From the NCBI GenBank assembly GCA_903835185.1, contig CAILLX010000133.1, forward strand, positions 6,174 to 70,173: a DNA stretch of 64,000 nucleotides. Direction: 5' to 3'. Positions within the stretch are counted from its first letter, which is position 1, and every line of letters begins with the position of its first letter. This document shows positions 1 through 64,000 of the stretch, piece after piece. Source of the stretch: an uncultured bacterium. GTDB lineage: Bacteria > Cyanobacteriota > Vampirovibrionia > Obscuribacterales > Obscuribacteraceae. Made by a program: the position numbers and the translations under genes. Below the pieces are notes generated by a model. It was not told the origin of the DNA. It saw only the letters and a list, made by a program, of their open reading frames with translations, and searched no databases.

Positions 1-38
1 TAGGACGGCGGTGTTCTATCCAGCTGAACTACGAGGGC
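1..38 (-). tRNA. 5' half of a tRNA gene cut by the window edge; anticodon loop reads CCT, suggesting tRNA-Arg(CCU)
   Basis: Reverse complement of 1-38 reads GCCCTCG-TA-GTTC-AGCTGGATA-GAAC-A-CCGCC-GTCCTA. That gives a 7-nt acceptor arm, a GTTC/GAAC D-stem with an AGCTGGATA D-loop (typical of tRNA-Arg), an anticodon stem and then T-CCT-A. The 3' half is outside the window, so the cloverleaf cannot be closed. Confidence 0.5.
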
Positions 39-75
39 TTATAGGGAAAGCTCAGAGCTAGCAATCATAAGTTTA

Positions 76-2898
76 TCACTCTTCAGGTTGCCAATCAGCT
101 GAGCTCTTAGAGTATGAACCAGATTTTTGCACAGACAGCTGCCTGCCGTGTGCACTGAAGAGCTGCAACCAGCCTGAGATGACACATAGAAGCAAGATGG
201 TTATAAGCGCCAAGCCAGCCAGGTTTTGCCCTGTGTACAATGACTGCGGACGGTAGTCAAATTGAATGCGATGGATCCCTGGTTGCACAAAGAGAGCGCG
301 AGTCACAGCATTAGCACGATAAATATCGCATGGGACATTATCAACTGTGGCTTGCCAGCCGGGATAAAAGTGATCTGCCAGAACAAGACAGCAAAACCTA
401 TCTGCTTTTACAGAAAGCAAGATATGGTCCGGCTCATCGGCAAGGAAAGTAACTGGACAGCTATTGATTACCCTGCTGTTAATATTGCCGCCAGCTCCGG
501 ATACCTTTGCCTTCTCCATATAATCGGATACGCCCGCTCCACCCAATGCCGGCAACTCAGTAGGTAATGGTCCGCGTAGGGGCGCGTCGGGACGCGCCCG
601 CCGGGCGGCTTTCGAGCCACCCCCACCCCATACGCTTAAGTTGACAGCATTACCCACTCCGCCAGCTCCTTGCCTGCACTTCCTCTCAGGCGCCGGAACG
701 GCAGGGGCGCCAGAAACATACCGAGCAGGAGCACCCACACAGGTCGAGCGAGGCAGCTCCAGAACAACACCGGCAGCCGGATTAAAGCTTCGGCTGGACT
801 CTCCGGCAACAAGAGAGACAGCCTCTTCATGGCAACGAGACCATTGCCAGTGTGAGCAGATATAGGCTCTCGGCAGCGGCAACTTAAGACGATAGATGCG
901 CACGTTAAGAGCTCTGTCTTCATAAGCAAGAGTAAACAACCTGCTGTCAAGCAATCCAAGATCGGCAGTTCCATTAGAACCAGCAGATTGATATGACTGA
1001 GTAAAAACATACCTGGTGGCGGTCATCTGACAAAAGTGCGCTAATAAGCTCAGATCGCCATTTCCACGTCTCCCGGCTCTGGTGCTCTGATAGTCTCTGT
1101 ATGCACAAGAAAAGATCTGGCGATAGTCAGCAGTTTCAGCAGCCTCATATCCGAAAGATGAAGATAGCTGGCAATCCATATTGCAATTAGGCAGCAATAA
1201 CTGCCTGCCATACTGATAGAAACTAGCATTTGTCTCTTCGGCCGTTTTGCCACGATTAGCACTGGGAAAGGTTAAAGGATCAAAATAAAGCGGCAAGATT
1301 CTAAACTGCTGTCCGGCACCGTCTTCCCTCGCCAGATGGGCCACAGCCGCAGCAACTGGCGACTGACAAGCAAAGAAAGCCGGCACAGTTCCATGACGCG
1401 CATAAGAAAAAGCCCAGGTAAGCTGTGATGCTGCAACTGCAGCAAGAAACATTCCAGCTGTAGTCGCAGGTGAAAGGCTGTTGTGCCAGCGCAAGTATCC
1501 AATCAAGCAGGCAATCAGTCCAAGCAGTGCTGTAAGCAAACCGCGCTGCCCAATAAGATAAGCTGCGGTGCTGTTTATGTGTCCACCAAGACAGGTGACA
1601 AGACGCGGTTCAATCCTTCCCATTTCGCCTGCTCCCAGCACAAGGATGCTTGCGGCAGCGACAGTTAGCCAGATTGACCAGGCAACTGTTGGACCTGCTC
1701 GACCAGGTTTAGGACCCAGCAAACAATAGGCTCCTCGTGCCGCCAGAATTGCCAGGCACCACACAAGCAGCACTATCAGTTTAATTGGATAACGAAAGAC
1801 ACCTAATACTGGCATGATAGAAATGAGAGCCGGTACTAGCGGAGTGTTGGCACCAAGTGCAGCCACAACCGACGCACAGGCTGCAGAGAGAACCAGCCAG
1901 CGTTGAGGCCACCTCTTATCACCAGAGCCCCAGATAGCCAGAGTAAAGACAAATGGTCCGACATAAGCCGCAGAAAGAAAAGGTATATAGCCAGCTCTGG
2001 TTGCCACCAGAGACAGATGTTTAGCATCAATCAGATTAAGATCGCCTAGCGGCTGCGGTAAAATCATTGTCAGGCAGTCGTACCAGTTAGCGCTCCAGGC
2101 AAGAACTTCTTGAACGCTCAAGCCGTGCGACCGCGGCGACAGAGCTGTCCACTCAAGGGCCGGCAAGATAACAGGCGCTGCCAGCGTCAGCCCGCAAGCA
2201 ACAGCCGCTAGCTGCCACAACAACCTGACAAAAGAAGAGGCAGTTTTGAGAGCAAACAAGCAGCTGATGAACTGACAAGCCAAGTAAGAGCAGATAATCA
2301 AGAGAGCTGGCAGAGCAATCTCAGGACGCCCGGATGCAACCAACATGAAAACAGCAAAGGCGCAAACGCTCACATAAAGCTGGCGGGCAGGAGAGCTGCT
2401 TGCCTCTATACTAACTAAAGCCCAGATGATTAAAGGCAACCATGAAGCAGAAGCCACCAGAGAAAAGTTCTTCTGCAAAGAGAACATATAGCCGCATAAA
2501 GCTATTGTAGTACCGCAACTGGCAGCAGCAAATGCCCCCCAGCCAAACCCGGCGACAAGCAGATAAGCACCAGCACCAGAGACGAGCTGGTGGAAAATCA
2601 TATAAGCTGCCAGAGCAACAGAGAAAGGAAGAAAAGCAAAAAGCCAATCAGGCGGATAATACATCCCTGGCGATGGAATAGCTATTTGCGGCATACCGCA
2701 GTAGCAGTAAGGGTTCCACAGCGGCATACTGTGGTTGTGCCATGACACGCTGAGCCAGCGCAAAAACGGCTCATAATAATAGGTTATGTCTGAAAGATAG
2801 AAAGACCACCGACCAGACAACCATGGCCAATAAAAAACAGCCAGCAAAACAGTCAAGGCGGCAGAGAAGGTGAATAGTTGTCGCAATAGTCTGGGCAT
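76..2898 (-). CDS. YfhO-family polytopic membrane protein carrying an in-frame REP-like insert
   Basis: 940-aa ORF with many hydrophobic segments. N-terminal YYYEPF...MPLWNPYCYCGMPQ region and C-terminal HFYPGWQATVDNVP...GIHRIQFDYRP segment followed by a final TM helix, as in YfhO-family proteins. Confidence 0.7.
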   Translation of the reverse strand: MPRLLRQLFTFSAALTVLLAVFYWPWLSGRWSFYLSDITYYYEPFLRWLSVSWHNHSMPLWNPYCYCGMPQIAIPSPGMYYPPDWLFAFLPFSVALAAYMIFHQLVSGAGAYLLVAGFGWGAFAAASCGTTIALCGYMFSLQKNFSLVASASWLPLIIWALVSIEASSSPARQLYVSVCAFAVFMLVASGRPEIALPALLIICSYLACQFISCLFALKTASSFVRLLWQLAAVACGLTLAAPVILPALEWTALSPRSHGLSVQEVLAWSANWYDCLTMILPQPLGDLNLIDAKHLSLVATRAGYIPFLSAAYVGPFVFTLAIWGSGDKRWPQRWLVLSAACASVVAALGANTPLVPALISIMPVLGVFRYPIKLIVLLVWCLAILAARGAYCLLGPKPGRAGPTVAWSIWLTVAAASILVLGAGEMGRIEPRLVTCLGGHINSTAAYLIGQRGLLTALLGLIACLIGYLRWHNSLSPATTAGMFLAAVAASQLTWAFSYARHGTVPAFFACQSPVAAAVAHLAREDGAGQQFRILPLYFDPLTFPSANRGKTAEETNASFYQYGRQLLLPNCNMDCQLSSSFGYEAAETADYRQIFSCAYRDYQSTRAGRRGNGDLSLLAHFCQMTATRYVFTQSYQSAGSNGTADLGLLDSRLFTLAYEDRALNVRIYRLKLPLPRAYICSHWQWSRCHEEAVSLVAGESSRSFNPAAGVVLELPRSTCVGAPARYVSGAPAVPAPERKCRQGAGGVGNAVNLSVWGGGGSKAARRARPDAPLRGPLPTELPALGGAGVSDYMEKAKVSGAGGNINSRVINSCPVTFLADEPDHILLSVKADRFCCLVLADHFYPGWQATVDNVPCDIYRANAVTRALFVQPGIHRIQFDYRPQSLYTGQNLAGLALITILLLCVISGWLQLFSAHGRQLSVQKSGSYSKSSADWQPEE
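563..654 (-). repeat. REP/REPIN-like palindromic element, copy 1 (inverted relative to the other copies), inside the YfhO-like CDS
   Basis: GGTAATG (563-570) and CATTACC (648-654) arms flank GTAG+GGGCGCGTCGGGACGCGCCC and GGGCGGCTTTCGAGCCACCC hairpins. The same core is seen at 22408-22500, 46913-47150 and 48981-49080. Confidence 0.75.
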
Positions 2899-2922
2899 AC
2901 AGCCTGCCAGGGCTTGGCTATC

Positions 2923-4440
2923 TTAACTCCCAGGTCTGCTCAGCAATGTTGGCTGGAGAGCACTGGCAGCTTCTTGAGCTACATTCATAATCGGATTGAC
3001 AGCAGCTGAACCAGCTATAATCCCAGCTACACATACACACAAAGCAGCTGCTGGTCCCCACTGCGGATCAGCTAAATGATGTCTGCCCGGTCCAAGTTGC
3101 TTCACTACATCTGATGGCTCCCGAGCAACCATCTTTATGACAACACGCATGTAGTAATAGATGGCAGGTACGGACGTAGCCAGAGCTACTGCCACCAGAG
3201 TCCAACCAAGCACAGAGGAAGCCTCAATACCAGACCAGAAAACAAACGCCTTGGCAAAGAAGCCGGCAGGCGGAATAGGCAGCCCTGCTAGATTAATGAG
3301 ACAGATAGAGATTCCCAGTGCTAACCAGGGGCGCTTGCGGAACAACCCGGCATAATCGTCTATCCTGTCTGAGCCGGTTTCATTAGTAAAAAGAATAGCC
3401 CCGGCAAACGCTCCTAAATTCATCAGTCCATAGACAACAACATAAAAATTGATTGCTGCCAAGCCGTTTAGCGAATTAGAAGTAAGTCCAATTAAGATAT
3501 AGCCGACATGAGCAATTGAAGAATAAGCCAGCATCCTTTTGAAAGATGGTTGAGCCAGAGCAATTAAGTTGCCGAATATCATAGATGCGATAGCCAGCAG
3601 TCCGACTATGAAGCTCCAGTCGCCAGCAGCTGGACCAAGCGCCGTTGACAAAAGACGAATTGCCACTACCAGTCCGCCTGCTTTTGAGCCGATTGAAAGG
3701 AATGCGGTCACTGGTGTTGGCGCCCCTTCAAAAACATCTGGTGCCCACATATGAAACGGCACAGCTGACAGCTTAAAGCCCACAGCGCTAAGAACCAGCA
3801 CAAGAAGAAAGACAACGACAAGTGAAGGAGAATGAGCCAGTTCCAGCATCCTGTTATGGATGTCTCCGTAGTAAGTGCTGGAAGTCAAACCATAAAGGAA
3901 GGAGAGTCCATATAACAAAGTTGCTGTAGTAGCGGCAGTCGAGACAAGATATTTCAGTGCTGCTTCATTGCTCTTGCGGTCACTTTTGAGTGCGCCGCTC
4001 AGAAGAACGCACGAGAGGCTCAGCGTCTCCAGACCGACAAAAAGCATGATCAAGTCTGTAGTGCCAGCTAAAAATACTACTGCCAGGGTCGCCACCAGAA
4101 GTAGCATATAGAACTCGCCTGCATTTCTTCCCAGACGACTGGCATACCCTGTTGACATACAGACAACTATTGCACCTACTGCGCATGCCAATGAGCCGAA
4201 GAGCACAGTCAACTTATCAACGACAAACAACCCGCCAAAAAGAGTTGTTGAGCCAATGACAAACTGCCCCCAGAGACCAGCTCCAGCAAAAAGAAGTGCA
4301 AAGATACAGACAATTGGCGTAAATCTCTTCAAACTGGGAAAAAACAGATCCCACAAAGCGCAGAAAAGGATTGCAGCCACCAAGAAGATTTCCGGCTGCA
4401 ACAGTTTCAGGGCGCCGAGATAATCATTAATGTTTGGCAT
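2923..4440 (-). CDS. nuoN: NADH-quinone oxidoreductase subunit N / NdhB-type antiporter-like subunit
   Basis: 505-aa polytopic protein with the conserved PFHMWAPDVFEGAPTPVTAFLS and MLAYSSIAHVGYIL motifs of complex-I chain N/2. No other complex-I genes are adjacent. Confidence 0.85.
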   Translation of the reverse strand: MPNINDYLGALKLLQPEIFLVAAILFCALWDLFFPSLKRFTPIVCIFALLFAGAGLWGQFVIGSTTLFGGLFVVDKLTVLFGSLACAVGAIVVCMSTGYASRLGRNAGEFYMLLLVATLAVVFLAGTTDLIMLFVGLETLSLSCVLLSGALKSDRKSNEAALKYLVSTAATTATLLYGLSFLYGLTSSTYYGDIHNRMLELAHSPSLVVVFLLVLVLSAVGFKLSAVPFHMWAPDVFEGAPTPVTAFLSIGSKAGGLVVAIRLLSTALGPAAGDWSFIVGLLAIASMIFGNLIALAQPSFKRMLAYSSIAHVGYILIGLTSNSLNGLAAINFYVVVYGLMNLGAFAGAILFTNETGSDRIDDYAGLFRKRPWLALGISICLINLAGLPIPPAGFFAKAFVFWSGIEASSVLGWTLVAVALATSVPAIYYYMRVVIKMVAREPSDVVKQLGPGRHHLADPQWGPAAALCVCVAGIIAGSAAVNPIMNVAQEAASALQPTLLSRPGS

Positions 4441-4870
4441 GAATCTACTGTTTCCTTAAGGAGCTTGCCACAGCAAGCAATGAAACTGATCTTTAACAGT
4501 CATGGCTAATTTTACAGATCAAGAACAGCTAAAAAGTTGTGGCTACCTTTCATATTATTGAGGCAACAGCTGGCACAAGTTCACAAAGACGGTCTGATGG
4601 CAGTTCACTGTTTAAATGGCAGCCAAAAGAAACAAACTTAAAACTGTCCAATGCCTCAACCTATCTCAACAAGAGCACAGCCGACAGCAAGAGCGCCAGG
4701 TCCGCAACTAGCGGCAGAGCAGTTAATAATGATGATATGCCAGCTTCTCCTGACAACCAGCTCTAACCAATACAGAAGGCAGATTCGCGGCGGAGACAGT
4801 AGTATAGTTGTAAGGAAAGGACTACAGGCTGCCGATGTTTGCACACAAAGAAGAATCAGGATGCTTGAGC

Positions 4871-5959
4871 ATGCCCTGCCTCTTGGCTTTAGAAGATGGC
4901 AAGACTTTTTTAGGAGAAAGCTTTGGTGCCCGAGGCACAGCCGCAGGTGAGCTGGTTTTTAACACAAGCCTGACAGGTTACCAAGAGATTCTAACTGACC
5001 CAAGTTATGCCGGACAGATAGTGACTCTCACCTGTCCGGAGATTGGGAATTATGGTACCTGCGACGCAGACCGGGAGTCGGGCAAGATTTATGCTAGAGC
5101 ACTGGTGGTAAGACATCTCAGTCGGCGCTACAGCTCCTGGCGAGCAGAGAATTCTTTAGACTCCTTTCTAGCCAGTTATGGCGTCGTGGGTCTGACAGGC
5201 GTAGACACACGAGCAATAACACGCCATATTCGTGACAAAGGGGCAATGCGTTGCGTTGTCTCAACTGAAATTCTCGATCCGCAGCAGCTGATTGCTCAGT
5301 CCTGCGCAACTCAAGAGATGACAGGATCTAATCTTACAGGCGCTGTAACAACTGATTGCTCCTACAAGCTGGGGAACAACGGTTATCCGGTAGCAGTTCT
5401 GGATTTCGGGATTAAAGAAAATATCTTACGCAGCTTGATAGCGGAGGGACTCTCTTTGACAGTCTATCCAGCAGAGACTCCGGCTGAAACAGTTTTAGCG
5501 GCTCGTCCAGCTGGCATCTTTCTCTCCAACGGTCCAGGCGACCCTGCTGCTTGTGAGCGCATACTGTGTGAACTGCCTGCTTTGATTAATTCAGGATTAC
5601 CTATTTTCGGCATCTGTCTGGGGCACCAACTGCTGGCAATTGCGTGCGGAGCTAAAACTTACAAACTTAAGTTCGGGCACCGGGGGGGCAATCAGCCTGT
5701 TGTCAATCTGACTACAGGTCGCGTGGAGGTCACCTGCCAAAATCATGGCTTTGCAGTTGACGGCAGTGAGCTTCCCGCAGAGCTGGAGCTAACCCACCTA
5801 AACTTGAACGACAACAGCGTCGAGGGGCTCGCCCACCGCACAAGACCAATCTTTTGTGTGCAGTATCATCCGGAAGCCAGTCCTGGACCGAAGGATTCCG
5901 GTTATCTTTTTAGACGTTTCAAACAGATGATAGAGTCCCAGAAAAAGGTGAGTGTTTAA
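4871..5959 (+). CDS. carA: carbamoyl-phosphate synthase small (glutaminase) subunit
   Basis: N-terminus MPCLLALEDGKTFLGESFGA, LTDPSYAGQIV, and GATase triad region IFGICLGHQLL...VQYHPEA. The ORF track starts at 4835, but ATG 4871 matches the usual CarA N-terminus. Confidence 0.93.
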   Translation: MPCLLALEDGKTFLGESFGARGTAAGELVFNTSLTGYQEILTDPSYAGQIVTLTCPEIGNYGTCDADRESGKIYARALVVRHLSRRYSSWRAENSLDSFLASYGVVGLTGVDTRAITRHIRDKGAMRCVVSTEILDPQQLIAQSCATQEMTGSNLTGAVTTDCSYKLGNNGYPVAVLDFGIKENILRSLIAEGLSLTVYPAETPAETVLAARPAGIFLSNGPGDPAACERILCELPALINSGLPIFGICLGHQLLAIACGAKTYKLKFGHRGGNQPVVNLTTGRVEVTCQNHGFAVDGSELPAELELTHLNLNDNSVEGLAHRTRPIFCVQYHPEASPGPKDSGYLFRRFKQMIESQKKVSV

Positions 5960-6623
5960 TTTGTATAAACTGGCAATATTCGACTTTGACGGAACATTAG
6001 TCGATTCGGCTCCCGGTATTATCGACGTCATGCGGTCTGTAGTGCTCGAGTTGGGTCTTAGTCTCGACGTCTTGGAGCACTGGTCGACATTGATAGGCGT
6101 TCCTTTATCAACACAGATTGATATTATAGTCCCGCATAAAGAGCTTGAGTGTCGCCAGGCAATGGCCTCGCGCTATCGCGAGATTTACGACCTCAAAGCT
6201 GTCGAGGTCTGCCCTCCTTTTCCTGGATTGCAAGGGATTCTCTCCCGTCTGGAAGAAGCCAAAGTACGCATAGCTATAGCTTCGTCAAAAAGACGTGCCT
6301 TAATTGATCTGGTACTGGACGCCCACAAGCTCGCTCAATACTTCGACATAATTGTTGGCTCGCTGGAAGTTGTCAACCACAAGCCTCACCCTGAGCCTGT
6401 TCACCACATAATGAATAAGCTCAGTATCCCTGTAAGCGAAACAGTAGTCATTGGCGACAGCACATACGATCTTGAGATGGCTCGCAATGCTGGTGTAGAC
6501 AGCATTGGTGTTACAACAGGTATACATTCACGCGAGCTTCTGGCGACCATCCAACCGTTACACATAGTCAGTGCACTGCAGGATGCGCTACCACTGATAC
6601 TCAATGGACGCATGACTCATTAG
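5952..6623 (+). CDS. HAD-superfamily hydrolase (phosphoglycolate-phosphatase-like)
   Basis: Motif I IFDFDGTLVDS, motif II ASSK, motif III/IV KPHPEP...VIGDSTYDLEMARNAG. GTG start overlaps the carA stop. Confidence 0.8.
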   Translation: MFNLYKLAIFDFDGTLVDSAPGIIDVMRSVVLELGLSLDVLEHWSTLIGVPLSTQIDIIVPHKELECRQAMASRYREIYDLKAVEVCPPFPGLQGILSRLEEAKVRIAIASSKRRALIDLVLDAHKLAQYFDIIVGSLEVVNHKPHPEPVHHIMNKLSIPVSETVVIGDSTYDLEMARNAGVDSIGVTTGIHSRELLATIQPLHIVSALQDALPLILNGRMTH

Positions 6624-6778
6624 CAGCGCAATTCCAAAGACAAAATAATTTTATGTATTTTCAGTACCAATTGGCAACCCATGGCCGTCTGGTATGATCA
6701 GGCGGTTGCTAAGTATTTGCAATTATCAAAGACTGTCTGGAGCTTGCTTACTCTTATTGTGAGCCTGCGCTGAAGAAA

Positions 6779-8041
6779 GTGAATATGGCTTTGGTCGACA
6801 AATCAAATCGTTGCGGCTCTTTGAGCAAGCTGTCTCTGCATCTGCAGGGAAGCGCAGGCGTCATTGCCAGCTTAAGAAAGATCGACACATCGTGTAGCTG
6901 CCTCGCAGCCAGCTACACTATCCGGCTTATGATTGCCTGTCTGAGTCTTTCAGCTCTAACTATCCTCACAATCTATTCTCAAGCAACAGCTGCTTCAACA
7001 CCCTCCAGCACACAGACAACTGCTGCTGACTCAAGAACTACAAATGCTCAAGCAGTTGATCATGCCGCCACTGCCACCACTTCTCACCCAGCGGAATCTG
7101 CTGCTGCCGCGAACAACACAGCAGCCACTGCAAGAGCACCCAGCACCGCAGGCAGTGATACACATTCTCAAACGGAGAGCAGAACTGTCGCCCCATCTGA
7201 ACCGGACATACCGCATATTCTCATCAAGCACGGTCAAGAGCTTTCCGTCGGCACTGATGCCCAAGATTTAGTCCCTACAGATGATGTATCTCTGGCGCGC
7301 CAGCAGGTAGTTGCTTATCCAGATAGCCCTGAAGCCAGCTTTATCCTGGCTGTAGCTTTAACTCGCACAAGCCATGTTGAAGAGTCGTTGCAGGAGGTGC
7401 GCAGAGCTAAGAAGCTAGCAGCTGCAAAAGGCGGTACTGTATATTTCGACCAAATGATAAACAGTTATGAAGAGATGCTCAAAAACTTCCCGCAGGAAAA
7501 CAGAGTACGTTACGGACTAGCCTGGGCTTATTATATGAAGGCTTATCTTCTTTCTCAGGAATCACAGAAGATCCAGAAATGGAATGCTGCTCAAGCCGCT
7601 CTGGCAGCCTCTGCCCACACTGTAACATCAACACCGGCAGCCACATCCAAACCAACAAATTTCATGGATCTGGCTGCTGCTGCAGTCACCGGCTCAGCTA
7701 ACGGATCCAAGCCGCACATCGAAGGTGCGCTGGAGAAAGCTGAACCGTCTTTACGACCACAGATCAAGAAGTATTATGAGGCTGCCCTGACAAAGCTGGA
7801 TGAACTGCTTGCAGCCAAGCCTGATGATATATGGGCTGGAGTTTATCGCGCTTTTCTACGCGCCGAATACACAGGCAACCTGGAAGAAGCTATGGCTACC
7901 TGGCAAAGCTGGAGAGACCGCTCACCAAACAACCCGGCCCCCTACTTTTTCCTTGGTGAAGGATATCTAAAGCAGGGCAACCTCAAAGAAAGCCTGAGCA
8001 ATGTCTCCAAAGCTATAGCTTTGCGATCGATAGGAAACTAG
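6779..8041 (+). CDS. membrane-anchored or secreted TPR-like repeat protein with a Ser/Thr/Ala-rich linker
   Basis: Hydrophobic N-terminal segment (LMIACLSLSALTILTIY), a long low-complexity A/S/T tract, and C-terminal helical repeats (AWAYYMKAY..., FFLGEGYLKQGNLKESL). Confidence 0.5.
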   Translation: MNMALVDKSNRCGSLSKLSLHLQGSAGVIASLRKIDTSCSCLAASYTIRLMIACLSLSALTILTIYSQATAASTPSSTQTTAADSRTTNAQAVDHAATATTSHPAESAAAANNTAATARAPSTAGSDTHSQTESRTVAPSEPDIPHILIKHGQELSVGTDAQDLVPTDDVSLARQQVVAYPDSPEASFILAVALTRTSHVEESLQEVRRAKKLAAAKGGTVYFDQMINSYEEMLKNFPQENRVRYGLAWAYYMKAYLLSQESQKIQKWNAAQAALAASAHTVTSTPAATSKPTNFMDLAAAAVTGSANGSKPHIEGALEKAEPSLRPQIKKYYEAALTKLDELLAAKPDDIWAGVYRAFLRAEYTGNLEEAMATWQSWRDRSPNNPAPYFFLGEGYLKQGNLKESLSNVSKAIALRSIGN

Positions 8042-8059
8042 GAGCCTGCGCACAACCTT

Positions 8060-8671
8060 ATGTCAGTCGTCTCCCTTATCTTCAACCGTAGCAATATCAA
8101 GCTGGTAGCAGCGCTTGCTATTCCAGTCGGCATCACCTGGCTTTTCATATATTCGCAAAAAGAAGCAGATGTTGAGGTGGCAAAATACAAGCACGATCAA
8201 GCAATTAATCCTAATACAGAGCGGGTAACTATCAACAATTACACACTCAAAGAGGTCGACGGCACCAATCAGGTACGCTGGCAGCTCATGGCTAAACATG
8301 GTGTAATCCAGCCAACCGGGCATGATGTGGAGCTCGACAGCGTTGTAGTTGAGTATTATGACGGCGCCAAGCTGAAAATGCGTTTAAGTGCTCCGCAAGG
8401 TCTTGCCCAGGAAGCTACTAAATATATAAAGCTCTCAGGTCAGGGCGGAACCAAGGTGCTGGCTATTGGAGAAGACGGTAAAGCTAAGCTGGAGGCTGCC
8501 GTAGTGGAATTAAAGGAAAAAAATAAGTTCCTGGCAACCGGCGGTGTTACTATCGAGTGGCCTCAGGTAGCCAAGGTGACCGGCAATTATGCCAACGGAA
8601 CAATCAACCTGTCCGACTTGAAGGATTTTAAGATAGTGGGCAACACCCATGCTGTAATAAGTGTGCACTGA
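8060..8671 (+). CDS. lptC: LptC-like periplasmic LPS-transport protein with N-terminal anchor
   Basis: 203 aa with a single N-terminal TM helix and a beta-rich remainder. It sits immediately upstream of lptA-like and lptB, so the call rests mainly on context. Confidence 0.5.
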   Translation: MSVVSLIFNRSNIKLVAALAIPVGITWLFIYSQKEADVEVAKYKHDQAINPNTERVTINNYTLKEVDGTNQVRWQLMAKHGVIQPTGHDVELDSVVVEYYDGAKLKMRLSAPQGLAQEATKYIKLSGQGGTKVLAIGEDGKAKLEAAVVELKEKNKFLATGGVTIEWPQVAKVTGNYANGTINLSDLKDFKIVGNTHAVISVH

Positions 8672-8685
8672 GGCAGAGTGAAACC

Positions 8686-9999
8686 GTGACCAAACTAAGA
8701 TTGACCAGTCAAATCATGATAGCAACGGTAATACTTTCAACCGTTGCTAGTCCTGCATGCCTGTCCCAAGGGGCAAACCCAGCAGACGTCTCCGGACCGG
8801 TCGATATTCAGGCAAACGAGCAGGAGTTTGCCGGCGACCAGATCATAGCCAAAGGCAATGTGCGTGTCGTTTATAAAGACAGTGTCATACGAGGTCCGCA
8901 AGCTACACTGCAGCGTGATCCCAATGGAAGTCCACAACAAGCTGTTTTTTCCGGGCACCCGCATTTTGTCCAGGGGAAAAACCTAATTGATGCTGACACT
9001 CTCATGTTTGATATAGCCAAATCTATAGTAGTTGCTGATGGCCACGCTCACTCAGAAGTGGAGCAATCAGAAGGCTCTACCGGCGACAGTAATAAGACAG
9101 ACAAAGCCAGCACAACAAGTAAGAAGCCTTTAGCTCCAACCGGTCTTAAATCCAAAAAAAGCAGTCAACCTTCCGGAGGCGAAAAGATTATTACTGACGC
9201 TGACCACCAGGTCTACGATAGCAATGAGGATAAATTTGAAGCCACCGGACATGTGAAAGTGATCCATACAGACATAGTTGTCCATGCTGAGAAGCTTCAA
9301 CTTGTATACGGTACTGACAAAAAACCAGAGACAGCCATCTTTACCGGAGGTGTCGTAGCCCAGCAAGGGCAGAATAACACTATTGCCGACAACATTACCT
9401 ACTCGCTGAGCACCCGACGTTTGCAGGCCAGCGGACATGTCAAGTCCAAAGTCATTCAACCCAAAAAGTCCGATACGATTAAGAAGGCGGAAGCATCTGG
9501 AGGCGGAGCTGCCCCTGGCAGTCCGACACGGCTGCAATCAGCGCCTGGAGCAGCTTACGCTGCCACAACCAGTAATGCCACTCCAAACACGTCTTCTGAC
9601 AACGAGCCAATTATAGTGACATCAAACAGTCAGGAGAATAGCGAAGAGACAGGCAGACTTTCTGCAGATGGCAATGTCAAAGTGTATTATGAGGACATGG
9701 TTGGTGCCGGGCCCAAAGCTATTCTGGTGCGCAATGCAGAAGGCAGGGCTGAAAGAGTCTATTTTGTAGGGCGCTCTCAAGTTGTTCAATCAGGCAGACG
9801 CTGGATTGCTGATCGGATCACAATCAGTGTTGCTGACAAGAAAGTGCTGGCTGAAGGTAACTCCAAAGCTCTTATCATCCAGCAAGGACCAGTGAAAAGC
9901 AGCCCCAGCAACCAGAATGTCGCACCTAGCAAGCTTGCTAGCAAGACAGGCAGTGCCACCACCAGCATAAGCGCAAGCAAGGTCGTGACACCACAATGA
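8686..9999 (+). CDS. lptA: LptA/OstA-family periplasmic protein with duplicated OstA-like segments
   Basis: Signal peptide, then OstA_N-like strands (ANEQEFAGDQIIAKGNVRVVYKDSVIRGPQATL; ADHQVYDSNEDKFEATGHVKVIHTDIVVHAEKL; LSADGNVKVYYEDMVGAGPKAIL). The stop overlaps the lptB start. Confidence 0.6.
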   Translation: MTKLRLTSQIMIATVILSTVASPACLSQGANPADVSGPVDIQANEQEFAGDQIIAKGNVRVVYKDSVIRGPQATLQRDPNGSPQQAVFSGHPHFVQGKNLIDADTLMFDIAKSIVVADGHAHSEVEQSEGSTGDSNKTDKASTTSKKPLAPTGLKSKKSSQPSGGEKIITDADHQVYDSNEDKFEATGHVKVIHTDIVVHAEKLQLVYGTDKKPETAIFTGGVVAQQGQNNTIADNITYSLSTRRLQASGHVKSKVIQPKKSDTIKKAEASGGGAAPGSPTRLQSAPGAAYAATTSNATPNTSSDNEPIIVTSNSQENSEETGRLSADGNVKVYYEDMVGAGPKAILVRNAEGRAERVYFVGRSQVVQSGRRWIADRITISVADKKVLAEGNSKALIIQQGPVKSSPSNQNVAPSKLASKTGSATTSISASKVVTPQ

Positions 10000-10718
10000 C
10001 ACTAGTTGTTGAGCATATTCAAAAAACATATAACGGCCGTCGGGTGGTCGATGACGTCAACTTTTTTGTTGAAAAAGGAGAAGTGGTAGGACTCCTGGGA
10101 CGCAACGGAGCAGGCAAGACCACCTCGTTCGACATGGTCCTTGGACTGGTCAAACCTGAGCGCGGGAAGATCACACTTGATGATATAGAACTGACTCAGC
10201 TTCCGATTCACGTACGTTGCCGGCACGGCATCGGTTATCTACCGCAGGAAGCCTCAATCTTTCGCAAGCTCTCTGTGATAGAGAACTTGCGCTTGATTCT
10301 GGAGCTGAAAGGTTTTGGACGTAAAGAGCAAACTACCAGAGCAATGTCGCTGCTAGAACAGTTTGGACTTGAACATCTCGAGAATTCGACAGCAGTATCA
10401 CTGTCTGGAGGTGAGCGCAGGCGTCTTGAGATTGCCCGGTCTCTGGCTTCAGAGCCAAGATTCATCCTTCTTGACGAACCGTTTACAGGTATTGACCCAA
10501 TCTCAATCAACGATATACAAGGGCTAATCCGGCGCTTGCGCGATGAGTGGGGGCTTGGTGTCCTGCTTACAGACCACAACCCACGAGCAACTCTGAAAAT
10601 TACAGACAGGGCCTACTTGATAGACCAAGGTAAGATCCTGGTGGCTGGCTCCTCACGCGAGGTAGCCGACAGTCCGGTTGCTAGGAAACAATACCTTGGT
10701 GAGGACTTCTCTTTATGA
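9996..10718 (+). CDS. lptB: LPS export ABC transporter ATP-binding protein
   Basis: Walker A GRNGAGKTTSF, signature LSGGERRRLEIAR, Walker B ILLDEPFTGIDP, H-loop TDHN. It lies between lptA-like and an LptF/G permease, with 4-nt overlaps on both sides. Confidence 0.88.
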   Translation: MTLVVEHIQKTYNGRRVVDDVNFFVEKGEVVGLLGRNGAGKTTSFDMVLGLVKPERGKITLDDIELTQLPIHVRCRHGIGYLPQEASIFRKLSVIENLRLILELKGFGRKEQTTRAMSLLEQFGLEHLENSTAVSLSGGERRRLEIARSLASEPRFILLDEPFTGIDPISINDIQGLIRRLRDEWGLGVLLTDHNPRATLKITDRAYLIDQGKILVAGSSREVADSPVARKQYLGEDFSL

Positions 10719-11815
10719 TCTTTGGCATTAAGCTGCTTGATCGTTATATAGCCAACGAGTTCTGGCAGCCGCTCCTGTTTGGAATAGGTATTGTCACAGG
10801 CGTCTGGTTTGGTGCTGATCAGCTGAAAACCATCTTTAACCTCATTATGCGATCAGGCGTTCCTCTCAACATGGCATTTATGATCCTGGGGCTGCATCTG
10901 CCCGAGATTATAGTCATGACTATTCCAATTGGAGTTTTGCTCGGGACTCTGCTTGTTTTCAACCGTTTGTCCGGAGATTCGGAAATTATCGCACTACGTA
11001 CAAGCGGCATCAGTTTTTATCGCATAATGGTGGCGCCGCTCGTATTTGGTTTAGCCACCAGCATAGCCAGTTTTGTTATCAATGAAACTGTTGTGCCTGT
11101 AGCTAATCACACATCAAAGAAGCTTGAGTTCCTAGCCCTTTACAAGAGCGAGCTGCCCTCCGGGCAGGCTAATTTTACTTATATGGAACGGGGCAAAGAC
11201 CTCTCTTTGAGCCGGATTTTTTATATCGGTTATTACAACGGCAAGAATATTTTCAACGTCATCATCTTAGACTTCACACGCAACAAGATGATGCAAATTA
11301 TCACAGCTAGTTCAGGTATGTGGAATCATGGTGAGTGGGCTCTTAATGACGGGCGCACTTATGCATTGTCGGGCAACAGCGACATTACACGCATTCTCAA
11401 ATTTGACAAGCTGGTCATTCCAGGGATAAAAAATGCTCAGGCAGCTCTTGACCAGGGCAAGGTATCACCTAAAGAGATGAATATGTTTGAGCTGTGGAGT
11501 TATATGGCTGTGCTCAAACGTGGCAATGCTCTCAACAACGACCTAATGGTACGTTTTTATCAGAAATTTTCACAACCGCTTGCCTGCTTGATTGTGGCAC
11601 TTGCAGGGGCTCCTCTGGGGCTTCTTGCCCGCCGCTCACGCACAAACATTGGACTTATCTACAGCGCTGTCATTGTGTTTATGTATTATGTCCTGCAGTC
11701 AAGCTCAGGCGCGCTTGGTGAAGCTGGACGGCTCACACCTTTCATGGCAGCCTGGATGCCTAATCTGGTAATAGGTTCTCTTGGTATGGTTATTCTTTAC
11801 TTCAAGGCCAAATAG
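10715..11815 (+). CDS. LptF/LptG-family LPS export permease
   Basis: 366 aa with an N-terminal LLDRYIANEF motif, six predicted TM segments and a central periplasmic beta-jellyroll-like insert, typical of the YjgP/YjgQ family. Confidence 0.85.
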   Translation: MIFGIKLLDRYIANEFWQPLLFGIGIVTGVWFGADQLKTIFNLIMRSGVPLNMAFMILGLHLPEIIVMTIPIGVLLGTLLVFNRLSGDSEIIALRTSGISFYRIMVAPLVFGLATSIASFVINETVVPVANHTSKKLEFLALYKSELPSGQANFTYMERGKDLSLSRIFYIGYYNGKNIFNVIILDFTRNKMMQIITASSGMWNHGEWALNDGRTYALSGNSDITRILKFDKLVIPGIKNAQAALDQGKVSPKEMNMFELWSYMAVLKRGNALNNDLMVRFYQKFSQPLACLIVALAGAPLGLLARRSRTNIGLIYSAVIVFMYYVLQSSSGALGEAGRLTPFMAAWMPNLVIGSLGMVILYFKAK

Positions 11816-11836
11816 TACACAGGCGGAGGGGCGCAG

Positions 11837-12424
11837 ATGCAGCACAACACAAGCTGGCATAAAGGCAGCCTAATTATCCTTGCCTGCCTGGCATCTATCT
11901 CAGCGGGTATATCAGCTTTGGCAGCAGATGATGATATTGCCATCAAGAAAGCGGCACCGGCACACCGTTGGGCTCTGACCAGCCCGGAACTTGTAGATAA
12001 GCAGAAGATGCCCACACAGTACACTGCAGATGGTGTCGATCTTTCACCACCTCTTACCTGGAGCGCACCACCGGCTGCTACTCAAACTCTCGTCATCATA
12101 TGCGACGATCCGGACGCTCCGGCTGGTACCTGGGTCCACTGGATCATTTACAACATAGCGGCTAGCTCCAGAAGTCTGTCAGCAGCAGTGCCTCCAGAGA
12201 CTGCTCTCTCCAGCGGCGCCATACAAGGGACCAACAGCTTTGGCAAAGTTGGTTATAACGGTCCTTCTCCGCCACCAGGGACGCCACACCACTACTTCTT
12301 CAAGCTTTACAGCCTCGACAGAAAGCTCAATCTTGCCCCGGGCGCCAAGAAGGCTGAACTGCTGAAAGCAATGCAAGATCATGTGCTGTCCGAAGCTAAG
12401 CTCATGGTCACCTACGGTAGATGA
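11837..12424 (+). CDS. YbhB/YbcL-family PEBP (Raf-kinase-inhibitor-like) protein, secreted
   Basis: Signal peptide plus CDDPDAPAGTWVHW and GYNGPSPPPGTPHHYFFKLYSLD motifs. Confidence 0.88.
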   Translation: MQHNTSWHKGSLIILACLASISAGISALAADDDIAIKKAAPAHRWALTSPELVDKQKMPTQYTADGVDLSPPLTWSAPPAATQTLVIICDDPDAPAGTWVHWIIYNIAASSRSLSAAVPPETALSSGAIQGTNSFGKVGYNGPSPPPGTPHHYFFKLYSLDRKLNLAPGAKKAELLKAMQDHVLSEAKLMVTYGR

Positions 12425-12585
12425 TGCTTAACCGTAGTTAAATATCATCTGCCTCCTGTCAGACTGTCACTTGCGAGAATCACGGCTACGAAGAACTGTC
12501 CCTCAGAACCTTTTACTGGGACATCTACGTATTGACCGGGACAGCTGGCACAGTTAGCCTTGGCTCATACGTTTAACTCTGACAA

Positions 12586-13968
12586 TTGCAGGCAGATGTG
12601 AGCATCGGCACCCCAAAAACAACGAAGCGCCAACCAGGCATATCGTTACGCCTGTGGATCATCACTTTTGCTGTCCTTATGCTGGCAGCATTACCTGTCC
12701 TGCCTATTCAGTTTCACGGACTACCTCTTTCGCTAGGGACTCTCTTTGACAAACCGCCTGCTGTAAAAGTCCAAACTACAGCAGAGAAAATACCACCACA
12801 CAAATTAGAAACACCACCTGTCAAAGGTGATAACGCTGCTTGCCAGGTGCAGCTGCTTGAAAGCGCCAGCCAGGATCTCCTGGCGCAGATCTCACAGTCT
12901 CCAGTCGATCCGGCGTTGCAAAACCGTCTTGGTCTTGTTTTTCTCGGATTGGGCGAGGCTGACAAAGCTCAGGATCATTTTGAGCGTGCTGTTGAGCTAG
13001 CCCGGAGCGCTCTGTCAGGGCTCAGTGAGCGCGGGCAGAACCTGCAAAGCCAGGGCAATATGACAGAAGCCTCTGCCTGCCTTGTTGAAACTTCACGTTT
13101 AGCAGTGGAGCTATCTGCAGCTCACAGCAATCTGGCACGCCTTTATGAAAAGGCAGGGCAGCATGACAAGGTCCTCAAAGAGCTGGACATGCTCAATAGA
13201 GAAGGTGTAATTGCCACTCCGGTGGAGAAGACCCGACCAGGAGCAGTCCAAGCACACACTCATGAGCTGACTCCTGTAGTTGCCCGCCTCCTGGCTAAAG
13301 CAGAAGCGCTCATGCAGTCACAACAGCTTAATGCAGCTATCCAGGAGTTTAAGAACATCATCTCAATGGATCCAGATCTGGCGTCTGCACATAGCCAGCT
13401 GGGGGTCTTGAACGCTCTTGTAAACAATAAGCAAGGAGCTGTAGAGGAGCTGGAAAAGGCAATCAAGCTAAAACCTGATGATGCAGTCAGCCAGAACAAC
13501 CTTGGTTTAACCCTGGAGGAGATGGGCAAAGGTAAGCAAGCTAAGGAGCAGTTTGAAAAAGCAATTGCCAGCAACCCTCGCCTTGTTGATGCTGCCATCA
13601 ATCTGGGCAATCTCCTGGCCAATTCTGAAAGTTACGATGCAGCACGAAAGGTGTTGCAGCAGGCTGTTGTAACCAATCCAAAATCTGCTGTAGCACACAA
13701 CAATCTTGGAGGAGTGCTGGCATTTAACGGTGACACAACGCAGGCAATTACAGAGTTTAGCCGCGCCATCACTCTTGAGCCTAATCTGGCGTCAGCTCAT
13801 TACGGGCTCGGGGTAGCATTAATCAAGACTCACAGCTACAAAGACGCAGTTCAGGAGTTGAAACAAGCTCTGTTATTAGACCCCAAATTGTCTGGTGCTC
13901 GTGAGAAGATTGAACAGGCTCTACGCAAAGCAGGGACAGCTGCTTGCGCAACCAAGATCACCACATAG
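12586..13968 (+). CDS. TPR-repeat protein with N-terminal membrane anchor
   Basis: TM segment LWIITFAVLMLAALPVL, then about 8 TPR units (for example AHSQLGVLNALVNNKQGAVEELEKAIKLKPDD, AHNNLGGVLAFNGDTTQAITEFSRAITLEPN). Confidence 0.6.
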   Translation: MQADVSIGTPKTTKRQPGISLRLWIITFAVLMLAALPVLPIQFHGLPLSLGTLFDKPPAVKVQTTAEKIPPHKLETPPVKGDNAACQVQLLESASQDLLAQISQSPVDPALQNRLGLVFLGLGEADKAQDHFERAVELARSALSGLSERGQNLQSQGNMTEASACLVETSRLAVELSAAHSNLARLYEKAGQHDKVLKELDMLNREGVIATPVEKTRPGAVQAHTHELTPVVARLLAKAEALMQSQQLNAAIQEFKNIISMDPDLASAHSQLGVLNALVNNKQGAVEELEKAIKLKPDDAVSQNNLGLTLEEMGKGKQAKEQFEKAIASNPRLVDAAINLGNLLANSESYDAARKVLQQAVVTNPKSAVAHNNLGGVLAFNGDTTQAITEFSRAITLEPNLASAHYGLGVALIKTHSYKDAVQELKQALLLDPKLSGAREKIEQALRKAGTAACATKITT

Positions 13969-13981
13969 TTCTCTGCTTCGC

Positions 13982-14635
13982 ATGATTAAGACAGTTATCC
14001 TCATTGGAGCTCCAGGTTGTGGCAAGACCTCTTGCGGACAGGCACTTGCAGATAAGCTGGGCTGGTCTTTTATCGATACAGATCAACTTATTGAAAAAGC
14101 CTCCGGGCTGAGCATAGCGGATATCTTCGCCTCTGCCGGCGAAAGTTATTTCCGTCAGCTGGAACGCGAACTGCTAGAGAACCTGTCCCAGCAATCAGCA
14201 ACCGGCCGGCTGAAGAATCATGTCATCGGCTGTGGCGGGGGCTTGCCTGTGGCAGCCAGCAATTTTGAGCTGCTCAGCAGGCTAGGTGAAATTGTCTGTC
14301 TGACAGCGCCCTTAAGCAAACTTGTCGAGAGGTTGAGCCGCCAGGGCGGCCGTCCCTTGCTGGGCAACAGATCTGCCGCCAGCAGCAATGCCAGCTGCAG
14401 CAATGCCGACAGCGACATGCCTGCACACAGGACAGCAAACAAGCCTGTAGACACGCATCCTCAAGGGAATTCTGCCGACAACTGTGACAGTGAACAGCTC
14501 AGAACCCGGTTGGCGGAGCTTTTGAGTTTAAGAGAAGCTCATTACAGGCGAGCACGGCATATTATAGACACAAGCGGATTAAATGAGCAGGAAGTAGCAG
14601 TTCAAATAGTCAAGCTGCTCAATATCTCCGCCTAA
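13982..14635 (+). CDS. aroK: shikimate kinase with a low-complexity insert after the RPLL lid motif
   Basis: MIKTVILIGAPGCGKTSCG (P-loop), DTDQLIE, GCGGG, GGRPLL. Start moved from 13895 to ATG 13982 to remove the overlap with the upstream TPR gene. Confidence 0.8.
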   Translation: MIKTVILIGAPGCGKTSCGQALADKLGWSFIDTDQLIEKASGLSIADIFASAGESYFRQLERELLENLSQQSATGRLKNHVIGCGGGLPVAASNFELLSRLGEIVCLTAPLSKLVERLSRQGGRPLLGNRSAASSNASCSNADSDMPAHRTANKPVDTHPQGNSADNCDSEQLRTRLAELLSLREAHYRRARHIIDTSGLNEQEVAVQIVKLLNISA

Positions 14636-14720
14636 CCGGTCCGTGCATTGCTAAAATGGCCCTGGTTCAATTTCTTGTCAAGGGAAAACTGGCTCTTGCC
14701 AGGCAGTGAGGAGGCAGACT

Positions 14721-15326
14721 GTGTCGGTTTCGCAGGAAGAGCTAATGTACATTCAGTCACAGCTGGAGGGACTGGAATCCATTTTCCTCGAGCTGATGCC
14801 TCTTGGTGTAGAGTTAAAGCGCCAGCAGGTGCAAGATTATTACGATAAACGTTTCGACCAGGCAACAAAGCCAACTGCTGCTGTAGCTGAGAGTGAGCTC
14901 AGGCGGCAGTTCAACACAAAGGCCAATCAGGTACGCAACCTTGTTGATAGTGCCGAATCTTTAGGCGATGCCGGCAACAAACTGAACCTCATTCGTGCTG
15001 CCGCTACGCTACCTGAGAATCGCAGCAAACCGTTGCAAGGATCTGTCAGTCAATTTTGCCGGAAACTGCTTTATGAAAGCTCTGTAGACAGCCAGCTTCT
15101 ATCTGACATTATGACAGCTACTGAACTGGGCACCACAGAGAGCCGTGTCTTGCTCGGCTCAGCATCATATATCATTGCTGAAAGCCTGGACTGCGCAGGT
15201 GAGCAGATGCTTCTCAAAGATCTGCTCGCACAGATAATATCGCGCATTACCACCACAGCAGCGCTTTCACGCAACGATCCATTCCTTGTCGAAGCGCAAT
15301 GCGCATTAGAAGCGCTCAAAGAGTAA
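14721..15326 (+). CDS. hypothetical protein (helical), between aroK and aroQ
   Basis: Open frame with a GAGGAGG Shine-Dalgarno at 14709-14715 followed by GTG 14721. No recognisable motifs. Confidence 0.4.
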   Translation: MSVSQEELMYIQSQLEGLESIFLELMPLGVELKRQQVQDYYDKRFDQATKPTAAVAESELRRQFNTKANQVRNLVDSAESLGDAGNKLNLIRAAATLPENRSKPLQGSVSQFCRKLLYESSVDSQLLSDIMTATELGTTESRVLLGSASYIIAESLDCAGEQMLLKDLLAQIISRITTTAALSRNDPFLVEAQCALEALKE

Positions 15327-15370
15327 GAATTGCCCAGAGCACTCCGGCCTGGCATTATGGAGAGTACATT

Positions 15371-15832
15371 TTGAAGATTCTCGTCCTCCATGGACCCAAC
15401 CTCAATCTGCTGGGTAGCCGCGAGACAGACATCTATGGCACCACTACCTTAGCCGACATTGATCAAGGTTTGGTCAAGCTTGGCAGTCAACTGGGATTAA
15501 CTGTTGAATGCACCCAGCACAACTCTGAAGCTGACTTACTGAAGGAGATCCAGAGGGCACCAGCAGCTGGCTTTGCTGGCATTCTCATCAATCCGGCAGC
15601 TTACGGGCATACATCTATAGCTTTGCGTGATGCCCTCCTGTCTGTCCAGCTCCCATTTGTCGAAGTGCACCTCTCTAATATTTTTGCTCGTGAACCATTC
15701 CGCCAGCACACTTATCTCTCCGATATATCGTCAGGCGTTGTAGTTGGTTTTGGACCACAGAGCTATTTTCTTGGACTGCGCGGGCTGGCGGAACGGCTGG
15801 GACAACCAGGTCAGGATTGTTTGCATCTGTGA
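15371..15832 (+). CDS. aroQ: type II 3-dehydroquinate dehydratase
   Basis: KILVLHGPNLNLLGSRETDIYG, INPAAYGHTSIALRDA, VEVHLSNI motifs. Likely TTG start at 15371, preceded by GGAGAG. Confidence 0.9.
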   Translation: MKILVLHGPNLNLLGSRETDIYGTTTLADIDQGLVKLGSQLGLTVECTQHNSEADLLKEIQRAPAAGFAGILINPAAYGHTSIALRDALLSVQLPFVEVHLSNIFAREPFRQHTYLSDISSGVVVGFGPQSYFLGLRGLAERLGQPGQDCLHL

Positions 15833-15906
15833 ACGCCGGATTATGCAAAGTAAAGTTGGTAAACGAGCTTGCGGAGTATGTTCCATTGCTAATTCACTTA
15901 GCATAA

Positions 15907-16101
15907 TCAGAGTGTTGCCAGAAAACTCATCACCTTGTCGCCCACTTTAAAACGAGGGATTTCCAAACCGGCTGGAGCGAGCTTGCTAAGCGCTCATTCT
16001 TTGGTTGCCAGGTCCGCTTCAAGATAGACATGAGTTGCTTTAATGCTTTCGTGTCCACGCCAGAGGGAGAGAAAGAAATTGTGCCGTTTGTGATCGAACC
16101 A
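15907..16101 (-). pseudogene. 3'-terminal remnant of a tyrosine recombinase/integrase with an in-frame stop
   Basis: The minus-strand frame reads WFDHKRHNFFLSLWRGHESIKATHVYLEADLATKE*ALSKLAPAGLEIPRFKVGDKVMSFLATL*. The LGHES-I-x-TT-x-Y-L-x-ADL-x-x-KE-R-AL C-terminal signature, including the catalytic Tyr, is recognisable. TGA replaces the expected Arg codon, and the spacing between the RH box and the GHES box is too short, indicating an internal deletion. Confidence 0.65.
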
Positions 16102-16413
16102 TCAGCAGGCTTTCTGGTGCTTATTATCTTTTATGGCTGCAGTTGACTTCGTCTTTTCGTTTGGCTTATCCCCAGCACTGTTGCTATGTTCACTTGTGTG
16201 CTTTGGTCGGACATAGACTTCACGATGGGCATTGGAAGCACTGTTCCCAGTCTGAGCCACAGCATTCGGTCTTTGAGGTCTATCGAAACCACTCATGCCA
16301 TTGATACCCCCGTGAAGTATAGAATGCCAGATAGTCCAAGCTAAATATACCCACCATTTAGCGTGTTTCTCAGAAAAAGTTTCACAAAATACAGTCAGTT
16401 GGCAAGCGAACAC
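16102..16413 (-). CDS. hypothetical 103-aa ORF, in-frame upstream of the integrase remnant (may be non-coding)
   Basis: Only an open frame. There is no motif, and the C-terminal half is low-complexity and basic. Confidence 0.2.
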   Translation of the reverse strand: MFACQLTVFCETFSEKHAKWWVYLAWTIWHSILHGGINGMSGFDRPQRPNAVAQTGNSASNAHREVYVRPKHTSEHSNSAGDKPNEKTKSTAAIKDNKHQKAC

Positions 16414-16416
16414 CCG

Positions 16417-16442
16417 TATTTATCGACTATCATCGATAAATA
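16417..16442. promoter_or_regulatory. perfect 10-bp inverted repeat TATTTATCGA-n6-TCGATAAATA
   Basis: Read directly from the sequence. It lies 4 nt upstream (minus-strand sense) of the 16102-16413 ORF start, between that ORF and the Fic operator array. Confidence 0.5.
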
Positions 16443-16586
16443 TGAAACCAATAGTTTCCCGTCCTCATTTATCGCCGCCCGAATCGGAGCCTGTCGCACC
16501 GGGTCGCTTGCCAAGTGCGAAGTCCTTTGAGTTGTAGCAGGTGGGTTTCAAGCAGATACTGTCTTGGCAAAGGCGTTCTCAGCGAA

Positions 16587-16718
16587 TAATTGCGCGATGA
16601 GCAAATTGGTTGCGCGAAAACTAAAATAATTGCGCGCAGCTTGTGATAATTGCGCGCAAAGGGACAAAAACAGCTTACAATTGGGAGTAATTGCGCGCAA
16701 ACGCTAAATAATTGCGCG
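16587..16718 (+). promoter_or_regulatory. array of six phased copies of ATAATTGCGCG(CAA), a palindromic core, upstream of the wHTH-Fic gene
   Basis: TGCGCG cores start at 16591, 16611 (degenerate copy), 16631, 16651, 16692 and 16713, giving spacings of 20, 20, 20, 41 and 21 bp. Copies 3-5 contain the perfect palindrome TTGCGCGCAA. The last copy abuts the AAAGGAG RBS of ATG 16731. Confidence 0.7.
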
Positions 16719-16730
16719 AAAGGAGCGTGC

Positions 16731-18104
16731 ATGACGAAGCCGATACCAGCAGAAGGGTTCAACATCATCAAGGATGTCTTAAAAGCACACCCGAATGGCA
16801 TAACGCTCACTTCTATTGCCGCAGCCTTACGCGTAAAGGTTTCGCGGCGAACACTGCAATATCGTCTGCGCCACCTTGTCGACAAAGGAAGGGCTGTTGC
16901 CGAGGGCAAAGGACGTGCAGTGAAGTATCGCTCGGCGGACTCAACAACCGCCCTTGCTATAGCGCCGGCAGAAGCTGAGTTGCTGCCGTTGTCAGAACAG
17001 GCAAAAGAAATTCGCCAGCTTGTTTCACAGCCGCTAACCAAACGGAAGATCGTCGGCTATAACAGAGACTTTCTTGATTCATACCGACCCAATGCAACTG
17101 CATATCTAACTGTTGCTGAGCGTACACGCTTACATGACACAGGTACTGTTCCATTCGCCAACCAACCTGCGGGTACATACGCGCGCAAAATCTTTGACCG
17201 CTTGCTTATCGATCTTTCTTGGAACTCAAGTCGTCTGGAAGGAAACACCTATACGAAGCTGGACACTAAACGCCTTATCGAGTTTGGCAAAGAAGCGGAA
17301 GGCAAAGATCGCATAGAGACGCAGATGATCCTTAATCACAAAGATTCAATTGAATTTCTTGTGAGTGCAGCTGACGAAATCGACTTCAACAGATACACTC
17401 TTCTGAACTTGCATGCCTTGCTTGCAAACAACTTATTGTCGAATCCCAAAGCTGAAGGCAGACTTCGCTTTATCGAAGTGGGCATCGAGCAATCTGCTTT
17501 TCAGCCTCTTGCCATTCCACAGCTTATTGAAGAATACTTCGAACAGATCTTGAACACCGCACAAGCAATCACAGACCCGTTTGAACAATCGTTTTTTGTC
17601 ATGGTACAGCTGCCATATCTGCAACCTTTTGATGATGGGAACAAACGCGTTTCGCGGCTTGCTGCAAACATCCCACTAATCAAGGCGAATCTCATTCCGC
17701 TTACCTTCTTAGATGTGTCAAAGGATTTGTACACTCAAGCCATCCTGGGAGTATATGAATTCAACCGCATAGAGCTACTCAAGGATATCTATCTGTGGGC
17801 TTATCAGCGTTCAGCAGAGCGCTATGCCGCCGTTCGACAATCACTTGGTGAACCTGATCCATTCAGACTCAAACACAGAGAAGCGCTCCGTCAGGTTGTT
17901 GGGACAGTTATACGCAGCCAATACACCCGGGAAGAAACATTGAAGTATCTGGAGGTATGGAGCGCTGAAAATCTGCCGGCAGACGAACGTGAGAAATTTA
18001 TTGAGGAGTCCGAAGACGAGCTTCTTGCGTTGCATGAAGGCAATTTTGCCCGTTATAAAGTTCGTCCTTCTGAATTCGATGCATGGCGAAAAGTTTGGGA
18101 CTAG
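16731..18104 (+). CDS. Fic-family protein with N-terminal winged-HTH and a degenerate active-site motif
   Basis: wHTH-like N-terminus (ITLTSIAAALRVKVSRRTLQYRLRHLVDKGR), inhibitory-helix-like SSRLEGN, and Fic core LQPFDDGNKRVSR (Gln where the catalytic His is expected, GNKR instead of GNGR). The ATG at 16731 has a good RBS; the track start at 16650 lies inside the operator array. Confidence 0.8.
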   Translation: MTKPIPAEGFNIIKDVLKAHPNGITLTSIAAALRVKVSRRTLQYRLRHLVDKGRAVAEGKGRAVKYRSADSTTALAIAPAEAELLPLSEQAKEIRQLVSQPLTKRKIVGYNRDFLDSYRPNATAYLTVAERTRLHDTGTVPFANQPAGTYARKIFDRLLIDLSWNSSRLEGNTYTKLDTKRLIEFGKEAEGKDRIETQMILNHKDSIEFLVSAADEIDFNRYTLLNLHALLANNLLSNPKAEGRLRFIEVGIEQSAFQPLAIPQLIEEYFEQILNTAQAITDPFEQSFFVMVQLPYLQPFDDGNKRVSRLAANIPLIKANLIPLTFLDVSKDLYTQAILGVYEFNRIELLKDIYLWAYQRSAERYAAVRQSLGEPDPFRLKHREALRQVVGTVIRSQYTREETLKYLEVWSAENLPADEREKFIEESEDELLALHEGNFARYKVRPSEFDAWRKVWD

Positions 18105-18111
18105 TCGAAGC

Positions 18112-18393
18112 TGTATCCAGTCAGCCCTGGGCCGCCCAAGAGTCGATACGCTCAAGGACAGCAAATTACCCAATCTCAAAAAACTGCGTTTTTTCTACAA
18201 AGGAGCTCCAATCAGGATCCTATTTGCTTTCGATCCAAAGCAGCAAGGAGTAATCATTGTGGGAGGAGACAAAACAGGGGATAATCTAGTAGCAACATTC
18301 CCGAACTCAAAACCTGTGAAGATTTCCCATATTGGCGATCTTAACGAAACCGGCACAGACGAGGGCGGAGATGGGAAATTGGCGCAAGGCTAG
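18112..18393 (+). pseudogene. remnant of a RelE/ParE-superfamily (Gp49-like) toxin gene
   Basis: LGRPRVDTLKDSKLPNLKKLRFFYKGAPIRILFAFDPKQQGVIIVGGDKTGD matches the central block of this toxin family. About 40 N-terminal residues are missing because the frame runs into the Fic gene with no plausible start. The C-terminus diverges, and no antitoxin gene follows. Confidence 0.55.
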
Positions 18394-18684
18394 GACACTT
18401 ATCGGGCTGCGTTTCATCTTGAGACCTCAGCCTTTTCCCGCAAATGTGGAAGGATTGATCTGAATTTTTGTTTTTACGCATTTATTCTCCTCAGGAATCT
18501 AACCGGCCATAGAACCGTTGTCTTCGGCCAGCGCTGTCAGGGTTTTATTTCTCGCGAGGCAATGCGCAATTGTCGTTCATCACAAGAGACCAAAATAGGC
18601 AATTCGTATTTTCACCCATGACACCCTGAACTGGAGCAGCCATAATTCTTGAGGGCGCGATCTGTAGGGCAATACGAAATAAAA

Positions 18685-21426
18685 ATGGCCGATATTATCC
18701 ACGAGCGAAGCAAAGCAGCAGAGAGCTCTATTCTTGCTGACTTTGCTCGCTCTATTGCTTATTCCGCAGTAGTTCAGCCTCTAAATGGAGTAGTGCAACT
18801 GGGTGCCAAACTGTGCGGCAAAGACGTTGAGCAGTGGAGTTGCTTGCGTCCTGAGAATCCCGATAGCTGGGCGGCCAAAGTTGGCGGTGCTATCGGTATG
18901 GCTGTCGATTTCTGGGCAATTAACAAACTGACAGGCGGAGAGGCAGCACTGTCACAGATGCCTTCCCTGACCAAGTCTGTTAGTCGAGCGGCAACTGTTG
19001 GAGCTCTTTATGACGGACTTGCCGTGCCGATAGCCGATCCTCATGGCAGTTTGGCATCATTTGCCGCGCAAAGAGGGCAGAACGCCATCGTTGGCGGCCT
19101 TACATTTGCCTCTCTTGATGGAACATCTCGACTGCTGCCAGCGCTGCCTGGATTGAACAAGCTGGCTCGGAACAATACAATCTTTACACGCGGTCTATTC
19201 GGAGCATTATCTGGATTGCCGGCTGGCATTGTCAATGCTGAGACTCATTCGCTAGTTTTCCAACATCAGTTCACAACTAATGTTGGCAGTTCTATCAGGG
19301 ACTTCTCAGTTATAGGTGGTGTGCTTGGAGTGTTGCCCCACACCGAGCGGCCAGATGCCAAAGAGTCAAGGCGCGCACAAGAGAGCAATGCTGTCCAACA
19401 TGAGGAAACACCTACTGCAAAGCAAGCAACTGCCTCAGAGGCGACTCTGGGACCAGAACATGTTTCCTGGACTAAAAATCCGCAGGTGATTGCACGCCTG
19501 TTGCAAGCAGGCGATGCAAAGACTGCCGCCCAGCTGGCTTCACTTGTGTCTTCCCGCCCTGACTGGCAGCCGACTATCGAGCAAGAGGTTATACGCGGTG
19601 CCGCTCCGCAACTGCTCCGCAGCTGGGACAGATTGAAGGCGCTTACTGGGCTCGCAAAGCACATTCAGCTAGACTCACCGCTCATGCAGAAGATTTTTGA
19701 CAGCGAAGCAACTGATAGATTCGCTATGCAGAAGATGGCTGCATTCATAAACGCGGATCCGGCAACCAGACTACCTCTTTTAGAACGTGAGGCAGCAAAA
19801 GGGAAAAGAGAGCTTCTCGGGGCAGATCGTCTCTCCGGTCTAGCCAAACTGGAGGAGTACTTCCAATCAGACAACAAGACATTGAAGCACATTCTGCAAA
19901 TGGAGAAAGCCGATGGTTTGGACCTAAAGCAACTGGCAGAATTCATAGACCTGGATCCCAAAAATTTCGCACCTTTTATAGCAGGGCGCATTCAGGCAGG
20001 AGAAACGGACAGCGAGCTGGGTGAATACGTTGCTTATTCTCATCCGTTCGGAAGCCTGGCTCAAGCTTTTTATGACGACATACCAGCCCTCTTGCGCATT
20101 AGACAACTAAAGAAGGAACTTGACCTTGAACACCTGATGAAGTTTGTTGATATCGACACGAGTCAAGGACAAGGCATGGCATCCACGTGGGTAACAGCCG
20201 AAGGTCGTCGCAGTCTGGTTTCCCGAGAGCTACGCCGCGGAGCCACTGCAGATCAGCTCAATTCGTATTACCGCATGCGCGGGCTCGAGCAACTCGAACG
20301 TGAATTTCCACCAGGCTCTGATATGCACAATCGGCTACTAAGAATGGAAGCGCGTGACGGTTTGAGTCTCTGGAACCTCGGCAAGTATGTCGGCGATTGG
20401 ACAGAAGCACGCGCTACCGCTGTGAAGCAAGAAATAGAGAACGGCGCTCCAGTCAAGCAGATCGAGGACCAGGTTAAACTTGCCGCTTTCCCCACAGATG
20501 TCGCTGTGAAGCTGTCCAAACAGGCAGGTCGAGGCACAGTACAAACCGATGAACTTGTCAGTGCTTTGCTGGACTTACAGACTGGACCTTACATGCAACA
20601 ACTTGTACGAGTGCATGTGGAAAAAGGTAATGTTCTGACCACAAAGGATTTAGAGCGCTTCGGCAACGAGGCACGACTACTCTTTGAGTCCAAGGCACCA
20701 CTGGCTACGAATGTCGAGAGCTGGACACCGCAAAGCCGTCTGCGTTTGCCAACCGAGACAGACCGCACTGTCGCTCATATGGCTTCTAGCGTGAGGCAAG
20801 CTGCCCAGGGCATAATGGACAGCCTGCCGCCCAATAAAAGCATGGTACTACTCGGGCGTGATATGGGTCCTCTGCTGGCCATATTGAGAGCTTCCGGGCG
20901 TGACGTGCGCTATTTCCTCTGGAGCCGCTCTCAGAATGGGGATGCAAGCACAGCTGCCCAATGGCAGAAAGAAGTGCCACCGCAGGCAGTGGTAATCGAT
21001 GCCGGCTTATCCGGAAGTATTTTTGACAATATCCGCAAAACGGACGCTAACATTGAGCCATATCTCATGCAAAGCGCAGGACGCTATCCTCAATTCCCAG
21101 TCAATATGGACGTAGCCGCAAATGATGTCGAGCTCTTTCCGAAATTAACAGGACGTAGCTTGGGCTTCAAACCGGACGGCACTGCCATTGCACCAGATAC
21201 AAGCTTGGATGCTCAGGATTTTCACGACGCCAATCATAGACAGGAAGCCGTGCAATACAATTCCCAGCTCTTGCGAGATCTCGGACTGTCTGATTGGTGG
21301 GTATGGCGGTATCAGACCTTTACCGGCATAGCCCCATCCGAGCGCATTGGCATTACAGACGGACAGAAGCTGGCTCAAGAATATTCCAGAATTAAAGATC
21401 TGCGCAATAGCTCGCAAGCGCACTAG
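18685..21426 (+). CDS. large orphan protein (913 aa from ATG 18685) with a Gly-rich hydrophobic N-terminal region and about four internal ~70-aa repeats
   Basis: Long uninterrupted ORF. Repeated block: MQKIFDSEATDRFAMQKMAAFINAD / LKHILQMEKADGLDLKQLAEFIDLD / LLRIRQLKKELDLEHLMKFVDID / NRLLRMEARDGLSLWNLGKYVGDW. No P-loop or other catalytic motif recognised. Confidence 0.6.
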   Translation: MADIIHERSKAAESSILADFARSIAYSAVVQPLNGVVQLGAKLCGKDVEQWSCLRPENPDSWAAKVGGAIGMAVDFWAINKLTGGEAALSQMPSLTKSVSRAATVGALYDGLAVPIADPHGSLASFAAQRGQNAIVGGLTFASLDGTSRLLPALPGLNKLARNNTIFTRGLFGALSGLPAGIVNAETHSLVFQHQFTTNVGSSIRDFSVIGGVLGVLPHTERPDAKESRRAQESNAVQHEETPTAKQATASEATLGPEHVSWTKNPQVIARLLQAGDAKTAAQLASLVSSRPDWQPTIEQEVIRGAAPQLLRSWDRLKALTGLAKHIQLDSPLMQKIFDSEATDRFAMQKMAAFINADPATRLPLLEREAAKGKRELLGADRLSGLAKLEEYFQSDNKTLKHILQMEKADGLDLKQLAEFIDLDPKNFAPFIAGRIQAGETDSELGEYVAYSHPFGSLAQAFYDDIPALLRIRQLKKELDLEHLMKFVDIDTSQGQGMASTWVTAEGRRSLVSRELRRGATADQLNSYYRMRGLEQLEREFPPGSDMHNRLLRMEARDGLSLWNLGKYVGDWTEARATAVKQEIENGAPVKQIEDQVKLAAFPTDVAVKLSKQAGRGTVQTDELVSALLDLQTGPYMQQLVRVHVEKGNVLTTKDLERFGNEARLLFESKAPLATNVESWTPQSRLRLPTETDRTVAHMASSVRQAAQGIMDSLPPNKSMVLLGRDMGPLLAILRASGRDVRYFLWSRSQNGDASTAAQWQKEVPPQAVVIDAGLSGSIFDNIRKTDANIEPYLMQSAGRYPQFPVNMDVAANDVELFPKLTGRSLGFKPDGTAIAPDTSLDAQDFHDANHRQEAVQYNSQLLRDLGLSDWWVWRYQTFTGIAPSERIGITDGQKLAQEYSRIKDLRNSSQAH

Positions 21427-21710
21427 TTAAGTCGGTAGGCACAATCAACCGGGAGCGTAAACAGCTAGCTCCTGTCCTCAAGCTAGCACCAGAAGGAAAA
21501 AGTTCTCAAAAGCCAGCCAGGTACGAGACCCAGCTAATTTCCCCAAAGCTATATGCATGTTTTGCACGCGTCGTCGCCATCCCTCATCCTTTCATCACAC
21601 CTTAATAGCTCTGCCACTTTGATTTGTTTACGGTCTGCGCCAGGCGCCCAGAACTGCCTGTACATGCTACGATATTTATGTTACTACAAATTGCAAGCAG
21701 GCAACTACTA

Positions 21711-22316
21711 ATGGCGTTGGAAGACAAGCAAAAGACAACAAATATCAGCCTTCGCATCCCAGAGGAGTACAGAAAGCGCTTGCAGCTGCAAGCCGACAAG
21801 AAAAGTATAAGCTTCAACGCACATCTTCTGCGCATTCTGGAAATACATCTGATGAGCTCCGGCTTCGGTCCAACTTCACTCACTTCAGCCAGCGGAAGAC
21901 TGTTTCAGATCAGATGTGAGCCATATCTGGATAATGTAGATGAAACTACCTGGGCTTTCTTTGTCGACGAGCCTAAATTTGAGAAAGAGCGTGCCTATTA
22001 TCTGATCGGTATAGGACGAACAGTTTTGCGAGACTGGCAGGTAAAAGATAAAGTGACAGTATCCAAAGAAGTGGGACTGGCACTTCTTAACTTTTATAAC
22101 CGCCAGGGTATGGAAATAGATAAACTGAGCTGGAATCAATATACAGGACCGGAGGCTGATGGGCGCCGCATCTTGCAAGTAGCAGAGTTACCAGAGACAC
22201 TGGAGCAGTTTTTAGATCTCCTGATAGCGGGCAGCTGGACAGACAGGTTTGTCCAGCAATTGGACCAAAGTCAGGATCTTCGCCGCGGTCGGCCAGAGTC
22301 GGCTTTGTACCGCTAA
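21711..22316 (+). CDS. Arc/MetJ-type ribbon-helix-helix domain fused to an unknown ~150-aa C-terminal domain
   Basis: N-terminus TNISLRIPEEYRKRLQLQADKKSISFNAHLLRILEIHL has the beta-strand/helix/helix pattern of Arc-like RHH repressors. The remainder has no recognisable motif. Start chosen at ATG 21711. Confidence 0.55.
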   Translation: MALEDKQKTTNISLRIPEEYRKRLQLQADKKSISFNAHLLRILEIHLMSSGFGPTSLTSASGRLFQIRCEPYLDNVDETTWAFFVDEPKFEKERAYYLIGIGRTVLRDWQVKDKVTVSKEVGLALLNFYNRQGMEIDKLSWNQYTGPEADGRRILQVAELPETLEQFLDLLIAGSWTDRFVQQLDQSQDLRRGRPESALYR

Positions 22317-22407
22317 ATCGACAGTGGCAGTTGCTTGAGAAGCAATCTGCAAAGACAACAAGAAAGTGATCGAATGTTTCAATGCTCACATACACAGGTG
22401 CTAGCCT

Positions 22408-22500
22408 AAATACCGTTCACTTAAGCCGCTGGAACAACTGCAGGGGCGGCTCGCGAGCCGCCCAGAGGGCGCGTCCCGACGCGCCACTACGCCCGTTGGT
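22408..22500 (+). repeat. REP/REPIN-like palindromic element, copy 2, about 100 bp upstream of the patatin-TIR gene
   Basis: AAATACCGTTCACTTAAGCCGC...GCAG+GGGCGGCTCGCGAGCCGCCC...GGGCGCGTCCCGACGCGCC+ACTAC. It shares both hairpins and the left arm with the other copies. Confidence 0.75.
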
Positions 22501-22604
22501 GCGAGCCTGGTTACTACAGGAGTATTATATGAATAGTAGTGGAACAACACTGGTCAGGAAATGCCAGTCACGGTGCTGCTGCACGACAAGCATCCGGTGA
22601 GCGT

Positions 22605-24458
22605 ATGTCGAAGCTATGGCGCATCTTATCTATAGACGGTGGCGGGATCAGAGGATTGATACCGGCCACAATTCTTTCTGTCATTGAAGAACGCACAGGC
22701 AAACCGATTGCTCAGCTTTTCGACATAATTGCCGGCACATCGACCGGAGGTATTCTGGCGCTGGGACTGACCAAACCGGACCAGTGCGGTCACCCTGAAT
22801 TTGCTGCCCGTGCTCTAAGAGACGCTTATGAGAAGGCAGCCCCCCACATCTTTCACAACCCAGCGTCCTGGTGGGAAAACCTGTTGCGTCCAAAGTATGT
22901 CTCATCATCTGGTATTAACCAGGTCATGCAGCGCTACTTTGGTGATGCCAGATTGAAAGACGCGTTGACAGACATTCTCATCCCCTGCTACGACATAGAG
23001 CACCGCTCGCCACACATATTTAAGAGTCACTGGGCAAGACGACAGCAGCAGTATGATTTCCCTATGAGCGACGTGGCGTGCGCTGCTGCCGCCACACCAA
23101 CTATGTTCGAGCCTGTGCGCTTGGCCAGACCTGGTGCTGGCGGGCATATGTCACTGGTAGACGGCGGAGTCTTTGCCAACAATCCGTCACTGCTTGCCCT
23201 GGCTGAATTAAACAGAATGTTCGCAGCCAAAGATGACGATTTCCTCGTCGTCTCCCTGGGAACTGGCGAATCGATGGAGATGATGACACGGAAGTATTTC
23301 AGCGATTGGGGTTATGTTCGCTGGTCAATCCCGATGATTGAGCTCGTCTCTGAAAGTGGCAGCGAATCTGTGCATGAACAGATGCGTTATCTGCTGCCGG
23401 CAACCGAATATCAACGATACTACCGCTTCCAGGTCGACCTGCCAGACAACGTGTATTACCCGCTGGACAATCCGTCCAAGAGAAACATGAGCGGACTGGT
23501 TAACGCAGCCGAAGAGCTGCTTGCTGACAGGCAGACTGAAAAGGAGATTAATACGCTCTGCAAACTGTTGTCTTCGAGCCAGCAACAGCAACAGTATGTT
23601 GAACTGCTCGAGCGGATTAATCAACAGTCCCGCGCAACAATACCTGTCGAAAATAATCTAGCACTAGATATGCAAGCCTGCTTTCAAGACGATGGACTGG
23701 GAAGGGAACCGGCTTATAAAACAAATTCATCTCGTCCTGGAAAGTTAAACTCCTGCGGTGAGAGTAAATACAAGCTGGTCAAAGGAACCTGTCAGCCGGC
23801 AACAGCGGAGAGCCTCAGTGTGTATGAATCTGCCTGTCTCTCACGGATTAAAGATTGCAAGGTGGTGCTTTGCTACGCTGAAGAAGATCTTGACGTAGCT
23901 CGCCCACTTGCTGATGCTCTGGCAACAAGGGGAATTAAGACAGTATTTGAGAAGTTCGGCACACAACCAAAGGAGAGCATTCGCCGCCTTGTATCACACG
24001 CAGCAGAGAGATCTCTTATCAGCATTGTCGTTCTCAGTCCGGCATTGTTGAAAAACACCTGGGCATCAAAGCCGCTTGAATGGCTCTACTCCAGAACACT
24101 TGGTGGGAAAAACGTGATCCTGCCGGTGATGCACAAGTTCGGGCAGAAGGATGTGGCATCTCTAGCACGCCATCTCCGCTGGCACAAAATGGCGTTAAAG
24201 TACTGGGAGTATCTGCTGGATCCTGCAGAAGGCACTACAGCGGCCGGAATTGCACCATTGGCTAACCATCTGGCTGAGGAGATAAAGCTCTGGCTGGCAG
24301 CAGGGAACCAGAACACCAGCAACTGTGATCTGCAAAGCGAGGACATCGTAACAGCTAGCAGTGCCACTAATGGAGAGCCAGCACACAACCCAAACAATGT
24401 CACTCTCAAGGAATCTCAAGCTCCACCTGTCCAGTGCGCCATGACAGACGAGTTCTAA
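22605..24458 (+). CDS. patatin-like phospholipase fused to a C-terminal TIR domain
   Basis: Patatin motifs: oxyanion DGGGIRG, nucleophile GTSTGG, catalytic Asp VDGGVFANNP. A poly-Gln linker (SSSQQQQQY) follows. TIR-like C-terminus VVLCYAEEDLDVARPLADALATRGIKTVFEKF...SLISIVVLSPALLKNTWASKPLEW...ILPVMHK. ATG 22605 is preceded by GGTGAG. Confidence 0.85.
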   Translation: MSKLWRILSIDGGGIRGLIPATILSVIEERTGKPIAQLFDIIAGTSTGGILALGLTKPDQCGHPEFAARALRDAYEKAAPHIFHNPASWWENLLRPKYVSSSGINQVMQRYFGDARLKDALTDILIPCYDIEHRSPHIFKSHWARRQQQYDFPMSDVACAAAATPTMFEPVRLARPGAGGHMSLVDGGVFANNPSLLALAELNRMFAAKDDDFLVVSLGTGESMEMMTRKYFSDWGYVRWSIPMIELVSESGSESVHEQMRYLLPATEYQRYYRFQVDLPDNVYYPLDNPSKRNMSGLVNAAEELLADRQTEKEINTLCKLLSSSQQQQQYVELLERINQQSRATIPVENNLALDMQACFQDDGLGREPAYKTNSSRPGKLNSCGESKYKLVKGTCQPATAESLSVYESACLSRIKDCKVVLCYAEEDLDVARPLADALATRGIKTVFEKFGTQPKESIRRLVSHAAERSLISIVVLSPALLKNTWASKPLEWLYSRTLGGKNVILPVMHKFGQKDVASLARHLRWHKMALKYWEYLLDPAEGTTAAGIAPLANHLAEEIKLWLAAGNQNTSNCDLQSEDIVTASSATNGEPAHNPNNVTLKESQAPPVQCAMTDEF

Positions 24459-24469
24459 AAATTTTGTCT

Positions 24470-25285
24470 TTAGCGATCTGGCGTTAACGCAGTTGCATCG
24501 CTTATCCTGACAGGTGGGTGATTATCTGTTTGAACGATAGCATCATGAAGTTTAAAGCGAGAGATGAGCCATGGAGTATAGGTGCCACGACGCTCCATCA
24601 TCAGCTGCAAGACAACAGAATTAAGACGCGGCAGAAGGCTTGCCACCTGCTGGCGAGCCATTTTATTACCGGAAGAAGTGACAACCTCACCTGCATCACG
24701 CGGGAAGAGGCAACGAATAGTCTTAGCTATCTCAGCATCCTCCGGCTTAAGCAGCTGCGGCTTTACCAGTCCAGGCTCCAGAGATTGTCTTAAGCGCCAG
24801 GAGAAAGCTTTATTCTTGTCTATGTCAGGATGGCTGACAAACTTCTGCAATGACATCTCATCCATTCGCTCGCCAAAAGCCATTGGTACAGGCAGAAGCA
24901 AAGGACTGTATACACTCGACTCAAAAGTGAGCGGCAGATCAACAGCAAAACAGACCGGCTTCTCCCAGGGCAACAGATAAGGAAACTGCTTTGGCACTTT
25001 GCTGGCTGTCACCCGGCCTACTTGACAGCGGCACCCGAGCATGAATGTCAGATTGGGATCCAGCCCTGAACCCAAGTTGAGATAACCACCATAACCACCT
25101 TTGGGCGGGCAGGAACATGTCACATCACCAAAGAAAGGGATGATTGCAGTTGTGTTACCTGCTTGAACTGCTTTTACAAACGCCAGCCCTGTCTGCTCAG
25201 GAGCAACGCCCAGCCTGTCAGAGTAGAGAACAAAAAGTACGACAGCGCCACAAAAAGCAAAAAGAAGAAGATAAAGCACTTTCAT
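24470..25285 (-). CDS. hypothetical membrane-anchored protein
   Basis: ATG 25285 is preceded by AAGGGTGGG. N-terminal TM helix MKVLYLLLFAFCGAVVLFVLY, and no recognisable domain. Convergent with the patatin-TIR gene, with an 11-nt gap. Confidence 0.45.
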   Translation of the reverse strand: MKVLYLLLFAFCGAVVLFVLYSDRLGVAPEQTGLAFVKAVQAGNTTAIIPFFGDVTCSCPPKGGYGGYLNLGSGLDPNLTFMLGCRCQVGRVTASKVPKQFPYLLPWEKPVCFAVDLPLTFESSVYSPLLLPVPMAFGERMDEMSLQKFVSHPDIDKNKAFSWRLRQSLEPGLVKPQLLKPEDAEIAKTIRCLFPRDAGEVVTSSGNKMARQQVASLLPRLNSVVLQLMMERRGTYTPWLISRFKLHDAIVQTDNHPPVRISDATALTPDR

Positions 25286-25359
25286 CAACAACCCACCCTT
25301 TGGCGGCAAACACTAAGTTATACTACTGCTGACTTCTACTTTTGAGGAGCTTCTCAGTA

Positions 25360-26808
25360 ATGTCAACGCTGTCAACAGGGACTCTGGTGCTGTTTGCACT
25401 CGCTGCGCTTATAGCGTTTCTTGTACCTTTTATCCGGGAGGCTGCCTACAAGCAGCTGACCTGGTTGCCGGAATGGCAGGCTGTAAAGCGATTTGCTGCA
25501 GTCCTTTTACCGTTCTTGCTATTAGCTTTATTGGCGCAGTATTTTAAGATTGCTGCCGGTGATGCTCTTCGTTATTTAGCAGCCGGGGCACTTGTGCCAT
25601 TTTTCTTAGCCCGCTTAAGCCTGCCAGCACGCCTCAATGGAATCATCCTCCTTGCTATGACTGTGGCACTTACTTGTCTTGTCAAAGATGCAACCGCTGT
25701 CCCTGCCTGCTTTGCTCTTATCTGCGGGGCAGCTGTATGGAAAGTAAGCGAGAACCTGCTCATAGGAGCAGTCTCTTCAGTAGAAGATATTCTGCCAGCG
25801 CTTATCTGGCTGGTAGGAGTCAATTGGGTAAGGACAGCCTTGCCAGAAGCTCAATGGTTGTCGCATGACGGAATCCTGCTAGCAACTCTGTCTGTAGTGC
25901 TCATAATAAGGACAGTGCAAAACAGGTTTGTCTGCTTAGACAAGCTGTTTGTCAAGCGGATCCTTTTAGCAGTAGCAGGAGGAGCAGGAGTTCTTCTTGT
26001 CATGAACAAGCTGCTGCTCTTGCCGCTACAAAACTCTCTTTGCCCGCTAGCTGCTCTAATTGGAGCCGGAATTCTAGTAAGCTATCTCTTGGAAGGTTTA
26101 AAGAGTACAGAGGCGCCAAGCGGACAATCACAGCTCACTTCCGCAGTAAGCATACTTGTTCTTGTAGGTATTTTGACTCTTGTATCAACACGCCTTTTTG
26201 GCAATTTCGGGCTGCTGGCAGTAGCTCCAACTATGCTTTTAGGTAGTGCCGAAAGCTTTGCTCACCCGGCAGCACTATTCCTGGTGGCACGCGGTTTGCT
26301 TCAGGGTTATACATTGACATATGTGCAAAATGTCACAGGAGTCAACCTGACTCACCCTTATACAACAGCAGCTCTTTTTGCCGGTTTTCTACTTTCCGGA
26401 CTGGCAGTCGCTACATTGCGCGATATAAGTCAGAGACGCTGGTGCGTGACAATCATACTGGCGGCAGGCGGCTTAACTCCTCTCTTGTCTAACTTCTTCC
26501 TGCACGAAGAGCCTACCGGCAGCCTCTTGATCTCAACCACAACAGCAGCAGTAATGCTGGCAGCGCTTGGACCGGCTCTCTGCCGCACCAATGTGTCACA
26601 GCAATCCAACCTCCTTTTGCTACCGCTGCTTATGACCGCTTTTGCTCTCTGGAGTCACGAATTAATTGAGCTGGGTAACGCCGGCACTGGCGTTGACAAG
26701 ATAGTAATTCTTCTCTATTGTGCCACTGCAGTAATAGTATTCTCCGGACTGCTTTACTGGTTGTTCTCCCGCTTAGCGAGGCAGCAGGTAGAGGTCGCGG
26801 GAGACTAG
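25360..26808 (+). CDS. polytopic integral membrane protein of unknown function (about 12 TM)
   Basis: GAGGAG RBS before ATG 25360. The sequence is almost entirely hydrophobic helices. Confidence 0.6.
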   Translation: MSTLSTGTLVLFALAALIAFLVPFIREAAYKQLTWLPEWQAVKRFAAVLLPFLLLALLAQYFKIAAGDALRYLAAGALVPFFLARLSLPARLNGIILLAMTVALTCLVKDATAVPACFALICGAAVWKVSENLLIGAVSSVEDILPALIWLVGVNWVRTALPEAQWLSHDGILLATLSVVLIIRTVQNRFVCLDKLFVKRILLAVAGGAGVLLVMNKLLLLPLQNSLCPLAALIGAGILVSYLLEGLKSTEAPSGQSQLTSAVSILVLVGILTLVSTRLFGNFGLLAVAPTMLLGSAESFAHPAALFLVARGLLQGYTLTYVQNVTGVNLTHPYTTAALFAGFLLSGLAVATLRDISQRRWCVTIILAAGGLTPLLSNFFLHEEPTGSLLISTTTAAVMLAALGPALCRTNVSQQSNLLLLPLLMTAFALWSHELIELGNAGTGVDKIVILLYCATAVIVFSGLLYWLFSRLARQQVEVAGD

Positions 26809-27543
26809 CTGCTGGATGTTACCATCTGTGCGAAACACATCCACAAGCAGCTTTTCATCTGTCCTGCAACGCACAAATGTGTGCACACTATCTGCTGCTG
26901 GCAGGCAAGCAAAACGACTGCTCAACAGCTGAATTGTAAGTGCACTGCGATCCACCCGACAAGCAATCATGACAGGATTGCCTGTACTGTTCAAAAAGCG
27001 TAGATCACAGCGCCCGTACCAGACAGTAGCATCTAACCCGGGCGGCACAGTATGCACAGGGCGTGTGTGAGCAGTTCGCTCTGCAATCACCAGTCCACCT
27101 GCTAACACAGTTTGATAAAGAGCAGATGAGAGGCAACAGATGCCCCCACCAACAGAATGAGTGGTCTGGGCGCCTATATAAGTGCCGGCTGAACAATAAC
27201 CACGTTCGACAGTGCGCGGACCGACTCTAGCGTTAAAAGAAAAGACCGCTCCGGGAGCCAGGACTGTCCCGTCTATAGCATGTGCTGCAAGGCAAATATT
27301 AGTCCTCTGAGCAGAACTGAGCTCATTTACAGAGACACTCTTTGAGACAAGAGGACGGGAAAACGGATCGAATAGCCACAGACTGAGCAGAAGCAACAGC
27401 GGCACAAGCCAGATAGAATGATCTGCCAGCGATACTGTCCTGCCACCGAGCCGGGCTGCCACATCACATATAAATGCATGCATTTTGCCTCTGGAGCCGT
27501 ACCTGTTGGTCTCTCCCGCTCCCACGTCACCTCCTGCCGTCAC
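26773..27543 (-). CDS. VanW-family protein
   Basis: N-terminal TM segment, then FSFNARVGPRT..RGY and VGGGICCLSSALYQTVLAGGL...ERTAHTRP, as in the VanW domain. The GTG start overlaps the A2M stop (GTGA). Confidence 0.75.
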   Translation of the reverse strand: MTAGGDVGAGETNRYGSRGKMHAFICDVAARLGGRTVSLADHSIWLVPLLLLLSLWLFDPFSRPLVSKSVSVNELSSAQRTNICLAAHAIDGTVLAPGAVFSFNARVGPRTVERGYCSAGTYIGAQTTHSVGGGICCLSSALYQTVLAGGLVIAERTAHTRPVHTVPPGLDATVWYGRCDLRFLNSTGNPVMIACRVDRSALTIQLLSSRFACLPAADSVHTFVRCRTDEKLLVDVFRTDGNIQQLVSRDLYLLPR

Positions 27544-30500
27544 TCTACAACTTTTAAATAATCCAGAGGTGAATAAGCTCGCACCCGCTTGGTGTACATA
27601 CCTTCAACTGACATCGGGTTGATCTGGAAGGTACCGGGCATCTCGAGACGCACCAGAGTCCAGAACTCATGTTTGCCAGCCGGCAGGCTGGTCACGAAAA
27701 AGACAATGCGGTCATCCAGGATATCCTGATGTGTCCACCACAAGTCGCCCCAGTCACCAGTAATGCCAGAGGCACCGCTACTGCTGGACTCCACCATCTC
27801 TTTGCGTGAATCATCTTCCACTACTTCCGCACCGCTGGGCAACGCTGCTTCCAATATGACGTAGGGCAAACGTACTGGCGCCTCGACATTGACCTTCATC
27901 AGCACAGTCTCGCCTGCATGTATTACATGATCAGTGATTGCTTCAGTGTTGTAATGAATTGAGCCGTCCGACTTGACAGCATTTGGCTTCAGCCTGAAGA
28001 ACTGGCGCTCCAGGTGAACGCCTTGCGGCATTGATTTTTCAACAGCCTGATCACCAGGCAACAGATGTCGCATATAAGTAAGCAGGCTTGAATAGTAGAG
28101 TCGCCCCGGACCTGTCTTCTTAAGCAGCAACTCAGCCGGTGAGCTTGGCACTGGAACAGCAAGAGTCTCTTCAGGAGCATACGCACTGCGCTCGCCAAAA
28201 GTCAGGTTGGTCAAAGCGGTGCCTGCTAGTGTTGCAACCAGGGAGAAGTCCGGCTTTCCGTGCGAGCGTGCTTTCAATTCCTCATTAAGGAGGGCTACAA
28301 AGACCTCTGCTGTGGTCTTTGTATTCCCCCAGCCGTCGCGGTCACGGTTAAGCAGAATCCAGTTCTTTATCGCTTCAATCTTATCGGAGGCACCAGGTTC
28401 AGCAGCTAGAACAGCCTCAAGCGCCAGTGCTGTTGTCTCAACTCCTGTAAAACGGTAGCTGTATGGCACAAACTCCCCAGAAGCACTCCTGGCACTGAAG
28501 CGCTTAAGCAATGACTCACGGTGATCCCAGTCCATCATATTGTCATTAACGTAAGCCAGGCTAATGAGCCGTTTGTAGAAGAGGTTAGCGTTGGTGCTAT
28601 CGCCGCTTTGCAAGCAGGCTCTGGTCAGACAAGAGAGCGCCTCCGGTGTCAGTTTTCTGTTTACTGCCTGCAGCTGCTTCACCATTGCCGTAGCCGGGTG
28701 CTGCCCATAAAGACTCATGACATGCACAGCTTTAGCAATATCAATATAAATTTCCTGCTCTGAATAATCGTTGCGTAACAACTTAGGATCATTAAGCTGC
28801 TTGAACACAGCTGGTAACGACCTGGAAAGCCAGTTAAGCGCTTTGTTTGTCCTTGACTTGTCGACCTCCCGTCCACACTGTCTGAGCAGGTAATAACCCT
28901 CCAGAACGTGCGCAGTTAGATATATGTTGGAGCTGTCATTTTCCCACCAACCCCAGCCGCCATCGCTGTGCTGATAGTCATCCAGTTTCTTCACAGAAAG
29001 GTCATAAACTTTCTTGAACTTCTCTGACATCCCTTTATCCAGAGGCACACCAAGAGCTTGATTTAAGCGGATGGCAACTACTGACGGCATAAGGCGACTC
29101 ATAGTCTGTTCTGTGCAACCGTACGGATAGTCGATGAGCTTGCTGAAATTGCCTAAAACAGGTCCAATTGATGAAGCTGCCAGCGAAAGTTGATATTTTG
29201 CTGTCGCAGGAACAGCATCGCGGGAGAGCCCAACAGGCAGAACAGCCTCGCTAGAGTCCAAAGACAAAACGCCAGATTTGGCTGCAAAAGCCGGCAGACC
29301 AAGAGGACGCACCGGGATTTTGCGTTCAATGGCATCACCTGCTGTCTGCCCTACTGCCTTGCAGAAGATAGTGCTTTGTCCAGATCCAACAACCTTAATA
29401 GGCCACTCTATACGCTCAGCTGCTTCAGGAGCAATGCCACGATCTTGCACAAGCGGCTTGCTCACCTCGAACTGAGGCGGAGACTCCAGAGTCACTTTAA
29501 CTTTTTGAGTCTTGTCTGTGTAATTGTGTACAACAGCGCTGATGACACCAACATCACCTTCAGTAAAGAAACGTGGCAGAGCAAGTCTTAAAATTAAATC
29601 TTGCGTAGAGACAATCTTGCTTATAGCCGCACCCACATTAACAGCCAGATCGATACCACGTACTGTGGCACGCCAGGTTGTGAGATTATCGGGCAACTTG
29701 ATGGTAGCAGTTGCTACACCGTCAGAATTAGTCGTGAGCGCCGGAACCCAGGCAGCTGTATCGCGAAAGTCTTTCCTGACCCTGGGTTCAATCTTGTCCG
29801 GACCTCCAGAGTATTGTTCCGGGAAGGAGCACAAAGTATTGACACTATTGTATTTGCGGCTGTAGAAAAACTTCTGGATATTTTCGGCTGTTTCAGCACG
29901 AATGGCATAGATGCTCTCATCCACTACACCCAATGACACTTCTGTATTGGGTGCCGGTTTGCCATTGGCAGAAGTGGCATGAATAGTGTATTTGACACTG
30001 TCGCCAGGTTTGTACTTTGTCTTATCTGTTTCAACTGTTATGGTCAAGAAATGCTCTGCAGGAGAGACCTTAATCATCTTTGATTGAGTATAGAACTGAC
30101 GATCAGGTGCTACGACAGCCACACTGACAAAAACATCAGGCTCACATTCAGCTTTAATAGGCACCTCAACCAGCTGTGCAGTCGAAGTCATAGGAACAGT
30201 TCTATAGTTGAAAATATGTGATCCTTCTATCGAAACTATCGCCTCGGCTCCTTCAGTGCCTGTAAAAGGACCGCTAACCATCACCTTAGCTGTCTCGCCA
30301 GGCTTATAAATACTCTTGTCCAGCCTGACAGTGAGGGGCTCTTGATGAGCATCTTCACCGGCGAGCATATAAGGTGCAGACTGGTTGGCAATCCACAAGC
30401 TACTTTCGTCATAGACTATATGCCCGCTCTGGTCCACAGCTTGAGCAGTCACGTAATAAGTATCAGTCGGTAAAGCACCTTTGGTAGGGAAAGAGAGATG

Positions 30501-32573
30501 TCCCCCTCCGCGTTCATCTGTCGCGATTGTGTACTCCTTTTCAATTTCACGAGCACGATAGCTGTGTGCAGCTGCATCCCACGGCCAGCGTACCAACCGC
30601 ACAGTCACCTTCTGATTAGCCACCGGTTTGCGATCATAATCGACTGCGTTAAAGTCGATAGAGAGCCTCTGTCCTGATTTGACAACTGATGAGGTAGGCT
30701 GCACAAATACAGCGAAATTACCTGCCGTGACAGTTGCATAGCCGCTGGAAATCACACTCATACGGCTCAAATCAGTAACTTCAGCTTCAATCTTATAACG
30801 CTTATCAAGATACTGGGCGCCAAACGGATGAGATGTATCCGGCTCAATTGGCTGTGAATCAAAAGTAATTGTTGCTACACCGTTATCGTCTGTCTGGGCG
30901 TAACCTTCAGTGACAAAGTTGTTGCCATAACTGTCGTAATAATAGGATGAACCGCCATCCTCTTCGCCCCAGTCATCGAAATAACCGTAATAGCTTGGTC
31001 GTGCCATGAGGCGATAACGAGAAGACCAGTCTGTTGAAGAGTAGACTGAATACTTCACGCGAGCATTGCGTACCGGACCGCCAAAATAATATGTAGCATG
31101 CACGTGTGCTGTCACTTTCGCACCTGCCACCACTCGCGGTTGCGCCGGCAACACTTCCACTTGATATTCTGGTTTGCGATACTGGCTGACTTCAAAGCGT
31201 TCATAAGCTTTAGAGCCGTCAGGATAAGTAAACGTCACCTGGTAGGCTCCTGTCTTGCCCTCATCAGGAATATTAATTGTCCCGTTTACAGTGCCATGAT
31301 CGTTGGTTCGCAGATGTTGTTCAGTAAGTTTGTTATTGTCAGGATCTTCAACAACTGCTTGCACAGTAAGTCCTGTTTTGGGAGTCTTGTACCCAGCTGC
31401 TACCGACTTGCGGATAATAGCTTTATAACAGACTGTCTGTCCAAGTCTGTACACTGGGCGATCTGTATAAAAGTAGGTTTGATAACTATCTGCTCGATTA
31501 GAAAAATACCAGGCAGCTCCATAAGCATGCTGGTTGCCGATTGTGCCTACCACCATCAAATTCCGGCTCTCGTCACCTTGCGGACTGGGGAGCGAGACAA
31601 AGCCATCGACAGCTGTGACCCCGGTTGCCATAGGCTTACCTACTGCTGACTGACTGACCAGATACATGGAAACTTTTACGCCTTGTTTAGCATGCAAGCT
31701 CCGCAGGTCAACTGCACGCACCAGCGTGCGATCAGGAGCTTGCTTAATCACCAGCCCTATGTCTGTGACAGCAAACCACATAAAGTTGCGGTCAACCTTA
31801 CCCTCCATATTGGTCAGCTCTGCTACAGCAAAATAATCGCCTGGGGCAAGCGGCTTCGTAAGCTTAAAGTCAGCACGAGCAGAGTCGTTGTCATCCAGAG
31901 AGAGCTCCCTGGACAAAGTGGCTACAGGAGCTCCAGCGGCAATAAAATTAACTACTTCAGCTCCGGAGCGGTAGAACTGCAACTCAGCTGAAAGGTCAAG
32001 CCCGTTGTCTCCCCAATCTCTTTCTGTTAGCAAAGAAAGAAAGTCTTTACGATATAGTTTCACCTTGGCGTGCATACCGCCGGAGGCGTTCAGCCAGAAG
32101 TGCGGCAGCTCGGCTGTTGTAAACACACGTGTATTTGAAGCAACAGTGACAGACGGCTGAAGAACATTCATGGCAATAGTCTTGGGCAGAGCAGTCGTTT
32201 TGCCTTCGTCAACAAAAATGCCGCTTTCATGCTCAGTTGAGTAGCCCGGTGCATGTGCTTTTAAAGTGTATTCACCTACAGGCAGGTGGTCTATACGGAA
32301 GGATCCATCTGGTGTCACCCAGACACCACGTTCTATCGTCTGGTCACCGCGTGGTCCCTGAGCCACTGCATAAACTTTGTTTTGCCGAATGTCATAAGAA
32401 AAAAGATGGAAGTCTGTCTTTTCAAGCGCAATCCGCCCGGCAAGAGATCCTGTCGGTTTAGCCAGGCTCAAAATTAAGATGCCAAAGAGAACGAGCTTTA
32501 ATAATGTCAAGTAGACCGGTAAGAAAATATCTTTTTCGCTCTTGACCAACGACTTTGTTTCACTGGTAGACAT
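27540..32573 (-). CDS. bacterial alpha-2-macroglobulin (thioester-containing, YfhM/ECAM-like)
   Basis: 1677 aa with an N-terminal signal/anchor and many Ig-like MG-domain repeats. Thioester motif YPYGCTEQTMSRL, alpha-helical TED region (DGGWGWW), and C-terminal receptor-binding-like domain. Confidence 0.9.
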   Translation of the reverse strand: MSTSETKSLVKSEKDIFLPVYLTLLKLVLFGILILSLAKPTGSLAGRIALEKTDFHLFSYDIRQNKVYAVAQGPRGDQTIERGVWVTPDGSFRIDHLPVGEYTLKAHAPGYSTEHESGIFVDEGKTTALPKTIAMNVLQPSVTVASNTRVFTTAELPHFWLNASGGMHAKVKLYRKDFLSLLTERDWGDNGLDLSAELQFYRSGAEVVNFIAAGAPVATLSRELSLDDNDSARADFKLTKPLAPGDYFAVAELTNMEGKVDRNFMWFAVTDIGLVIKQAPDRTLVRAVDLRSLHAKQGVKVSMYLVSQSAVGKPMATGVTAVDGFVSLPSPQGDESRNLMVVGTIGNQHAYGAAWYFSNRADSYQTYFYTDRPVYRLGQTVCYKAIIRKSVAAGYKTPKTGLTVQAVVEDPDNNKLTEQHLRTNDHGTVNGTINIPDEGKTGAYQVTFTYPDGSKAYERFEVSQYRKPEYQVEVLPAQPRVVAGAKVTAHVHATYYFGGPVRNARVKYSVYSSTDWSSRYRLMARPSYYGYFDDWGEEDGGSSYYYDSYGNNFVTEGYAQTDDNGVATITFDSQPIEPDTSHPFGAQYLDKRYKIEAEVTDLSRMSVISSGYATVTAGNFAVFVQPTSSVVKSGQRLSIDFNAVDYDRKPVANQKVTVRLVRWPWDAAAHSYRAREIEKEYTIATDERGGGHLSFPTKGALPTDTYYVTAQAVDQSGHIVYDESSLWIANQSAPYMLAGEDAHQEPLTVRLDKSIYKPGETAKVMVSGPFTGTEGAEAIVSIEGSHIFNYRTVPMTSTAQLVEVPIKAECEPDVFVSVAVVAPDRQFYTQSKMIKVSPAEHFLTITVETDKTKYKPGDSVKYTIHATSANGKPAPNTEVSLGVVDESIYAIRAETAENIQKFFYSRKYNSVNTLCSFPEQYSGGPDKIEPRVRKDFRDTAAWVPALTTNSDGVATATIKLPDNLTTWRATVRGIDLAVNVGAAISKIVSTQDLILRLALPRFFTEGDVGVISAVVHNYTDKTQKVKVTLESPPQFEVSKPLVQDRGIAPEAAERIEWPIKVVGSGQSTIFCKAVGQTAGDAIERKIPVRPLGLPAFAAKSGVLSLDSSEAVLPVGLSRDAVPATAKYQLSLAASSIGPVLGNFSKLIDYPYGCTEQTMSRLMPSVVAIRLNQALGVPLDKGMSEKFKKVYDLSVKKLDDYQHSDGGWGWWENDSSNIYLTAHVLEGYYLLRQCGREVDKSRTNKALNWLSRSLPAVFKQLNDPKLLRNDYSEQEIYIDIAKAVHVMSLYGQHPATAMVKQLQAVNRKLTPEALSCLTRACLQSGDSTNANLFYKRLISLAYVNDNMMDWDHRESLLKRFSARSASGEFVPYSYRFTGVETTALALEAVLAAEPGASDKIEAIKNWILLNRDRDGWGNTKTTAEVFVALLNEELKARSHGKPDFSLVATLAGTALTNLTFGERSAYAPEETLAVPVPSSPAELLLKKTGPGRLYYSSLLTYMRHLLPGDQAVEKSMPQGVHLERQFFRLKPNAVKSDGSIHYNTEAITDHVIHAGETVLMKVNVEAPVRLPYVILEAALPSGAEVVEDDSRKEMVESSSSGASGITGDWGDLWWTHQDILDDRIVFFVTSLPAGKHEFWTLVRLEMPGTFQINPMSVEGMYTKRVRAYSPLDYLKVVE

Positions 32574-33186
32574 CGGCTCTTATCCTGTATAGCTGGCACG
32601 GTTCGCCAGGACGGATCCCGGCTTTCAATTTACACTTAACAAGCTGGTAGTAAGCGTCGCGCGCTTCCCCAGGCAAAAGGATACCTGACTTACCGCCAGC
32701 TCTGACCATCAGTCCGTCAGAAAGCGGGTTCTGCATTTCGATACTATGTATCGGCTCAACTGCTTTGACAACAGTGACCTGCACTTTGAGCTGCTCCCAT
32801 TCACCACTACTGATAAGGCGGAAGCGATAATCATGTGTTAACGCTGCCACAGTGGCATAAACAGTAGCAGCAACTAGGTCTTTATGCACTGGAGTTAAAG
32901 ATCCCCAGCAGGCTCTTGACTGCCCTCTTCGCGATAATGTGACAAACAGTCCGCCCTGCTTGCTCGCACTTTCGCCCGCCGGAAACTCCTGGATTAACTT
33001 TGCCAGAGAGCCCCTCTTGAGCCTGTCGCTAGCAAAGTAGTACTCAACAGTTCGTCTGGCCACCTGAGTAAGTGTGACCGAAGGCAGTGCCTGGACTGAT
33101 GAAGACAGCAGCAACAAACAGGCTAGCACTGATGTGACAGCATAAACTCTCGAAAGTCCAGATAATTTTGTCACTTCTGCTCCCAC
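32560..33186 (-). CDS. AMMECR1-like protein with an N-terminal signal peptide
   Basis: GGLFVTLSRRGQSRACWGSL (compare FVTL..G.LRGCIG), DYRF, and GLMVRAGGKSGILLPGEA (compare hGl.i..g...g.fLPqVa). Hydrophobic leader VTSVLACLLLLSSSVQA. Overlaps the A2M start by 14 nt. Confidence 0.65.
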   Translation of the reverse strand: MGAEVTKLSGLSRVYAVTSVLACLLLLSSSVQALPSVTLTQVARRTVEYYFASDRLKRGSLAKLIQEFPAGESASKQGGLFVTLSRRGQSRACWGSLTPVHKDLVAATVYATVAALTHDYRFRLISSGEWEQLKVQVTVVKAVEPIHSIEMQNPLSDGLMVRAGGKSGILLPGEARDAYYQLVKCKLKAGIRPGEPCQLYRIRADVYQ

Positions 33187-33352
33187 CAGCTAAACTGATC
33201 TGAGCGCACAGATGGTGCCACCAGGACCACGGTCGCTACTCGTGTAGATGAGCAGGCTAACATGCCGCAGCCTCTAAGACAACGGCTGCATCGCCGTCGA
33301 CTCCTCGCTGTATGCTGGTAGCTTAGAACAAACACTGGCGGGATAACAAACA

Positions 33353-34276
33353 ATGGGTGCAGATGAAAACAATGATAGATATTCTACAGGCCGGCGGCAG
33401 TTTCTGAAGCTGCTTTTCGGAGTCGGCAGCACAATTGAAACCAAGCCAGCCGAGGCTAGCAGATCCATTCCTGGAAATTTTTTCTGGGCAGATCTCAAGA
33501 GTGGACAGATAGGTTTTCCAACCGGCTGTTCACTGCCTGCTGCACTGCCTGGATCTTTAATGAAACTGCCAGCAGCAGCAGCTATTCGCAATGAACACCT
33601 CTTGCCTGAAAACACCACGTTTGAGTGTACCGGCACAATCACAATTCACCAGAAGAGATACAACTGCCAGATTGCCCATGGGGTCTTAGACCTGGCTCAA
33701 GCGATTGGGCACTCTTGCAATGTTTTCTTTGCCCAGGCAGCTGAGTCGCTCGGCTGCGCTACATTCCTCTCGTATGCTTGCCGATTCGGACTGGATAGAG
33801 CAGTAGCTGGATTTGCCTCCGGACCTTTCCCGGCTGAGTGCAGAGGCACCACTCAACAATATGTGCTTGGCTTATCTGAAGATTTTCAACCGCACGCCTT
33901 GCAAATTCTGCAGATGAGCGCTCTTATTGCCACCAGAGGTCGCCTCCCATCCCTCCACAGCGCAGAGGATCCAAACCCTGCTTATGTGTCGCCGGTTCTC
34001 CATCTCAAAGATTCCACCTGGGAGCTGCTTAGTCACGGTATGCAACTGTCCTGCCGGATGGGTACTGCTCACGCTCTCGATCCAGGCAACAAGCTTCACC
34101 TGGCTGTAAAGACCGGTACCGCTCCTTATGGCAAAACTTTTCAGTCATGGGCAACAGGTTATTTCCCGGCAGAATCTCCACGCTATGCATTTTGTGCCCG
34201 AGCACAGGTAGGTACCAGTCAGACCAGCGCTGTGCCGCTTGCTCACCAATATCTCTTTGCAACGAACTGGCCCTGA
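33353..34276 (+). CDS. penicillin-binding transpeptidase-domain protein with a Tat-type signal
   Basis: GRRQFLKLL twin-arginine motif. All three PBP boxes are present: SLMK (SxxK), SCN (SxN) and KTGTA (KTG). There is no glycosyltransferase or dimerisation domain. Confidence 0.72.
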   Translation: MGADENNDRYSTGRRQFLKLLFGVGSTIETKPAEASRSIPGNFFWADLKSGQIGFPTGCSLPAALPGSLMKLPAAAAIRNEHLLPENTTFECTGTITIHQKRYNCQIAHGVLDLAQAIGHSCNVFFAQAAESLGCATFLSYACRFGLDRAVAGFASGPFPAECRGTTQQYVLGLSEDFQPHALQILQMSALIATRGRLPSLHSAEDPNPAYVSPVLHLKDSTWELLSHGMQLSCRMGTAHALDPGNKLHLAVKTGTAPYGKTFQSWATGYFPAESPRYAFCARAQVGTSQTSAVPLAHQYLFATNWP

Positions 34277-34560
34277 AAGCTGGTTCTGCCTCAATTGTGA
34301 GTTCCGAGGCAAAGCCGGTCAAACATGTCTGAACGGCTTGCCTCTGATGCTACCATACGTCGACTACACGCCAGGATACCGGCATGGTTCTGCCAGTGTT
34401 ACAGTTGCTTCCAGGTTCCACATGGAGCTAAGATGTTATTCAGTTCAAGCAAGCAGGATCAGTTATTCAATTGGACGCAATAGCACAGCCAGAACCGGCA
34501 TGCCAATAGCTGCAGCTTTCAGCAAGGAGAAAGCTTTTCAATGAACTGTTTTGAGTTGAT

Positions 34561-35055
34561 ATGAGCGACGAAGAGTCCATAAAGCAAAACTGTTTTCTTG
34601 TTGGTTATGCACTTGAGCAACGGCAGTGCGACCTGCAGTACTCAAAGCAAACTCAGAAAATTAGCGAGTTTTGCAGTCAAGCCAATTACAACCTGATTTT
34701 TACTGAGCTGGAAGTTGGCGTCACCAAAAATATTTGCCGCGCCGGTCTCTGGCGAGTGACACGCGCCCTAGTCTGCTACCAGTGCGAACCCGATTTCATG
34801 CCTGTTTCTTTTGATGTCGACGCCTGGGTGCAGCGTGCCATGATGCCATGCCGGTGCGCTGAGCCTCTTTCTGTCGACGGACTTGTGGTCACTTCAATCA
34901 ATTCAATCTGCAGCGAACCAGTTGTTGGGTCCACATATGCTCTCAATCTGGCCAGAGCCCGTAAACACTTATTTGTCATCGACAAGTTGCGCTGTGTCAG
35001 CTGCTGTAATCCTGCTGCCGACCCATTGCTGGGCGGCAAGACGATACTGCGCTGA
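34561..35055 (+). CDS. hypothetical Cys-rich protein
   Basis: 164-aa ORF with about 14 Cys. No confident family assignment. Confidence 0.3.
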   Translation: MSDEESIKQNCFLVGYALEQRQCDLQYSKQTQKISEFCSQANYNLIFTELEVGVTKNICRAGLWRVTRALVCYQCEPDFMPVSFDVDAWVQRAMMPCRCAEPLSVDGLVVTSINSICSEPVVGSTYALNLARARKHLFVIDKLRCVSCCNPAADPLLGGKTILR

Positions 35056-35096
35056 AAGAGCTCTTTCAGGACAGCAATCAGTTCCGAGATGACTGG

Positions 35097-35681
35097 TTAC
35101 GAGCGAGCAGCAATGCGTTTTCTGTTTTGTACAACAGGCTCACCCTGAGCAGCCTTTTCGTTGGCAAAGCGCCAGTATAGTTCGAAGGCGTACCAGAAAA
35201 GTACGATAGGCGAGATACTCATAAAGGCATCTTCTGCACCTCCCCGCCGCCAGCGCAACACGCCAGCTGCCATAAAAAGCAACGGAACTACTGACTTCAG
35301 GTCTAACGCATGACTTGTGGCCGAAGAAAGATGCCCGTTGGCAGCTGTGACCATATCCTTGACAAAATGCCCCACAGTTGCCAACCCGCCTGTCTCCACA
35401 TCCGCGTCATCAGCAACAAGAGACTCTAAAATGTCGCCGGAAGAGTCTGTCAGTGTCTTTTCTATAGCAGCAAGGATGCCTGCCTCTTCGTCGTGATGAA
35501 TGAGAATGCTGCCAGTGCCATAATCCAAATCTACGCCGTTGACGCCAGGAGTAGTTCGCAACGCATCGGCTGCATTGTCCAGCTCCTGAACAGATCGATA
35601 TTGCTTAGGTACTCTCAGTCGCGTACGCATGGGCAGATGGTGCACTACACCTTTTGACCGCACATTTAGTCGTCCAACCAT
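35097..35681 (-). CDS. HMA2-like (heavy-metal-associated-like) domain protein with C-terminal TM helices
   Basis: VVHHLPMRTRLRVP...ALRTTPGVNGVDLDYGTGSILIHHD resembles the HMA2 fold signature (HxxPGRxRxxVP ... GV..v..n..tgS.l..yd). Two hydrophobic helices at the C-terminus. Confidence 0.5.
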   Translation of the reverse strand: MVGRLNVRSKGVVHHLPMRTRLRVPKQYRSVQELDNAADALRTTPGVNGVDLDYGTGSILIHHDEEAGILAAIEKTLTDSSGDILESLVADDADVETGGLATVGHFVKDMVTAANGHLSSATSHALDLKSVVPLLFMAAGVLRWRRGGAEDAFMSISPIVLFWYAFELYWRFANEKAAQGEPVVQNRKRIAARS

Positions 35682-35767
35682 TTAATTCACCCCATCACTT
35701 AACGACAATGCCATGAAGATGTTCTGACTTCTCAGAAGCAGGCATCTTCATGGCTGCCTGCTTCCTG

Positions 35768-36019
35768 TTACGCTTCTTCCTTGTGCGTATGCTTCTTAGC
35801 ATGACCTTTACGCTCGGACTGGACTTCAGCTACAACATCTGTAGCCTCTTCGCGCACTTCAGAAACAATCTCTTTGACACGTTCGCTTACAACGAGCCCG
35901 GCCCGAATGACTCCTTTAGCTGCAGTGCGTAAGAACTTGCGCCCGCCTGGCATAACAAATAGCACAACAGCTAGTAGTCCCCAACGTCCCGTGACAACTC
36001 CGAACAACTCTTCTAACAT
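35768..36019 (-). CDS. small membrane protein, DUF5132-like
   Basis: 83 aa with an N-terminal TM helix and a charged helical tail (KEIVSEVREEATDVVAEVQSE). Directly upstream of the HMA2-like gene. Confidence 0.4.
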   Translation of the reverse strand: MLEELFGVVTGRWGLLAVVLFVMPGGRKFLRTAAKGVIRAGLVVSERVKEIVSEVREEATDVVAEVQSERKGHAKKHTHKEEA

Positions 36020-36422
36020 AATCCAACTCCTTTATATGGCAGCCGCCAAACTTGATACGAATGAAGCGCAAGTAAGCAATAAACTGCCTCTCAGGACTGC
36101 CTGCGCAGCAATCGTTAAATTGGCGACCACATCCTCCCCCAATCTAACAGGAATTCTCGCAATATCTGTATCTGCTGTCTACGAAACGAGCCTTATTCTA
36201 ATGAACCTCTTATTTTAATAAAGCTTGTCTTTCTATAGAACAGTGCAATCGATACCAAGAGGGCATCCAGTTACGCTCCTATGACAACTCAAGAAACCTG
36301 TTATTGACATCAACCCAGCGACTATCACGCAAGGAGATCGAGGACACTCTGGATAATCGAAGTGCAAACTGATAGATTCGCTAATGGAGACATTTACTGA
36401 CTTCGGCAATAAGGAGGCAGCA

Positions 36423-36503
36423 ATGGTTCGAGCCTTTACAACTGCAGCAGATTCTTTATGGTCAATTGACCCTGCGCACACCAAGCCTGCTGATAATGGC
36501 TAG
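36423..36503 (+). CDS. possible 26-codon upstream ORF overlapping the SpoIID-like start
   Basis: AAGGAGG (36411-36417) lies 5 nt before ATG 36423. It encodes MVRAFTTAADSLWSIDPAHTKPADNG*. The stop TAG at 36501-36503 overlaps ATG 36496 of the downstream gene, which has no RBS of its own. Confidence 0.25.
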   Translation: MVRAFTTAADSLWSIDPAHTKPADNG

Positions 36504-37638
36504 GAGAGGACGGCTAGCTCAGTTCTTAAGCATTGCCTTACTTGTTCTGAACGCCTGTGCCACTGCCTGCGGTGCTCAACAAGCAACTGTCGCTGTCAGC
36601 CTGTTTGATGCATATCAGCCAACTGCCACTCTCTTTGTAGAAGGTCCATGTGAACTAATCGTCCCATTCCATCGAGGAGTTCCAACTGGTTTGTATAAAG
36701 TCTCAGTTGAGAAGAACGGTATTGCTGTGACTCCGGTACGAGCCAGTTCGCCACAGCTGATAGCTGGTGCAAGCAAAGTGGTTTTCACCGGTGCAGGACA
36801 CGCACTGCTCAGCTTGCGCCACCCCGCAGTAATGGTAAAGCGCCACTATCATGGTGCCGTTGAACTTACCGTAAGATCTGATCGCAAACTCAAAATTAAC
36901 AATTCTCTTCCAATCAGAGATTACGTCAGGTCGGTTGTAGCAAGCGAGACGCTGCCAAACTGGCCGCTGGAGGCACTCAAAGCTCAGGCAGTGCTCACTC
37001 AAACAAGGCTATTCCGTTATCTTCCAGGAGACGAGCTGGGTGATACAACGCAACAAGAGGTCTATCTTGGAAGCGGGAACGATCGCGCTGACATTGCCGC
37101 TGCAGTTGCTTCGGTCTCCGGACAGATACTTGCCTATGATCATCGACCAATTCAACCTTTCTACCATTCTACTTGTGCCGGGTCCACTAGTGACGGCTCT
37201 GCCATCTTTGGCAAAAACGCAGAGCACATGGTTTATCTCGCTTCTGTAAGTTGCAGCTATTGCAAGCAATCTCCTTTCTGCAAGACGACAAGCAGCCGCA
37301 TCAGGCAACAGCCTTTCAACTCGATCTTTGGATCAGGCACAACATCAGTCGCCACCACAGATAGTAGCGGACGTCCGCTTGAAATTATCCTCGGGGATGG
37401 ACGGCATATGCGTGCTTATGACTTCTGGATCAAGCTCGGCAAGAACTTTGGCTGGGATAAGGCCCCTGGTAATCGCTTTACCATCGGCACGGACTCTCAT
37501 GGTGATGTACTGTTGAAATCAACAGGAGCAGGTCATGGAGTCGGACTTTGTCAGTGGGGTGCTGCCGGACAGGCCAGACTGGGACGCTCATATAGAGAGA
37601 TATTGCAGTACTATTTCCCAGGCACACAGATAGAATAG
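36466..37638 (+). CDS. SpoIID/LytB-domain protein (lytic-transglycosylase/amidase-enhancer family)
   Basis: Signal peptide, YVRSVVASE, FYHSTCAGSTSDG, GHGVGLCQWGA motifs. The real start may be ATG 36496. Confidence 0.85.
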   Translation: MTLRTPSLLIMARRGRLAQFLSIALLVLNACATACGAQQATVAVSLFDAYQPTATLFVEGPCELIVPFHRGVPTGLYKVSVEKNGIAVTPVRASSPQLIAGASKVVFTGAGHALLSLRHPAVMVKRHYHGAVELTVRSDRKLKINNSLPIRDYVRSVVASETLPNWPLEALKAQAVLTQTRLFRYLPGDELGDTTQQEVYLGSGNDRADIAAAVASVSGQILAYDHRPIQPFYHSTCAGSTSDGSAIFGKNAEHMVYLASVSCSYCKQSPFCKTTSSRIRQQPFNSIFGSGTTSVATTDSSGRPLEIILGDGRHMRAYDFWIKLGKNFGWDKAPGNRFTIGTDSHGDVLLKSTGAGHGVGLCQWGAAGQARLGRSYREILQYYFPGTQIE

Positions 37639-37673
37639 GGTGCAGTGGCTGGTATCTGCATCAACGGAGTGCT

Positions 37674-39092
37674 TCAATTCTTCCCAACACGTCTCACTGC
37701 TTTCATGCCAAAAGCATGAGCAACAGAAGCTGGTGCCGTCTCATCCCAGAGAGCAAGCGGACAATTCACTGCATCCTGGCTCCCTTTGCGCCACAAAGCT
37801 TGATAACGGCAGCCGCCACCACACACTGGAAGGTAGGCACAAGATTTGTCTTTGCAGAAAGCCACCACGTCACGCACGGCTGCTAGCTCACTGCCGGCAG
37901 TGGTGATCCCGTTTTGGATACTGCCTATTGAGTATGCTCCGTCAGACATGGTGAATGAGCATTTGAAGAGACGCCCGACCCAATCGACAACAAAGGCATG
38001 GGACTGCACCACATTACATGGCTTATACGGTCCGGTAAAAAGCGGAGTGCGGAATCGTTTGGCTATAACTTCACTTAAAGCCGCTCCAAGCAGGCGCGGA
38101 ACATCCTGGCAATATGCCGGGCTCTGAGCAGCTTCTGTTGCCAGAGGGGCACTACTTGACGGCAAAACGGGAACAGTTGGTTCCAGTATTATCTCCACTT
38201 TCTCGGACAGCCCGGCAGCAGTGAGAAGATCCAGAAGTTCGGAAATGTGGCTGACATTATCCTCATCTATATTTATGCTAATACCAACGCCTATCTCGTC
38301 AATATCTGCTATGGCGCAGAGGTTGTTAACTATGGTGTTAAATGTTCCTGCTCCTGACGCCATAGGTCTGCGTGTGTCATGAATAGAAGGCGGACCATCT
38401 AGTGTAACTCTCACATAGCGCAGCCCTTTGCTTGCCCAGTCACAAGCCAGCTCGCGGGTCAGTTTGATACCGTTTGTGGTCAGTCCCATTGAAAAGCCTA
38501 GATTTCTCCGGGCAGCAATCTGTCTGAGCCTGTTGATATATTCCTGTCCAACGCTCAAAGCAGCTAACGGCTCGCCTCCAAACAGCAGAACATAAATTGC
38601 TTCAATTTCACTGTGCTCTGATAGATACTGCTCTACCCAGCCAGCTGTTTGATCCATCAGGAGAGGAGTGTGAGCCTCACCACCTTGACGCCCAGTTTGG
38701 AAACAGTATGTGCACTTCAGTTGGCAGGCAGCCGTGTAAGCCAGAGTAAGCTTCAATGTGCGCTCGCCCCAATACTCAGACAGCAATGCCTGCCCGCCAA
38801 TATCATCAACTGAGCTTGATTCTACTACTGCACCAATTGAGCTCAACTGTTCAAGTGACTCAGGTGCCAAAGCCAGCGCCTTGCACTTTCGGACAGAGTC
38901 TGTAGCGCTGGAGAACTGCCGGAAGAGCTGCTTTGAGCCTCCACCTTGCGGCAGACAGGAGGAGAGCTCACGAGCCACTTCCGGCTCAACCAACGCTGCG
39001 CTACCACGAAGTGTGTTATAGACCAGCACATCGATGGTCTCTTCCAGCGGAATAACTAAGTTAAAGCGGCTAGCCACCGGCATTGCAATCAC
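37674..39092 (-). CDS. radical SAM / SPASM-domain peptide-modifying enzyme
   Basis: CQLKCTYCFQ (CxxxCxxC) rSAM cluster, LFGGEPL, and a C-terminal Cys-rich SPASM region (CNVV...KCSF...CKDKSCAYLPVCGGGCRYQA). An N-terminal extension of about 100 aa could be a peptide-recognition element. Confidence 0.88.
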   Translation of the reverse strand: MIAMPVASRFNLVIPLEETIDVLVYNTLRGSAALVEPEVARELSSCLPQGGGSKQLFRQFSSATDSVRKCKALALAPESLEQLSSIGAVVESSSVDDIGGQALLSEYWGERTLKLTLAYTAACQLKCTYCFQTGRQGGEAHTPLLMDQTAGWVEQYLSEHSEIEAIYVLLFGGEPLAALSVGQEYINRLRQIAARRNLGFSMGLTTNGIKLTRELACDWASKGLRYVRVTLDGPPSIHDTRRPMASGAGTFNTIVNNLCAIADIDEIGVGISINIDEDNVSHISELLDLLTAAGLSEKVEIILEPTVPVLPSSSAPLATEAAQSPAYCQDVPRLLGAALSEVIAKRFRTPLFTGPYKPCNVVQSHAFVVDWVGRLFKCSFTMSDGAYSIGSIQNGITTAGSELAAVRDVVAFCKDKSCAYLPVCGGGCRYQALWRKGSQDAVNCPLALWDETAPASVAHAFGMKAVRRVGKN

Positions 39093-39110
39093 TCACGAAT
39101 CATCAATCGC

Positions 39111-39278
39111 TCTACTTGAGGCGCTCTTTTTGCACAGGGCGCTGAGCTTGAATCTTATGTACTTCAGAGAGGTTCGTAGCCAGGACCTTAACACCACCCT
39201 TGCTGGCACAGGTTGAGCCTGAGTTACTGTCCCGATTGGCTTGTTTTGGGCTGTCAGCATTCTTGGTTTTTGCGTTCA
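39111..39278 (-). CDS. unannotated 55-codon ORF, candidate RiPP precursor peptide
   Basis: Hand translation gives MNAKTKNADSPKQANRDSNSGSTCASKGGVKVLATNLSEVHKIQAQRPVQKERLK*. GGGAAGGTGA lies 3 nt before the ATG. The stop is 18 nt upstream of the rSAM start on the same strand. It is below the 60-aa cutoff of the ORF track. Confidence 0.45.
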
Positions 39279-39601
39279 TCTGTCACCTTCCCTTAGCTAA
39301 GGCTTTCATAATACGGTTTTTCGGCCAGCTTAGCAGCCTAGTCAAGTAATTTTCAACTGCCTGGTTAACAATTGGACCGCTCCAGCCGGATAAATACGGA
39401 CTATCTGACCTCTTATTGCACCTCGTGCACTGCTGGCGTGTTGGTACAAAGAGGATGAAGTTGATTGTAGGGCAGTAGATGATCATTTTTAAATTGAATC
39501 GTCAGAAGTGATTTAGCTAGTCCTAAATCCGGCTGCTACAGAAGATTTCGCAACGTTGAGCTGCATTTCTGAATAAATCACATCCCCACCCAGGGGTAGG
39601 G

Positions 39602-42415
39602 TTGTTTGTCCTCACATTGGCGGATATGCTTACGACCTCATTGGGAGAGGAGCATGGGACTTTGTTGTTTACACAAACTGGTATTCGCTGTGCTGCAATC
39701 GTTGCCGCTTGTACCACTCTTTTATGTTGCGGTCCGGCAACTGCTGCCAACTCGCAACCGGATGGGGACGGGCAGAAGAATTCCTCGCCAGCAGAATCTG
39801 CAGTAAGCACCCAACATTATAGCCAACAACCATCGTCCAAACCGTCTCCACAACCGGTCAACGGCACAGTAACCTACGCCAGCGCACCGGTGTCAGGCGC
39901 AACCGTAACCCTTGCCGGACCTAAGGTGAGCGACCGCCTGCACACGCTCACCGATTCTGCTGGCAACTTCTTGTTCGACAAAGTACCGGCGGGAGAGTGG
40001 ACCCTTACGGTGAAAGCCGAGGGAATGTTCTGCAGATCGAAAACAATTACCGTTGCAGCCGGTGAGCCGCAACCATATGCTCTCGTCATGGAGCCAGTTG
40101 AGTCTTCAGATGTTTTGCGTATCACCGGTAAGCGGACGTTAATCCATCCGGAAAACATAAGCAATACAACCAATTTAGATCGCACATTTCTGGACGAGTA
40201 CAAATCCGGCAACAGTCTGCGCGACAATATAATCAGTACTCCGGGAATGCAAATGTGCCCAAATAGCTGCCCTGTTCCTAGAGGCGAGACTAACGCTGTT
40301 AACTATGTTCTTGATGGCGTCGTATTGCCTCAAGCTTCTGGTGTGATGGCTCCGGGTCAGTTTGTTACACCAAGATCACTGCAATCGCTAAGTGCGTATG
40401 CTGGCGGCTATCAGGCCCAAGATGGCGGTGGTCCATTGGGAGCTGTCGTGCTTATGAAGTCACGGTCAATCGAGTCCAAACCGGTCTGCGAGTGGGGAGG
40501 TCAATTGGGAGGTCCACTGGCAGGCACACTTGACTACTATGTCAGCTCAGCTCTAAGCCAGGATCCTAAAAGCATACTCAATCGCATTCGATTTGAGTCA
40601 TCAGGTGCTGCTGTTGCGACGAGATACGGTCTTCCACCGCCCGTGCGGCACTTCGTGCGCAATTCACGGCTAGACATCAACAGCCTGACTAGCGTGGAAT
40701 TCCAGGCAACAGAAAGAGACACGTTCAGATTGACGGCCGGAGTGAATGAGACATTTCTGCAGCTCCCAACGTCTCGCCAAACTCTGTCCTTTGGGCTCAA
40801 ACAAAGCCAACAAGTACAGCAGCACTATATTATCGCTAGCTACAAGCATCAGTTTGAAAAATGGCTGGATGAAGCTGATCTGCATTGCATTAGCGCCTTC
40901 TATTCCGAACGGTGGAACAGTACAAATGCCTTCGACCCTACCTCGCTATTGTACGGAGGCATGAACCAGTGGTCGGTCTCACCGCAAGCCAAAAGACTCA
41001 ATTATGTGACTTCAATCCAGGGGAACGTATCAAAAACTGCATTTGCGACGCACCACTTAAAAGCTGGTGTCCTGACCGAACTGCGCCCTGTAAGCACAAG
41101 CATTTCTGAAACTTGCTACAATGCGGCATTACCGTCTTCTGGCAGCATGGGCTCCATGGATAGCAGCATGAGCTCCATGAGTGGTGGCATGGGCTCCATG
41201 GGTAGTGGCATGGGCTCGATGGGCGGCAGCATGAGCACAATGATTTTGCCCCCATATGGTGGCAGAATAAGTCCATTCACCAGTGCAACAATAGGTCCGC
41301 AGATACAAGGCGGCATCGGCAAATTGCACGGCTTTCGCTACTTGCAGAGCGCATACTTTCAAGACTCATGGAAACCCACCACCGGCATCCTCAAGAGGTT
41401 GACTGTAGCTGCCGGTGTCCGGGCCGATGTCTATTACGGTTTGTTCGGCAACACAATGAATGTGGCCGACGCCATAGCAATTGTGCCAGGTACAGTGCCC
41501 TTTCAGCTACAACCGTTTCAAACACATACTGTATGCAATGCGCAGGCTAGCGGGCGCTACGGAATCTCTTATGTGCTGACCAAGAGCACAGTGCTACGCG
41601 CTGCCTACTCTGATGTTTTTGCGCCGCCACCCGTTGATTCTTTCGTGCGTCCGTTTTCTGTTACAGGTGGTACCATAAACGGCATTTTTAACGGCTCGTT
41701 GCGCCCATTGTCTGCGCAACGCGGCAGGGTAATTGATACTGCTGTAGAACAACAAATCGGACCTCGTTTTGCATGCCGAACAAACCTGTATTATAAAGAC
41801 CTGAAGAATTTCTTTGATATGATGCCAGTTGACAACACTGTGATCATGCAACAGGTAAACGTTTCCGGGTTTAAGGACTATGGTATTGAAACGCGTTTGG
41901 ACCTCAAACCGTCGCGCGACGGTACTGGTTGGAGCGGTTTTGTCTCAAATACTATTGCTGTGGCTAAGTATACTGGCAGCCAAAGAATTACCGGCGGAAT
42001 GTATGACATAGGCTCTTCGAGCTACATAATGCCAATGGGAGAATATGCTCCTCTAGATCGCCGATGGGTAATGCAAGCAGGTATTACCCATAGAACAAAA
42101 AGCAATTTCTGGATCAATCCCATAATAAACGCTTTCACTGGCACTCCGGACTTGCGTATGGTTTATCCGCACCCTGCCCGCACTCCTGCCGGAGCAGTGA
42201 TTTCATTGAACATGGGTTATGATGTTCCGCACAAATATTGCAATCAACACTGGTGGATGCCTTCCGGAGTAGATGTACGAATTCTGAACATATCCAACCA
42301 GCGGGTACCTATAACCTATAACAGCATGATGTATCAGAACACGCGTTACATGCTGCCATTGCAGGTTCTGGTCGAAATGAACTGGCACCACGGAGGACCA
42401 GTTCCAAGATCATGA
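39602..42415 (+). CDS. TonB-dependent-receptor-like outer-membrane protein with an N-terminal carboxypeptidase-regulatory-like domain
   Basis: GTVTYASAPVSGATVTLAG...TDSAGNFLFDKVPAGEWTLTV (CarboxypepD_reg-like), a plug-like region, and long alternating beta-strand sequence ending in an aromatic-rich barrel. A likely start is TTG 39662 after GGGAGAGGAG, giving signal peptide MLFTQTGIRCAAIVAACTTLLCCGPATAA. Confidence 0.7.
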   Translation: MFVLTLADMLTTSLGEEHGTLLFTQTGIRCAAIVAACTTLLCCGPATAANSQPDGDGQKNSSPAESAVSTQHYSQQPSSKPSPQPVNGTVTYASAPVSGATVTLAGPKVSDRLHTLTDSAGNFLFDKVPAGEWTLTVKAEGMFCRSKTITVAAGEPQPYALVMEPVESSDVLRITGKRTLIHPENISNTTNLDRTFLDEYKSGNSLRDNIISTPGMQMCPNSCPVPRGETNAVNYVLDGVVLPQASGVMAPGQFVTPRSLQSLSAYAGGYQAQDGGGPLGAVVLMKSRSIESKPVCEWGGQLGGPLAGTLDYYVSSALSQDPKSILNRIRFESSGAAVATRYGLPPPVRHFVRNSRLDINSLTSVEFQATERDTFRLTAGVNETFLQLPTSRQTLSFGLKQSQQVQQHYIIASYKHQFEKWLDEADLHCISAFYSERWNSTNAFDPTSLLYGGMNQWSVSPQAKRLNYVTSIQGNVSKTAFATHHLKAGVLTELRPVSTSISETCYNAALPSSGSMGSMDSSMSSMSGGMGSMGSGMGSMGGSMSTMILPPYGGRISPFTSATIGPQIQGGIGKLHGFRYLQSAYFQDSWKPTTGILKRLTVAAGVRADVYYGLFGNTMNVADAIAIVPGTVPFQLQPFQTHTVCNAQASGRYGISYVLTKSTVLRAAYSDVFAPPPVDSFVRPFSVTGGTINGIFNGSLRPLSAQRGRVIDTAVEQQIGPRFACRTNLYYKDLKNFFDMMPVDNTVIMQQVNVSGFKDYGIETRLDLKPSRDGTGWSGFVSNTIAVAKYTGSQRITGGMYDIGSSSYIMPMGEYAPLDRRWVMQAGITHRTKSNFWINPIINAFTGTPDLRMVYPHPARTPAGAVISLNMGYDVPHKYCNQHWWMPSGVDVRILNISNQRVPITYNSMMYQNTRYMLPLQVLVEMNWHHGGPVPRS
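41141..41240 (+). repeat. coding microsatellite-like tract giving a Met/Gly/Ser-rich loop
   Basis: GCATGGGCTCCATGG recurs at 41145, 41187 and (one mismatch, GCATGGGCTCGATGG) 41208, offsets of 42 and 21 nt. It translates to GSMGSMDSSMSSMSGGMGSMGSGMGSMGGSMSTM. Confidence 0.8.
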
Positions 42416-42603
42416 AGACCGGAGTCCAAGACAGCAAACAAATGGCAAGCCACTTGAAATCACGCACGACACGACCAGAACTGGTCATCTGTATGTAACC
42501 GAAGCAAGATCTTTTGAACACCGAAATGCCGTTGCCGCAAGGCACACTGAGAACTCAAACATCACCGGGCTCAACAATTGCATATCAGATGGAAAGAGCG
42601 GAA

Positions 42604-42999
42604 CTATTCGACCGCAAACTCAATTTTCACTGTCCGCTTCGACGGTACAGGTTTGCCGTCAAGAGTGGCCGGCCGAAACTTCCAGCGTTTAAGCGTAGAC
42701 AGAGTCACAACATCTAACTCAGGCAAACCGGAAGGGGTGAGAAGCTGAACTTTGAATTTGCCGTCAGCGCCAATATAAAAACATGCCTGGCAGTATGATT
42801 TGAAACAACGCTCGTGGAGTTCTGGGGGGATGACCGGCGCCGGACTTGAGATGCACTGGGCAGCCACGTAGTTAACAGTTGCCTCAGTACCAACGTTGAA
42901 CTCCTTTGCCCAAGCTGGTGCTGCAAACAGCCCACCTGCCAGGAGAGCAACCATAAGCCAAACTGAGCAATTGATTTTCAACGCCTGTCCAGGGTACAA
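42604..42999 (-). CDS. secreted TonB C-terminal-domain-only protein
   Basis: Signal peptide (LMVALLAGGLFAAPAWA), then PVIPPEL...CFYIGADGKFKVQLLTPSGLPELDVVTLSTLKRWKFRPATLDGKPV...KIEF, matching the TonB_C fold pattern. No TM anchor or Pro-rich spacer. Confidence 0.6.
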   Translation of the reverse strand: MYPGQALKINCSVWLMVALLAGGLFAAPAWAKEFNVGTEATVNYVAAQCISSPAPVIPPELHERCFKSYCQACFYIGADGKFKVQLLTPSGLPELDVVTLSTLKRWKFRPATLDGKPVPSKRTVKIEFAVE

Positions 43000-43059
43000 G
43001 TGTTAGCTGTGACTATTTTACACTCCCAGTGATTGCACACTGGCACAAAAAAATTCAGA

Positions 43060-43404
43060 TCAGTGGCAGCAGCATGCTTTTTGCCTGCCAAACTCAGTGG
43101 GGACTTCCACATTATCGTCACCATCAACGTACAGTTCTGGCGCCTTGCGGAACACCTGCACCAGCTCCTCGACCACGCGAGCCGTGTCCTGGTTGCGAAC
43201 AGCCTCCACAACGCATGTCTCAAGATGCTGCTTGAGAAGCACCTCAGCAGTCTTATCAAGAGCCACCTGCACAGCTTTGAGCTGATTGAGCACATCGATA
43301 CAGTACTTCTTGTCGTCTACCATCCTGTAGACTGAATTGAGGTGTCCTATGGCTCTGGACAACCTGGCTTTCAGCTTTTCCTTCGACTCGTCTGTAATCG
43401 GCAT
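43060..43404 (-). CDS. CsoR/RcnR/FrmR-family metal-sensing repressor with a C-terminal CCCH tail
   Basis: LKARLSRAIGHLNSVYRMV, YCIDVLNQLKAVQ, KQHLETC, which is the C-H-C ligand pattern of Cu(I)-sensing CsoR. Pro2 is present, and an extra tail ends ...GRQKACCCH. Confidence 0.85.
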   Translation of the reverse strand: MPITDESKEKLKARLSRAIGHLNSVYRMVDDKKYCIDVLNQLKAVQVALDKTAEVLLKQHLETCVVEAVRNQDTARVVEELVQVFRKAPELYVDGDDNVEVPTEFGRQKACCCH

Positions 43405-43469
43405 GCCTTATAGTCTACTTTGGTCCAGACATGCCAGGACCTTTATATTATAAAATTTAGGGTGGATAA

Positions 43470-43913
43470 ATGACCGGTATTGGCAAGAGTCAAAACAAAA
43501 CAGAATTGCATCATTTATTGCAATTGCCAGGGGCAGTGCCAGGCACAAACAATCTCCTCAGCGCCGGCACCGGACGCTGCCAGGTCAAGCTCTACTGGTA
43601 CACCGTTGGACCCGACCTTTTTGTGTCTATATATAACGACTGCCCGCATATAGGAGCTGTGGCACTTGCTGATTTTGAACCTGCCTCGGGCAGAGCCTGG
43701 GCATCAGTCTTGTCAGCAGTTGGGCACAGAGAAGACGCTCTTGCACACACACAAGCACGCCGGATTTCTGCTCGCTTGCACTGTCGTGTCTGTCTGGTAG
43801 CTGGTATTCACCTTGATGAAATTACAGCAGAAGAAATCTGTCTAATTGAACAGTCTGCTCAGGAAGCTGTCGGTCAATTGCTTGATCTTTGCAGAAATCC
43901 TGGCAGTGTTTGA
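43470..43913 (+). CDS. LpdD-like protein (prenylated-flavin-chaperone-like), tentative
   Basis: DCPHIGAVALADFEP...SVLSAVGHREDALAH...VCLVAGIHLDEITAEEI resembles the GG..PHIGav.la ... GH.dd ... v.aGIH.d pattern I recall for this family. Confidence 0.4.
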   Translation: MTGIGKSQNKTELHHLLQLPGAVPGTNNLLSAGTGRCQVKLYWYTVGPDLFVSIYNDCPHIGAVALADFEPASGRAWASVLSAVGHREDALAHTQARRISARLHCRVCLVAGIHLDEITAEEICLIEQSAQEAVGQLLDLCRNPGSV

Positions 43914-44080
43914 CACTTCTGGCAGTTACTCGCAGTTCTCAGCTATAGGATTGATCGCAACTGCATGAAGAAGTGCTTGACCGGACAAAAACAATACACT
44001 ACTGAAAAAGACAGACAAGTGTTAAGCTCAAGATCTCGTACCTGGGCGCAGCAGTCAAGCAGCATCATAAGGAGAGCCTA

Positions 44081-45262
44081 ATGAGCAAGGAAGGGCACGC
44101 CGCTGTCAAGATAAGTCAGTTTAGCGAATCTGTTATCCGTGAGATGTCTCGCATGGCAGCCAAGTACAAGGCAGTCAATCTCGCTCAGGGACTGCCAGAC
44201 TTCCCTGCTCCAGCAGAGTTAAAAGAGGCTGCTTGCCAGGCAATTGCTGCCGATATCAACCAGTACTCAATCACCTGGGGTGACAGGCTGTTCCGTCAGG
44301 CAATTGCTGAAAAAGCCTCCGATTATCTTGGTATGAAAATTGATCCTGAAACTGACATCACAGTAACATGTGGTGCCAGCGAGGCGATGATGTCCACAAT
44401 TATGGCTATTCTTGATCCTGGTGACGAGGTGATCATCTTTGAGCCGTTTTACGAAAACTATGGACCAGCCTGTATTCTCAGTGGCGCCATTCCCAGACAT
44501 GTCTCGCTAAATCCACCTGACTGGAGCTTCGACGAAAAAGAGCTTGCAGGAGCGTTCAATAATCGGACTGCTGCAATTATTATCAATACTCCGAACAATC
44601 CTACCGGCAAGGTTTTCAGCCGACAAGAGCTTGAAGTCATTGCCGGTTACTGCCAAAAATTTGGCGTCCTGGCAGTTACAGATGAGATTTATGAACACAT
44701 CCTCTTCGATGGAGCCAGCCATGTAGCCACCGGCTCTTTGCCAGGGATGGAGCAGCTCACTGTGACAGTCAACAGTTTGTCCAAAACATATAGCGTTACA
44801 GGCTGGCGTGTCGGCTATGCTATCGCCTGTGCTGAACTACAAGAAGCAATTCGCAAAGTGCATGATTTTCTGACGATAGCTGCCCCGGCACCGCTGCAGC
44901 GTGCCGGAATAGTAGCTATGCAGATGCCCACTGCGTACTACCGGGAGCTTGCCAGCAAGTATGCAGAGCGGCGGAAGGCACTAATGGATACACTCGACCA
45001 GGCTGGTATCAAATATTACAAACCTCAAGGCGCCTATTACATTTTTGCTGACATAAGCAACTTAGGTTTTGCCAATGATCTTGAATTTACAGAACACCTG
45101 GTGAAAGAAGTGGGGGTAGCTGTAGTGCCAGGCTCCAGCTTTTACAGAGCAGGCGGGGCAGGCAGCGCTCATGTACGTTTCTGCTTTGCCCGCCGCCCGG
45201 AGACACTCCAGGCAGCACACACTCGGTTAATAAAGCTCACAAATAATCGCTCCTGCCCATAA
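44081..45262 (+). CDS. class I/II PLP-dependent aminotransferase (YbdL/MtnE/kynurenine-aminotransferase-like)
   Basis: LAQGLPDFPAP, NTPNNPTGKVF, DEIYEHI, SLSKTYSVTGWRVGY (Schiff-base Lys) and RFCFA motifs. Confidence 0.88.
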   Translation: MSKEGHAAVKISQFSESVIREMSRMAAKYKAVNLAQGLPDFPAPAELKEAACQAIAADINQYSITWGDRLFRQAIAEKASDYLGMKIDPETDITVTCGASEAMMSTIMAILDPGDEVIIFEPFYENYGPACILSGAIPRHVSLNPPDWSFDEKELAGAFNNRTAAIIINTPNNPTGKVFSRQELEVIAGYCQKFGVLAVTDEIYEHILFDGASHVATGSLPGMEQLTVTVNSLSKTYSVTGWRVGYAIACAELQEAIRKVHDFLTIAAPAPLQRAGIVAMQMPTAYYRELASKYAERRKALMDTLDQAGIKYYKPQGAYYIFADISNLGFANDLEFTEHLVKEVGVAVVPGSSFYRAGGAGSAHVRFCFARRPETLQAAHTRLIKLTNNRSCP

Positions 45263-45378
45263 AGTGATGCCAGGCAACAGCTGTGATCCGTTATCCTGTT
45301 ACCAGGATACAGCCTGATTGTTCCCGAAGCTTATAGAGCATCGGTATATGGCTGTCTTTACATAATGAGAGGGCGTTC

Positions 45379-46905
45379 ATGAATTCACCAAGAGCTAGCG
45401 GAATCCTCCTGCATCCCACATCATTGCCTGGTCCTTATGGCATAGGAGATCTTGGGGAAGAGGCTTATCATTTTGTCGATTTTCTCGTTGCCAGTGGACA
45501 GAGCTACTGGCAGGTTCTGCCTCTTGGACCAACCAGCTTTGGCAATTCGCCTTATCAATCGCTGTCAGCATTTGCCGGCAATCTGCTTCTAGTGAGTCCT
45601 GAGAAGCTGGTCGATGACAACCTCCTCTCCGCCGATGATCTCAAGCCTGCTCCTCGCTTTCAAGCAGGGAATGTTGATTTCGGTCCGGTCATCAAATATA
45701 AGAGAGCGCTGCTTGAAAAGGCATATGATAATTTCAAGCGCACAACTGATACTGGAGAGCGAACCGACTTCCTCTCATTTAGCCAACAATCGTCATCATG
45801 GTTGGAAGATTATGCGCTCTATCGAGTTTTGAAAGATACCCATGATGGACAGTCCTGGAACACCTGGGAGCCCGAACTGGTAAGGCGCGATCCGCAAGCT
45901 ATAGCTGCTGCACGCGATGACCTGCACGATCAAATTGAGTCTCACAAGTTCTTCCAATACCTCTTCTTCAAGCAATGGTCTCAGTTGAGAACATATTGCC
46001 ACGACCAGCACATCAAAGTAATTGGCGATATCCCCATCTTTGTAGCTTACGATTCAAGTGATGTCTGGATGCACCCTGAACTGTTCAAGCTCGACTCTGA
46101 CGGTAATCCTGTTGTAGTAGCCGGCGTGCCACCGGATTATTACAGCACCACCGGACAGATGTGGGGTAATCCAGTTTTTGATTGGGATTACATGAAAGAA
46201 ACTGGTTATAAGTGGTGGATTGAACGATTGCAAGCAATGATCAAACTTGTTGATTTAGTGCGTATCGATCACTTCCGCGGTTTTGCCGCTTGCTGGGAGA
46301 TCCCTTATGGTGATCAAACAGCTGAGCGCGGCCGCTGGGTAAAAGTACCTGGGCGTGAGATATTTACCGCCTTTAAACAAGCGTTTGGCGAACCACCTAT
46401 CATTGCCGAAAACTTAGGTGTTATCACAGAAGATGTGGAAGAGCTAAGAGAAGAATTCGGCTTCCCTGGTATGCGAGTCCTGCAGATGGCTTTCCGGGAT
46501 ACGGTTAACTCAGACCTGCCGCATCATTATGTTTCCCATACAGTTGTTTATACAGGCACGCATGACAACGACACAGCTGTCGGCTGGTTTTCCAGCGAGC
46601 CGGGAATTGGTTCAACCAGAGATGAAAACCAGATTGAGCAAGAACGCCACTTCTGCATGGAATATCTCAACTCCAATGGGCAGGAGATTCACTGGGATTT
46701 CATAAGAGGAGCTCTTTCTTCAATAGCTAACACAGCAATTATTCCGCTCCAGGATCTGATGGGACTGGATTCAAGCGCTCGTATGAATCTTCCAGCCAGC
46801 GCTGAAAGCAACTGGTCCTGGCGTTTCAGAGCCTCACAGCTCACTGCCAAGCTCGGCCATAGGTTGAAGCATCTGACCGAACTTTATGGCAGAGGACGTC
46901 ACTGA
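45379..46905 (+). CDS. malQ: 4-alpha-glucanotransferase (amylomaltase)
   Basis: RASGILLHPTSLPGPYGIGDLG, WQVLPLGPT, SPYQSLSAFAGN, VRIDHFRGF, IAENLG, YTGTHDNDT motifs. Confidence 0.93.
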   Translation: MNSPRASGILLHPTSLPGPYGIGDLGEEAYHFVDFLVASGQSYWQVLPLGPTSFGNSPYQSLSAFAGNLLLVSPEKLVDDNLLSADDLKPAPRFQAGNVDFGPVIKYKRALLEKAYDNFKRTTDTGERTDFLSFSQQSSSWLEDYALYRVLKDTHDGQSWNTWEPELVRRDPQAIAAARDDLHDQIESHKFFQYLFFKQWSQLRTYCHDQHIKVIGDIPIFVAYDSSDVWMHPELFKLDSDGNPVVVAGVPPDYYSTTGQMWGNPVFDWDYMKETGYKWWIERLQAMIKLVDLVRIDHFRGFAACWEIPYGDQTAERGRWVKVPGREIFTAFKQAFGEPPIIAENLGVITEDVEELREEFGFPGMRVLQMAFRDTVNSDLPHHYVSHTVVYTGTHDNDTAVGWFSSEPGIGSTRDENQIEQERHFCMEYLNSNGQEIHWDFIRGALSSIANTAIIPLQDLMGLDSSARMNLPASAESNWSWRFRASQLTAKLGHRLKHLTELYGRGRH

Positions 46906-46912
46906 TTGCCGC

Positions 46913-46975
46913 AGTTCACTTAAGCCGCAGCGATAACCAAGGCGCGTCTCGACGCGCCGCTACAGTTCGACGTGA
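46913..46975 (+). repeat. partial REP-like unit (left arm plus one hairpin) directly after the malQ stop
   Basis: GTTCACTTAAGCCGC (shared with copy 2), then GGCGCGTCTCGACGCGCC+GCTAC. It could double as the malQ terminator stem. Confidence 0.65.
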
Positions 46976-47003
46976 TGAAACTGCACAACCCAAGGATAAA
47001 ACA

Positions 47004-47150
47004 AATACCGTCTGTAGGGCAGCTGTAGGTGCGGCTGCAGGGCGGCTGTAGAGGCTGTAGAGGCTGTAGGGAGGCTGTAGGGAGGCTGTAGGGAGGCTGT
47101 AGAGGCGGCTCGAGAGCCGCCCGCCGAACGCGTCTAAACGTCTCGGTATT
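47004..47150 (+). repeat. REP-like unit with an internal tandem expansion (nine CTGTAG-type units of 9-12 bp, 47012-47108)
   Basis: AAATACCGT left arm. Units in order: CTGTAGGGCAG, CTGTAGGTGCGG, CTGCAGGGCGG, CTGTAGAGG x2, CTGTAGGGAGG x3, CTGTAGAGGCGG. Then GGCGGCTCGAGAGCCGCC hairpin, a degenerate second hairpin, and the CGGTATTG right arm. Confidence 0.8.
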
Positions 47151-47196
47151 GCAGGTAGAGATCTTACTCGGCTAAAACAGCGCATGGGACAGCAAA

Positions 47197-48663
47197 TTAT
47201 GAATGAGGCAGTCCAAATACGTAATAGACAAGGCACAAAGCTGCCAGCACAATCGATCCAGGATGCAACTCACGAGCACGTCCGACTAACGCTTTGAAGA
47301 CAGGATAAATGATCAAGCCGGCGGTCAGTCCGTTAGCAATGTTGTAACTGAAAAGAATAACGACAACAGTGACAAATGCTGGTAATGTCTCAGTAAGATC
47401 ATTGAAATCAACTTTGTTGATAGAAGGGAGCATGAGCAGTCCTACAGCCATTAAAGCTGGTGCATAAGCATAACTCAGGTGCTGCAACGGTTCAAGCAAT
47501 GGAATAAAAAAGAGGGACAGCGCAAAAAGAGCTGCCACAACAAGCGCTGCAAGTCCGGTGCGAGCGCCTTCTTTAATACCTGTTGCTGACTCAATAAAGG
47601 CGCCGCTAGTAGATGAGCCAGCCAGAGCGCTGAACATGCAAGCGAAGGAGTCGACCAACATGGGCTTTTCAATCTCAGGGAAGTTGCCATCTTCATCAAG
47701 CATGTCCCCGGCTGATCCGACTCCCACCAGAGTTCCTAATGTGTCCAGGAAGCTCATGAGAAACAGCGTGATGAGAATAGGCAGAAAAGAGAGCTGAAGA
47801 ACACCCAGTATGTCCAGCTTGAATGCAATTGGTGCCAGCGTATATTCTCCCCTGAAGGGCATATCAATGATCGCCTTGGGCAGCTCTCCCATACCGCAGA
47901 GATAGCCTGCAACAGCAGTAAGAGCTATTCCTATAAGAATTGCTCCTTTCACCTTTTTGTACTGCATAAAGGCTATAAGGATAAAGCCGAAGACAGCCAG
48001 AAGCACATGCAGATCGTGGAAATTACCGATCTTGAGCGGCACATCAGGTGCCCGCAAGAATTGACCGGTAGGTCCGACAAGCGACTGCCACGGCATACCA
48101 GCTGCTGCACTGGTAACAATGCCTGTTTCATAAAGACCTATAAAAGCAAGAAACAGACCTATTCCAGTAGCAAAACTGTGCTTCATACTTGGGGAAATAG
48201 AGTTGGCAAGCCACGGTCGCAAGCGCAATACTGACATAAGGAAGAATGCCACACCACTGACAAATACTGCACCAAGTCGCTGTTGCCAGCCAATGCCCAT
48301 GGCAGCCAGACCGAAGGCAATAAATGCATTCTCGCCCATGTATGGTGCCACAGCAATCGGTCGATTAGCATACAAGGCCATGAGCAGACAGCCAAAGACT
48401 GCAGTAGCAATAGTGGCAACAGTGCTTGGACCTACCGGTATTCCAGCGAAACTGAGAATGGCTGGATTAACAACTATGATGTAAGCCATTGTCATGAAAG
48501 TGGTAAGCCCACCAATAAGCTCGATGCGCACTGTGCTGCCACGGTCACCAATCATAAAGAAGCGATCCAGGAAGCTTCCCAGGCGGTCTTTTTTCTGCCT
48601 GTGCGACGCAAGATCCGCACTGCTGTCTACAAACTCGCCTACTTCACTTTGAACATTTCTCAC
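47197..48663 (-). CDS. NCS2-family (AzgA-type) purine permease
   Basis: LDRFF...GSTVRIELIGGLTTFMTMAYIIVVNP N-terminus and about 12 TM segments, typical of adenine/guanine/hypoxanthine permeases. Confidence 0.85.
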   Translation of the reverse strand: MRNVQSEVGEFVDSSADLASHRQKKDRLGSFLDRFFMIGDRGSTVRIELIGGLTTFMTMAYIIVVNPAILSFAGIPVGPSTVATIATAVFGCLLMALYANRPIAVAPYMGENAFIAFGLAAMGIGWQQRLGAVFVSGVAFFLMSVLRLRPWLANSISPSMKHSFATGIGLFLAFIGLYETGIVTSAAAGMPWQSLVGPTGQFLRAPDVPLKIGNFHDLHVLLAVFGFILIAFMQYKKVKGAILIGIALTAVAGYLCGMGELPKAIIDMPFRGEYTLAPIAFKLDILGVLQLSFLPILITLFLMSFLDTLGTLVGVGSAGDMLDEDGNFPEIEKPMLVDSFACMFSALAGSSTSGAFIESATGIKEGARTGLAALVVAALFALSLFFIPLLEPLQHLSYAYAPALMAVGLLMLPSINKVDFNDLTETLPAFVTVVVILFSYNIANGLTAGLIIYPVFKALVGRARELHPGSIVLAALCLVYYVFGLPHS

Positions 48664-48980
48664 AAGCTGTCTCCTCAGGCTGCTTTGCTTAAACCGTCAA
48701 GCTGCTTTGTTGCTAATAATTGGCACGTGCAGCAGAGGGCTTCACGGTATTGTTGATCATGAGGCGGTGCTTTAGCTCCTTTATATGGCGATCCTGCTTT
48801 AGATTTTGCTCACCCATGCGCTGATCAGTTGCTTATTGCGCTATCGATACATGACCTTTCGATCGCAAAGCTGCCTGGCAACTGACAGTTTTTCTTTCTT
48901 TGACGACTTCTGGTGATTGTTTATAAGTACAGGTGACCAGCTAGAGAAATCATGAGTAATGTTCATTGATCACCTAGCCC

Positions 48981-49080
48981 CAATACCGTTTAGATAAGCG
49001 GTCGACAACTTGTAGGGGGGCTCGCAAGTCCCCAGCGGGCGCGTCCCGACGCGCCCCTACGCCTTAGCTGTACGGTATTG
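48981..49080 (+). repeat. REP/REPIN-like element, most complete copy, with 9-bp terminal inverted repeats
   Basis: CAATACCGT (48981-48989) ... tGTAG+GGGGGCTCGCAAGTCCCC ... GGGCGCGTCCCGACGCGCCC+CTAC ... ACGGTATTG (49072-49080). Confidence 0.8.
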
Positions 49081-49090
49081 TACCTTACCC

Positions 49091-49468
49091 TCACACGCTC
49101 AAAGTCAGTTGACTCCATTTGTCCAGAGAACTGCTGCCAGACAGATGCTGTCCAATCAGTTGCGCCAAGTGTTTTGCCTTTGCTTCGTTATTGCCGGAGT
49201 AATCGCACACATGGATATCGACTGTCGCCAGTTTATGCTCCGGCCACAAATGTATTGCCACATGCGACTCCTCAAGCACGGCAACAGCGGATGCCCCCTG
49301 TCCCGGGAAAGTGGCAACTACATCTGCAACAACCGTAAGCCCAGCTTGCACGATTGAGTCCTTGAGCATAGCCAGCAACTGCTCGACCGGCAGCAGCGCC
49401 TGCCCTTCTGCAAGCGGCAATATTGCCGAGAGGTGATGGGATTTGAGCTTAGTGACTGTTTCTTTCAA
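49091..49468 (-). CDS. speD: S-adenosylmethionine decarboxylase proenzyme (small SpeH/SpeD type)
   Basis: AVAVLEESHVAIHLWPEHKLATVDIHVCD matches the self-processing ES|H site and the ..HTWPE... motif of class-1 AdoMetDC. Confidence 0.78.
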   Translation of the reverse strand: MKETVTKLKSHHLSAILPLAEGQALLPVEQLLAMLKDSIVQAGLTVVADVVATFPGQGASAVAVLEESHVAIHLWPEHKLATVDIHVCDYSGNNEAKAKHLAQLIGQHLSGSSSLDKWSQLTLSV

Positions 49469-49507
49469 GATATGCTCCTCGGCAAATTGAGCTAATCAAT
49501 CGTTGGA

Positions 49508-51139
49508 TCATGTTGTTGTGAGTTGCTCAAGAACGTTGCTGGCCGCAGTAATTCCCTGGTACTGCGCCTCTTCGAAATTAGACATTCCGCTCATGTCGGA
49601 GTTAGCAAAGAATATATTGCCATAGTTCTTCTTCATGCTGGAGCGCCCCTGCCCCCAGATAAAACCTACCGTAGGGCTTACCATGCCATGCCCCCATGGA
49701 CAGAACTCAATGGAAAGGATCTCACTATCGATACCAGGGTGCATGCTGGTCAGATCTTCTACAATAAATTCTGACCACTTGTGACCAGACATAGAAAGCA
49801 GTCTCCTGCGGGCTGCCACAGGATCTTCATCGGACAGAGGATAATAATAGGTCACCACTTTCTCACCTTCTCTCGTTGTAATGTCCTGATGGTTGGCAAC
49901 CACATAACCAAGCGACTTGCTAGTATAGCTCACATTGTCCCAGCACAGGGACACTGTGCCCGATGCGGGAATGTGCTTGATTATAATATTAGCCACCATC
50001 CATGGTGCATAGCATGGATGGTGGGCCGCTTCAGCGGAATAGCCGGCAATAATATGTGGAGCAAGGAATCGTGGCGTCGCGAAGATGACATATTTCGAGT
50101 TGACAACGTGCTGTCGGTTAGTTTTAGAGTCAAAATAAGTGATGACAGCCCCGCCGTCCACAGTTTCAATTTTAGTTACTGCTGCACTGGCTATGACGCG
50201 CCCATTCGCTTGCTCTTTTAGCTTTTCCACCAGAAAGCCGTTCCCTTCCGGCCAGGTTACAACAGAGTTAAGTTCTGCATTTGCAGCAACGCCGCGGCGA
50301 CCCGCAAAATAGTGAAGCCCTGCCCATGCTGAGACGCGCTCTATAGTTGAGCCGTAATCATCACGGCAACAGTAGTTCAAATACCAGAATAACGGCTTGG
50401 CATCAAATTTGTTGTCCTGCAGCCATTGACTGAAGGAGAGATTGTCTAGCTGGATCCATTGCTCATCACCCGAGCTCAAATCAAGTGGAATGGCAAAAGC
50501 AGGTTTCCCATCGGCGCCAGTTGCCTGGCGAAAGCTTTTTATAATTTCGAAGAACCGGGCTATCTGCTTCTTATCTTCCCCCTGAAGCCCTCTGCGCGGA
50601 ACCATTCCTTCCTGAAAAGCACCATCTTTGAACAGTCTCTCCTGCGGCTCGTGGCAGAGATAAAGTTCGTTATAGACCGGCAATCCACTGGAGTTGTGTC
50701 CTTGAATTATTCTCAGCTCTTCAAAAAGCATATGCACATACCGGGACTCGCTATTGGCCAGAGGTACATAATGAGCACCCCATGGATACTTGCTTATACT
50801 GTTTGCCCCAGAACATGAATTACCACCCACCTCATCTTCCAGCTCCAGAAGTACATAATCTGAGCAGCCCTGTTTATCCAACCACCAGGCAGCTGACAGT
50901 CCGGCAATACCACCGCCGACTATGACAACGGTGCTCCGGAGAGGTTCACTTTCCACAGGTATATCTGCAAGCTCTCCATCGCGCAACCTGTGTCCTAAAG
51001 CGACTGATGGTCCTCGCAGCTGGCCTGGAATTGGCTCCGGTTGCCGCAACCACCTGTACGAGATTTCTGCAGACACAACAGCAGCAGCACAGCCAATTGC
51101 CCCCTTCAAGAAGGTCGACCTATCAATGCGCTTCGGCAT
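49508..51139 (-). CDS. FAD-dependent amine-oxidase-like oxidoreductase
   Basis: VVIVGGGIAGLSAAWWL dinucleotide fold with LELEDEVGGN. Start moved to ATG 51139 (MPKRIDRSTFLKG) because the 60-codon upstream extension in the ORF track lies inside the preceding gene. Confidence 0.72.
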   Translation of the reverse strand: MPKRIDRSTFLKGAIGCAAAVVSAEISYRWLRQPEPIPGQLRGPSVALGHRLRDGELADIPVESEPLRSTVVIVGGGIAGLSAAWWLDKQGCSDYVLLELEDEVGGNSCSGANSISKYPWGAHYVPLANSESRYVHMLFEELRIIQGHNSSGLPVYNELYLCHEPQERLFKDGAFQEGMVPRRGLQGEDKKQIARFFEIIKSFRQATGADGKPAFAIPLDLSSGDEQWIQLDNLSFSQWLQDNKFDAKPLFWYLNYCCRDDYGSTIERVSAWAGLHYFAGRRGVAANAELNSVVTWPEGNGFLVEKLKEQANGRVIASAAVTKIETVDGGAVITYFDSKTNRQHVVNSKYVIFATPRFLAPHIIAGYSAEAAHHPCYAPWMVANIIIKHIPASGTVSLCWDNVSYTSKSLGYVVANHQDITTREGEKVVTYYYPLSDEDPVAARRRLLSMSGHKWSEFIVEDLTSMHPGIDSEILSIEFCPWGHGMVSPTVGFIWGQGRSSMKKNYGNIFFANSDMSGMSNFEEAQYQGITAASNVLEQLTTT

Positions 51140-52625
51140 ACTCACCCCATTCCGATTCGAAGAGATGCACCAGCGCCTGATTGTTGAGCCGGTTAACCAC
51201 ATGTGTAGTCGGCAACATATCAGGAGCAAATGTGAGCATCTGGGCAAATGTGGCTGAATTGACATAGCGCAGCCCGGGCGGATACTGGGACGCAGGAGTA
51301 AAGGTGGACAGTGTGCCAATCACATAGCCCCAGTCTCCAAACGATGGTACATAAGCATGATAAGGAAGCGTTTGGAAACCAGCAGATTTCAGCGTGTCCA
51401 CTACACACCAGTAAGAATTCTTTGCATAATAAGGTGAAGTGCTTTGAACGACCACTGCTCCATCCCTATTCAGCACAGTCTTCAGTGTCTTATAAAACGT
51501 CTGGCTGTATAACTTACCCAGAGAAAAATTGCTCGGATCAGGGAAATCGACAATTGCCAGGTCAAAACGCTGCGTACAGCGTCTCAGCCATACGAAAGCA
51601 TCATCTGTAATGATTGACACTCTGGAGGCGCTTAAGGACCGATTGTTCAATCGCGACAGAAGTGCCTGTTCCTTAAACATGTTTGTCATCTTGCGATCGA
51701 GATCAACCAGGACTATTGATTTAATTGACGGATATTTCAAGAGCTCCCGCACTGCCATGCCGTCTCCGCCACCAAGAACCAGGACATTATGGAGGCTGTG
51801 CATAGCTGCTGTTACCGGATGAACGAGTGCTTCATGATAACGATATTCATCACGCGAGCTAAATTGGAGGTTGCCGTTGAGGAAAAGACGGATGTCCTTA
51901 CCGCTGTTAGTAATCAGTATGCGCTGATATGGAGTTGAGGTCGAAAGAATAATCGGATCAGGATAAGCCGTACTCTCAGCCCATGACGTTAGCTGCTCTG
52001 AAAACACAAAGCCACAGACCAGTACGCCTGCCACTGCAATTGCAAAAGAATAAAGCAACGAGAGCCAGGGCAGTTCAGATTTAAACAGGCGAATGGTCCA
52101 AACGGCGACCATAGTATTCAGCAGACCGAAAAGAAAAGAGGATCTAACCAGTCCAAGGTGAGGCACCAGAACGAGAGGGAAGAGGAGTGACGCAATAAGA
52201 GCTCCGACATAATCAAAAGTGAAGACTTTAGAGACCAGCTCTGTAAAATCAAGTCTCTCTTTGAGAATGCGCATGAGAAGCGGGATTTCAAGCCCAATGA
52301 GAATTCCGATAACAGCAACAATGCAATAGAGAAGAACGCGAAAGCTCTCAACCTGATTAAAGAGAAGAAAGAGCAAAGCAGCTGACGAGCCGCCAACGGC
52401 ACCTACCAGCAACTCGACTCTAATAAAGGTAAGGACCAGGTTCTTCTTTATGTACTTGGAAAGAAATGAGCCGATGCCCATAGAGAAGAGGTAGACACCT
52501 ATTACAGTCGAAAACTGGGTGACTGAATCACCCAGCAAATAGCTGGCTACTGTTCCGGCAATTAATTCATAGACCAGGCCGCAGGTCGAAATGACAAAGG
52601 CCGTAATCAACAGTGCATAAGTCAA
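51123..52625 (-). CDS. spermidine-synthase-like aminopropyltransferase fused to an N-terminal polytopic membrane domain
   Basis: About 7 TM helices, then YQRILI, LNGNLQFSSRDEYRYHEALVH, VLVLGGGDGMAVRELLK, VDLD and DFPDP motifs of the SpeE fold. Confidence 0.85.
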   Translation of the reverse strand: MTYALLITAFVISTCGLVYELIAGTVASYLLGDSVTQFSTVIGVYLFSMGIGSFLSKYIKKNLVLTFIRVELLVGAVGGSSAALLFLLFNQVESFRVLLYCIVAVIGILIGLEIPLLMRILKERLDFTELVSKVFTFDYVGALIASLLFPLVLVPHLGLVRSSFLFGLLNTMVAVWTIRLFKSELPWLSLLYSFAIAVAGVLVCGFVFSEQLTSWAESTAYPDPIILSTSTPYQRILITNSGKDIRLFLNGNLQFSSRDEYRYHEALVHPVTAAMHSLHNVLVLGGGDGMAVRELLKYPSIKSIVLVDLDRKMTNMFKEQALLSRLNNRSLSASRVSIITDDAFVWLRRCTQRFDLAIVDFPDPSNFSLGKLYSQTFYKTLKTVLNRDGAVVVQSTSPYYAKNSYWCVVDTLKSAGFQTLPYHAYVPSFGDWGYVIGTLSTFTPASQYPPGLRYVNSATFAQMLTFAPDMLPTTHVVNRLNNQALVHLFESEWGEYAEAH

Positions 52626-52630
52626 CGTAG

Positions 52631-52888
52631 TTATCCGTGAATTGCCGAAGCTACAATAAGGCCAACCGACACTATCATGGCACCAAGCGCCACAGCAAGC
52701 GGCAGGTTCTTCTCAATAACTATTTCATCCCACAGCTTATGCGGAGTGAGCCAATCGAAGACAACGCAGGAGAACGTCAGAATCGCTATGCCCAGCAATG
52801 AGTAGACAATTGACGACACAATGTACTTTAGTGCAAAAACTTGATCCACAGTTGTTTGTTCCTCCGAAGTTACTTGTGATAAATGCAT
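52631..52888 (-). CDS. DUF350 (YjfL-like) small membrane protein
   Basis: 85 aa with the pattern LLGIAILTFSCVVFDWLTP...WDEIVIEKNLPLAVALGAMIVSVGLIV, typical of DUF350. Confidence 0.62.
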   Translation of the reverse strand: MHLSQVTSEEQTTVDQVFALKYIVSSIVYSLLGIAILTFSCVVFDWLTPHKLWDEIVIEKNLPLAVALGAMIVSVGLIVASAIHG

Positions 52889-53010
52889 GGACCGGTGGAC
52901 TTGGACGGTGCAGCAGCCCCTGGATCAATAATCCTCCACCCCTGAGCTGAAGCATATGCAAAGAGAACACATATTAGGATTCCAGAGGCAAGATAGATTC
53001 GTGCCATAGA

Positions 53011-54354
53011 CTAATCCCCCGAACTGGCATACGGTGAATAGTCGCTGTCAGACCAACGCTGCACTTCATAGCTGCGACTTCTAATCCAGGTGAAAACAGG
53101 AATAATTGAGACGAAGAACAAGCACCAGAAGTAGTTGGCATAATCAGGTACATCACGTCTGACCATAACAAAGAACGTCCTGGAGGCAAGATCTTTAAAG
53201 GACCCGCTTTCAAAATCAAGATTCAAGTAGTAATCTCCGCCCGGCACCGACGAGAACAAGATCTGATTCACCGTGCTGCCTTCGCTCCACGACTCGCCAC
53301 CATCGACACCAAAGTAGTATTCCACCGTGCGTTCAAATGGATAAACTTCACCTGTCTTGTTGTTAACCAATTCACCTGAGGAGTAAAACCAGCTGTTGCT
53401 AACGTCTGGAACATCAAATTTTACAGACAGATTGGCAGAGCTCTTCTCAAGGTTAAACACCGATGTAGTGAGAGTCTGTGTGCTCTTGCTGTTGGGAATA
53501 TACGGATAGCCTTCCTTGAATACAGACTTGTTAGCCGCAGTCACACAAAACCCGATTTCAATAGCAGTCAACAGGGCAAAAAAGACGATCCATAATCTGG
53601 ATATCTTCTCCCATCGTGCTGACCACGGCGATAGTTGATTAGCAGCGATGCCCTGCTGTTGCGGAAGCTCGTCAGTCCGCAACTTGAATGCTTCAGCAAC
53701 CTCATTAGATGCAATATATTCAGAGAGACTCCAGACAACTTCCTTATCATCCCTCTCCGAAGACAACATCTCCGGTGGGCATATATAGTCCTCCATCTCG
53801 ACTTTCTGTTCGGCCTCAATCCTCCAGTAGAACTCGCCGAGGACAAAAAGCATGATAGCTGTGCCATCGTAGAACAGCTTATATTTCTTGCCATCCAGCT
53901 CAGCATGACGCCGGCTCGACCAGGCGCAGTCGATAGCAGGATTCTCTTTTATTGTTTTCACGAAGTTCCAGTGACCGTTATTCTCCGTAAGCCAGCGGTA
54001 GCCATGGTAAGGATTGAATAACAAATATTCGTCCCAGGTCACACAACTTGCTCTGTCCTGCCTGACAATATAGCCTGTAACCTCCCACTGTTCACCTTTG
54101 AGCTTACCTCGAGTACCCAGCTGAATGCGCGGCTTGCATACTTGCGTAGATTTGGAGAACTGATAGAGAATGCGATAGTTTTCGTCTGTAACATCGATAA
54201 CTGAATGGCAGGAATTGCACACTACAGTCATGGTACTGCCAGGATATTTGACTGAGATGGCAGCACCACAGTGAGTACAGCTCAAAGTCTTGACTGACCC
54301 AGACGGTTGCTGAGCCGACAGGGCAGGTGGTGGCACTTCCTCATTACCAGCCAT
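53011..54354 (-). CDS. zinc-ribbon + DUF4178-like protein with a C-terminal membrane region
   Basis: CTHCGA...CNSCHS ribbon, GEQWEVTGYIVRQD...WDEYLLFNPYHGYRWL block, and later TM segments (LWIVFFALLTAIEIGF; FWCLFFVSIIPVF). Confidence 0.6.
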   Translation of the reverse strand: MAGNEEVPPPALSAQQPSGSVKTLSCTHCGAAISVKYPGSTMTVVCNSCHSVIDVTDENYRILYQFSKSTQVCKPRIQLGTRGKLKGEQWEVTGYIVRQDRASCVTWDEYLLFNPYHGYRWLTENNGHWNFVKTIKENPAIDCAWSSRRHAELDGKKYKLFYDGTAIMLFVLGEFYWRIEAEQKVEMEDYICPPEMLSSERDDKEVVWSLSEYIASNEVAEAFKLRTDELPQQQGIAANQLSPWSARWEKISRLWIVFFALLTAIEIGFCVTAANKSVFKEGYPYIPNSKSTQTLTTSVFNLEKSSANLSVKFDVPDVSNSWFYSSGELVNNKTGEVYPFERTVEYYFGVDGGESWSEGSTVNQILFSSVPGGDYYLNLDFESGSFKDLASRTFFVMVRRDVPDYANYFWCLFFVSIIPVFTWIRSRSYEVQRWSDSDYSPYASSGD

Positions 54355-54973
54355 CGAGCTTCCTCAGATTGTTGAAGTTGAAATCATCAAACTCCTGGTA
54401 ACTGCCGGAAAACACTCTCACATCGCTGCCAGCATACTCTATGGTAGCCATGCCATTATCAGGTCCTGTCAGATCAACACTTGTCGATTCGCGCCCCTGT
54501 GTAGCAAAGAGCGGCAGCTCACCTTCGCTATACAGACACTTCACCTGGCGTATGTCTTCAACCTGAAAAACGCTTTGAGCTGTCAGACGTACATTGGTCC
54601 CTGGAGTCAGCGCGTTGCTGCTCGGTATCTCCCTGGTAGCAACTTCAAAGCACATGGCATAAAACCCCTGAGCTTCTGCCAGCCAGCCGGGGCTGCCATC
54701 TGCGAACAAGGCATACCACTCATTCCAGAATCCATCCGAATATCCGACTTTCAGCCGTCCAATCAGCTCAAATCGTTTTCCTGCGTATGTGCCCTGGCAA
54801 CCTATCTGCAGTGGTGTCATATCGTCCTGCAATTCGGACATCTTGCCAACAGCGCTCAAGTCCATGTCCTGGCGAACAAGAGTCGATTTGCAAAATGAGC
54901 AAACAGCAAAGACTGAAGCCTTTGAGCGAAAGGCTTCAGCAGCACCGCAAGAAGGACAGGCAAGAGTCAGCAT
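54344..54973 (-). CDS. zinc-ribbon + DUF4178 protein
   Basis: CPSCGA...CSFCKS ribbon, then FELIGRLKVGYSDGFWNEWYALFADGSPGWLAE, typical of DUF4178. Confidence 0.65.
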   Translation of the reverse strand: MLTLACPSCGAAEAFRSKASVFAVCSFCKSTLVRQDMDLSAVGKMSELQDDMTPLQIGCQGTYAGKRFELIGRLKVGYSDGFWNEWYALFADGSPGWLAEAQGFYAMCFEVATREIPSSNALTPGTNVRLTAQSVFQVEDIRQVKCLYSEGELPLFATQGRESTSVDLTGPDNGMATIEYAGSDVRVFSGSYQEFDDFNFNNLRKLDGW

Positions 54974-55956
54974 CAGGATATTCTCTTGAGGATTTCCGCT
55001 TTTTTGGTATCAAACTCTTCTTGAGAAATAATGCCTTTAGACAGCAATCCCTGTAATTTCTCCAGAAGCTGGAACGGATCTTCATGAGAATCCGCAGGAC
55101 TGGCTGTCTGGCTAAGTCCCTGCGCAAACGCCTGACCGATAGCCGCACCTGCTCCCAACCCAACTCCGGCCGAAGCAAACCCACCTTGATTGCTCGCTGC
55201 AGCAGCTATACTGTCAGCAGCCTGAAACTGCGCATACTTGCCGATATCACCAACCAGTTTCATCGAAGACTGTTTGTCCAAATACTGCTGCAATTCCTCA
55301 GGCAGAGTAATGCTTTGCACCAGGAAACTGCACAGAGTCAACCCGTAAGTAAAGAACGCAGGATCAAGCTCAGCCTTCAGCTGCTGCGAAAACTTAGTCT
55401 GATTGGCCGCCATGTCAAGAAAAGGCGTGTCTGCTTTGCCAAGCATTGTGGCAATCGAAGTCACGATGAGCGAGCGCAACTGCCCATCCAGTTCTGCCAC
55501 ACCATATTGTTCGCGGGTGCCACTAATCTTTTGATAAAACGTTGATGGCTCTTCAATCTGGTAAGAGTATGTGCCGAAGGCACGCAACCGGATAGGTCCA
55601 AACTCCTTGTCACGCACAGTTATCGCTGCCTGCGTTCCCCAGCGCTGATCTATCTGTTCTCTTGTCGAGTAGAAATAGACTTCCGATTTAAATGGCGATT
55701 TAAAAGCCTTGTCCCAGTTGAGCAACGTTGTCAGAATAGGCAGTGTTTGCGTGGTCAAGACATAGCGCCCCGGGCTGAATATGTCAGCAACATTACCTTC
55801 GTTGACGAAAATCGCCATTTGCGATTCTCGCACAGTCAACTGCGCTCCGCTGTTGATCTCTTTGTCCATCGTCGGGAAACGCCACGACAAGACTCCATCC
55901 TCGGACTCGGTCCAATCAATGACTTCAATAAACTGTTTCTTGAAAAGATCAAACAT
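54973..55956 (-). CDS. SPFH/band-7-like protein with a C-terminal SHOCT motif
   Basis: MFDLFKKQFIEVIDW...LTVRESQMAIFVNEG...FKSEVYFYS N-terminal pattern of the COG4260-type SPFH family. C-terminus LLSKGIISQEEFDTKKAEILKRI (SHOCT). ATG 55956 is preceded by GGGAG. Confidence 0.7.
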   Translation of the reverse strand: MFDLFKKQFIEVIDWTESEDGVLSWRFPTMDKEINSGAQLTVRESQMAIFVNEGNVADIFSPGRYVLTTQTLPILTTLLNWDKAFKSPFKSEVYFYSTREQIDQRWGTQAAITVRDKEFGPIRLRAFGTYSYQIEEPSTFYQKISGTREQYGVAELDGQLRSLIVTSIATMLGKADTPFLDMAANQTKFSQQLKAELDPAFFTYGLTLCSFLVQSITLPEELQQYLDKQSSMKLVGDIGKYAQFQAADSIAAAASNQGGFASAGVGLGAGAAIGQAFAQGLSQTASPADSHEDPFQLLEKLQGLLSKGIISQEEFDTKKAEILKRIS

Positions 55957-56131
55957 AAACCACTCCCGCGCTTTGCCTCTAACATTGGCAACCACTACCT
56001 GTGATCTGCCCAAAAGCATATCAGTAAATAGAAATATTAAGAACGCCTTCAGATCACACCTTGTCATATTGACACATTTGGGCTTGACGTCGAGGTGTCA
56101 TACTGACACACTAATAATTGTTGGGGGTGTT

Positions 56132-56416
56132 ATGAAGATCATCAACTGGGAGATTGCCGAGAAGTTCGCCAGGAAACACCCGCTATCCAGAAATCCGCTG
56201 AATTCCTGGCAGCTAACAGTTATCGAAGCCAGTTGGCAAAGCGTGACAGATGTTCGAAGCACATTCAATTCAATGGATTACACAAGAAAAGGGAACTTCC
56301 TTTTCCATCTGCGCACCCATACTTTCAGGTTCGTTGCCAGGATCAATTTCGCTGCACAGACTGTATGGCTTATACAGGTCCTGACACACGCCGAATATGA
56401 CAAGATGGACCTGTAA
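56132..56416 (+). CDS. higB: HigB-family type II toxin (mRNA interferase)
   Basis: 94 aa, MKIINWEIAEKFARKHPLSRNPLNSW...FRFVARINFAAQTVWLIQVLTHAEYDKMDL, with the characteristic THAEYDK C-terminus. Confidence 0.8.
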   Translation: MKIINWEIAEKFARKHPLSRNPLNSWQLTVIEASWQSVTDVRSTFNSMDYTRKGNFLFHLRTHTFRFVARINFAAQTVWLIQVLTHAEYDKMDL

Positions 56417-56442
56417 ACTCAGCACCAGACCAAGGATGGACA

Positions 56443-56889
56443 ATGGTAATGTCAATCAGCAAGGAATATATGAGACTCATCAAACGGTTTCCGCTGCGTC
56501 CCATTCGCACCAAAGCGGACCACGTTGCAGCCATGAAACTGGTTGAGGAATTGATGACCAAAGGTGAAGAGAATTGCACTGTAGACGAGATCGATTATCT
56601 CAGCGTCATTGCGGAACTTATCCAGAATTATGAAAGCACCTTGCCAGGCATCCGGAAGATGCGCGCAGCAGCTGCAGCCATCACGCCAGCAGAAGCGCTA
56701 TCGTTTCTCCTGGAAGAAAATGGGTTGACACAAGTCCACCTATCCGAGGAAATTGGATGTGACCGCCCCAATTTGTCAGCCTTCCTGGCAGGAAGACGCG
56801 GTCTGAGCAAGTCCAATGCCATCAAGCTAGCGGAAAGATTCAAGGTGTCAGTGTCCCTCTTCTTACCAACGCAGCGGGCGGCCGGCTAA
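56443..56889 (+). CDS. higA: HigA-family antitoxin (XRE-type HTH)
   Basis: The C-terminal HTH is LTQVHLSEEIGCDRPNLSAFLAGRRGLSKSNAIKLAERF. The gene starts 26 nt after higB. Confidence 0.8.
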   Translation: MVMSISKEYMRLIKRFPLRPIRTKADHVAAMKLVEELMTKGEENCTVDEIDYLSVIAELIQNYESTLPGIRKMRAAAAAITPAEALSFLLEENGLTQVHLSEEIGCDRPNLSAFLAGRRGLSKSNAIKLAERFKVSVSLFLPTQRAAG

Positions 56890-56910
56890 GGGTTCGGCAA
56901 CTTCCTGATT

Positions 56911-58011
56911 TCAGCGGGAGCGCATCTCTAACGTTGACTGATGTACTGTTGCCAGCAGCTCTCGCAGCAAACCATGATTGCGCAGCTCAGCAAACGGTTT
57001 ATAGGTAACCATATGATAGCGAGCACCTTTGGCGATGAGGTTGCGATCCAGATCATCAAACAGCTCTTCTGCCGAGATTGACTCTCCCACTTGCAAGAAC
57101 GTAACCATTACTTCGCCAGGACCGATCATCTTTCTGGATGCTTCAATAAGCACTTCCTGCAGCGGTTGGCCCATGTTTTCTGCCCCGTCAGTGAGAACCA
57201 GCACTATGCACGGACCAGGATGAGCTTTTCTTGTTCTGAAGTACTCATTTATGACAGCTTGCAGAGGTGTTGCTATGTCTTTTCGCATCCCAGCAGGCTT
57301 TATGTCACCAAACACCTGTCTGAGATCCCAGAGGGTTACATTGGTGCGCACCTGATAAGTCTGGTTAAACAGGACCAGATCAAAACCGTTTTCAAGCAGC
57401 CTCTCAGTGGATAGATAAAGGTTGTCCAGCTGCTGCTTGCACCAGATCCACTTGCTTATATCGCCAGGACAACCAGCATGATTGTCAGCCATCGACTGGC
57501 AACGGTCCAAAAGAATGACTGTATGACAGCGACCAAGAGCCGACAGCTCCTGGTCGAACGCAGTATTGCCAAACACATTAGGAATATTGCGCTTCTCGAA
57601 CGCAGCTTTTAACCCGTACACATCAGTTGCTATTGCTGCTTGATACTGCTTGCCAGCCCGCTCAATAGTGAGAGTCAAAAGACTGGGTTCAGTCCGGATG
57701 TCCAGCACACGGTCTCCCTCGGCAAGCCCTGAATAGGATGCGGAGCTACCAAGAGCAATTTTCACGACTCGAGCTGGCAGATGTCCGCTGCTCAATTTAA
57801 CGCCAGCAGAGGAGCACAAGTAAGAAAGTTCATCAATATGTCCGTAGAGGGTAAGCGGATGTCTGCCAGTCTGCGCATGGCGTGGTGGCACCTGTGGTGC
57901 TGCTTGCGCACTCCACAGCATGCTTGCAATTAACACGATGATCAGACACACACAGACAGGACAGAATCTGTACATCTGAGTTAAAAAACTTTGCAGGTAG
58001 CTGCGACACAT
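56911..58011 (-). CDS. secreted vWA-domain protein with an N-terminal PDZ-like segment
   Basis: Signal/TM segment, GLAEGDRVLDI, and a vWA core VILLDRCQSM...IVLVLTDGAEN. MIDAS reads D-x-C-x-S instead of D-x-S-x-S. Confidence 0.68.
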   Translation of the reverse strand: MCRSYLQSFLTQMYRFCPVCVCLIIVLIASMLWSAQAAPQVPPRHAQTGRHPLTLYGHIDELSYLCSSAGVKLSSGHLPARVVKIALGSSASYSGLAEGDRVLDIRTEPSLLTLTIERAGKQYQAAIATDVYGLKAAFEKRNIPNVFGNTAFDQELSALGRCHTVILLDRCQSMADNHAGCPGDISKWIWCKQQLDNLYLSTERLLENGFDLVLFNQTYQVRTNVTLWDLRQVFGDIKPAGMRKDIATPLQAVINEYFRTRKAHPGPCIVLVLTDGAENMGQPLQEVLIEASRKMIGPGEVMVTFLQVGESISAEELFDDLDRNLIAKGARYHMVTYKPFAELRNHGLLRELLATVHQSTLEMRSR

Positions 58012-58013
58012 TC

Positions 58014-59510
58014 TTATTCCTGCCTCGACTGAACAGGCGCATGTTCGGGAAGCTTCAGCTGTTTAGCCTGCGCGTGCAACTGTTTGGCGCCTGCTTTGGC
58101 AGATCTATTGTTCGCAGCGGGTGTAAGCTCTGTGCGATCCCCAAAGTTAACATAGTTGCGAACATAGAAATTAGTCCCAAGCGGCACCATTTGAATATTG
58201 CCGCTTGGATGTTTCAACTGGCTGTTCATCTGCCCTGCTTGCAGAACCATACCGCCCAAGCGCTCCTTTGCCCTGGCTATCAAACTGTCAATATCCCTGT
58301 TATAGCTCTCCTGCAACTCTTGAATACGCTTCTGCGTTGCCTCTGTTACCTGGGAAATCTCTTGCTCCGACCGCGACAAATTGTTTGGGTCAGATCGTGG
58401 AAACTTAGCCGATGCTATGTGGTAAGCAGGATTAGTCTGCTGAGTAGCTGTCGACGTGGTGGCATTAGCTTGAATTGCAGCTATGTCTAGAATCAGTCGT
58501 GCCTTCACCTGATAAGTCTGCTGGTCAAGCCAGTCCTGCTTGTTCTCAATAGCGCTTTTCAGCTGCGAGAAAGTCTGTTTGGACAGAGTGCGTGCTGCGG
58601 GCTGATAGACGCTCAATTCGCCAAAGACATCTCTTATAGTCATAAATTTGGCAGTAAGCTCAGGCTTTATATCAGTGCCAAATGGATCAAACGGTTTGTC
58701 TGATTTCAAATAGTCAGTGAGAGAACCCAACGCTGCCTTACTGTCATCAATTTTCTCCTGCGGCAGCGCCGGCGCTGCTCTGGCATCTATCTTGTCTGGC
58801 GCAAGCATACGGCTTTCAAGACGGATCTCTTTAGTTTGCATCTCTTGCAACTTGTTCTCTGCCTCGCGACGCAACCGCTCCAGGGTGCTGGGATAGGCAA
58901 TGTTATTTCTGCGGTTCAAAGACAACATATCATCTATTGTCTGCTCAAGAAGCCTGTCTACTCGGCTCTTGAGCCCGGCGCGCTGGTTTTGAATAGACTT
59001 GACTGCCTCATTAAAGCTTTTGTCCAGCGCTGCCTGTGACATCAACGAATCGGAGGCAGCCTCAGCAGCAGCCTTGCTCTGCGGTTGCAACGCTCTGGGA
59101 GTCTGTGGTGGCTCAGCCACAGAACCGGTAGACAGGCTTTCCAAAGCAGCAAGAGAGTAGCGCCCTGCCTGGCTGGCTGCCGCCACACGTACACAAGCTG
59201 AGTACATGTGAGCCGCCTGCTCTTTATTACCTGTCTTTAAATAGCAGTTGCCAAGATAGTAATAGACATCGCCGTCTTCTGGTGACAGTCTCGCTCGTGC
59301 AGACAGGAGCTGGATGGCACCAGGATAGTCGCCATGCTGGTAGGCAGCAATGCCCTTACCAGCCAGCGCTTTGGGATCCGGCTCAACAACATTGACTGCC
59401 ATAACTGCTGGAGGGCAGGAACTGACAAACAAATAGATTACTAACAAGTAACTGAACAGAGAAAATTTGAGCATTACGCCACAAATACTACTCATCCTAT
59501 CTATTAACAC
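58014..59510 (-). CDS. secreted TPR plus coiled-coil protein
   Basis: Signal peptide, two or three TPR units (GIAAYQHGDYPGAIQLL; YYYLGNCYLKTGNKEQAAHMY), then long helical Gln/Glu/Lys-rich sequence. Only 2 nt separate it from the vWA gene. Confidence 0.55.
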   Translation of the reverse strand: MLIDRMSSICGVMLKFSLFSYLLVIYLFVSSCPPAVMAVNVVEPDPKALAGKGIAAYQHGDYPGAIQLLSARARLSPEDGDVYYYLGNCYLKTGNKEQAAHMYSACVRVAAASQAGRYSLAALESLSTGSVAEPPQTPRALQPQSKAAAEAASDSLMSQAALDKSFNEAVKSIQNQRAGLKSRVDRLLEQTIDDMLSLNRRNNIAYPSTLERLRREAENKLQEMQTKEIRLESRMLAPDKIDARAAPALPQEKIDDSKAALGSLTDYLKSDKPFDPFGTDIKPELTAKFMTIRDVFGELSVYQPAARTLSKQTFSQLKSAIENKQDWLDQQTYQVKARLILDIAAIQANATTSTATQQTNPAYHIASAKFPRSDPNNLSRSEQEISQVTEATQKRIQELQESYNRDIDSLIARAKERLGGMVLQAGQMNSQLKHPSGNIQMVPLGTNFYVRNYVNFGDRTELTPAANNRSAKAGAKQLHAQAKQLKLPEHAPVQSRQE

Positions 59511-59680
59511 TCAAGACATATTCCACATACTACCTTGATTCATTCCATAGACAATTACATTCTCAGAAAAGCTACCTACGGTAATTCAGCGGGAGATTCA
59601 CCGCAAGCTTTGCGGAGAATCGGCTTGTCGTTGCGGCGATTACAAGATATAATCACCGCAGCACTTGCGGAGTTTATGGC

Positions 59681-60805
59681 TTGTATATTCATGAACTACA
59701 TGACTGGCCACTGTTCCGCTGGAGTAATGAGGCTCTGGCGAGACAGTTGTCCAATGTTCGTCATAAGCAGGGCCGACTCATCGGGCAAATGGAAGCGCTC
59801 GGATTCAAGCTTCAACAGGAAGCCAATTTTCAGACCCTCACACTGGATGTTTTGAAAACGAGCGAGATAGAAGGACAAGTTCTCAATCCAGAGCAAGTTC
59901 GATCTTCACTGTCGCGACGACTCGGGATCGATATTGCCTCAATCCCGCCAATCGACCGCGAAGTTGACGGGCTCGTCGCCATGATGCTTGATGCAACCCA
60001 AAACTTTCAAAGCCCCCTCACAGCCGAACGGTTGTTTGGCTGGCACGCCGCGCTGTTTCCAACTGGATGGAGTGGAATGCATCGAGTCAAAGTGGGTGGC
60101 TGGCGCGACGACAGCACAGGTCCTATGCAAGTGGTATCCGGCGTTGTCGGACGCGAGCAGGTACACTTTCAGGCACCACCGGCAGAACTACTCGCCAACG
60201 CCATGCGCAAGTTCTTTGAGTGGTTTGAACATGGTCCTGAAATAGATCCTGTCCTTAAGTCCGGCATCGCGCACCTTTGGTTTGTTACCATTCACCCATT
60301 CGACGATGGAAACGGCCGCATTGCACGCGCAATCGCAGATATGGCTCTGGCACGTTCGGAGCAAATTAAACAACGTTTTTATAGCATGTCCGCACAGATT
60401 CGCACTGAGCGGAAAGCTTACTATGACGTGCTTGAAAGAACACAGCAAGGGACGATGGATGTAACACCATGGTTAGAATGGTTTTTCGACTGCCTGGAGA
60501 GAGCAATTGATGGAGCACAGGGCACACAAGCTGCAGTCCTTCGCAAAGCACAATTCTGGGAAGCTGCCACAGTGATTCCAATTAATGCTCGCCAACGTCT
60601 CGTTCTCAATCGCCTTCTTGATTGTTTTGACGGCAAGCTCACATCCTCAAAATGGGCGAAACTGACAAAGTGCTCTCAAGATACCGCTCTGCGTGACATA
60701 CTCAATCTCGTGAGACGCGGCGTACTAACGAAAGCTGAATCGGGTGGCCGCAGCACAAGCTACTCTATTGCAGAGTCGTTCTGTCCGGCAGTTAAAAGTA
60801 GCTGA
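59681..60805 (+). CDS. Fic-family protein (DUF4172 N-terminus, canonical active site)
   Basis: HDWPLFRW N-terminal motif, TSEIEGQ, canonical IHPFDDGNGRIARA motif, and a C-terminal wHTH-like region. TTG start. Confidence 0.88.
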   Translation: MYIHELHDWPLFRWSNEALARQLSNVRHKQGRLIGQMEALGFKLQQEANFQTLTLDVLKTSEIEGQVLNPEQVRSSLSRRLGIDIASIPPIDREVDGLVAMMLDATQNFQSPLTAERLFGWHAALFPTGWSGMHRVKVGGWRDDSTGPMQVVSGVVGREQVHFQAPPAELLANAMRKFFEWFEHGPEIDPVLKSGIAHLWFVTIHPFDDGNGRIARAIADMALARSEQIKQRFYSMSAQIRTERKAYYDVLERTQQGTMDVTPWLEWFFDCLERAIDGAQGTQAAVLRKAQFWEAATVIPINARQRLVLNRLLDCFDGKLTSSKWAKLTKCSQDTALRDILNLVRRGVLTKAESGGRSTSYSIAESFCPAVKSS

Positions 60806-60893
60806 TGGCTCTGGGATCATCTAAGTGAGCAGGTGGACCATGCGTGTGCCACTTACTCAGTCGAGCAATTTGGACCGAGAAGCTCAAGTCCAA

Positions 60894-61325
60894 TTAGAGC
60901 GCTGCAGCTCCTGCTTCAGCCACAGAGTGATCTTGTTCGCCTGAGCCGCCGCTCACTCCAATAGCACCTACTATCTTTCCACCTTTGCGTAACGGAATGC
61001 CGCCAGCAAAGATCATTATCCGTCCATCATTGGAAGCATGAATACCGAAAAACTGCCCGCCTGACTGACAGTGCTCAGCCAGGTCACGGGTGGCTATATC
61101 GAAGGCTCGTGATGTATAAGCCTTCTTGATAGAAATATCTACGCTTCCCAACCAGGCTCCATCCATACGTACATGAGCAACCAGATTTCCGCCTTCGTCA
61201 GCGACTGCAATATTCATCGGTTGTCCAATTTCGGCCGCTTTCTTTTCGGCTGCTGCTATCACCCGCCGTGCATCTGCAAGAGTCACCATTGCTGCTTTCT
61301 CCTTATTGTGCGCTCCAGTAGCCAC
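60894..61325 (-). CDS. GlcG/HbpS-family (DUF336) haem-binding-like protein
   Basis: VADEGGNLVAHVRMDGAWLGSVDISIKKAYTSRAF and GGIPL..GGKIVGAIGVSGGSGEQD motifs. Confidence 0.75.
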   Translation of the reverse strand: MATGAHNKEKAAMVTLADARRVIAAAEKKAAEIGQPMNIAVADEGGNLVAHVRMDGAWLGSVDISIKKAYTSRAFDIATRDLAEHCQSGGQFFGIHASNDGRIMIFAGGIPLRKGGKIVGAIGVSGGSGEQDHSVAEAGAAAL

Positions 61326-61719
61326 AAAGGTAATGCACCCTTGTAAACACCTTCAACAATCCTTGTATGATACCAGAGCAGGTGGCAATCTACGCTGACA
61401 GCCCAGTCGCCCGGAGGCTGCTGCTAAATTGCTGGACAAAGTCTCATATCTGGCTCATTCACCATCAAGCATTCTGCTTGCTAGCGAAAATGCATTTGTC
61501 ATACAAGATCGGATTTAACCAACTTCGTAATGTGTATATATTAAGACGAAACATTAAGTGTGATATACCTATAATATGGGGTAAACACATAGTATGTTTT
61601 AGAAAGAAATAGCGGCTTTTTTTTGGTGGTCGGAGTCTTCAGTTGTTAAGCAGTGGCACTTAACTCTGTTAAGTACATCTGTTTGTTCCACCATTCATTC
61701 GCCAGGGAGCACCAGGACG

Positions 61720-64000
61720 ATGCGTTATGGTTACCAGGATTCTGCAAGTCTGAGGCTCTCCAGAAGCTGGGGAGCTTGTTTAGTAGCTTGCTTCTTTTTT
61801 CTAACCACTGTATGCATGCCGTTCGTAGCATGCGCTCAGCAAGCAACTAGTGGAAGTGGCGCCAATGGCGCCACTTCGCCAGTCCAAACTGGAGCGAGCC
61901 ACTCAACAGCCTGGTCGAGCCGGACTGCTACACCCCACAGCATTAATCTCGATCTATCCTCAACCAATGCTTCTGTCGTTTCCCACAATAAGGCTCCTGT
62001 GACCATCCTGGAAGCTGGCAATTCTAGAACCATCTCTGCTGGCACCGTGCTCACCCCCGCTGAGCGCTTAGCCGTGACCCAAACCTTAAGAACCGGGCAG
62101 CAACAAATTCAGCTAGGCTTAAACGGCAGTGCAGTTGGTGGCAGCTTTGTTATCAGTTCAAGGATGAGCCAGCTCGTAAACTCCCTGGTGATCCCATCTG
62201 GCGTGACCGCAATTGGCAATGTAAGCAAGACTGCAACTCTTAATCTTTCTGGCAATCTGACAAACGCCGGCACCCTTTACGTTGTCTCTTCCAACCCGGC
62301 ACTTACTACCGCAACCATTAGCGCAGCTAACATCACCAACCAGATGGGAGCACTCCTGACGACAGTACTGCCTGCCAGCGGGCTGCCCGGCTTTAGCAAC
62401 CTGCTCAGTAGCTTAAATTTAAACCTCACTGCAATTCAGAACATTGTCAATGCCGGAATCATCTCCAGCTCAGCTAGCCTAACTGCTAAAGCTGGGGGCT
62501 CAATTATTAACGCATTGCCTGCCGGTATGACCGGACCATCTCCTGTCATGCAAGCAGTCAACAACATTACCTTGCAATCTCAAGCTGGCAATTTTGCCAA
62601 CGCTGGGCTTATTGCCTCCCAGACTGGCAACATTAATTTCACGACCGGGCAGATGATAAGCAACCTGCTTATGAACAATGCTGGCGGAACTCTCCAGGCA
62701 TTAAATGGCACTATCAATTTTGGAACTTCTGGCTCAAACGCACTAACCAATTTGACCATAAGCGGCGGCGACTTTATTTCCAAACAACTCAATTTTAATA
62801 GTGGACAAGGCACAGTGACAGCGGACCTTGGTCAGGTGACCGGCACAATGAACGTATCAGCCGAACAGGCGCACATATTCGCCGACTCAAATAATCTTGT
62901 TTTAGGGAACGACTGCATAACCGGCGACCCAACTTTTGTGAGTACAGGAAACATTTCAATAGCTGGTCCAGTTACCGCTGGCGAAAGCCTGGCAATAATA
63001 GCTGGCGGCAATATCACTGCTTCATCCTCGACAGCATCAATTAGCACATCGGCAAGCACTGGTTCCAACATAGTGTTAATCGCCGGAGCTACACTCACAT
63101 GCAGTGGTTGCGGTACGTCTTCGTCTTTGTCTGGCAGTTACGCCAGTGGGTCAGGCATTACTTCTGCTCAAACAGCAAGCGTTAGCTTCACCAGCAGCAA
63201 CGGAGGCAACATTGACCTCACAGGTGGACTGACCAGCGGGACCATCATTGACACTCATGCCACTGGCACAAATGCTGCTGGCGGCAATGTGACTTTACTG
63301 GCATACAGCAACAATTCAAGTAATGGATATATTGCCCTGCCCAGCGGAGCTGGGATTAACACAGCAGGTACCGGCTCCGGCGCTAATGGCTCTGTTGTAA
63401 TGTACGCAGGAGGCGTGAATGGCAGCAATTATGGCATTTCAGTTGGCAACATTCAGACAACAACAGGGAGTAGCACAGGGACGGTCGGTAGTATTACGCT
63501 CGCAACCGCACAGCCGGTAGCAACAAACCTGTCTTTCAGCTATCAAGGAACTCAGTCAGGTACAATCACAAACTCCGGCACGATAATATCCAACGCAGCA
63601 ATAACTGCTGGCAACCTTACGACTCAAGGTGGTGCTGTATCAATTACTTCTGGAGCTGCTCTTAACGTTGGTGGTGTCAACACGGCTGGTAGCGCCGGCA
63701 GCGGCGGCAATGGCGGGAATATCACTCTTGCCTCAGTTTTCGGCGGCGTGAATATTAGTAGCAATATCAACAGTTCCGGTAGCGCCGGTGGCACCGGAGG
63801 GACTGGTGGAGCTGGTGGTGCTGTATTGCTGAATGCACCAGCCGGTAATATTAGCCTCACAGGGACCATTAACACTTCCGGCGGCGCTGGTGGCTCTGGC
63901 GCAGCGGCTTCCAGCGGCGGCACAGGCGGCGTCGGCGGGGCCATTTCATTGCTTGCCAGCTCAATTGCTCTGTCAGGTCCCGGCAATATCACCAGCAACG
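61720..64000 (+). CDS. large secreted beta-helix/adhesin-like repeat protein, 5' part (runs off the window)
   Basis: Hand translation from ATG 61720 gives signal peptide MRYGYQDSASLRLSRSWGACLVACFFFLTTVCMPFVACAQQ. More than 700 uninterrupted codons follow, rich in G/N/S/T/A with (L/I)-x-(L/I/V)-x-x-x-G-N-I periodicity and GGxGG runs near the end. It is not in the ORF track because no stop is reached. Confidence 0.7.
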   Translation, partial: MRYGYQDSASLRLSRSWGACLVACFFFLTTVCMPFVACAQQATSGSGANGATSPVQTGASHSTAWSSRTATPHSINLDLSSTNASVVSHNKAPVTILEAGNSRTISAGTVLTPAERLAVTQTLRTGQQQIQLGLNGSAVGGSFVISSRMSQLVNSLVIPSGVTAIGNVSKTATLNLSGNLTNAGTLYVVSSNPALTTATISAANITNQMGALLTTVLPASGLPGFSNLLSSLNLNLTAIQNIVNAGIISSSASLTAKAGGSIINALPAGMTGPSPVMQAVNNITLQSQAGNFANAGLIASQTGNINFTTGQMISNLLMNNAGGTLQALNGTINFGTSGSNALTNLTISGGDFISKQLNFNSGQGTVTADLGQVTGTMNVSAEQAHIFADSNNLVLGNDCITGDPTFVSTGNISIAGPVTAGESLAIIAGGNITASSSTASISTSASTGSNIVLIAGATLTCSGCGTSSSLSGSYASGSGITSAQTASVSFTSSNGGNIDLTGGLTSGTIIDTHATGTNAAGGNVTLLAYSNNSSNGYIALPSGAGINTAGTGSGANGSVVMYAGGVNGSNYGISVGNIQTTTGSSTGTVGSITLATAQPVATNLSFSYQGTQSGTITNSGTIISNAAITAGNLTTQGGAVSITSGAALNVGGVNTAGSAGSGGNGGNITLASVFGGVNISSNINSSGSAGGTGGTGGAGGAVLLNAPAGNISLTGTINTSGGAGGSGAAASSGGTGGVGGAISLLASSIALSGPGNITSN

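Follow-up and report, generated by a model that had tools for sequence, protein, structure and literature searches.

The question raised by this locus is whether one bacterial protein combines two lethal effector chemistries. The window, that is the whole 64-kb stretch of DNA that was analyzed, comes from a non-photosynthetic cyanobacterial relative, and the first-pass annotation had read in it a patatin phospholipase and a TIR domain encoded together, both of them catalytic. The gene was delimited as follows.

22605 to 24458, forward strand: patatin-TIR fusion gene of 617 aa, stop included (ORF list, translation and family alignment).

In the ORF list and translation the frame opens with an ATG at 22605 and runs without interruption to its stop codon at 24456-24458. 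The longest possible ORF has a GTG start at position 22539; the family alignment places the family-wide start at the equivalent of M1, in the motif MxxxWRILSIDGGG. The database protein P0001, a 639-aa form, is the same protein and its sole difference is this upstream GTG start; looking up that form by exact sequence returned no contig that encodes it. Both domains are kept in 35 homologues with 45-73% identity, so that the fusion cannot be put down to faulty assembly. Together with the Pfam and fold matches described below, this bears out the reading of a patatin and a TIR in a single polypeptide. The survey of this architecture across genomes that had been suggested at first pass led to the identification of about 36 sequence clusters, all derived from metagenomes or MAGs, and the few members that carry an organism name belong to the Obscuribacterales/Melainabacteria. 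The fusion is rare (4 representatives at E<=1e-30 among 1.84 billion), no paper describing it was found in a full-text literature search, and a database search for mobile-element carriage returned no plasmid or phage record covering at least 80% of the protein. A patatin lipase and a TIR in one polypeptide is an unusual architecture. At the nucleotide level, neither Rfam families nor tRNAs were found within the 64-kb window, and the 5' spacer of the fusion gene folds no better than its shuffles (z = -1.0).

Is the lipase half an intact enzyme? The features that bear on this point are listed here.

22611 to 23567, forward strand: patatin / CapV-like phospholipase domain, residues 3-321 (PADLOC, NCBIfam, Pfam and Foldseek matches).
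22635 to 22655, forward strand: oxyanion loop DGGGIRG, residues 11-17 (direct sequence reading; conserved in the family).
22734 to 22748, forward strand: nucleophile elbow GTSTG, residues 44-48, with Ser46 (GTSTG or GTSIG in 34/34 members covering the site).
23157 to 23168, forward strand: VDGG, residues 185-188, with catalytic Asp186 (D186, G187 and G188 invariant, 35/35).
23529 to 23636, forward strand: long terminal helix of the lipase domain, residues 309-344, with a non-conserved QQQQQ (AlphaFold secondary structure and alignment).

Pfam assigns residues 8-198 to Patatin (PF01734; E 4e-23, 82.9 bits against a cutoff of 27.7). Comparison of the lipase half of the AlphaFold model (pTM 0.70 for the fusion protein) with Pat17, AbCapV and CapE by Foldseek gave a target-normalised TM (TMt) of 0.73-0.78, with E-values of 2e-21 for Pat17 and 5e-17 for AbCapV; for 1oxw and 4pkb the E-value was about 1e-21 and TMt 0.73-0.77. 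The marks of a patatin were thus found at every level, namely the G-G-x-R/K-G oxyanion loop, the G-x-S-x-G elbow, the D-G-G/A Asp, a profile score above the cutoff and the fold, which is CapV-like and ends at around residue 321-344. Sequence reading and conservation in 34-35 of the 35 homologues confirm the earlier report of the DGGGIRG, GTSTG and VDGG motifs, and Ser46 and Asp186, whose misalignment would have spoken against that report, lie in register and are conserved across the family. The lipase active site, with its Ser46/Asp186 dyad, is intact.

Two groups of known enzymes resemble this domain. Among solved structures, the plant patatin Pat17 (1oxw, 4pk9) matches best in sequence (E 2.5e-35 with the single sequence, 5e-53 with the family profile) and also in fold (TMt up to 0.77), and its catalytic motifs are identical to those of the fusion lipase; Pat17 is however a lipid acyl hydrolase with storage and defence functions in plants, and it lacks a TIR. 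As far as is known, it is monomeric. The CBASS effectors CapV and CapE (AbCapV, 8zr9/9kej; CapE, 9ion) share the fold and the Ser-Asp dyad, and the CapV profile, over its full length, covers residues 3-321. In contrast to them the fusion scores just below the CapV cutoff, is not part of a CD-NTase operon, has a TIR added at its C-terminus and is nearer to plant patatin, as seen in the bits obtained with the family profile (plant patatin 183.7, CapV 115.7, CapE 77.9).

The likeness to CapV could mean that the protein is an orphan CBASS-type effector, with a lipase that responds to a cyclic dinucleotide made by a CD-NTase elsewhere in the genome and a TIR that is accessory. The PADLOC CBASS phospholipase effector profile does match residues 3-321 at 3e-71, and the NCBIfam CBASS_lipase model (NF041079, the CapV equivalog) gives 196.2 bits over residues 6-321, close to its curated cutoff of 200, which is nevertheless not reached. 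No CD-NTase was found by PADLOC and Pfam among the 50 other ORFs of the window, nor flanking 8 fusion loci, and no cyclase was present among the 25 most frequent Pfam families of 94 immediate same-strand neighbor ORFs from 79 of the 80 nearest homologous loci (78 patatin-only). With the preference of the family profile for plant patatin added, we consider this explanation very unlikely.

The region between the two domains and the C-terminal end were then delimited in the same manner.

23652 to 23831, forward strand: disordered low-complexity linker, residues about 350-409 (pLDDT <50).
24309 to 24455, forward strand: low-complexity C-terminal tail, residues 569-617 (pLDDT <50).

The linker had been described as a stretch of about 180 aa with a poly-Gln run. 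The Gln run exists, but it consists of five residues (326-330), is unconserved and lies within the predicted terminal helix of the lipase; since the lipase fold extends to about residue 321-344, the disordered part measures only about 60-75 aa. Its mean pairwise identity is 0.18, and the distance from residue 322 to the TIR start ranges from 21 to 132 aa across the family. In most members the chain stops at about W563+2; the exceptions, which continue beyond it, are the window protein and its nearest relatives (P0002, P0007 and P0024).

The decisive question is whether the TIR is an enzyme, and the following features were analyzed.

23859 to 24302, forward strand: TIR domain of the AbTir/PdTIR/TcpB type, residues 419-566, predicted to be non-catalytic (Pfam, phmmer and Foldseek).
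24072 to 24074, forward strand: Pro490, at the position of the TIR catalytic Glu, AbTir E208 (ungapped HMMER alignments; MAFFT with the 12 nearest TIRs).
24078 to 24080, forward strand: Glu492, the Glu picked at first pass, equivalent to AbTir D210 (column E17/A10/G5/S3).

The fold itself is well supported. Pfam TIR_2 (PF13676) covers residues 420-529 (E 5e-12, 46.7 bits against a cutoff of 28), which with Patatin at 8-198 provides the domain boundaries that had been proposed for checking; phmmer matches 7uxr, 7uwg, 8g83 and 3h16 at E 1e-12 to 2e-11, and Foldseek matches PdTIR, TcpB, AbTir and BtTir with a probability of 1.00 and TMt 0.73-0.80, so that the TIR-like domain seen earlier is substantiated. 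The coiled-coil TIR NADases (AbTir, BtTir, PdTIR and TcpB, also called BtpA) are the closest TIR subfamily (E 1e-12 to 4e-8, TMt 0.73-0.80), although their N-terminal coiled coil is replaced in the fusion by the lipase. PADLOC profiles of the Thoeris protein ThsB1 (3e-8) and of the candidate PDC-S66 (7e-16), as well as a retron-TIR profile, also match the TIR part; for ThsB and PDC-S66 the match is over the generic TIR core alone, and the fusion differs from ThsB in lacking a ThsA-like partner and the catalytic Glu.

The NADases of the AbTir type keep a WxxxE motif and a BB-loop GDS and make 2'cADPR. Their catalytic Glu, located on helix alpha-C and equivalent to E642 of SARM1, is E208 in AbTir, four residues past W204. 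Ungapped alignments to AbTir, BtTir and PdTIR place Pro490 of the window protein at this position, where 12/12 of the nearest free-standing TIRs keep the WxxxE Glu in a MAFFT alignment. Within the family this column holds Gln in 31 members, Pro in 3 and Ser in 1, and Glu in none of the 35; the window's own subclade carries Pro. The Glu that had been taken for the catalytic one is E492, which aligns with D210, two residues past the catalytic column, and is not conserved. The BB-loop G174 equivalent is Lys in the window protein and Lys, Glu or Asp in the family, never Gly, while the S176 equivalent, S458, is kept in 21/35. W486, equivalent to W204, is present in the window protein, and the family column reads W23/F1 with 11 non-aromatic residues among the 35 members. 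At the G211 position all members have a Trp (W493).

Changes at these positions have known consequences in AbTir, where E208A abolishes activity altogether, E208D lowers it, G174A leaves none or very little and an aromatic residue at W204 is needed for cyclization. The protein had been proposed to be a dual-enzyme suicide effector, in which an active TIR NADase or signal synthase works beside an active patatin lipase. Both folds are indeed present, the ThsB and retron-TIR profiles match, and the window protein has both W486 and E492; against this, the catalytic Glu and the BB-loop Gly are missing from all 35 members. The claim of two lethal chemistries is therefore not supported, and we regard such a protein as highly improbable. 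The suggestion that a nucleotide product of the TIR gates the lipase in cis loses its basis for the same reason, as the E208 and G174 equivalents are absent and the corresponding AbTir mutants are inactive or nearly so. Judging from the alignments, the TIR has most likely lost NAD+ cleavage, even if the Gln or other residue at the catalytic column may support a different chemistry.

The predicted loss of catalysis has not been followed by decay. C423, S478, W493, R497 and W563 are invariant, and the mean pairwise identity of the TIR is 0.44, versus 0.18 for the linker; by this measure the TIR module is under selection. When the TIR profile was run against 1.84 billion representatives, only fusion members scored above 148 bits, and on this sequence evidence the Glu-less TIR clade is confined to this fusion.

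What could be selected is ligand binding. In this explanation the Glu-less pocket binds NAD+, an NAD-derived molecule or another nucleotide without cleaving it and acts as an allosteric switch of the lipase, in a Thoeris- or CBASS-like manner. The Gln at the catalytic position is conserved in 31/35 and not drifting, the AbTir residues S143, S176, K202, G211 and R215 correspond to C423, S458, N484, W493 and R497, which are mostly near-invariant or invariant (S458 in 21/35), and an NAD+ mimic bound between two AbTir TIRs induces filaments. However, the window's subclade has Pro in place of Gln, the W204 equivalent is not W in 12/35, and the Trp at the G211 position may fill the pocket. Moreover, no signal-making enzyme (TIR, CD-NTase or SIR2) was found near any examined locus. 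An hmmsearch with two TIR profiles on six-frame ORFs of the window and of loci L001-L088 revealed no second TIR gene, only fusion genes being matched, and PADLOC and Pfam detected no Thoeris partner (ThsA-type, SIR2 or TM with SLOG or Macro) in the window or related loci. We judge ligand gating of this kind to be rather improbable.

A hint of a different kind comes from the gene neighborhood. One context gene, which is probably no dedicated partner, lies upstream of the fusion.

21711 to 22316, forward strand: ribbon-helix-helix (RHH) protein of 201 aa, upstream of the fusion gene.

Its N-terminus matches the Arc repressor, and a fold search with its C-terminal domain gave no match. In L081/L082 and L089/L090 an RHH gene with 79-89% identity immediately precedes the fusion, an adjacency seen in the window's subclade only and absent from five other fusion loci. 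The RHH gene is a core gene of the Obscuribacterales, with more than 320 clusters, and in four other Obscuribacterales contexts a fatty-acid desaturase gene comes next on that strand after a gap of 45-130 bp, in some cases together with other genes related to lipids, such as those for a protein with an LPG_synthase_C domain and a PAF-acetylhydrolase-like lipase. One NCBI record calls the RHH protein a "HicB family antitoxin"; a type II toxin-antitoxin pair was rejected because the RHH gene is a core gene usually followed by a desaturase and most fusion loci lack it, and its order-wide presence as a core gene, normally paired with a desaturase, likewise led us to reject the RHH protein as a dedicated partner.

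In the window's subclade the fusion thus occupies the slot held elsewhere by the desaturase, which hints at lipid homeostasis and not at immunity. The lipase might then serve housekeeping or stress-adaptive membrane-lipid remodeling, trimming or turning over acyl chains under co-regulation by the RHH protein, with the TIR as an interaction or localization tail and no role in killing or immunity. This would agree with the closest lipase likeness being to plant patatin and with the flanks of the fusion loci, which consist of ordinary metabolic genes: no recognizable defence island was found, PADLOC on 98 neighbor ORFs giving a generic IscS-like SspA/DndA, TPR proteins and one weak SduA. Yet the RHH adjacency, limited as it is to one subclade, probably reflects a single evolutionary event, the patchy distribution of the fusion (about 36 clusters versus more than 320 for RHH) is typical of accessory genes, and a constrained TIR on a housekeeping lipase is left unexplained. 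We consider lipid remodeling unlikely, but deserving of serious weight.

Export is a further possibility, since Wolbachia phage WO and plasmids from Rickettsia, Paracaedimonas and Megaera carry patatin relatives with 27-38% identity, and TcpB/BtpA is among the top TIR structure matches. The protein would then act against eukaryotic cells with an ExoU- or Rickettsia Pat2-like patatin and a TcpB/BtpA-like, adaptor-mimicking TIR. Neither a signal peptide nor nearby secretion-system genes are evident, the fusion family is restricted to the Obscuribacterales, and we know of no host association of this order. There is, in our view, very little chance that the protein is such an effector.

The explanation that we prefer, with slightly less than even confidence, is that of a patatin phospholipase of single activity joined by a flexible linker to a non-catalytic regulatory TIR and activated by assembly. 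Of the roles suggested at first pass for the TIR, that of an oligomerization or sensor switch for the lipase thereby survives, the catalytic alternative lacking both the Glu and the BB-loop Gly. We infer not only the loss of NADase activity but also the activation by assembly, what triggers it and the role of the protein in the cell. The TIR would self-associate or dock on another TIR protein, head-to-tail like AbTir, whose TIR forms MAL/MyD88-like filaments, and like MAL and MyD88 themselves. Its assembly would pull the lipase domains into a higher-order, filament-like state, which would open the lipid-binding pocket and switch on membrane hydrolysis as in CapV and CapE. The conserved pocket residues C423, S458, N484, Q/P490, W493 and R497 may bind an unhydrolyzed ligand and so set the trigger. 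CapV and CapE are switched on by filament assembly: CapV activation is ligand-induced filamentation, and the cGAMP-contact residues of AbCapV are F147, K149, D159, E207 and R279 (PMC12480259). The PDB holds a ligand-bound CapE filament structure. A need for assembly would extend by analogy to the present patatin subfamily, whose nearest likeness is to plant patatin and not to CapV or CapE. As to its role, we slightly favor an effector that damages membranes when triggered by stress or infection over an enzyme of routine lipid remodeling.

Two groups of known TIR proteins can be compared with the proposed assembly-activated lipase. The animal MyD88 and MAL (TIRAP) TIRs have no catalytic Glu and act by cooperative assembly; the analogy to the fusion TIR is functional, as sequence matches are weak (TIRAP, E about 0.02-0.04) and no enzyme is fused to MyD88 or MAL. 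TIR-SAVED and TIR-STING, from CBASS and type III CRISPR, are two-domain effectors in which filament assembly activates the output domain; there the TIR is the active killer and its partner the sensor, whereas in the fusion the arrangement is apparently reversed, with an inactive-looking TIR and an enzyme as partner. We tentatively raise the possibility, short of expecting it, that this is a bacterial "adaptor-type" TIR, which performs no NAD+ chemistry and by templated assembly, homotypic or seeded by a TIR sensor, switches on a fused filament-activated phospholipase. If true, prokaryotes would have in it their own counterpart of MyD88/MAL signaling, and it would be the reverse of the TIR-SAVED and TIR-STING logic.

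For annotation, this family indicates that a "TIR" profile match with a nearby Glu is not sufficient to call an NADase, and that a near-cutoff "CBASS lipase" match does not make a CBASS system when no cyclase accompanies it. To our knowledge, all bacterial TIR proteins characterized so far consume NAD+ as enzymes, and TIRs that serve only as scaffolds are considered peculiar to animals. A clade of bacterial TIRs in which every member lacks the Glu, appears to be selected and is always fused to an intact lipase would provide a natural test of signal transmission by TIR assembly alone in bacteria, and the same fusion would test the assembly gating of patatin lipases beyond CBASS.

The patatin-TIR fusion is encoded by a single open reading frame at 22605-24458 (+), 617 codons counted from the ATG. 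The longest-ORF start is a GTG at 22539, and the homologues all begin at the equivalent of Met1 (MxxxWRILSIDGGG). The patatin motifs lie where the first-pass annotation had placed them:

Residues 11-17 (+): patatin oxyanion loop, DGGGIRG
Residues 44-48 (+): patatin nucleophile elbow, GTSTG, with Ser46
Residues 185-188 (+): VDGG, with Asp186

The Patatin (residues 8-198, E 4e-23) and TIR_2 (residues 420-529, E 5e-12, 46.7 bits versus a cutoff of 28) domains proposed by that annotation were both recovered with Pfam. The AlphaFold2 model (pTM 0.70), for which an alignment of 35 family sequences was used, is confident for the lipase and moderately so for the TIR, with residues 223-252, 350-409 and 569-617 disordered. 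Foldseek searches against the PDB matched the lipase domain to potato patatin Pat17 (E about 1e-21, target-normalised TM-score (TMt) 0.73-0.77) and to ligand-bound filament forms of the CBASS lipases AbCapV and CapE (TMt 0.73-0.78). The C-terminal domain, searched separately, matched the bacterial TIRs PdTIR, TcpB/BtpA, AbTir and BtTir (prob 1.00, TMt 0.73-0.80). The two folds are therefore real. The protein belongs genuinely to both superfamilies, patatin and TIR. The ~180-aa linker described earlier proved to be artefactual, since the Pfam model for patatin is short: profiles of the CapV type span residues 3-321, a long helix continues to 344, and only about 60-75 aa form the true disordered linker. 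Across family members the stretch from residue 322 to the TIR start measures 21-132 residues.

The TIR region was aligned by phmmer with BtTir (7uxr), AbTir (7uwg, 8g83) and PdTIR (3h16) at E 1e-12 to 2e-11, gap-free from strand beta-C to strand beta-D and with maximal posterior probabilities ('llkntWaskPlEwlysR' in the window, 'fikkdWtnyEldglvaR' in AbTir). The catalytic residue of AbTir is E208, 4 residues past W204; its mutation to Ala (E208A) abolishes activity completely, and E208D lowers it. E208 aligns with Pro490 of the fusion, and the Glu previously read as catalytic is E492, which aligns with AbTir D210. The 35 aligned members carry:

Residue 456 (AbTir G174): never Gly
Residue 486 (AbTir W204): aromatic in 24/35
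Residue 490 (AbTir E208): Gln 31, Pro 3, Ser 1; never Glu
Residue 492 (AbTir D210): Glu 17, Ala 10, Gly 5, Ser 3

The fusion thus differs from TIR NADases in being without their Glu and BB-loop Gly. When the TIR was searched alone, its 12 nearest free-standing relatives were coiled-coil TIRs of the AbTir type, all 12 of which keep W-x-x-x-E-L-(D/N)-G, indicating that the loss of the Glu is a derived, family-wide feature. Several pocket-lining positions are fixed in a family-specific manner, namely C423 (AbTir S143), S458 (S176), N484 (K202), W493 (G211) and R497 (R215), so that to judge from the sequences the pocket looks like a surface retained but repurposed rather than decaying. From the alignment and the published mutagenesis we infer that this TIR is very probably not an NADase.

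The lipase half matches the PADLOC CBASS phospholipase profile (3e-71) and scores just short of the NCBI curated CapV cutoff (196.2 vs 200). Plant patatin is its preferred match over the CBASS lipases, with 125.5 bits for the single sequence and 183.7 bits for the family profile, which gave 136 bits for 9wn1/9kh6, 116 for AbCapV and 78 for CapE. The lipase is predicted, with good confidence, to be active. Three sets of genes yielded no CD-NTase, Thoeris component or additional TIR: the window's 50 other ORFs; the flanks of the fusion, out to about 8-10 kb, in the loci L003, L081/82, L083, L084, L086, L088 and L089/90; and the 25 Pfam families found most often in 94 immediate same-strand neighbours. 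These neighbours came from 79 of the 80 loci with the nearest homologues in GTDB species representatives (78 loci patatin-only). The fusion is set apart from CapV equivalogs by two tested features, the cutoff score and the cyclase operon, and from Thoeris by the lack of ThsA; these data do not show its lipase half to be a CBASS effector.

Among 5.8 billion protein clusters searched, about 36 with both domains were retrieved, at 41-73% identity and ranked before patatin-only proteins of roughly 340 aa. Mean pairwise identity among the 35 aligned members is 0.63 for the lipase and 0.44 for the TIR versus 0.18 for the linker; both domains are therefore under purifying selection. With a TIR-only profile run against 1.84 billion representatives, all 4 proteins at E<=1e-30 were fusions or fusion fragments; scores were at least 148 bits, then 115 and 108 (two short fragments), then at most 97 (generic full-length TIRs). 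In one 428-aa fusion fragment (P0051) a low-complexity insertion of about 80 aa separates the BB-loop region of the TIR from strand beta-C, which suggests that this part tolerates large changes. The only named sources are Candidatus Obscuribacterales, an order of non-photosynthetic relatives of cyanobacteria, and one 'Oculatellaceae' TPA MAG. The label 'Oculatellaceae cyanobacterium' on TPA MAGs (L003, DATNPX010000020.1; protein P0420), which carry the fusion together with the Obscuribacterales core ribbon-helix-helix (RHH) protein at about 80% identity, may be a taxonomic misassignment of Obscuribacterales bins. None of the plasmid and phage records searched carries the fusion. Patatins of Wolbachia phage WO and of plasmids of Rickettsia, Paracaedimonas and Megaera are 27-38% identical to the lipase half (phage records KX522565.1, HQ906662.1 and MN180251.1), all without a TIR. 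Our literature search found no paper describing the architecture, and public records name these proteins merely 'patatin-like phospholipase family protein'.

The flanks of the fusion differ at every locus and hold ordinary metabolic or regulatory genes; PADLOC gave generic matches only on 98 neighbouring ORFs. The single recurring neighbour is the upstream 201-aa RHH gene (21711-22316, +), whose product has an Arc-like RHH N-terminus and a C-terminal domain of about 140 aa for which no fold match was found. It lies directly 5' of the fusion in the window, L081/82 (79% identity) and L089/90 (89%), with otherwise unrelated flanks. In these 3 contexts the fusion stands in the place of a fatty-acid desaturase gene that in 4 other independent contexts follows the RHH gene by 45-130 bp on the same strand, in some cases with more lipid-related genes close by:

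L091, L095, L098, L102 (comparison loci), about 4001/5001-5603 plus next gene: RHH gene (197-201 aa), then desaturase

The RHH gene is an order-wide core gene, with >320 clusters at about 80% identity and conservation of about 80-89% across Obscuribacterales. The window's copy shares 79-87% identity with proteins that carry the names Obscuribacterales, Melainabacteria or Obscuribacter, by which the window is assigned to this order. Since the RHH gene has a desaturase downstream elsewhere and is absent from 5 other fusion loci, we rejected it as a dedicated partner or antitoxin, and the tested defining feature of a toxin-antitoxin pair was not found. The RHH protein is probably a regulator, so far uncharacterised, of membrane-lipid genes. 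One subclade thus has the fusion in a 'desaturase slot' behind a probable regulator; this, the sole contextual hint, points towards membrane-lipid biology. This slot and the lack of defence neighbours speak for a role in lipid homeostasis; the homology to defence effectors and the patchy occurrence of the fusion (about 36 clusters, where a core gene has >320) speak for an immune or abortive role. We weigh the two about equally, leaning slightly to the latter.

Other features of the window are:

76-2898 (-): ORF of 940 aa
About 600-650 and about 47100-47150: related copies of the REP-like element
16650-18104 (+) and 59681-60805 (+): Fic-domain proteins
17989-18393 (+): Gp49/HigB-like toxin ORF, overlapping the end of the first Fic gene
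18649-21426 (+): ORF of 925 aa
22441-22495: REP-like GC-rich double hairpin (GGGGCGGCTCGCGAGCCGCCC...GGGCGCGTCCCGACGCGCC), in the spacer immediately 5' of the fusion gene
24470-25309 (-): ORF of 279 aa
25342-26808 (+): ORF of 488 aa
26773-27543 (-): VanW-like gene
27540-32573 (-): 1677-aa protein, directly adjoining the VanW-like gene
47012-47102: tandem array of an 11-nt unit (CTGTAGGGAGG), 8.5 copies, adjoining one REP-like copy

With up to 3 mismatches allowed, the 18-nt first hairpin has 3 matches versus 0.04 expected, and the element is absent from the orthologous L081 spacer (33 bp, against 265 bp in the window). One Fic protein matches the SoFic defence profile at 6.8e-43, probably that at 59681-60805 because the 16650 gene scores only 5e-12; taken together, the Fic genes and the Gp49/HigB-like ORF suggest a small variable patch that lies 4-6 kb upstream of the fusion. 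Pfam and PADLOC assigned no family to the 925-, 279-, 488- and 940-aa ORFs; the 925- and 279-aa genes flank the RHH-fusion pair and have a counterpart in none of the related loci compared. The 1677-aa protein appears alpha-2-macroglobulin-like by eye, with no profile match seen, and with the VanW-like gene is ordinary cell-envelope content. The remainder is housekeeping (Lpt transporter, shikimate genes, CarA, glucanotransferase).

The CapV dimer or tetramer is inactive, and filament formation driven by 3'3'-cGAMP opens its lipid pocket and switches it on (PMC12480259). The PDB also holds a cUA-bound CapE filament structure, and the AbTir TIR assembles head to tail into filaments like the ones that MAL and MyD88, two non-catalytic adaptors, form. 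Taken together, these filaments make it the best-supported reading that the fusion would be a single-chemistry phospholipase whose non-catalytic TIR gives regulated self-association or recruitment; the conserved pocket might bind a ligand without hydrolysing it. By analogy the protein may work like CapV or CapE, as an assembly-activated lipase, and like MyD88 or MAL, as a scaffold TIR, although assembly-based gating of its lipase is only tentatively proposed. In TIR-SAVED and TIR-STING, in contrast, the TIR is the enzyme, and the logic of the fusion would be reversed.

Follow-up and report, generated by a model that had tools for sequence, protein, structure and literature searches.

Radical SAM/SPASM maturases are a main source of new peptide chemistry, and almost all of those that have been characterized use, to our knowledge, cysteine, aromatic or hydroxyl residues as reaction partners. 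The mycofactocin precursor MftA, which ends in Gly-Val-Tyr, carries its substrate motif at the extreme C terminus, is acted on by the radical SAM/SPASM maturase MftC and has no dedicated exporter. CteB, the maturase of a SCIFF ranthipeptide (PDB 5WGG and 5WHY; TIGR03974), combines a recognition domain, a radical SAM barrel and a SPASM domain and forms sulfur-to-carbon bonds at the cysteines of a six-Cys peptide. The geopeptide system (TIGR04229/TIGR04280), in which a short peptide gene lies directly upstream of the enzyme gene, is a family defined by bioinformatics; our literature search found no paper containing the word "geopeptide" and nothing on TIGR04280, TIGR04463 or TIGR04229. The cyclopropylglycine synthases TvgB and TigE (PDB 8VPO), which likewise join radical SAM and SPASM domains to a recognition domain, act on aliphatic side chains without cysteine or aromatic partners (PMC10878394) and thus provide a precedent for Cys-free core chemistry.

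Here, we analyzed a peptide gene and the adjacent radical SAM/SPASM enzyme gene in a 64,000-nucleotide stretch of DNA (the window) from an uncultured member of the Obscuribacteraceae. A literature search found nothing linking Melainabacteria or Obscuribacter with radical SAM. An initial annotation had proposed the locus as a candidate novel RiPP locus, and the conservation of the small open reading frame (ORF), the matches of the enzyme to RiPP maturases and its CteB-like fold support this proposal. We consider it probable (roughly 0.7) that the pair is a RiPP-type operon, encoding a precursor and the enzyme that modifies it.

RESULTS

The peptide gene occupies positions 39112 to 39279 on the minus strand and encodes 55 amino acids followed by a stop codon (MNAKTKNADSPKQANRDSNSGSTCASKGGVKVLATNLSEVHKIQAQRPVQKERLK, as translated in the window's ORF list). 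The ORF described in the initial annotation is present with an identical translation, although its end coordinate was given one base short of the true start base, 39279. The ribosome site reported there, the Shine-Dalgarno-like sequence GGGAAGGTGA, can be read directly at 39283 to 39292 (minus strand), 3 nt 5' of the peptide's ATG. A candidate sigma-70-like promoter (TTTAAA-18-TACAAT; 39464 to 39493, minus strand), about 185 nt 5' of the gene, is weak and comes from a consensus scan only, with 9/12 matches. It is overlapped by a 67-amino-acid ORF (39283 to 39486, minus strand) lying directly 5' of the peptide gene, which was treated as spurious, having no Pfam match and a counterpart in none of the homologous loci. 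An Rfam scan of the window found nothing.

As had been described, the peptide contains a single cysteine and neither tryptophan nor tyrosine; phenylalanine is also absent, and the single histidine is not conserved. The ORF had been called unannotated, but an identical 55-amino-acid protein is already on public record in NCBI/ENA, without a name. Pfam and NCBIfam searches gave no model that matches the peptide. In an exhaustive peptide profile search, only four true representatives were recovered and the remainder were low-complexity false matches, which indicates that most peptides of the family are not called as genes.

The radical SAM/SPASM peptide maturase gene extends from 37674 to 39092 on the minus strand. 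Translation from the GTG at 39092 gives 472 amino acids, but the protein probably has 469, starting from the ATG at 39083, a start favored by the public gene call and by the N termini of homologues (MPVASRFN...). Depending on which of the two candidate starts is used, the spacer between peptide and enzyme genes is 19 nt (to GTG) or 28 nt (to ATG), rather than the 18 nt first given.

Both cysteine clusters that had been noted in the enzyme were found, and all of their cysteines are invariant in 24 homologues. The radical SAM CxxxCxxC motif (C123, C127 and C130) lies at 38703 to 38726 (minus strand), and the protein scored 47.8 bits against Pfam Radical_SAM (PF04055; cutoff, 29.5), with an additional match to Fer4_12. 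The SPASM region (37761 to 38018, minus strand) has seven cysteines, C359, C378, C413, C418, C424, C428 and C444, as expected for two auxiliary 4Fe-4S clusters. Its spacing, C359-x13-G-x4-C378, C413-x4-C418-x5-C424-x3-C428 and C444, agrees with the reference pattern CX9-15GX4C ... CX2CX5CX3C ... C except that the first spacing of the second group is x4 instead of x2; Pfam's own SPASM model did not match the window enzyme. At position 356, the window enzyme has a tyrosine where the other members of the family carry cysteine.

About 110 residues precede the CxxxCxxC motif, in line with the N-terminal extension of some 100 residues reported initially. Recognition elements of RiPP enzymes are defined as leader-binding winged helix-turn-helix folds of three beta strands and three helices (PMC10878394). 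In the AlphaFold2 (AF2) model of the enzyme (pLDDT, 90.5), the segment encoded at 38838 to 39083 (minus strand) is predicted to form three beta strands followed by helices (E8-13, E19-23, E28-32, H34-41, H60-66 and H74-82), the order of elements expected of such a domain. With the full-length Foldseek alignment to CteB, this model suggests that the N-terminal domain resembles a RiPP recognition element.

The top NCBIfam matches of the enzyme are without exception RiPP maturases, and none reaches its family cutoff. The geopeptide maturase model TIGR04280 scored highest (198.8 bits versus a cutoff of 400; residues 70 to 458), followed by the RiPP maturase model TIGR04463 (170 versus 525; residues 10 to 445, including the N-terminal domain), CefB (Cys-every-fifth; 144 versus 600), PapB (108 versus 340), CcpM (79 versus 500) and the SCIFF maturase model TIGR03974 (77 versus 425). 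Lower scores were obtained for the anaerobic sulfatase maturase (anSME) model TIGR03942 (66 versus 349) and for MftC (45 versus 265), and PqqE was not among the best 25 NCBIfam matches. On these scores, the enzyme does not group with SPASM enzymes outside the RiPP class. CteB is its closest solved relative and was the top match both by structure (Foldseek, E 5e-17, full length) and by sequence profile against the PDB (E 4e-26), at an identity of only 16 to 17%. TigE ranked ninth in Foldseek. anSME also occurred among the structural (E about 1e-13) and sequence matches; its alignments span about 376 to 402 columns, compared with 477 to 494 for CteB, and so miss the extra N-terminal domain.

Enzymes 37 to 48% identical to the window enzyme defined an in-family set of 12 distinct loci, including the window. 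In 11 of them (window, L002, L004, L005, L006, L008, L012, L014, L015, L020 and L101), the enzyme gene is directly preceded by a small ORF on the same strand, as the initial annotation had suggested should be checked; a clear motif ORF is missing at the twelfth, L010/L011. Each of the 11 small ORFs encodes a hydrophobic strand, V-x-V-L, and terminates exactly in R-[P/F/A]-x-[Q/I]-x-x-R-[L/I/F/N]-K-stop. The family peptides vary at the N terminus, and their C-terminal motif can be summarized as R-[P]-x-Q-x-x-R-[L/I/F/N/V]-K. The stretches first proposed as conserved, S-T-C-A-S-K-G-G and H-K-I-Q, are thereby replaced by two others. One is the leader-type strand, V-K-V-L-A-T-N in the window peptide (residues 30 to 36; 39172 to 39192, minus strand), whose h-x-h-L pattern is kept in all aligned family peptides and which lies 16 to 22 residues from the C terminus. 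The other is the putative core motif R-P-x-Q-x-x-R-L-K, here R-P-V-Q-K-E-R-L-K (residues 47 to 55; 39115 to 39141, minus strand), in which R47, R53 and K55 are invariant and P48 and Q50 are nearly so. A stop codon always follows directly, and the motif was found at the extreme C terminus of all 13 family peptides.

From locus to locus, the invariant residues of this motif are encoded by differing synonymous codons, and each of the three stop codons occurs, which shows that selection acts at the amino acid level. The strict form of the motif, with Q fixed, occurs once per locus in 10 of the 12 in-family loci, in none of about 80 out-group radical SAM loci and in none of 100 shuffles of the window, far more often than expected by chance. 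On this sequence evidence, we regard the 55-codon ORF as a real gene. In L005 and L014, the stop codon of the peptide gene and the start codon of the enzyme gene share bases (ATGA); at most other loci the two are 10 to 30 nt apart. From sequence comparison, the peptide and enzyme genes are thus an evolutionarily conserved pair, tightly spaced or overlapping. The family has so far been found mainly in metagenome genomes of Obscuribacterales/Melainabacteria. A metagenome scan with an enzyme profile returned L020 as its single in-family locus, together with 79 distant relatives that served as the out-group only, and a single-sequence enzyme search of genome contigs returned only an unrelated Streptomyces radical SAM protein at 23% identity.

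A sister clade of enzymes, 25 to 33% identical, is preceded by peptides in which an hhhLDxG leader is joined to a Cys-Cys core; these peptides matched the geopeptide model weakly (E 4.6e-4). Judging from this short-motif likeness, the sister-clade precursors appear to share a similar hydrophobic leader strand with the window family, and one of them, the L018 peptide (IYILRDADKRPDVVCC...), has a K-R-P element together with the Cys-Cys core.

The TonB-dependent receptor gene noted initially is encoded divergently at 39602 to 42415 (plus strand). We weighed whether this gene and a TonB_C gene might serve product uptake and rejected them as parts because no homologous locus has one. As had also been stated, neither a protease nor an ABC exporter gene lies beside the pair in the window. 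The homologous loci examined share no gene for a protease, exporter or immunity function near the pair.

Genes of cytochrome c biogenesis and anaerobic respiration are common neighbors. Of the 12 in-family loci, 9 adjoin genes for ResB/CcsA, NarGH-like/EB_dh/NarJ proteins, NnrS, NorB, multiheme cytochromes or Rrf2 regulators, with several gene orders represented; such neighbors are lacking at the window, L002, L004 and L010.

DISCUSSION

Our comparisons suggest that the conserved pair is, plausibly, a new RiPP-type precursor/maturase family. The geopeptide system has the best-scoring named enzyme family and the same placement of the peptide gene, yet the window enzyme reaches only half the 400-bit cutoff, and the geopeptide model TIGR04229 matched neither the window peptide (E ≤ 0.01) nor any of three family peptides (E ≤ 1). 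Moreover, the geopeptide-like core is Cys-Cys, whereas that of the window family is built on arginine, proline, glutamine and lysine. The partner peptides of the TIGR04463 family and CefB, the second- and third-best matches, are Cys-rich, judging by their NCBIfam names. CteB has the same layout of recognition domain, barrel and SPASM domain, but its six-Cys substrate differs from precursors of the window family, which have no conserved cysteine.

Sactipeptides and ranthipeptides carry several conserved core cysteines; the family alignment has no conserved cysteine column, and several members are Cys-free. Nor is there a conserved aromatic column (Trp, Tyr, Phe or His) of the kind that marks streptide and the cyclophanes (triceptide and darobactin type). 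The earlier view that the peptide lies outside the known classes holds: it has no Pfam or NCBIfam match, and its conserved core is free of cysteine, tryptophan and tyrosine. TvgB and TigE, which do not need such residues, act on repeated TVGG or TIGSVS motifs, but the window peptide has no repeat; the window enzyme lacks their GYW motif in that exact form and has G-P-Y-K-P-C at a putatively equivalent position.

By analogy with CteB and its peptide CteA, the VKVL strand of the precursor would pair with strand beta-3 in the recognition domain. This pairing would place the last 7 to 10 residues of the peptide in the active site, where the 5'-deoxyadenosyl radical may abstract hydrogen from an invariant residue of the tail (either Arg, the Gln or the terminal Lys), with the auxiliary clusters accepting the electron. 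As the tail has no conserved cysteine, serine/threonine or aromatic acceptor, and its lysine is necessarily last, the product would not be a thioether, ether or cyclophane of a known type. The candidate reactions are cross-linking of aliphatic or basic side chains, epimerization, and a C-terminal oxidative decarboxylation/cyclization like that of MftC. The product may remain intracellular or be processed by unlinked enzymes.

A more specific version of this scheme can be envisaged, to which we assign a low probability. In this scenario, a Cys- and aromatic-free radical modification would need the free C-terminal lysine, for example, for an MftC-like oxidative decarboxylation/cyclization or an Arg/Gln/Lys aliphatic cross-link, and would yield a cofactor or signal that derives from the peptide, stays within the cell and is linked to cytochrome c biogenesis and to nitrate/NO respiration in Obscuribacterales.

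Alternatively, the peptide could give rise to a small peptide-derived redox cofactor or signal comparable to PQQ or mycofactocin. Its C-terminal residues alone would be modified and later excised, and the product would serve anaerobic respiration. The invariable placement of the motif at the very C terminus, as in MftA, the lack of a conserved exporter and the frequent respiratory neighbors in several gene orders are all consistent with it, but four loci, including the window itself, have no such neighbors, and this setting could reflect co-regulation under anoxia or synteny shared within one order. Furthermore, in contrast to pqq and mft clusters, the pair is not accompanied by a conserved peptidase or other tailoring enzyme; there are no equivalents of mftB, mftD, mftE or mftF near the pair and no mycofactocin or PQQ accessory genes in the window or the homologous loci. 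Considering also the MftC score, far under its cutoff, we regard this alternative as unlikely.

Arrest peptides likewise have conserved C-terminal motifs, and in most loci the small ORF ends 0 to 30 nt before the enzyme start, sometimes overlapping it. Both points would suit a regulatory upstream ORF that controls the radical SAM gene through translational coupling or as a ribosome-arrest leader, with the true substrate encoded elsewhere. Such an ORF would have no role for the conserved hydrophobic strand, the enzyme has what is predicted to be a domain of the peptide-recognition type, and sister-clade peptides in the same position combine a similar leader strand with typical Cys-containing RiPP cores, all of which makes a purely regulatory function quite improbable. 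That the enzyme matures a protein, as an anaerobic sulfatase maturase or QhpD does, beside an incidental or spurious ORF is highly improbable, since the anSME matches, although present, score far under those of the RiPP maturases and do not cover the extra N-terminal domain, the ORF is conserved and motif-specific, and no sulfatase or amine dehydrogenase gene lies near the pair in the window.

A RiPP-type operon thus remains our preferred reading. The family precursor's only conserved residues outside the hydrophobic strand are arginine, proline, glutamine and a strictly terminal lysine, and should the enzyme act on this tail, its chemistry is likely of a kind undescribed for the clade. A ready set of natural variants is available within the family, and its two genes make a compact unit for easy expression. 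Its hosts are little-studied nonphotosynthetic relatives of cyanobacteria, in which the repeated siting of the pair near respiratory clusters points to a possible physiological role, rather than an antibiotic one.

Results

The window carries on its minus strand a 55-codon peptide ORF (39279-39112; translation MNAKTKNADSPKQANRDSNSGSTCASKGGVKVLATNLSEVHKIQAQRPVQKERLK), with a ribosome-site-like sequence, GGGAAGGTGA, read 3 nt before its ATG, and, 19 nt downstream, a radical SAM (rSAM)/SPASM ORF of 472 aa from the GTG at 39092. Taking the ATG at 39083 as the enzyme start, which the public gene call and the N termini of homologs lead us to favor, gives 469 aa and a spacer of 28 nt. The initial annotation had described ORF and enzyme correctly, save for details of one base and one nucleotide, and an entry identical to the 55-aa protein is already called, unnamed, in NCBI/ENA records. 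A 67-aa ORF (39283-39486, minus strand) terminates within the peptide gene's ribosome site; it overlaps a promoter-like site (39464-39493), lacks a Pfam match and any counterpart among the homologous loci, and is probably not a gene.

The 472-aa enzyme has its CxxxCxxC cysteines at C123, C127, and C130 and a full SPASM set (C359, C378, C413, C418, C424, C428, and C444). Its Pfam matches are Radical_SAM and Fer4_12 only, and its top NCBIfam matches are all RiPP maturases, every one under the curated cutoff: the geopeptide maturase TIGR04280 (199 bits; cutoff, 400), TIGR04463 (170 bits; cutoff, 525), CefB (144 bits; cutoff, 600), Clo7bot (114 bits; cutoff, 600), and PapB (108 bits; cutoff, 340). 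The anaerobic sulfatase maturase TIGR03942 scored 66 bits (cutoff, 349). CteB was both the nearest solved structure by sequence profile (E 4e-26) and the top Foldseek match in the PDB (E 5e-17, full-length alignment), followed there by ChlB, anSME, TigE, SuiB, and SkfB. A confident AF2 model built with 24 homologs (pLDDT 90.5, pTM 0.90) begins with three beta strands and then helices, which is the element order of the RiPP recognition element of TigE, CteB, and SuiB (PMC10878394). Because of the NCBIfam scores, the CteB matches, and this N-terminal order, the enzyme does not cluster firmly with non-RiPP SPASM enzymes.

Full-length homologs of the enzyme (P0002 to P0026; 31% to 48% identity) form a well-separated family, the search score falling from 251 to 167 bits right after them; the named ones come from Candidatus Obscuribacterales or Melainabacteria MAGs. 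The DNA around the homologs was fetched, and loci were counted as in-family when their enzyme shared 37% identity or more with that of the window, giving 12 distinct loci with the window included. The small ORF proposed as precursor is kept upstream of these orthologous enzymes, on the same strand, ending just 5' of the enzyme gene and bearing the motif, in 11 of the 12; L010/L011 is the sole in-family locus without a convincing counterpart. The C-terminal parts of the peptides read ...VKVLATNLSEVHKIQAQRPVQKERLK (window), ...TRVLATSREQIRKQKQDRPSQDDRLK (L002), ...ITVLSVSLHQIQRLKSERPSQDDRLK (L014), ...IVVLARNFKSTRKLNKRRPPIDDRLK (L005), ...VKVICTSLEQIRQRSPGRPAQKERLK (L008), ...VTILTANIKVFVTSVSGRASQSGRLK (L004), ...IKVLTHCYRFMPTKSRRFRQEGRLK (L101), ...VKILMRPQLKRPTQKTRIK (L006), ...VRILSRPELKRPRQKSRNK (L012), ...VLIKPLSRATLKRPRQRARFK (L015), and ...FIKLLSRSSVRRPKQKARFK (L020), and two more database peptides end in ...KRPTQKARVK and ...KRPIQKARVK.

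The N-terminal halves have no sequence relation to each other; all family peptides contain a hydrophobic h-x-h-L strand and end in R-[P/F/A]-x-[Q]-x-x-R-[L/I/F/N/V]-K, with Lys as the last residue in every case. The strict motif occurs once per locus in 10 in-family loci, always at this position (the L005 peptide has Ile in place of the Gln), and is found in none of about 80 out-group rSAM loci and in none of 100 window shuffles. Synonymous codons for the invariant Arg, Gln, and Lys differ between loci and all three stop codons are used; the conservation therefore lies at the protein level and not at the RNA level.

In L005 and L014 the stop codon of the peptide gene and the start codon of the enzyme gene share an ATGA; in most other loci the two are 10 to 30 nt apart. 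The called enzyme start of L002 overlaps the peptide ORF and is uncertain, the next in-frame start codon lying 39 nt beyond the peptide stop. The public call of this rSAM homolog (P0003, 527 aa) starts at 5001, inside the peptide ORF (4915-5097) in another frame, and its N-terminal 40 to 50 residues are probably not real. The gene call of another homolog, P0007 (443 aa), is too short. Just upstream of the L004 peptide gene lie IS605-type TnpB (OrfB_IS605/Cas12f-like) and Y1 transposase genes (2655-4276).

A metagenome scan returned enzymes 25% to 33% identical to the window's, with upstream peptides such as MKRITILDKGISKKDLTATCCKTGPAKIG, MKKRIIVLDKGVTGKDLLTGGCCPSSSQRA, and MKEEKEEGRQDLVVLDAGREGEFLVGPQIGCCLSAFVILWW. 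These sister-clade peptides pair an hhhLDxG leader strand with a Cys-Cys core and match weakly, under the cutoff, the uncharacterized geopeptide model TIGR04229 (22 positions; E 4.6e-4). Many distant relatives (L021-L099 and L018) have precursors of 27 to 45 aa with this leader and core. The peptide of L018 (enzyme 31% identical), ...EIYILRDADKRPDVVCCKIADFI, joins K-R-P, the element found in the window's family, to a CC core, and that of L100 (enzyme 36% identical) combines the strand (RIILTLTSEG) with a core of a further kind. The enzyme N terminus, SxFN...LVYNTL...AALV, is conserved in all these clades. As so short a motif does not allow a statistical test, we can only infer that the hydrophobic strand is a common leader element for a conserved recognition domain, and that the window's clade swapped a Cys-containing core for a basic, Cys-free R-P-x-Q-x-x-R-L-K tail.

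B12-binding rSAM genes adjoin the maturase in some loci of both this RLK type and other core types (L006, 3305-4954; L012, 6540-8198; L018, where it follows the pair, 4677-6527; L100, 2013-3863 and 4119-5988). None is present in the window, and their products are possibly optional tailoring (methylation) enzymes.

Discussion

The pair's neighbors in the window encode a SpoIID/LytB protein, HMA_2 (35097-35681, minus strand), DUF5132 (35768-36019, minus strand), a divergent TonB-dependent receptor (39602-42415, plus strand), and a TonB_C protein. None recurs in the homologous loci, and therefore none, the receptor and TonB_C included, is counted as part of the system. The pair has no protease or exporter conserved beside it in the window and homologous loci, and GC content gives no island signal in the window. 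The receptor gene has a Met/Ser/Gly-rich low-complexity insert (SSGSMGSMDSSMSSMSGGMGSMGSGMGSMGGSMSTM, 41135-41242), which with the nearby HMA_2 and DUF5132 genes suggests a possible metal-handling theme.

Respiratory genes stand beside the pair in 9 of the 12 in-family loci, in several arrangements and differing gene orders (recorded in L005, L006, L008, L012, L014, L015, L020, and L101): ResB and CcsA (system II cytochrome c biogenesis) in six, a NarGH-like/EB_dh/NarJ cluster in three, and NnrS, NorB, Rrf2 regulators, multihaem cytochromes, and ScdA in various loci. Neither ResB, CcsA, the NarGH-like/EB_dh/NarJ cluster, NnrS, NorB, Rrf2, nor multihaem cytochromes occur in the 64-kb window. 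This placement may stem from co-regulation under anoxia, one-order synteny, or a functional link.

Further from the pair, the window holds ordinary housekeeping genes. A protein combining a patatin-like phospholipase with TIR_2 (22539-24458, plus strand) and a Fic-domain protein (16650-18104, plus strand) are possible defense or toxin genes. A 1,677-aa bacterial alpha-2-macroglobulin (27540-32573, minus strand) is flanked, within 26773-34276, by VanW (26773-27543, minus strand), AMMECR1 (32560-33186, minus strand), and a short penicillin-binding transpeptidase protein (33353-34276, plus strand).

With respect to mechanism, the leader would guide substrate binding to the enzyme, whose 5'-deoxyadenosyl radical would take hydrogen from one of the last 7 to 10 residues of the peptide. 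Invariant in the tail are Arg, (Pro), Gln, Arg, and the terminal Lys, so that the usual partners for the class's known reactions, which form thioethers, ethers, and cyclophanes, are missing. Candidate reactions would be a cross-link between aliphatic or basic side chains, epimerization, or, as for MftC, one requiring a free C terminus. Cyclopropylglycine synthases are RS-SPASM enzymes with recognition domains that act on purely aliphatic residues (PMC10878394).

In the enzyme alignment, every RLK-clade enzyme except the window's carries a Cys at the third position N-terminal to the first SPASM Cys (G-L-C-x-P-C). Such a Cys could be a fourth ligand of auxiliary cluster I, which would suit a reaction without need for substrate-Cys ligation. 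The window enzyme has Tyr356 there (38025-38027; G-P-Y-K-P-C), in common with the sister clades (GVYYPC, GISYPC). TigE has a Tyr ligand on auxiliary cluster I (PMC10878394), at a position that may be equivalent.

The peptide matches no curated model in Pfam or NCBIfam, and the enzyme reaches the cutoff of no NCBIfam maturase family; no paper assigning either to a family turned up in the literature searched. The family is small, with about 20 enzyme clusters of this type at 90% identity, and a peptide profile search of 1.84 billion proteins returned four peptide representatives. The initial annotation's candidate RiPP locus is supported as such by a conserved ORF and a RiPP-maturase-like enzyme that may modify its product. 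In conclusion, the two genes probably make up a new precursor/maturase family, one that belongs to the known kind of radical SAM/SPASM RiPP systems and whose core predicts unfamiliar chemistry.
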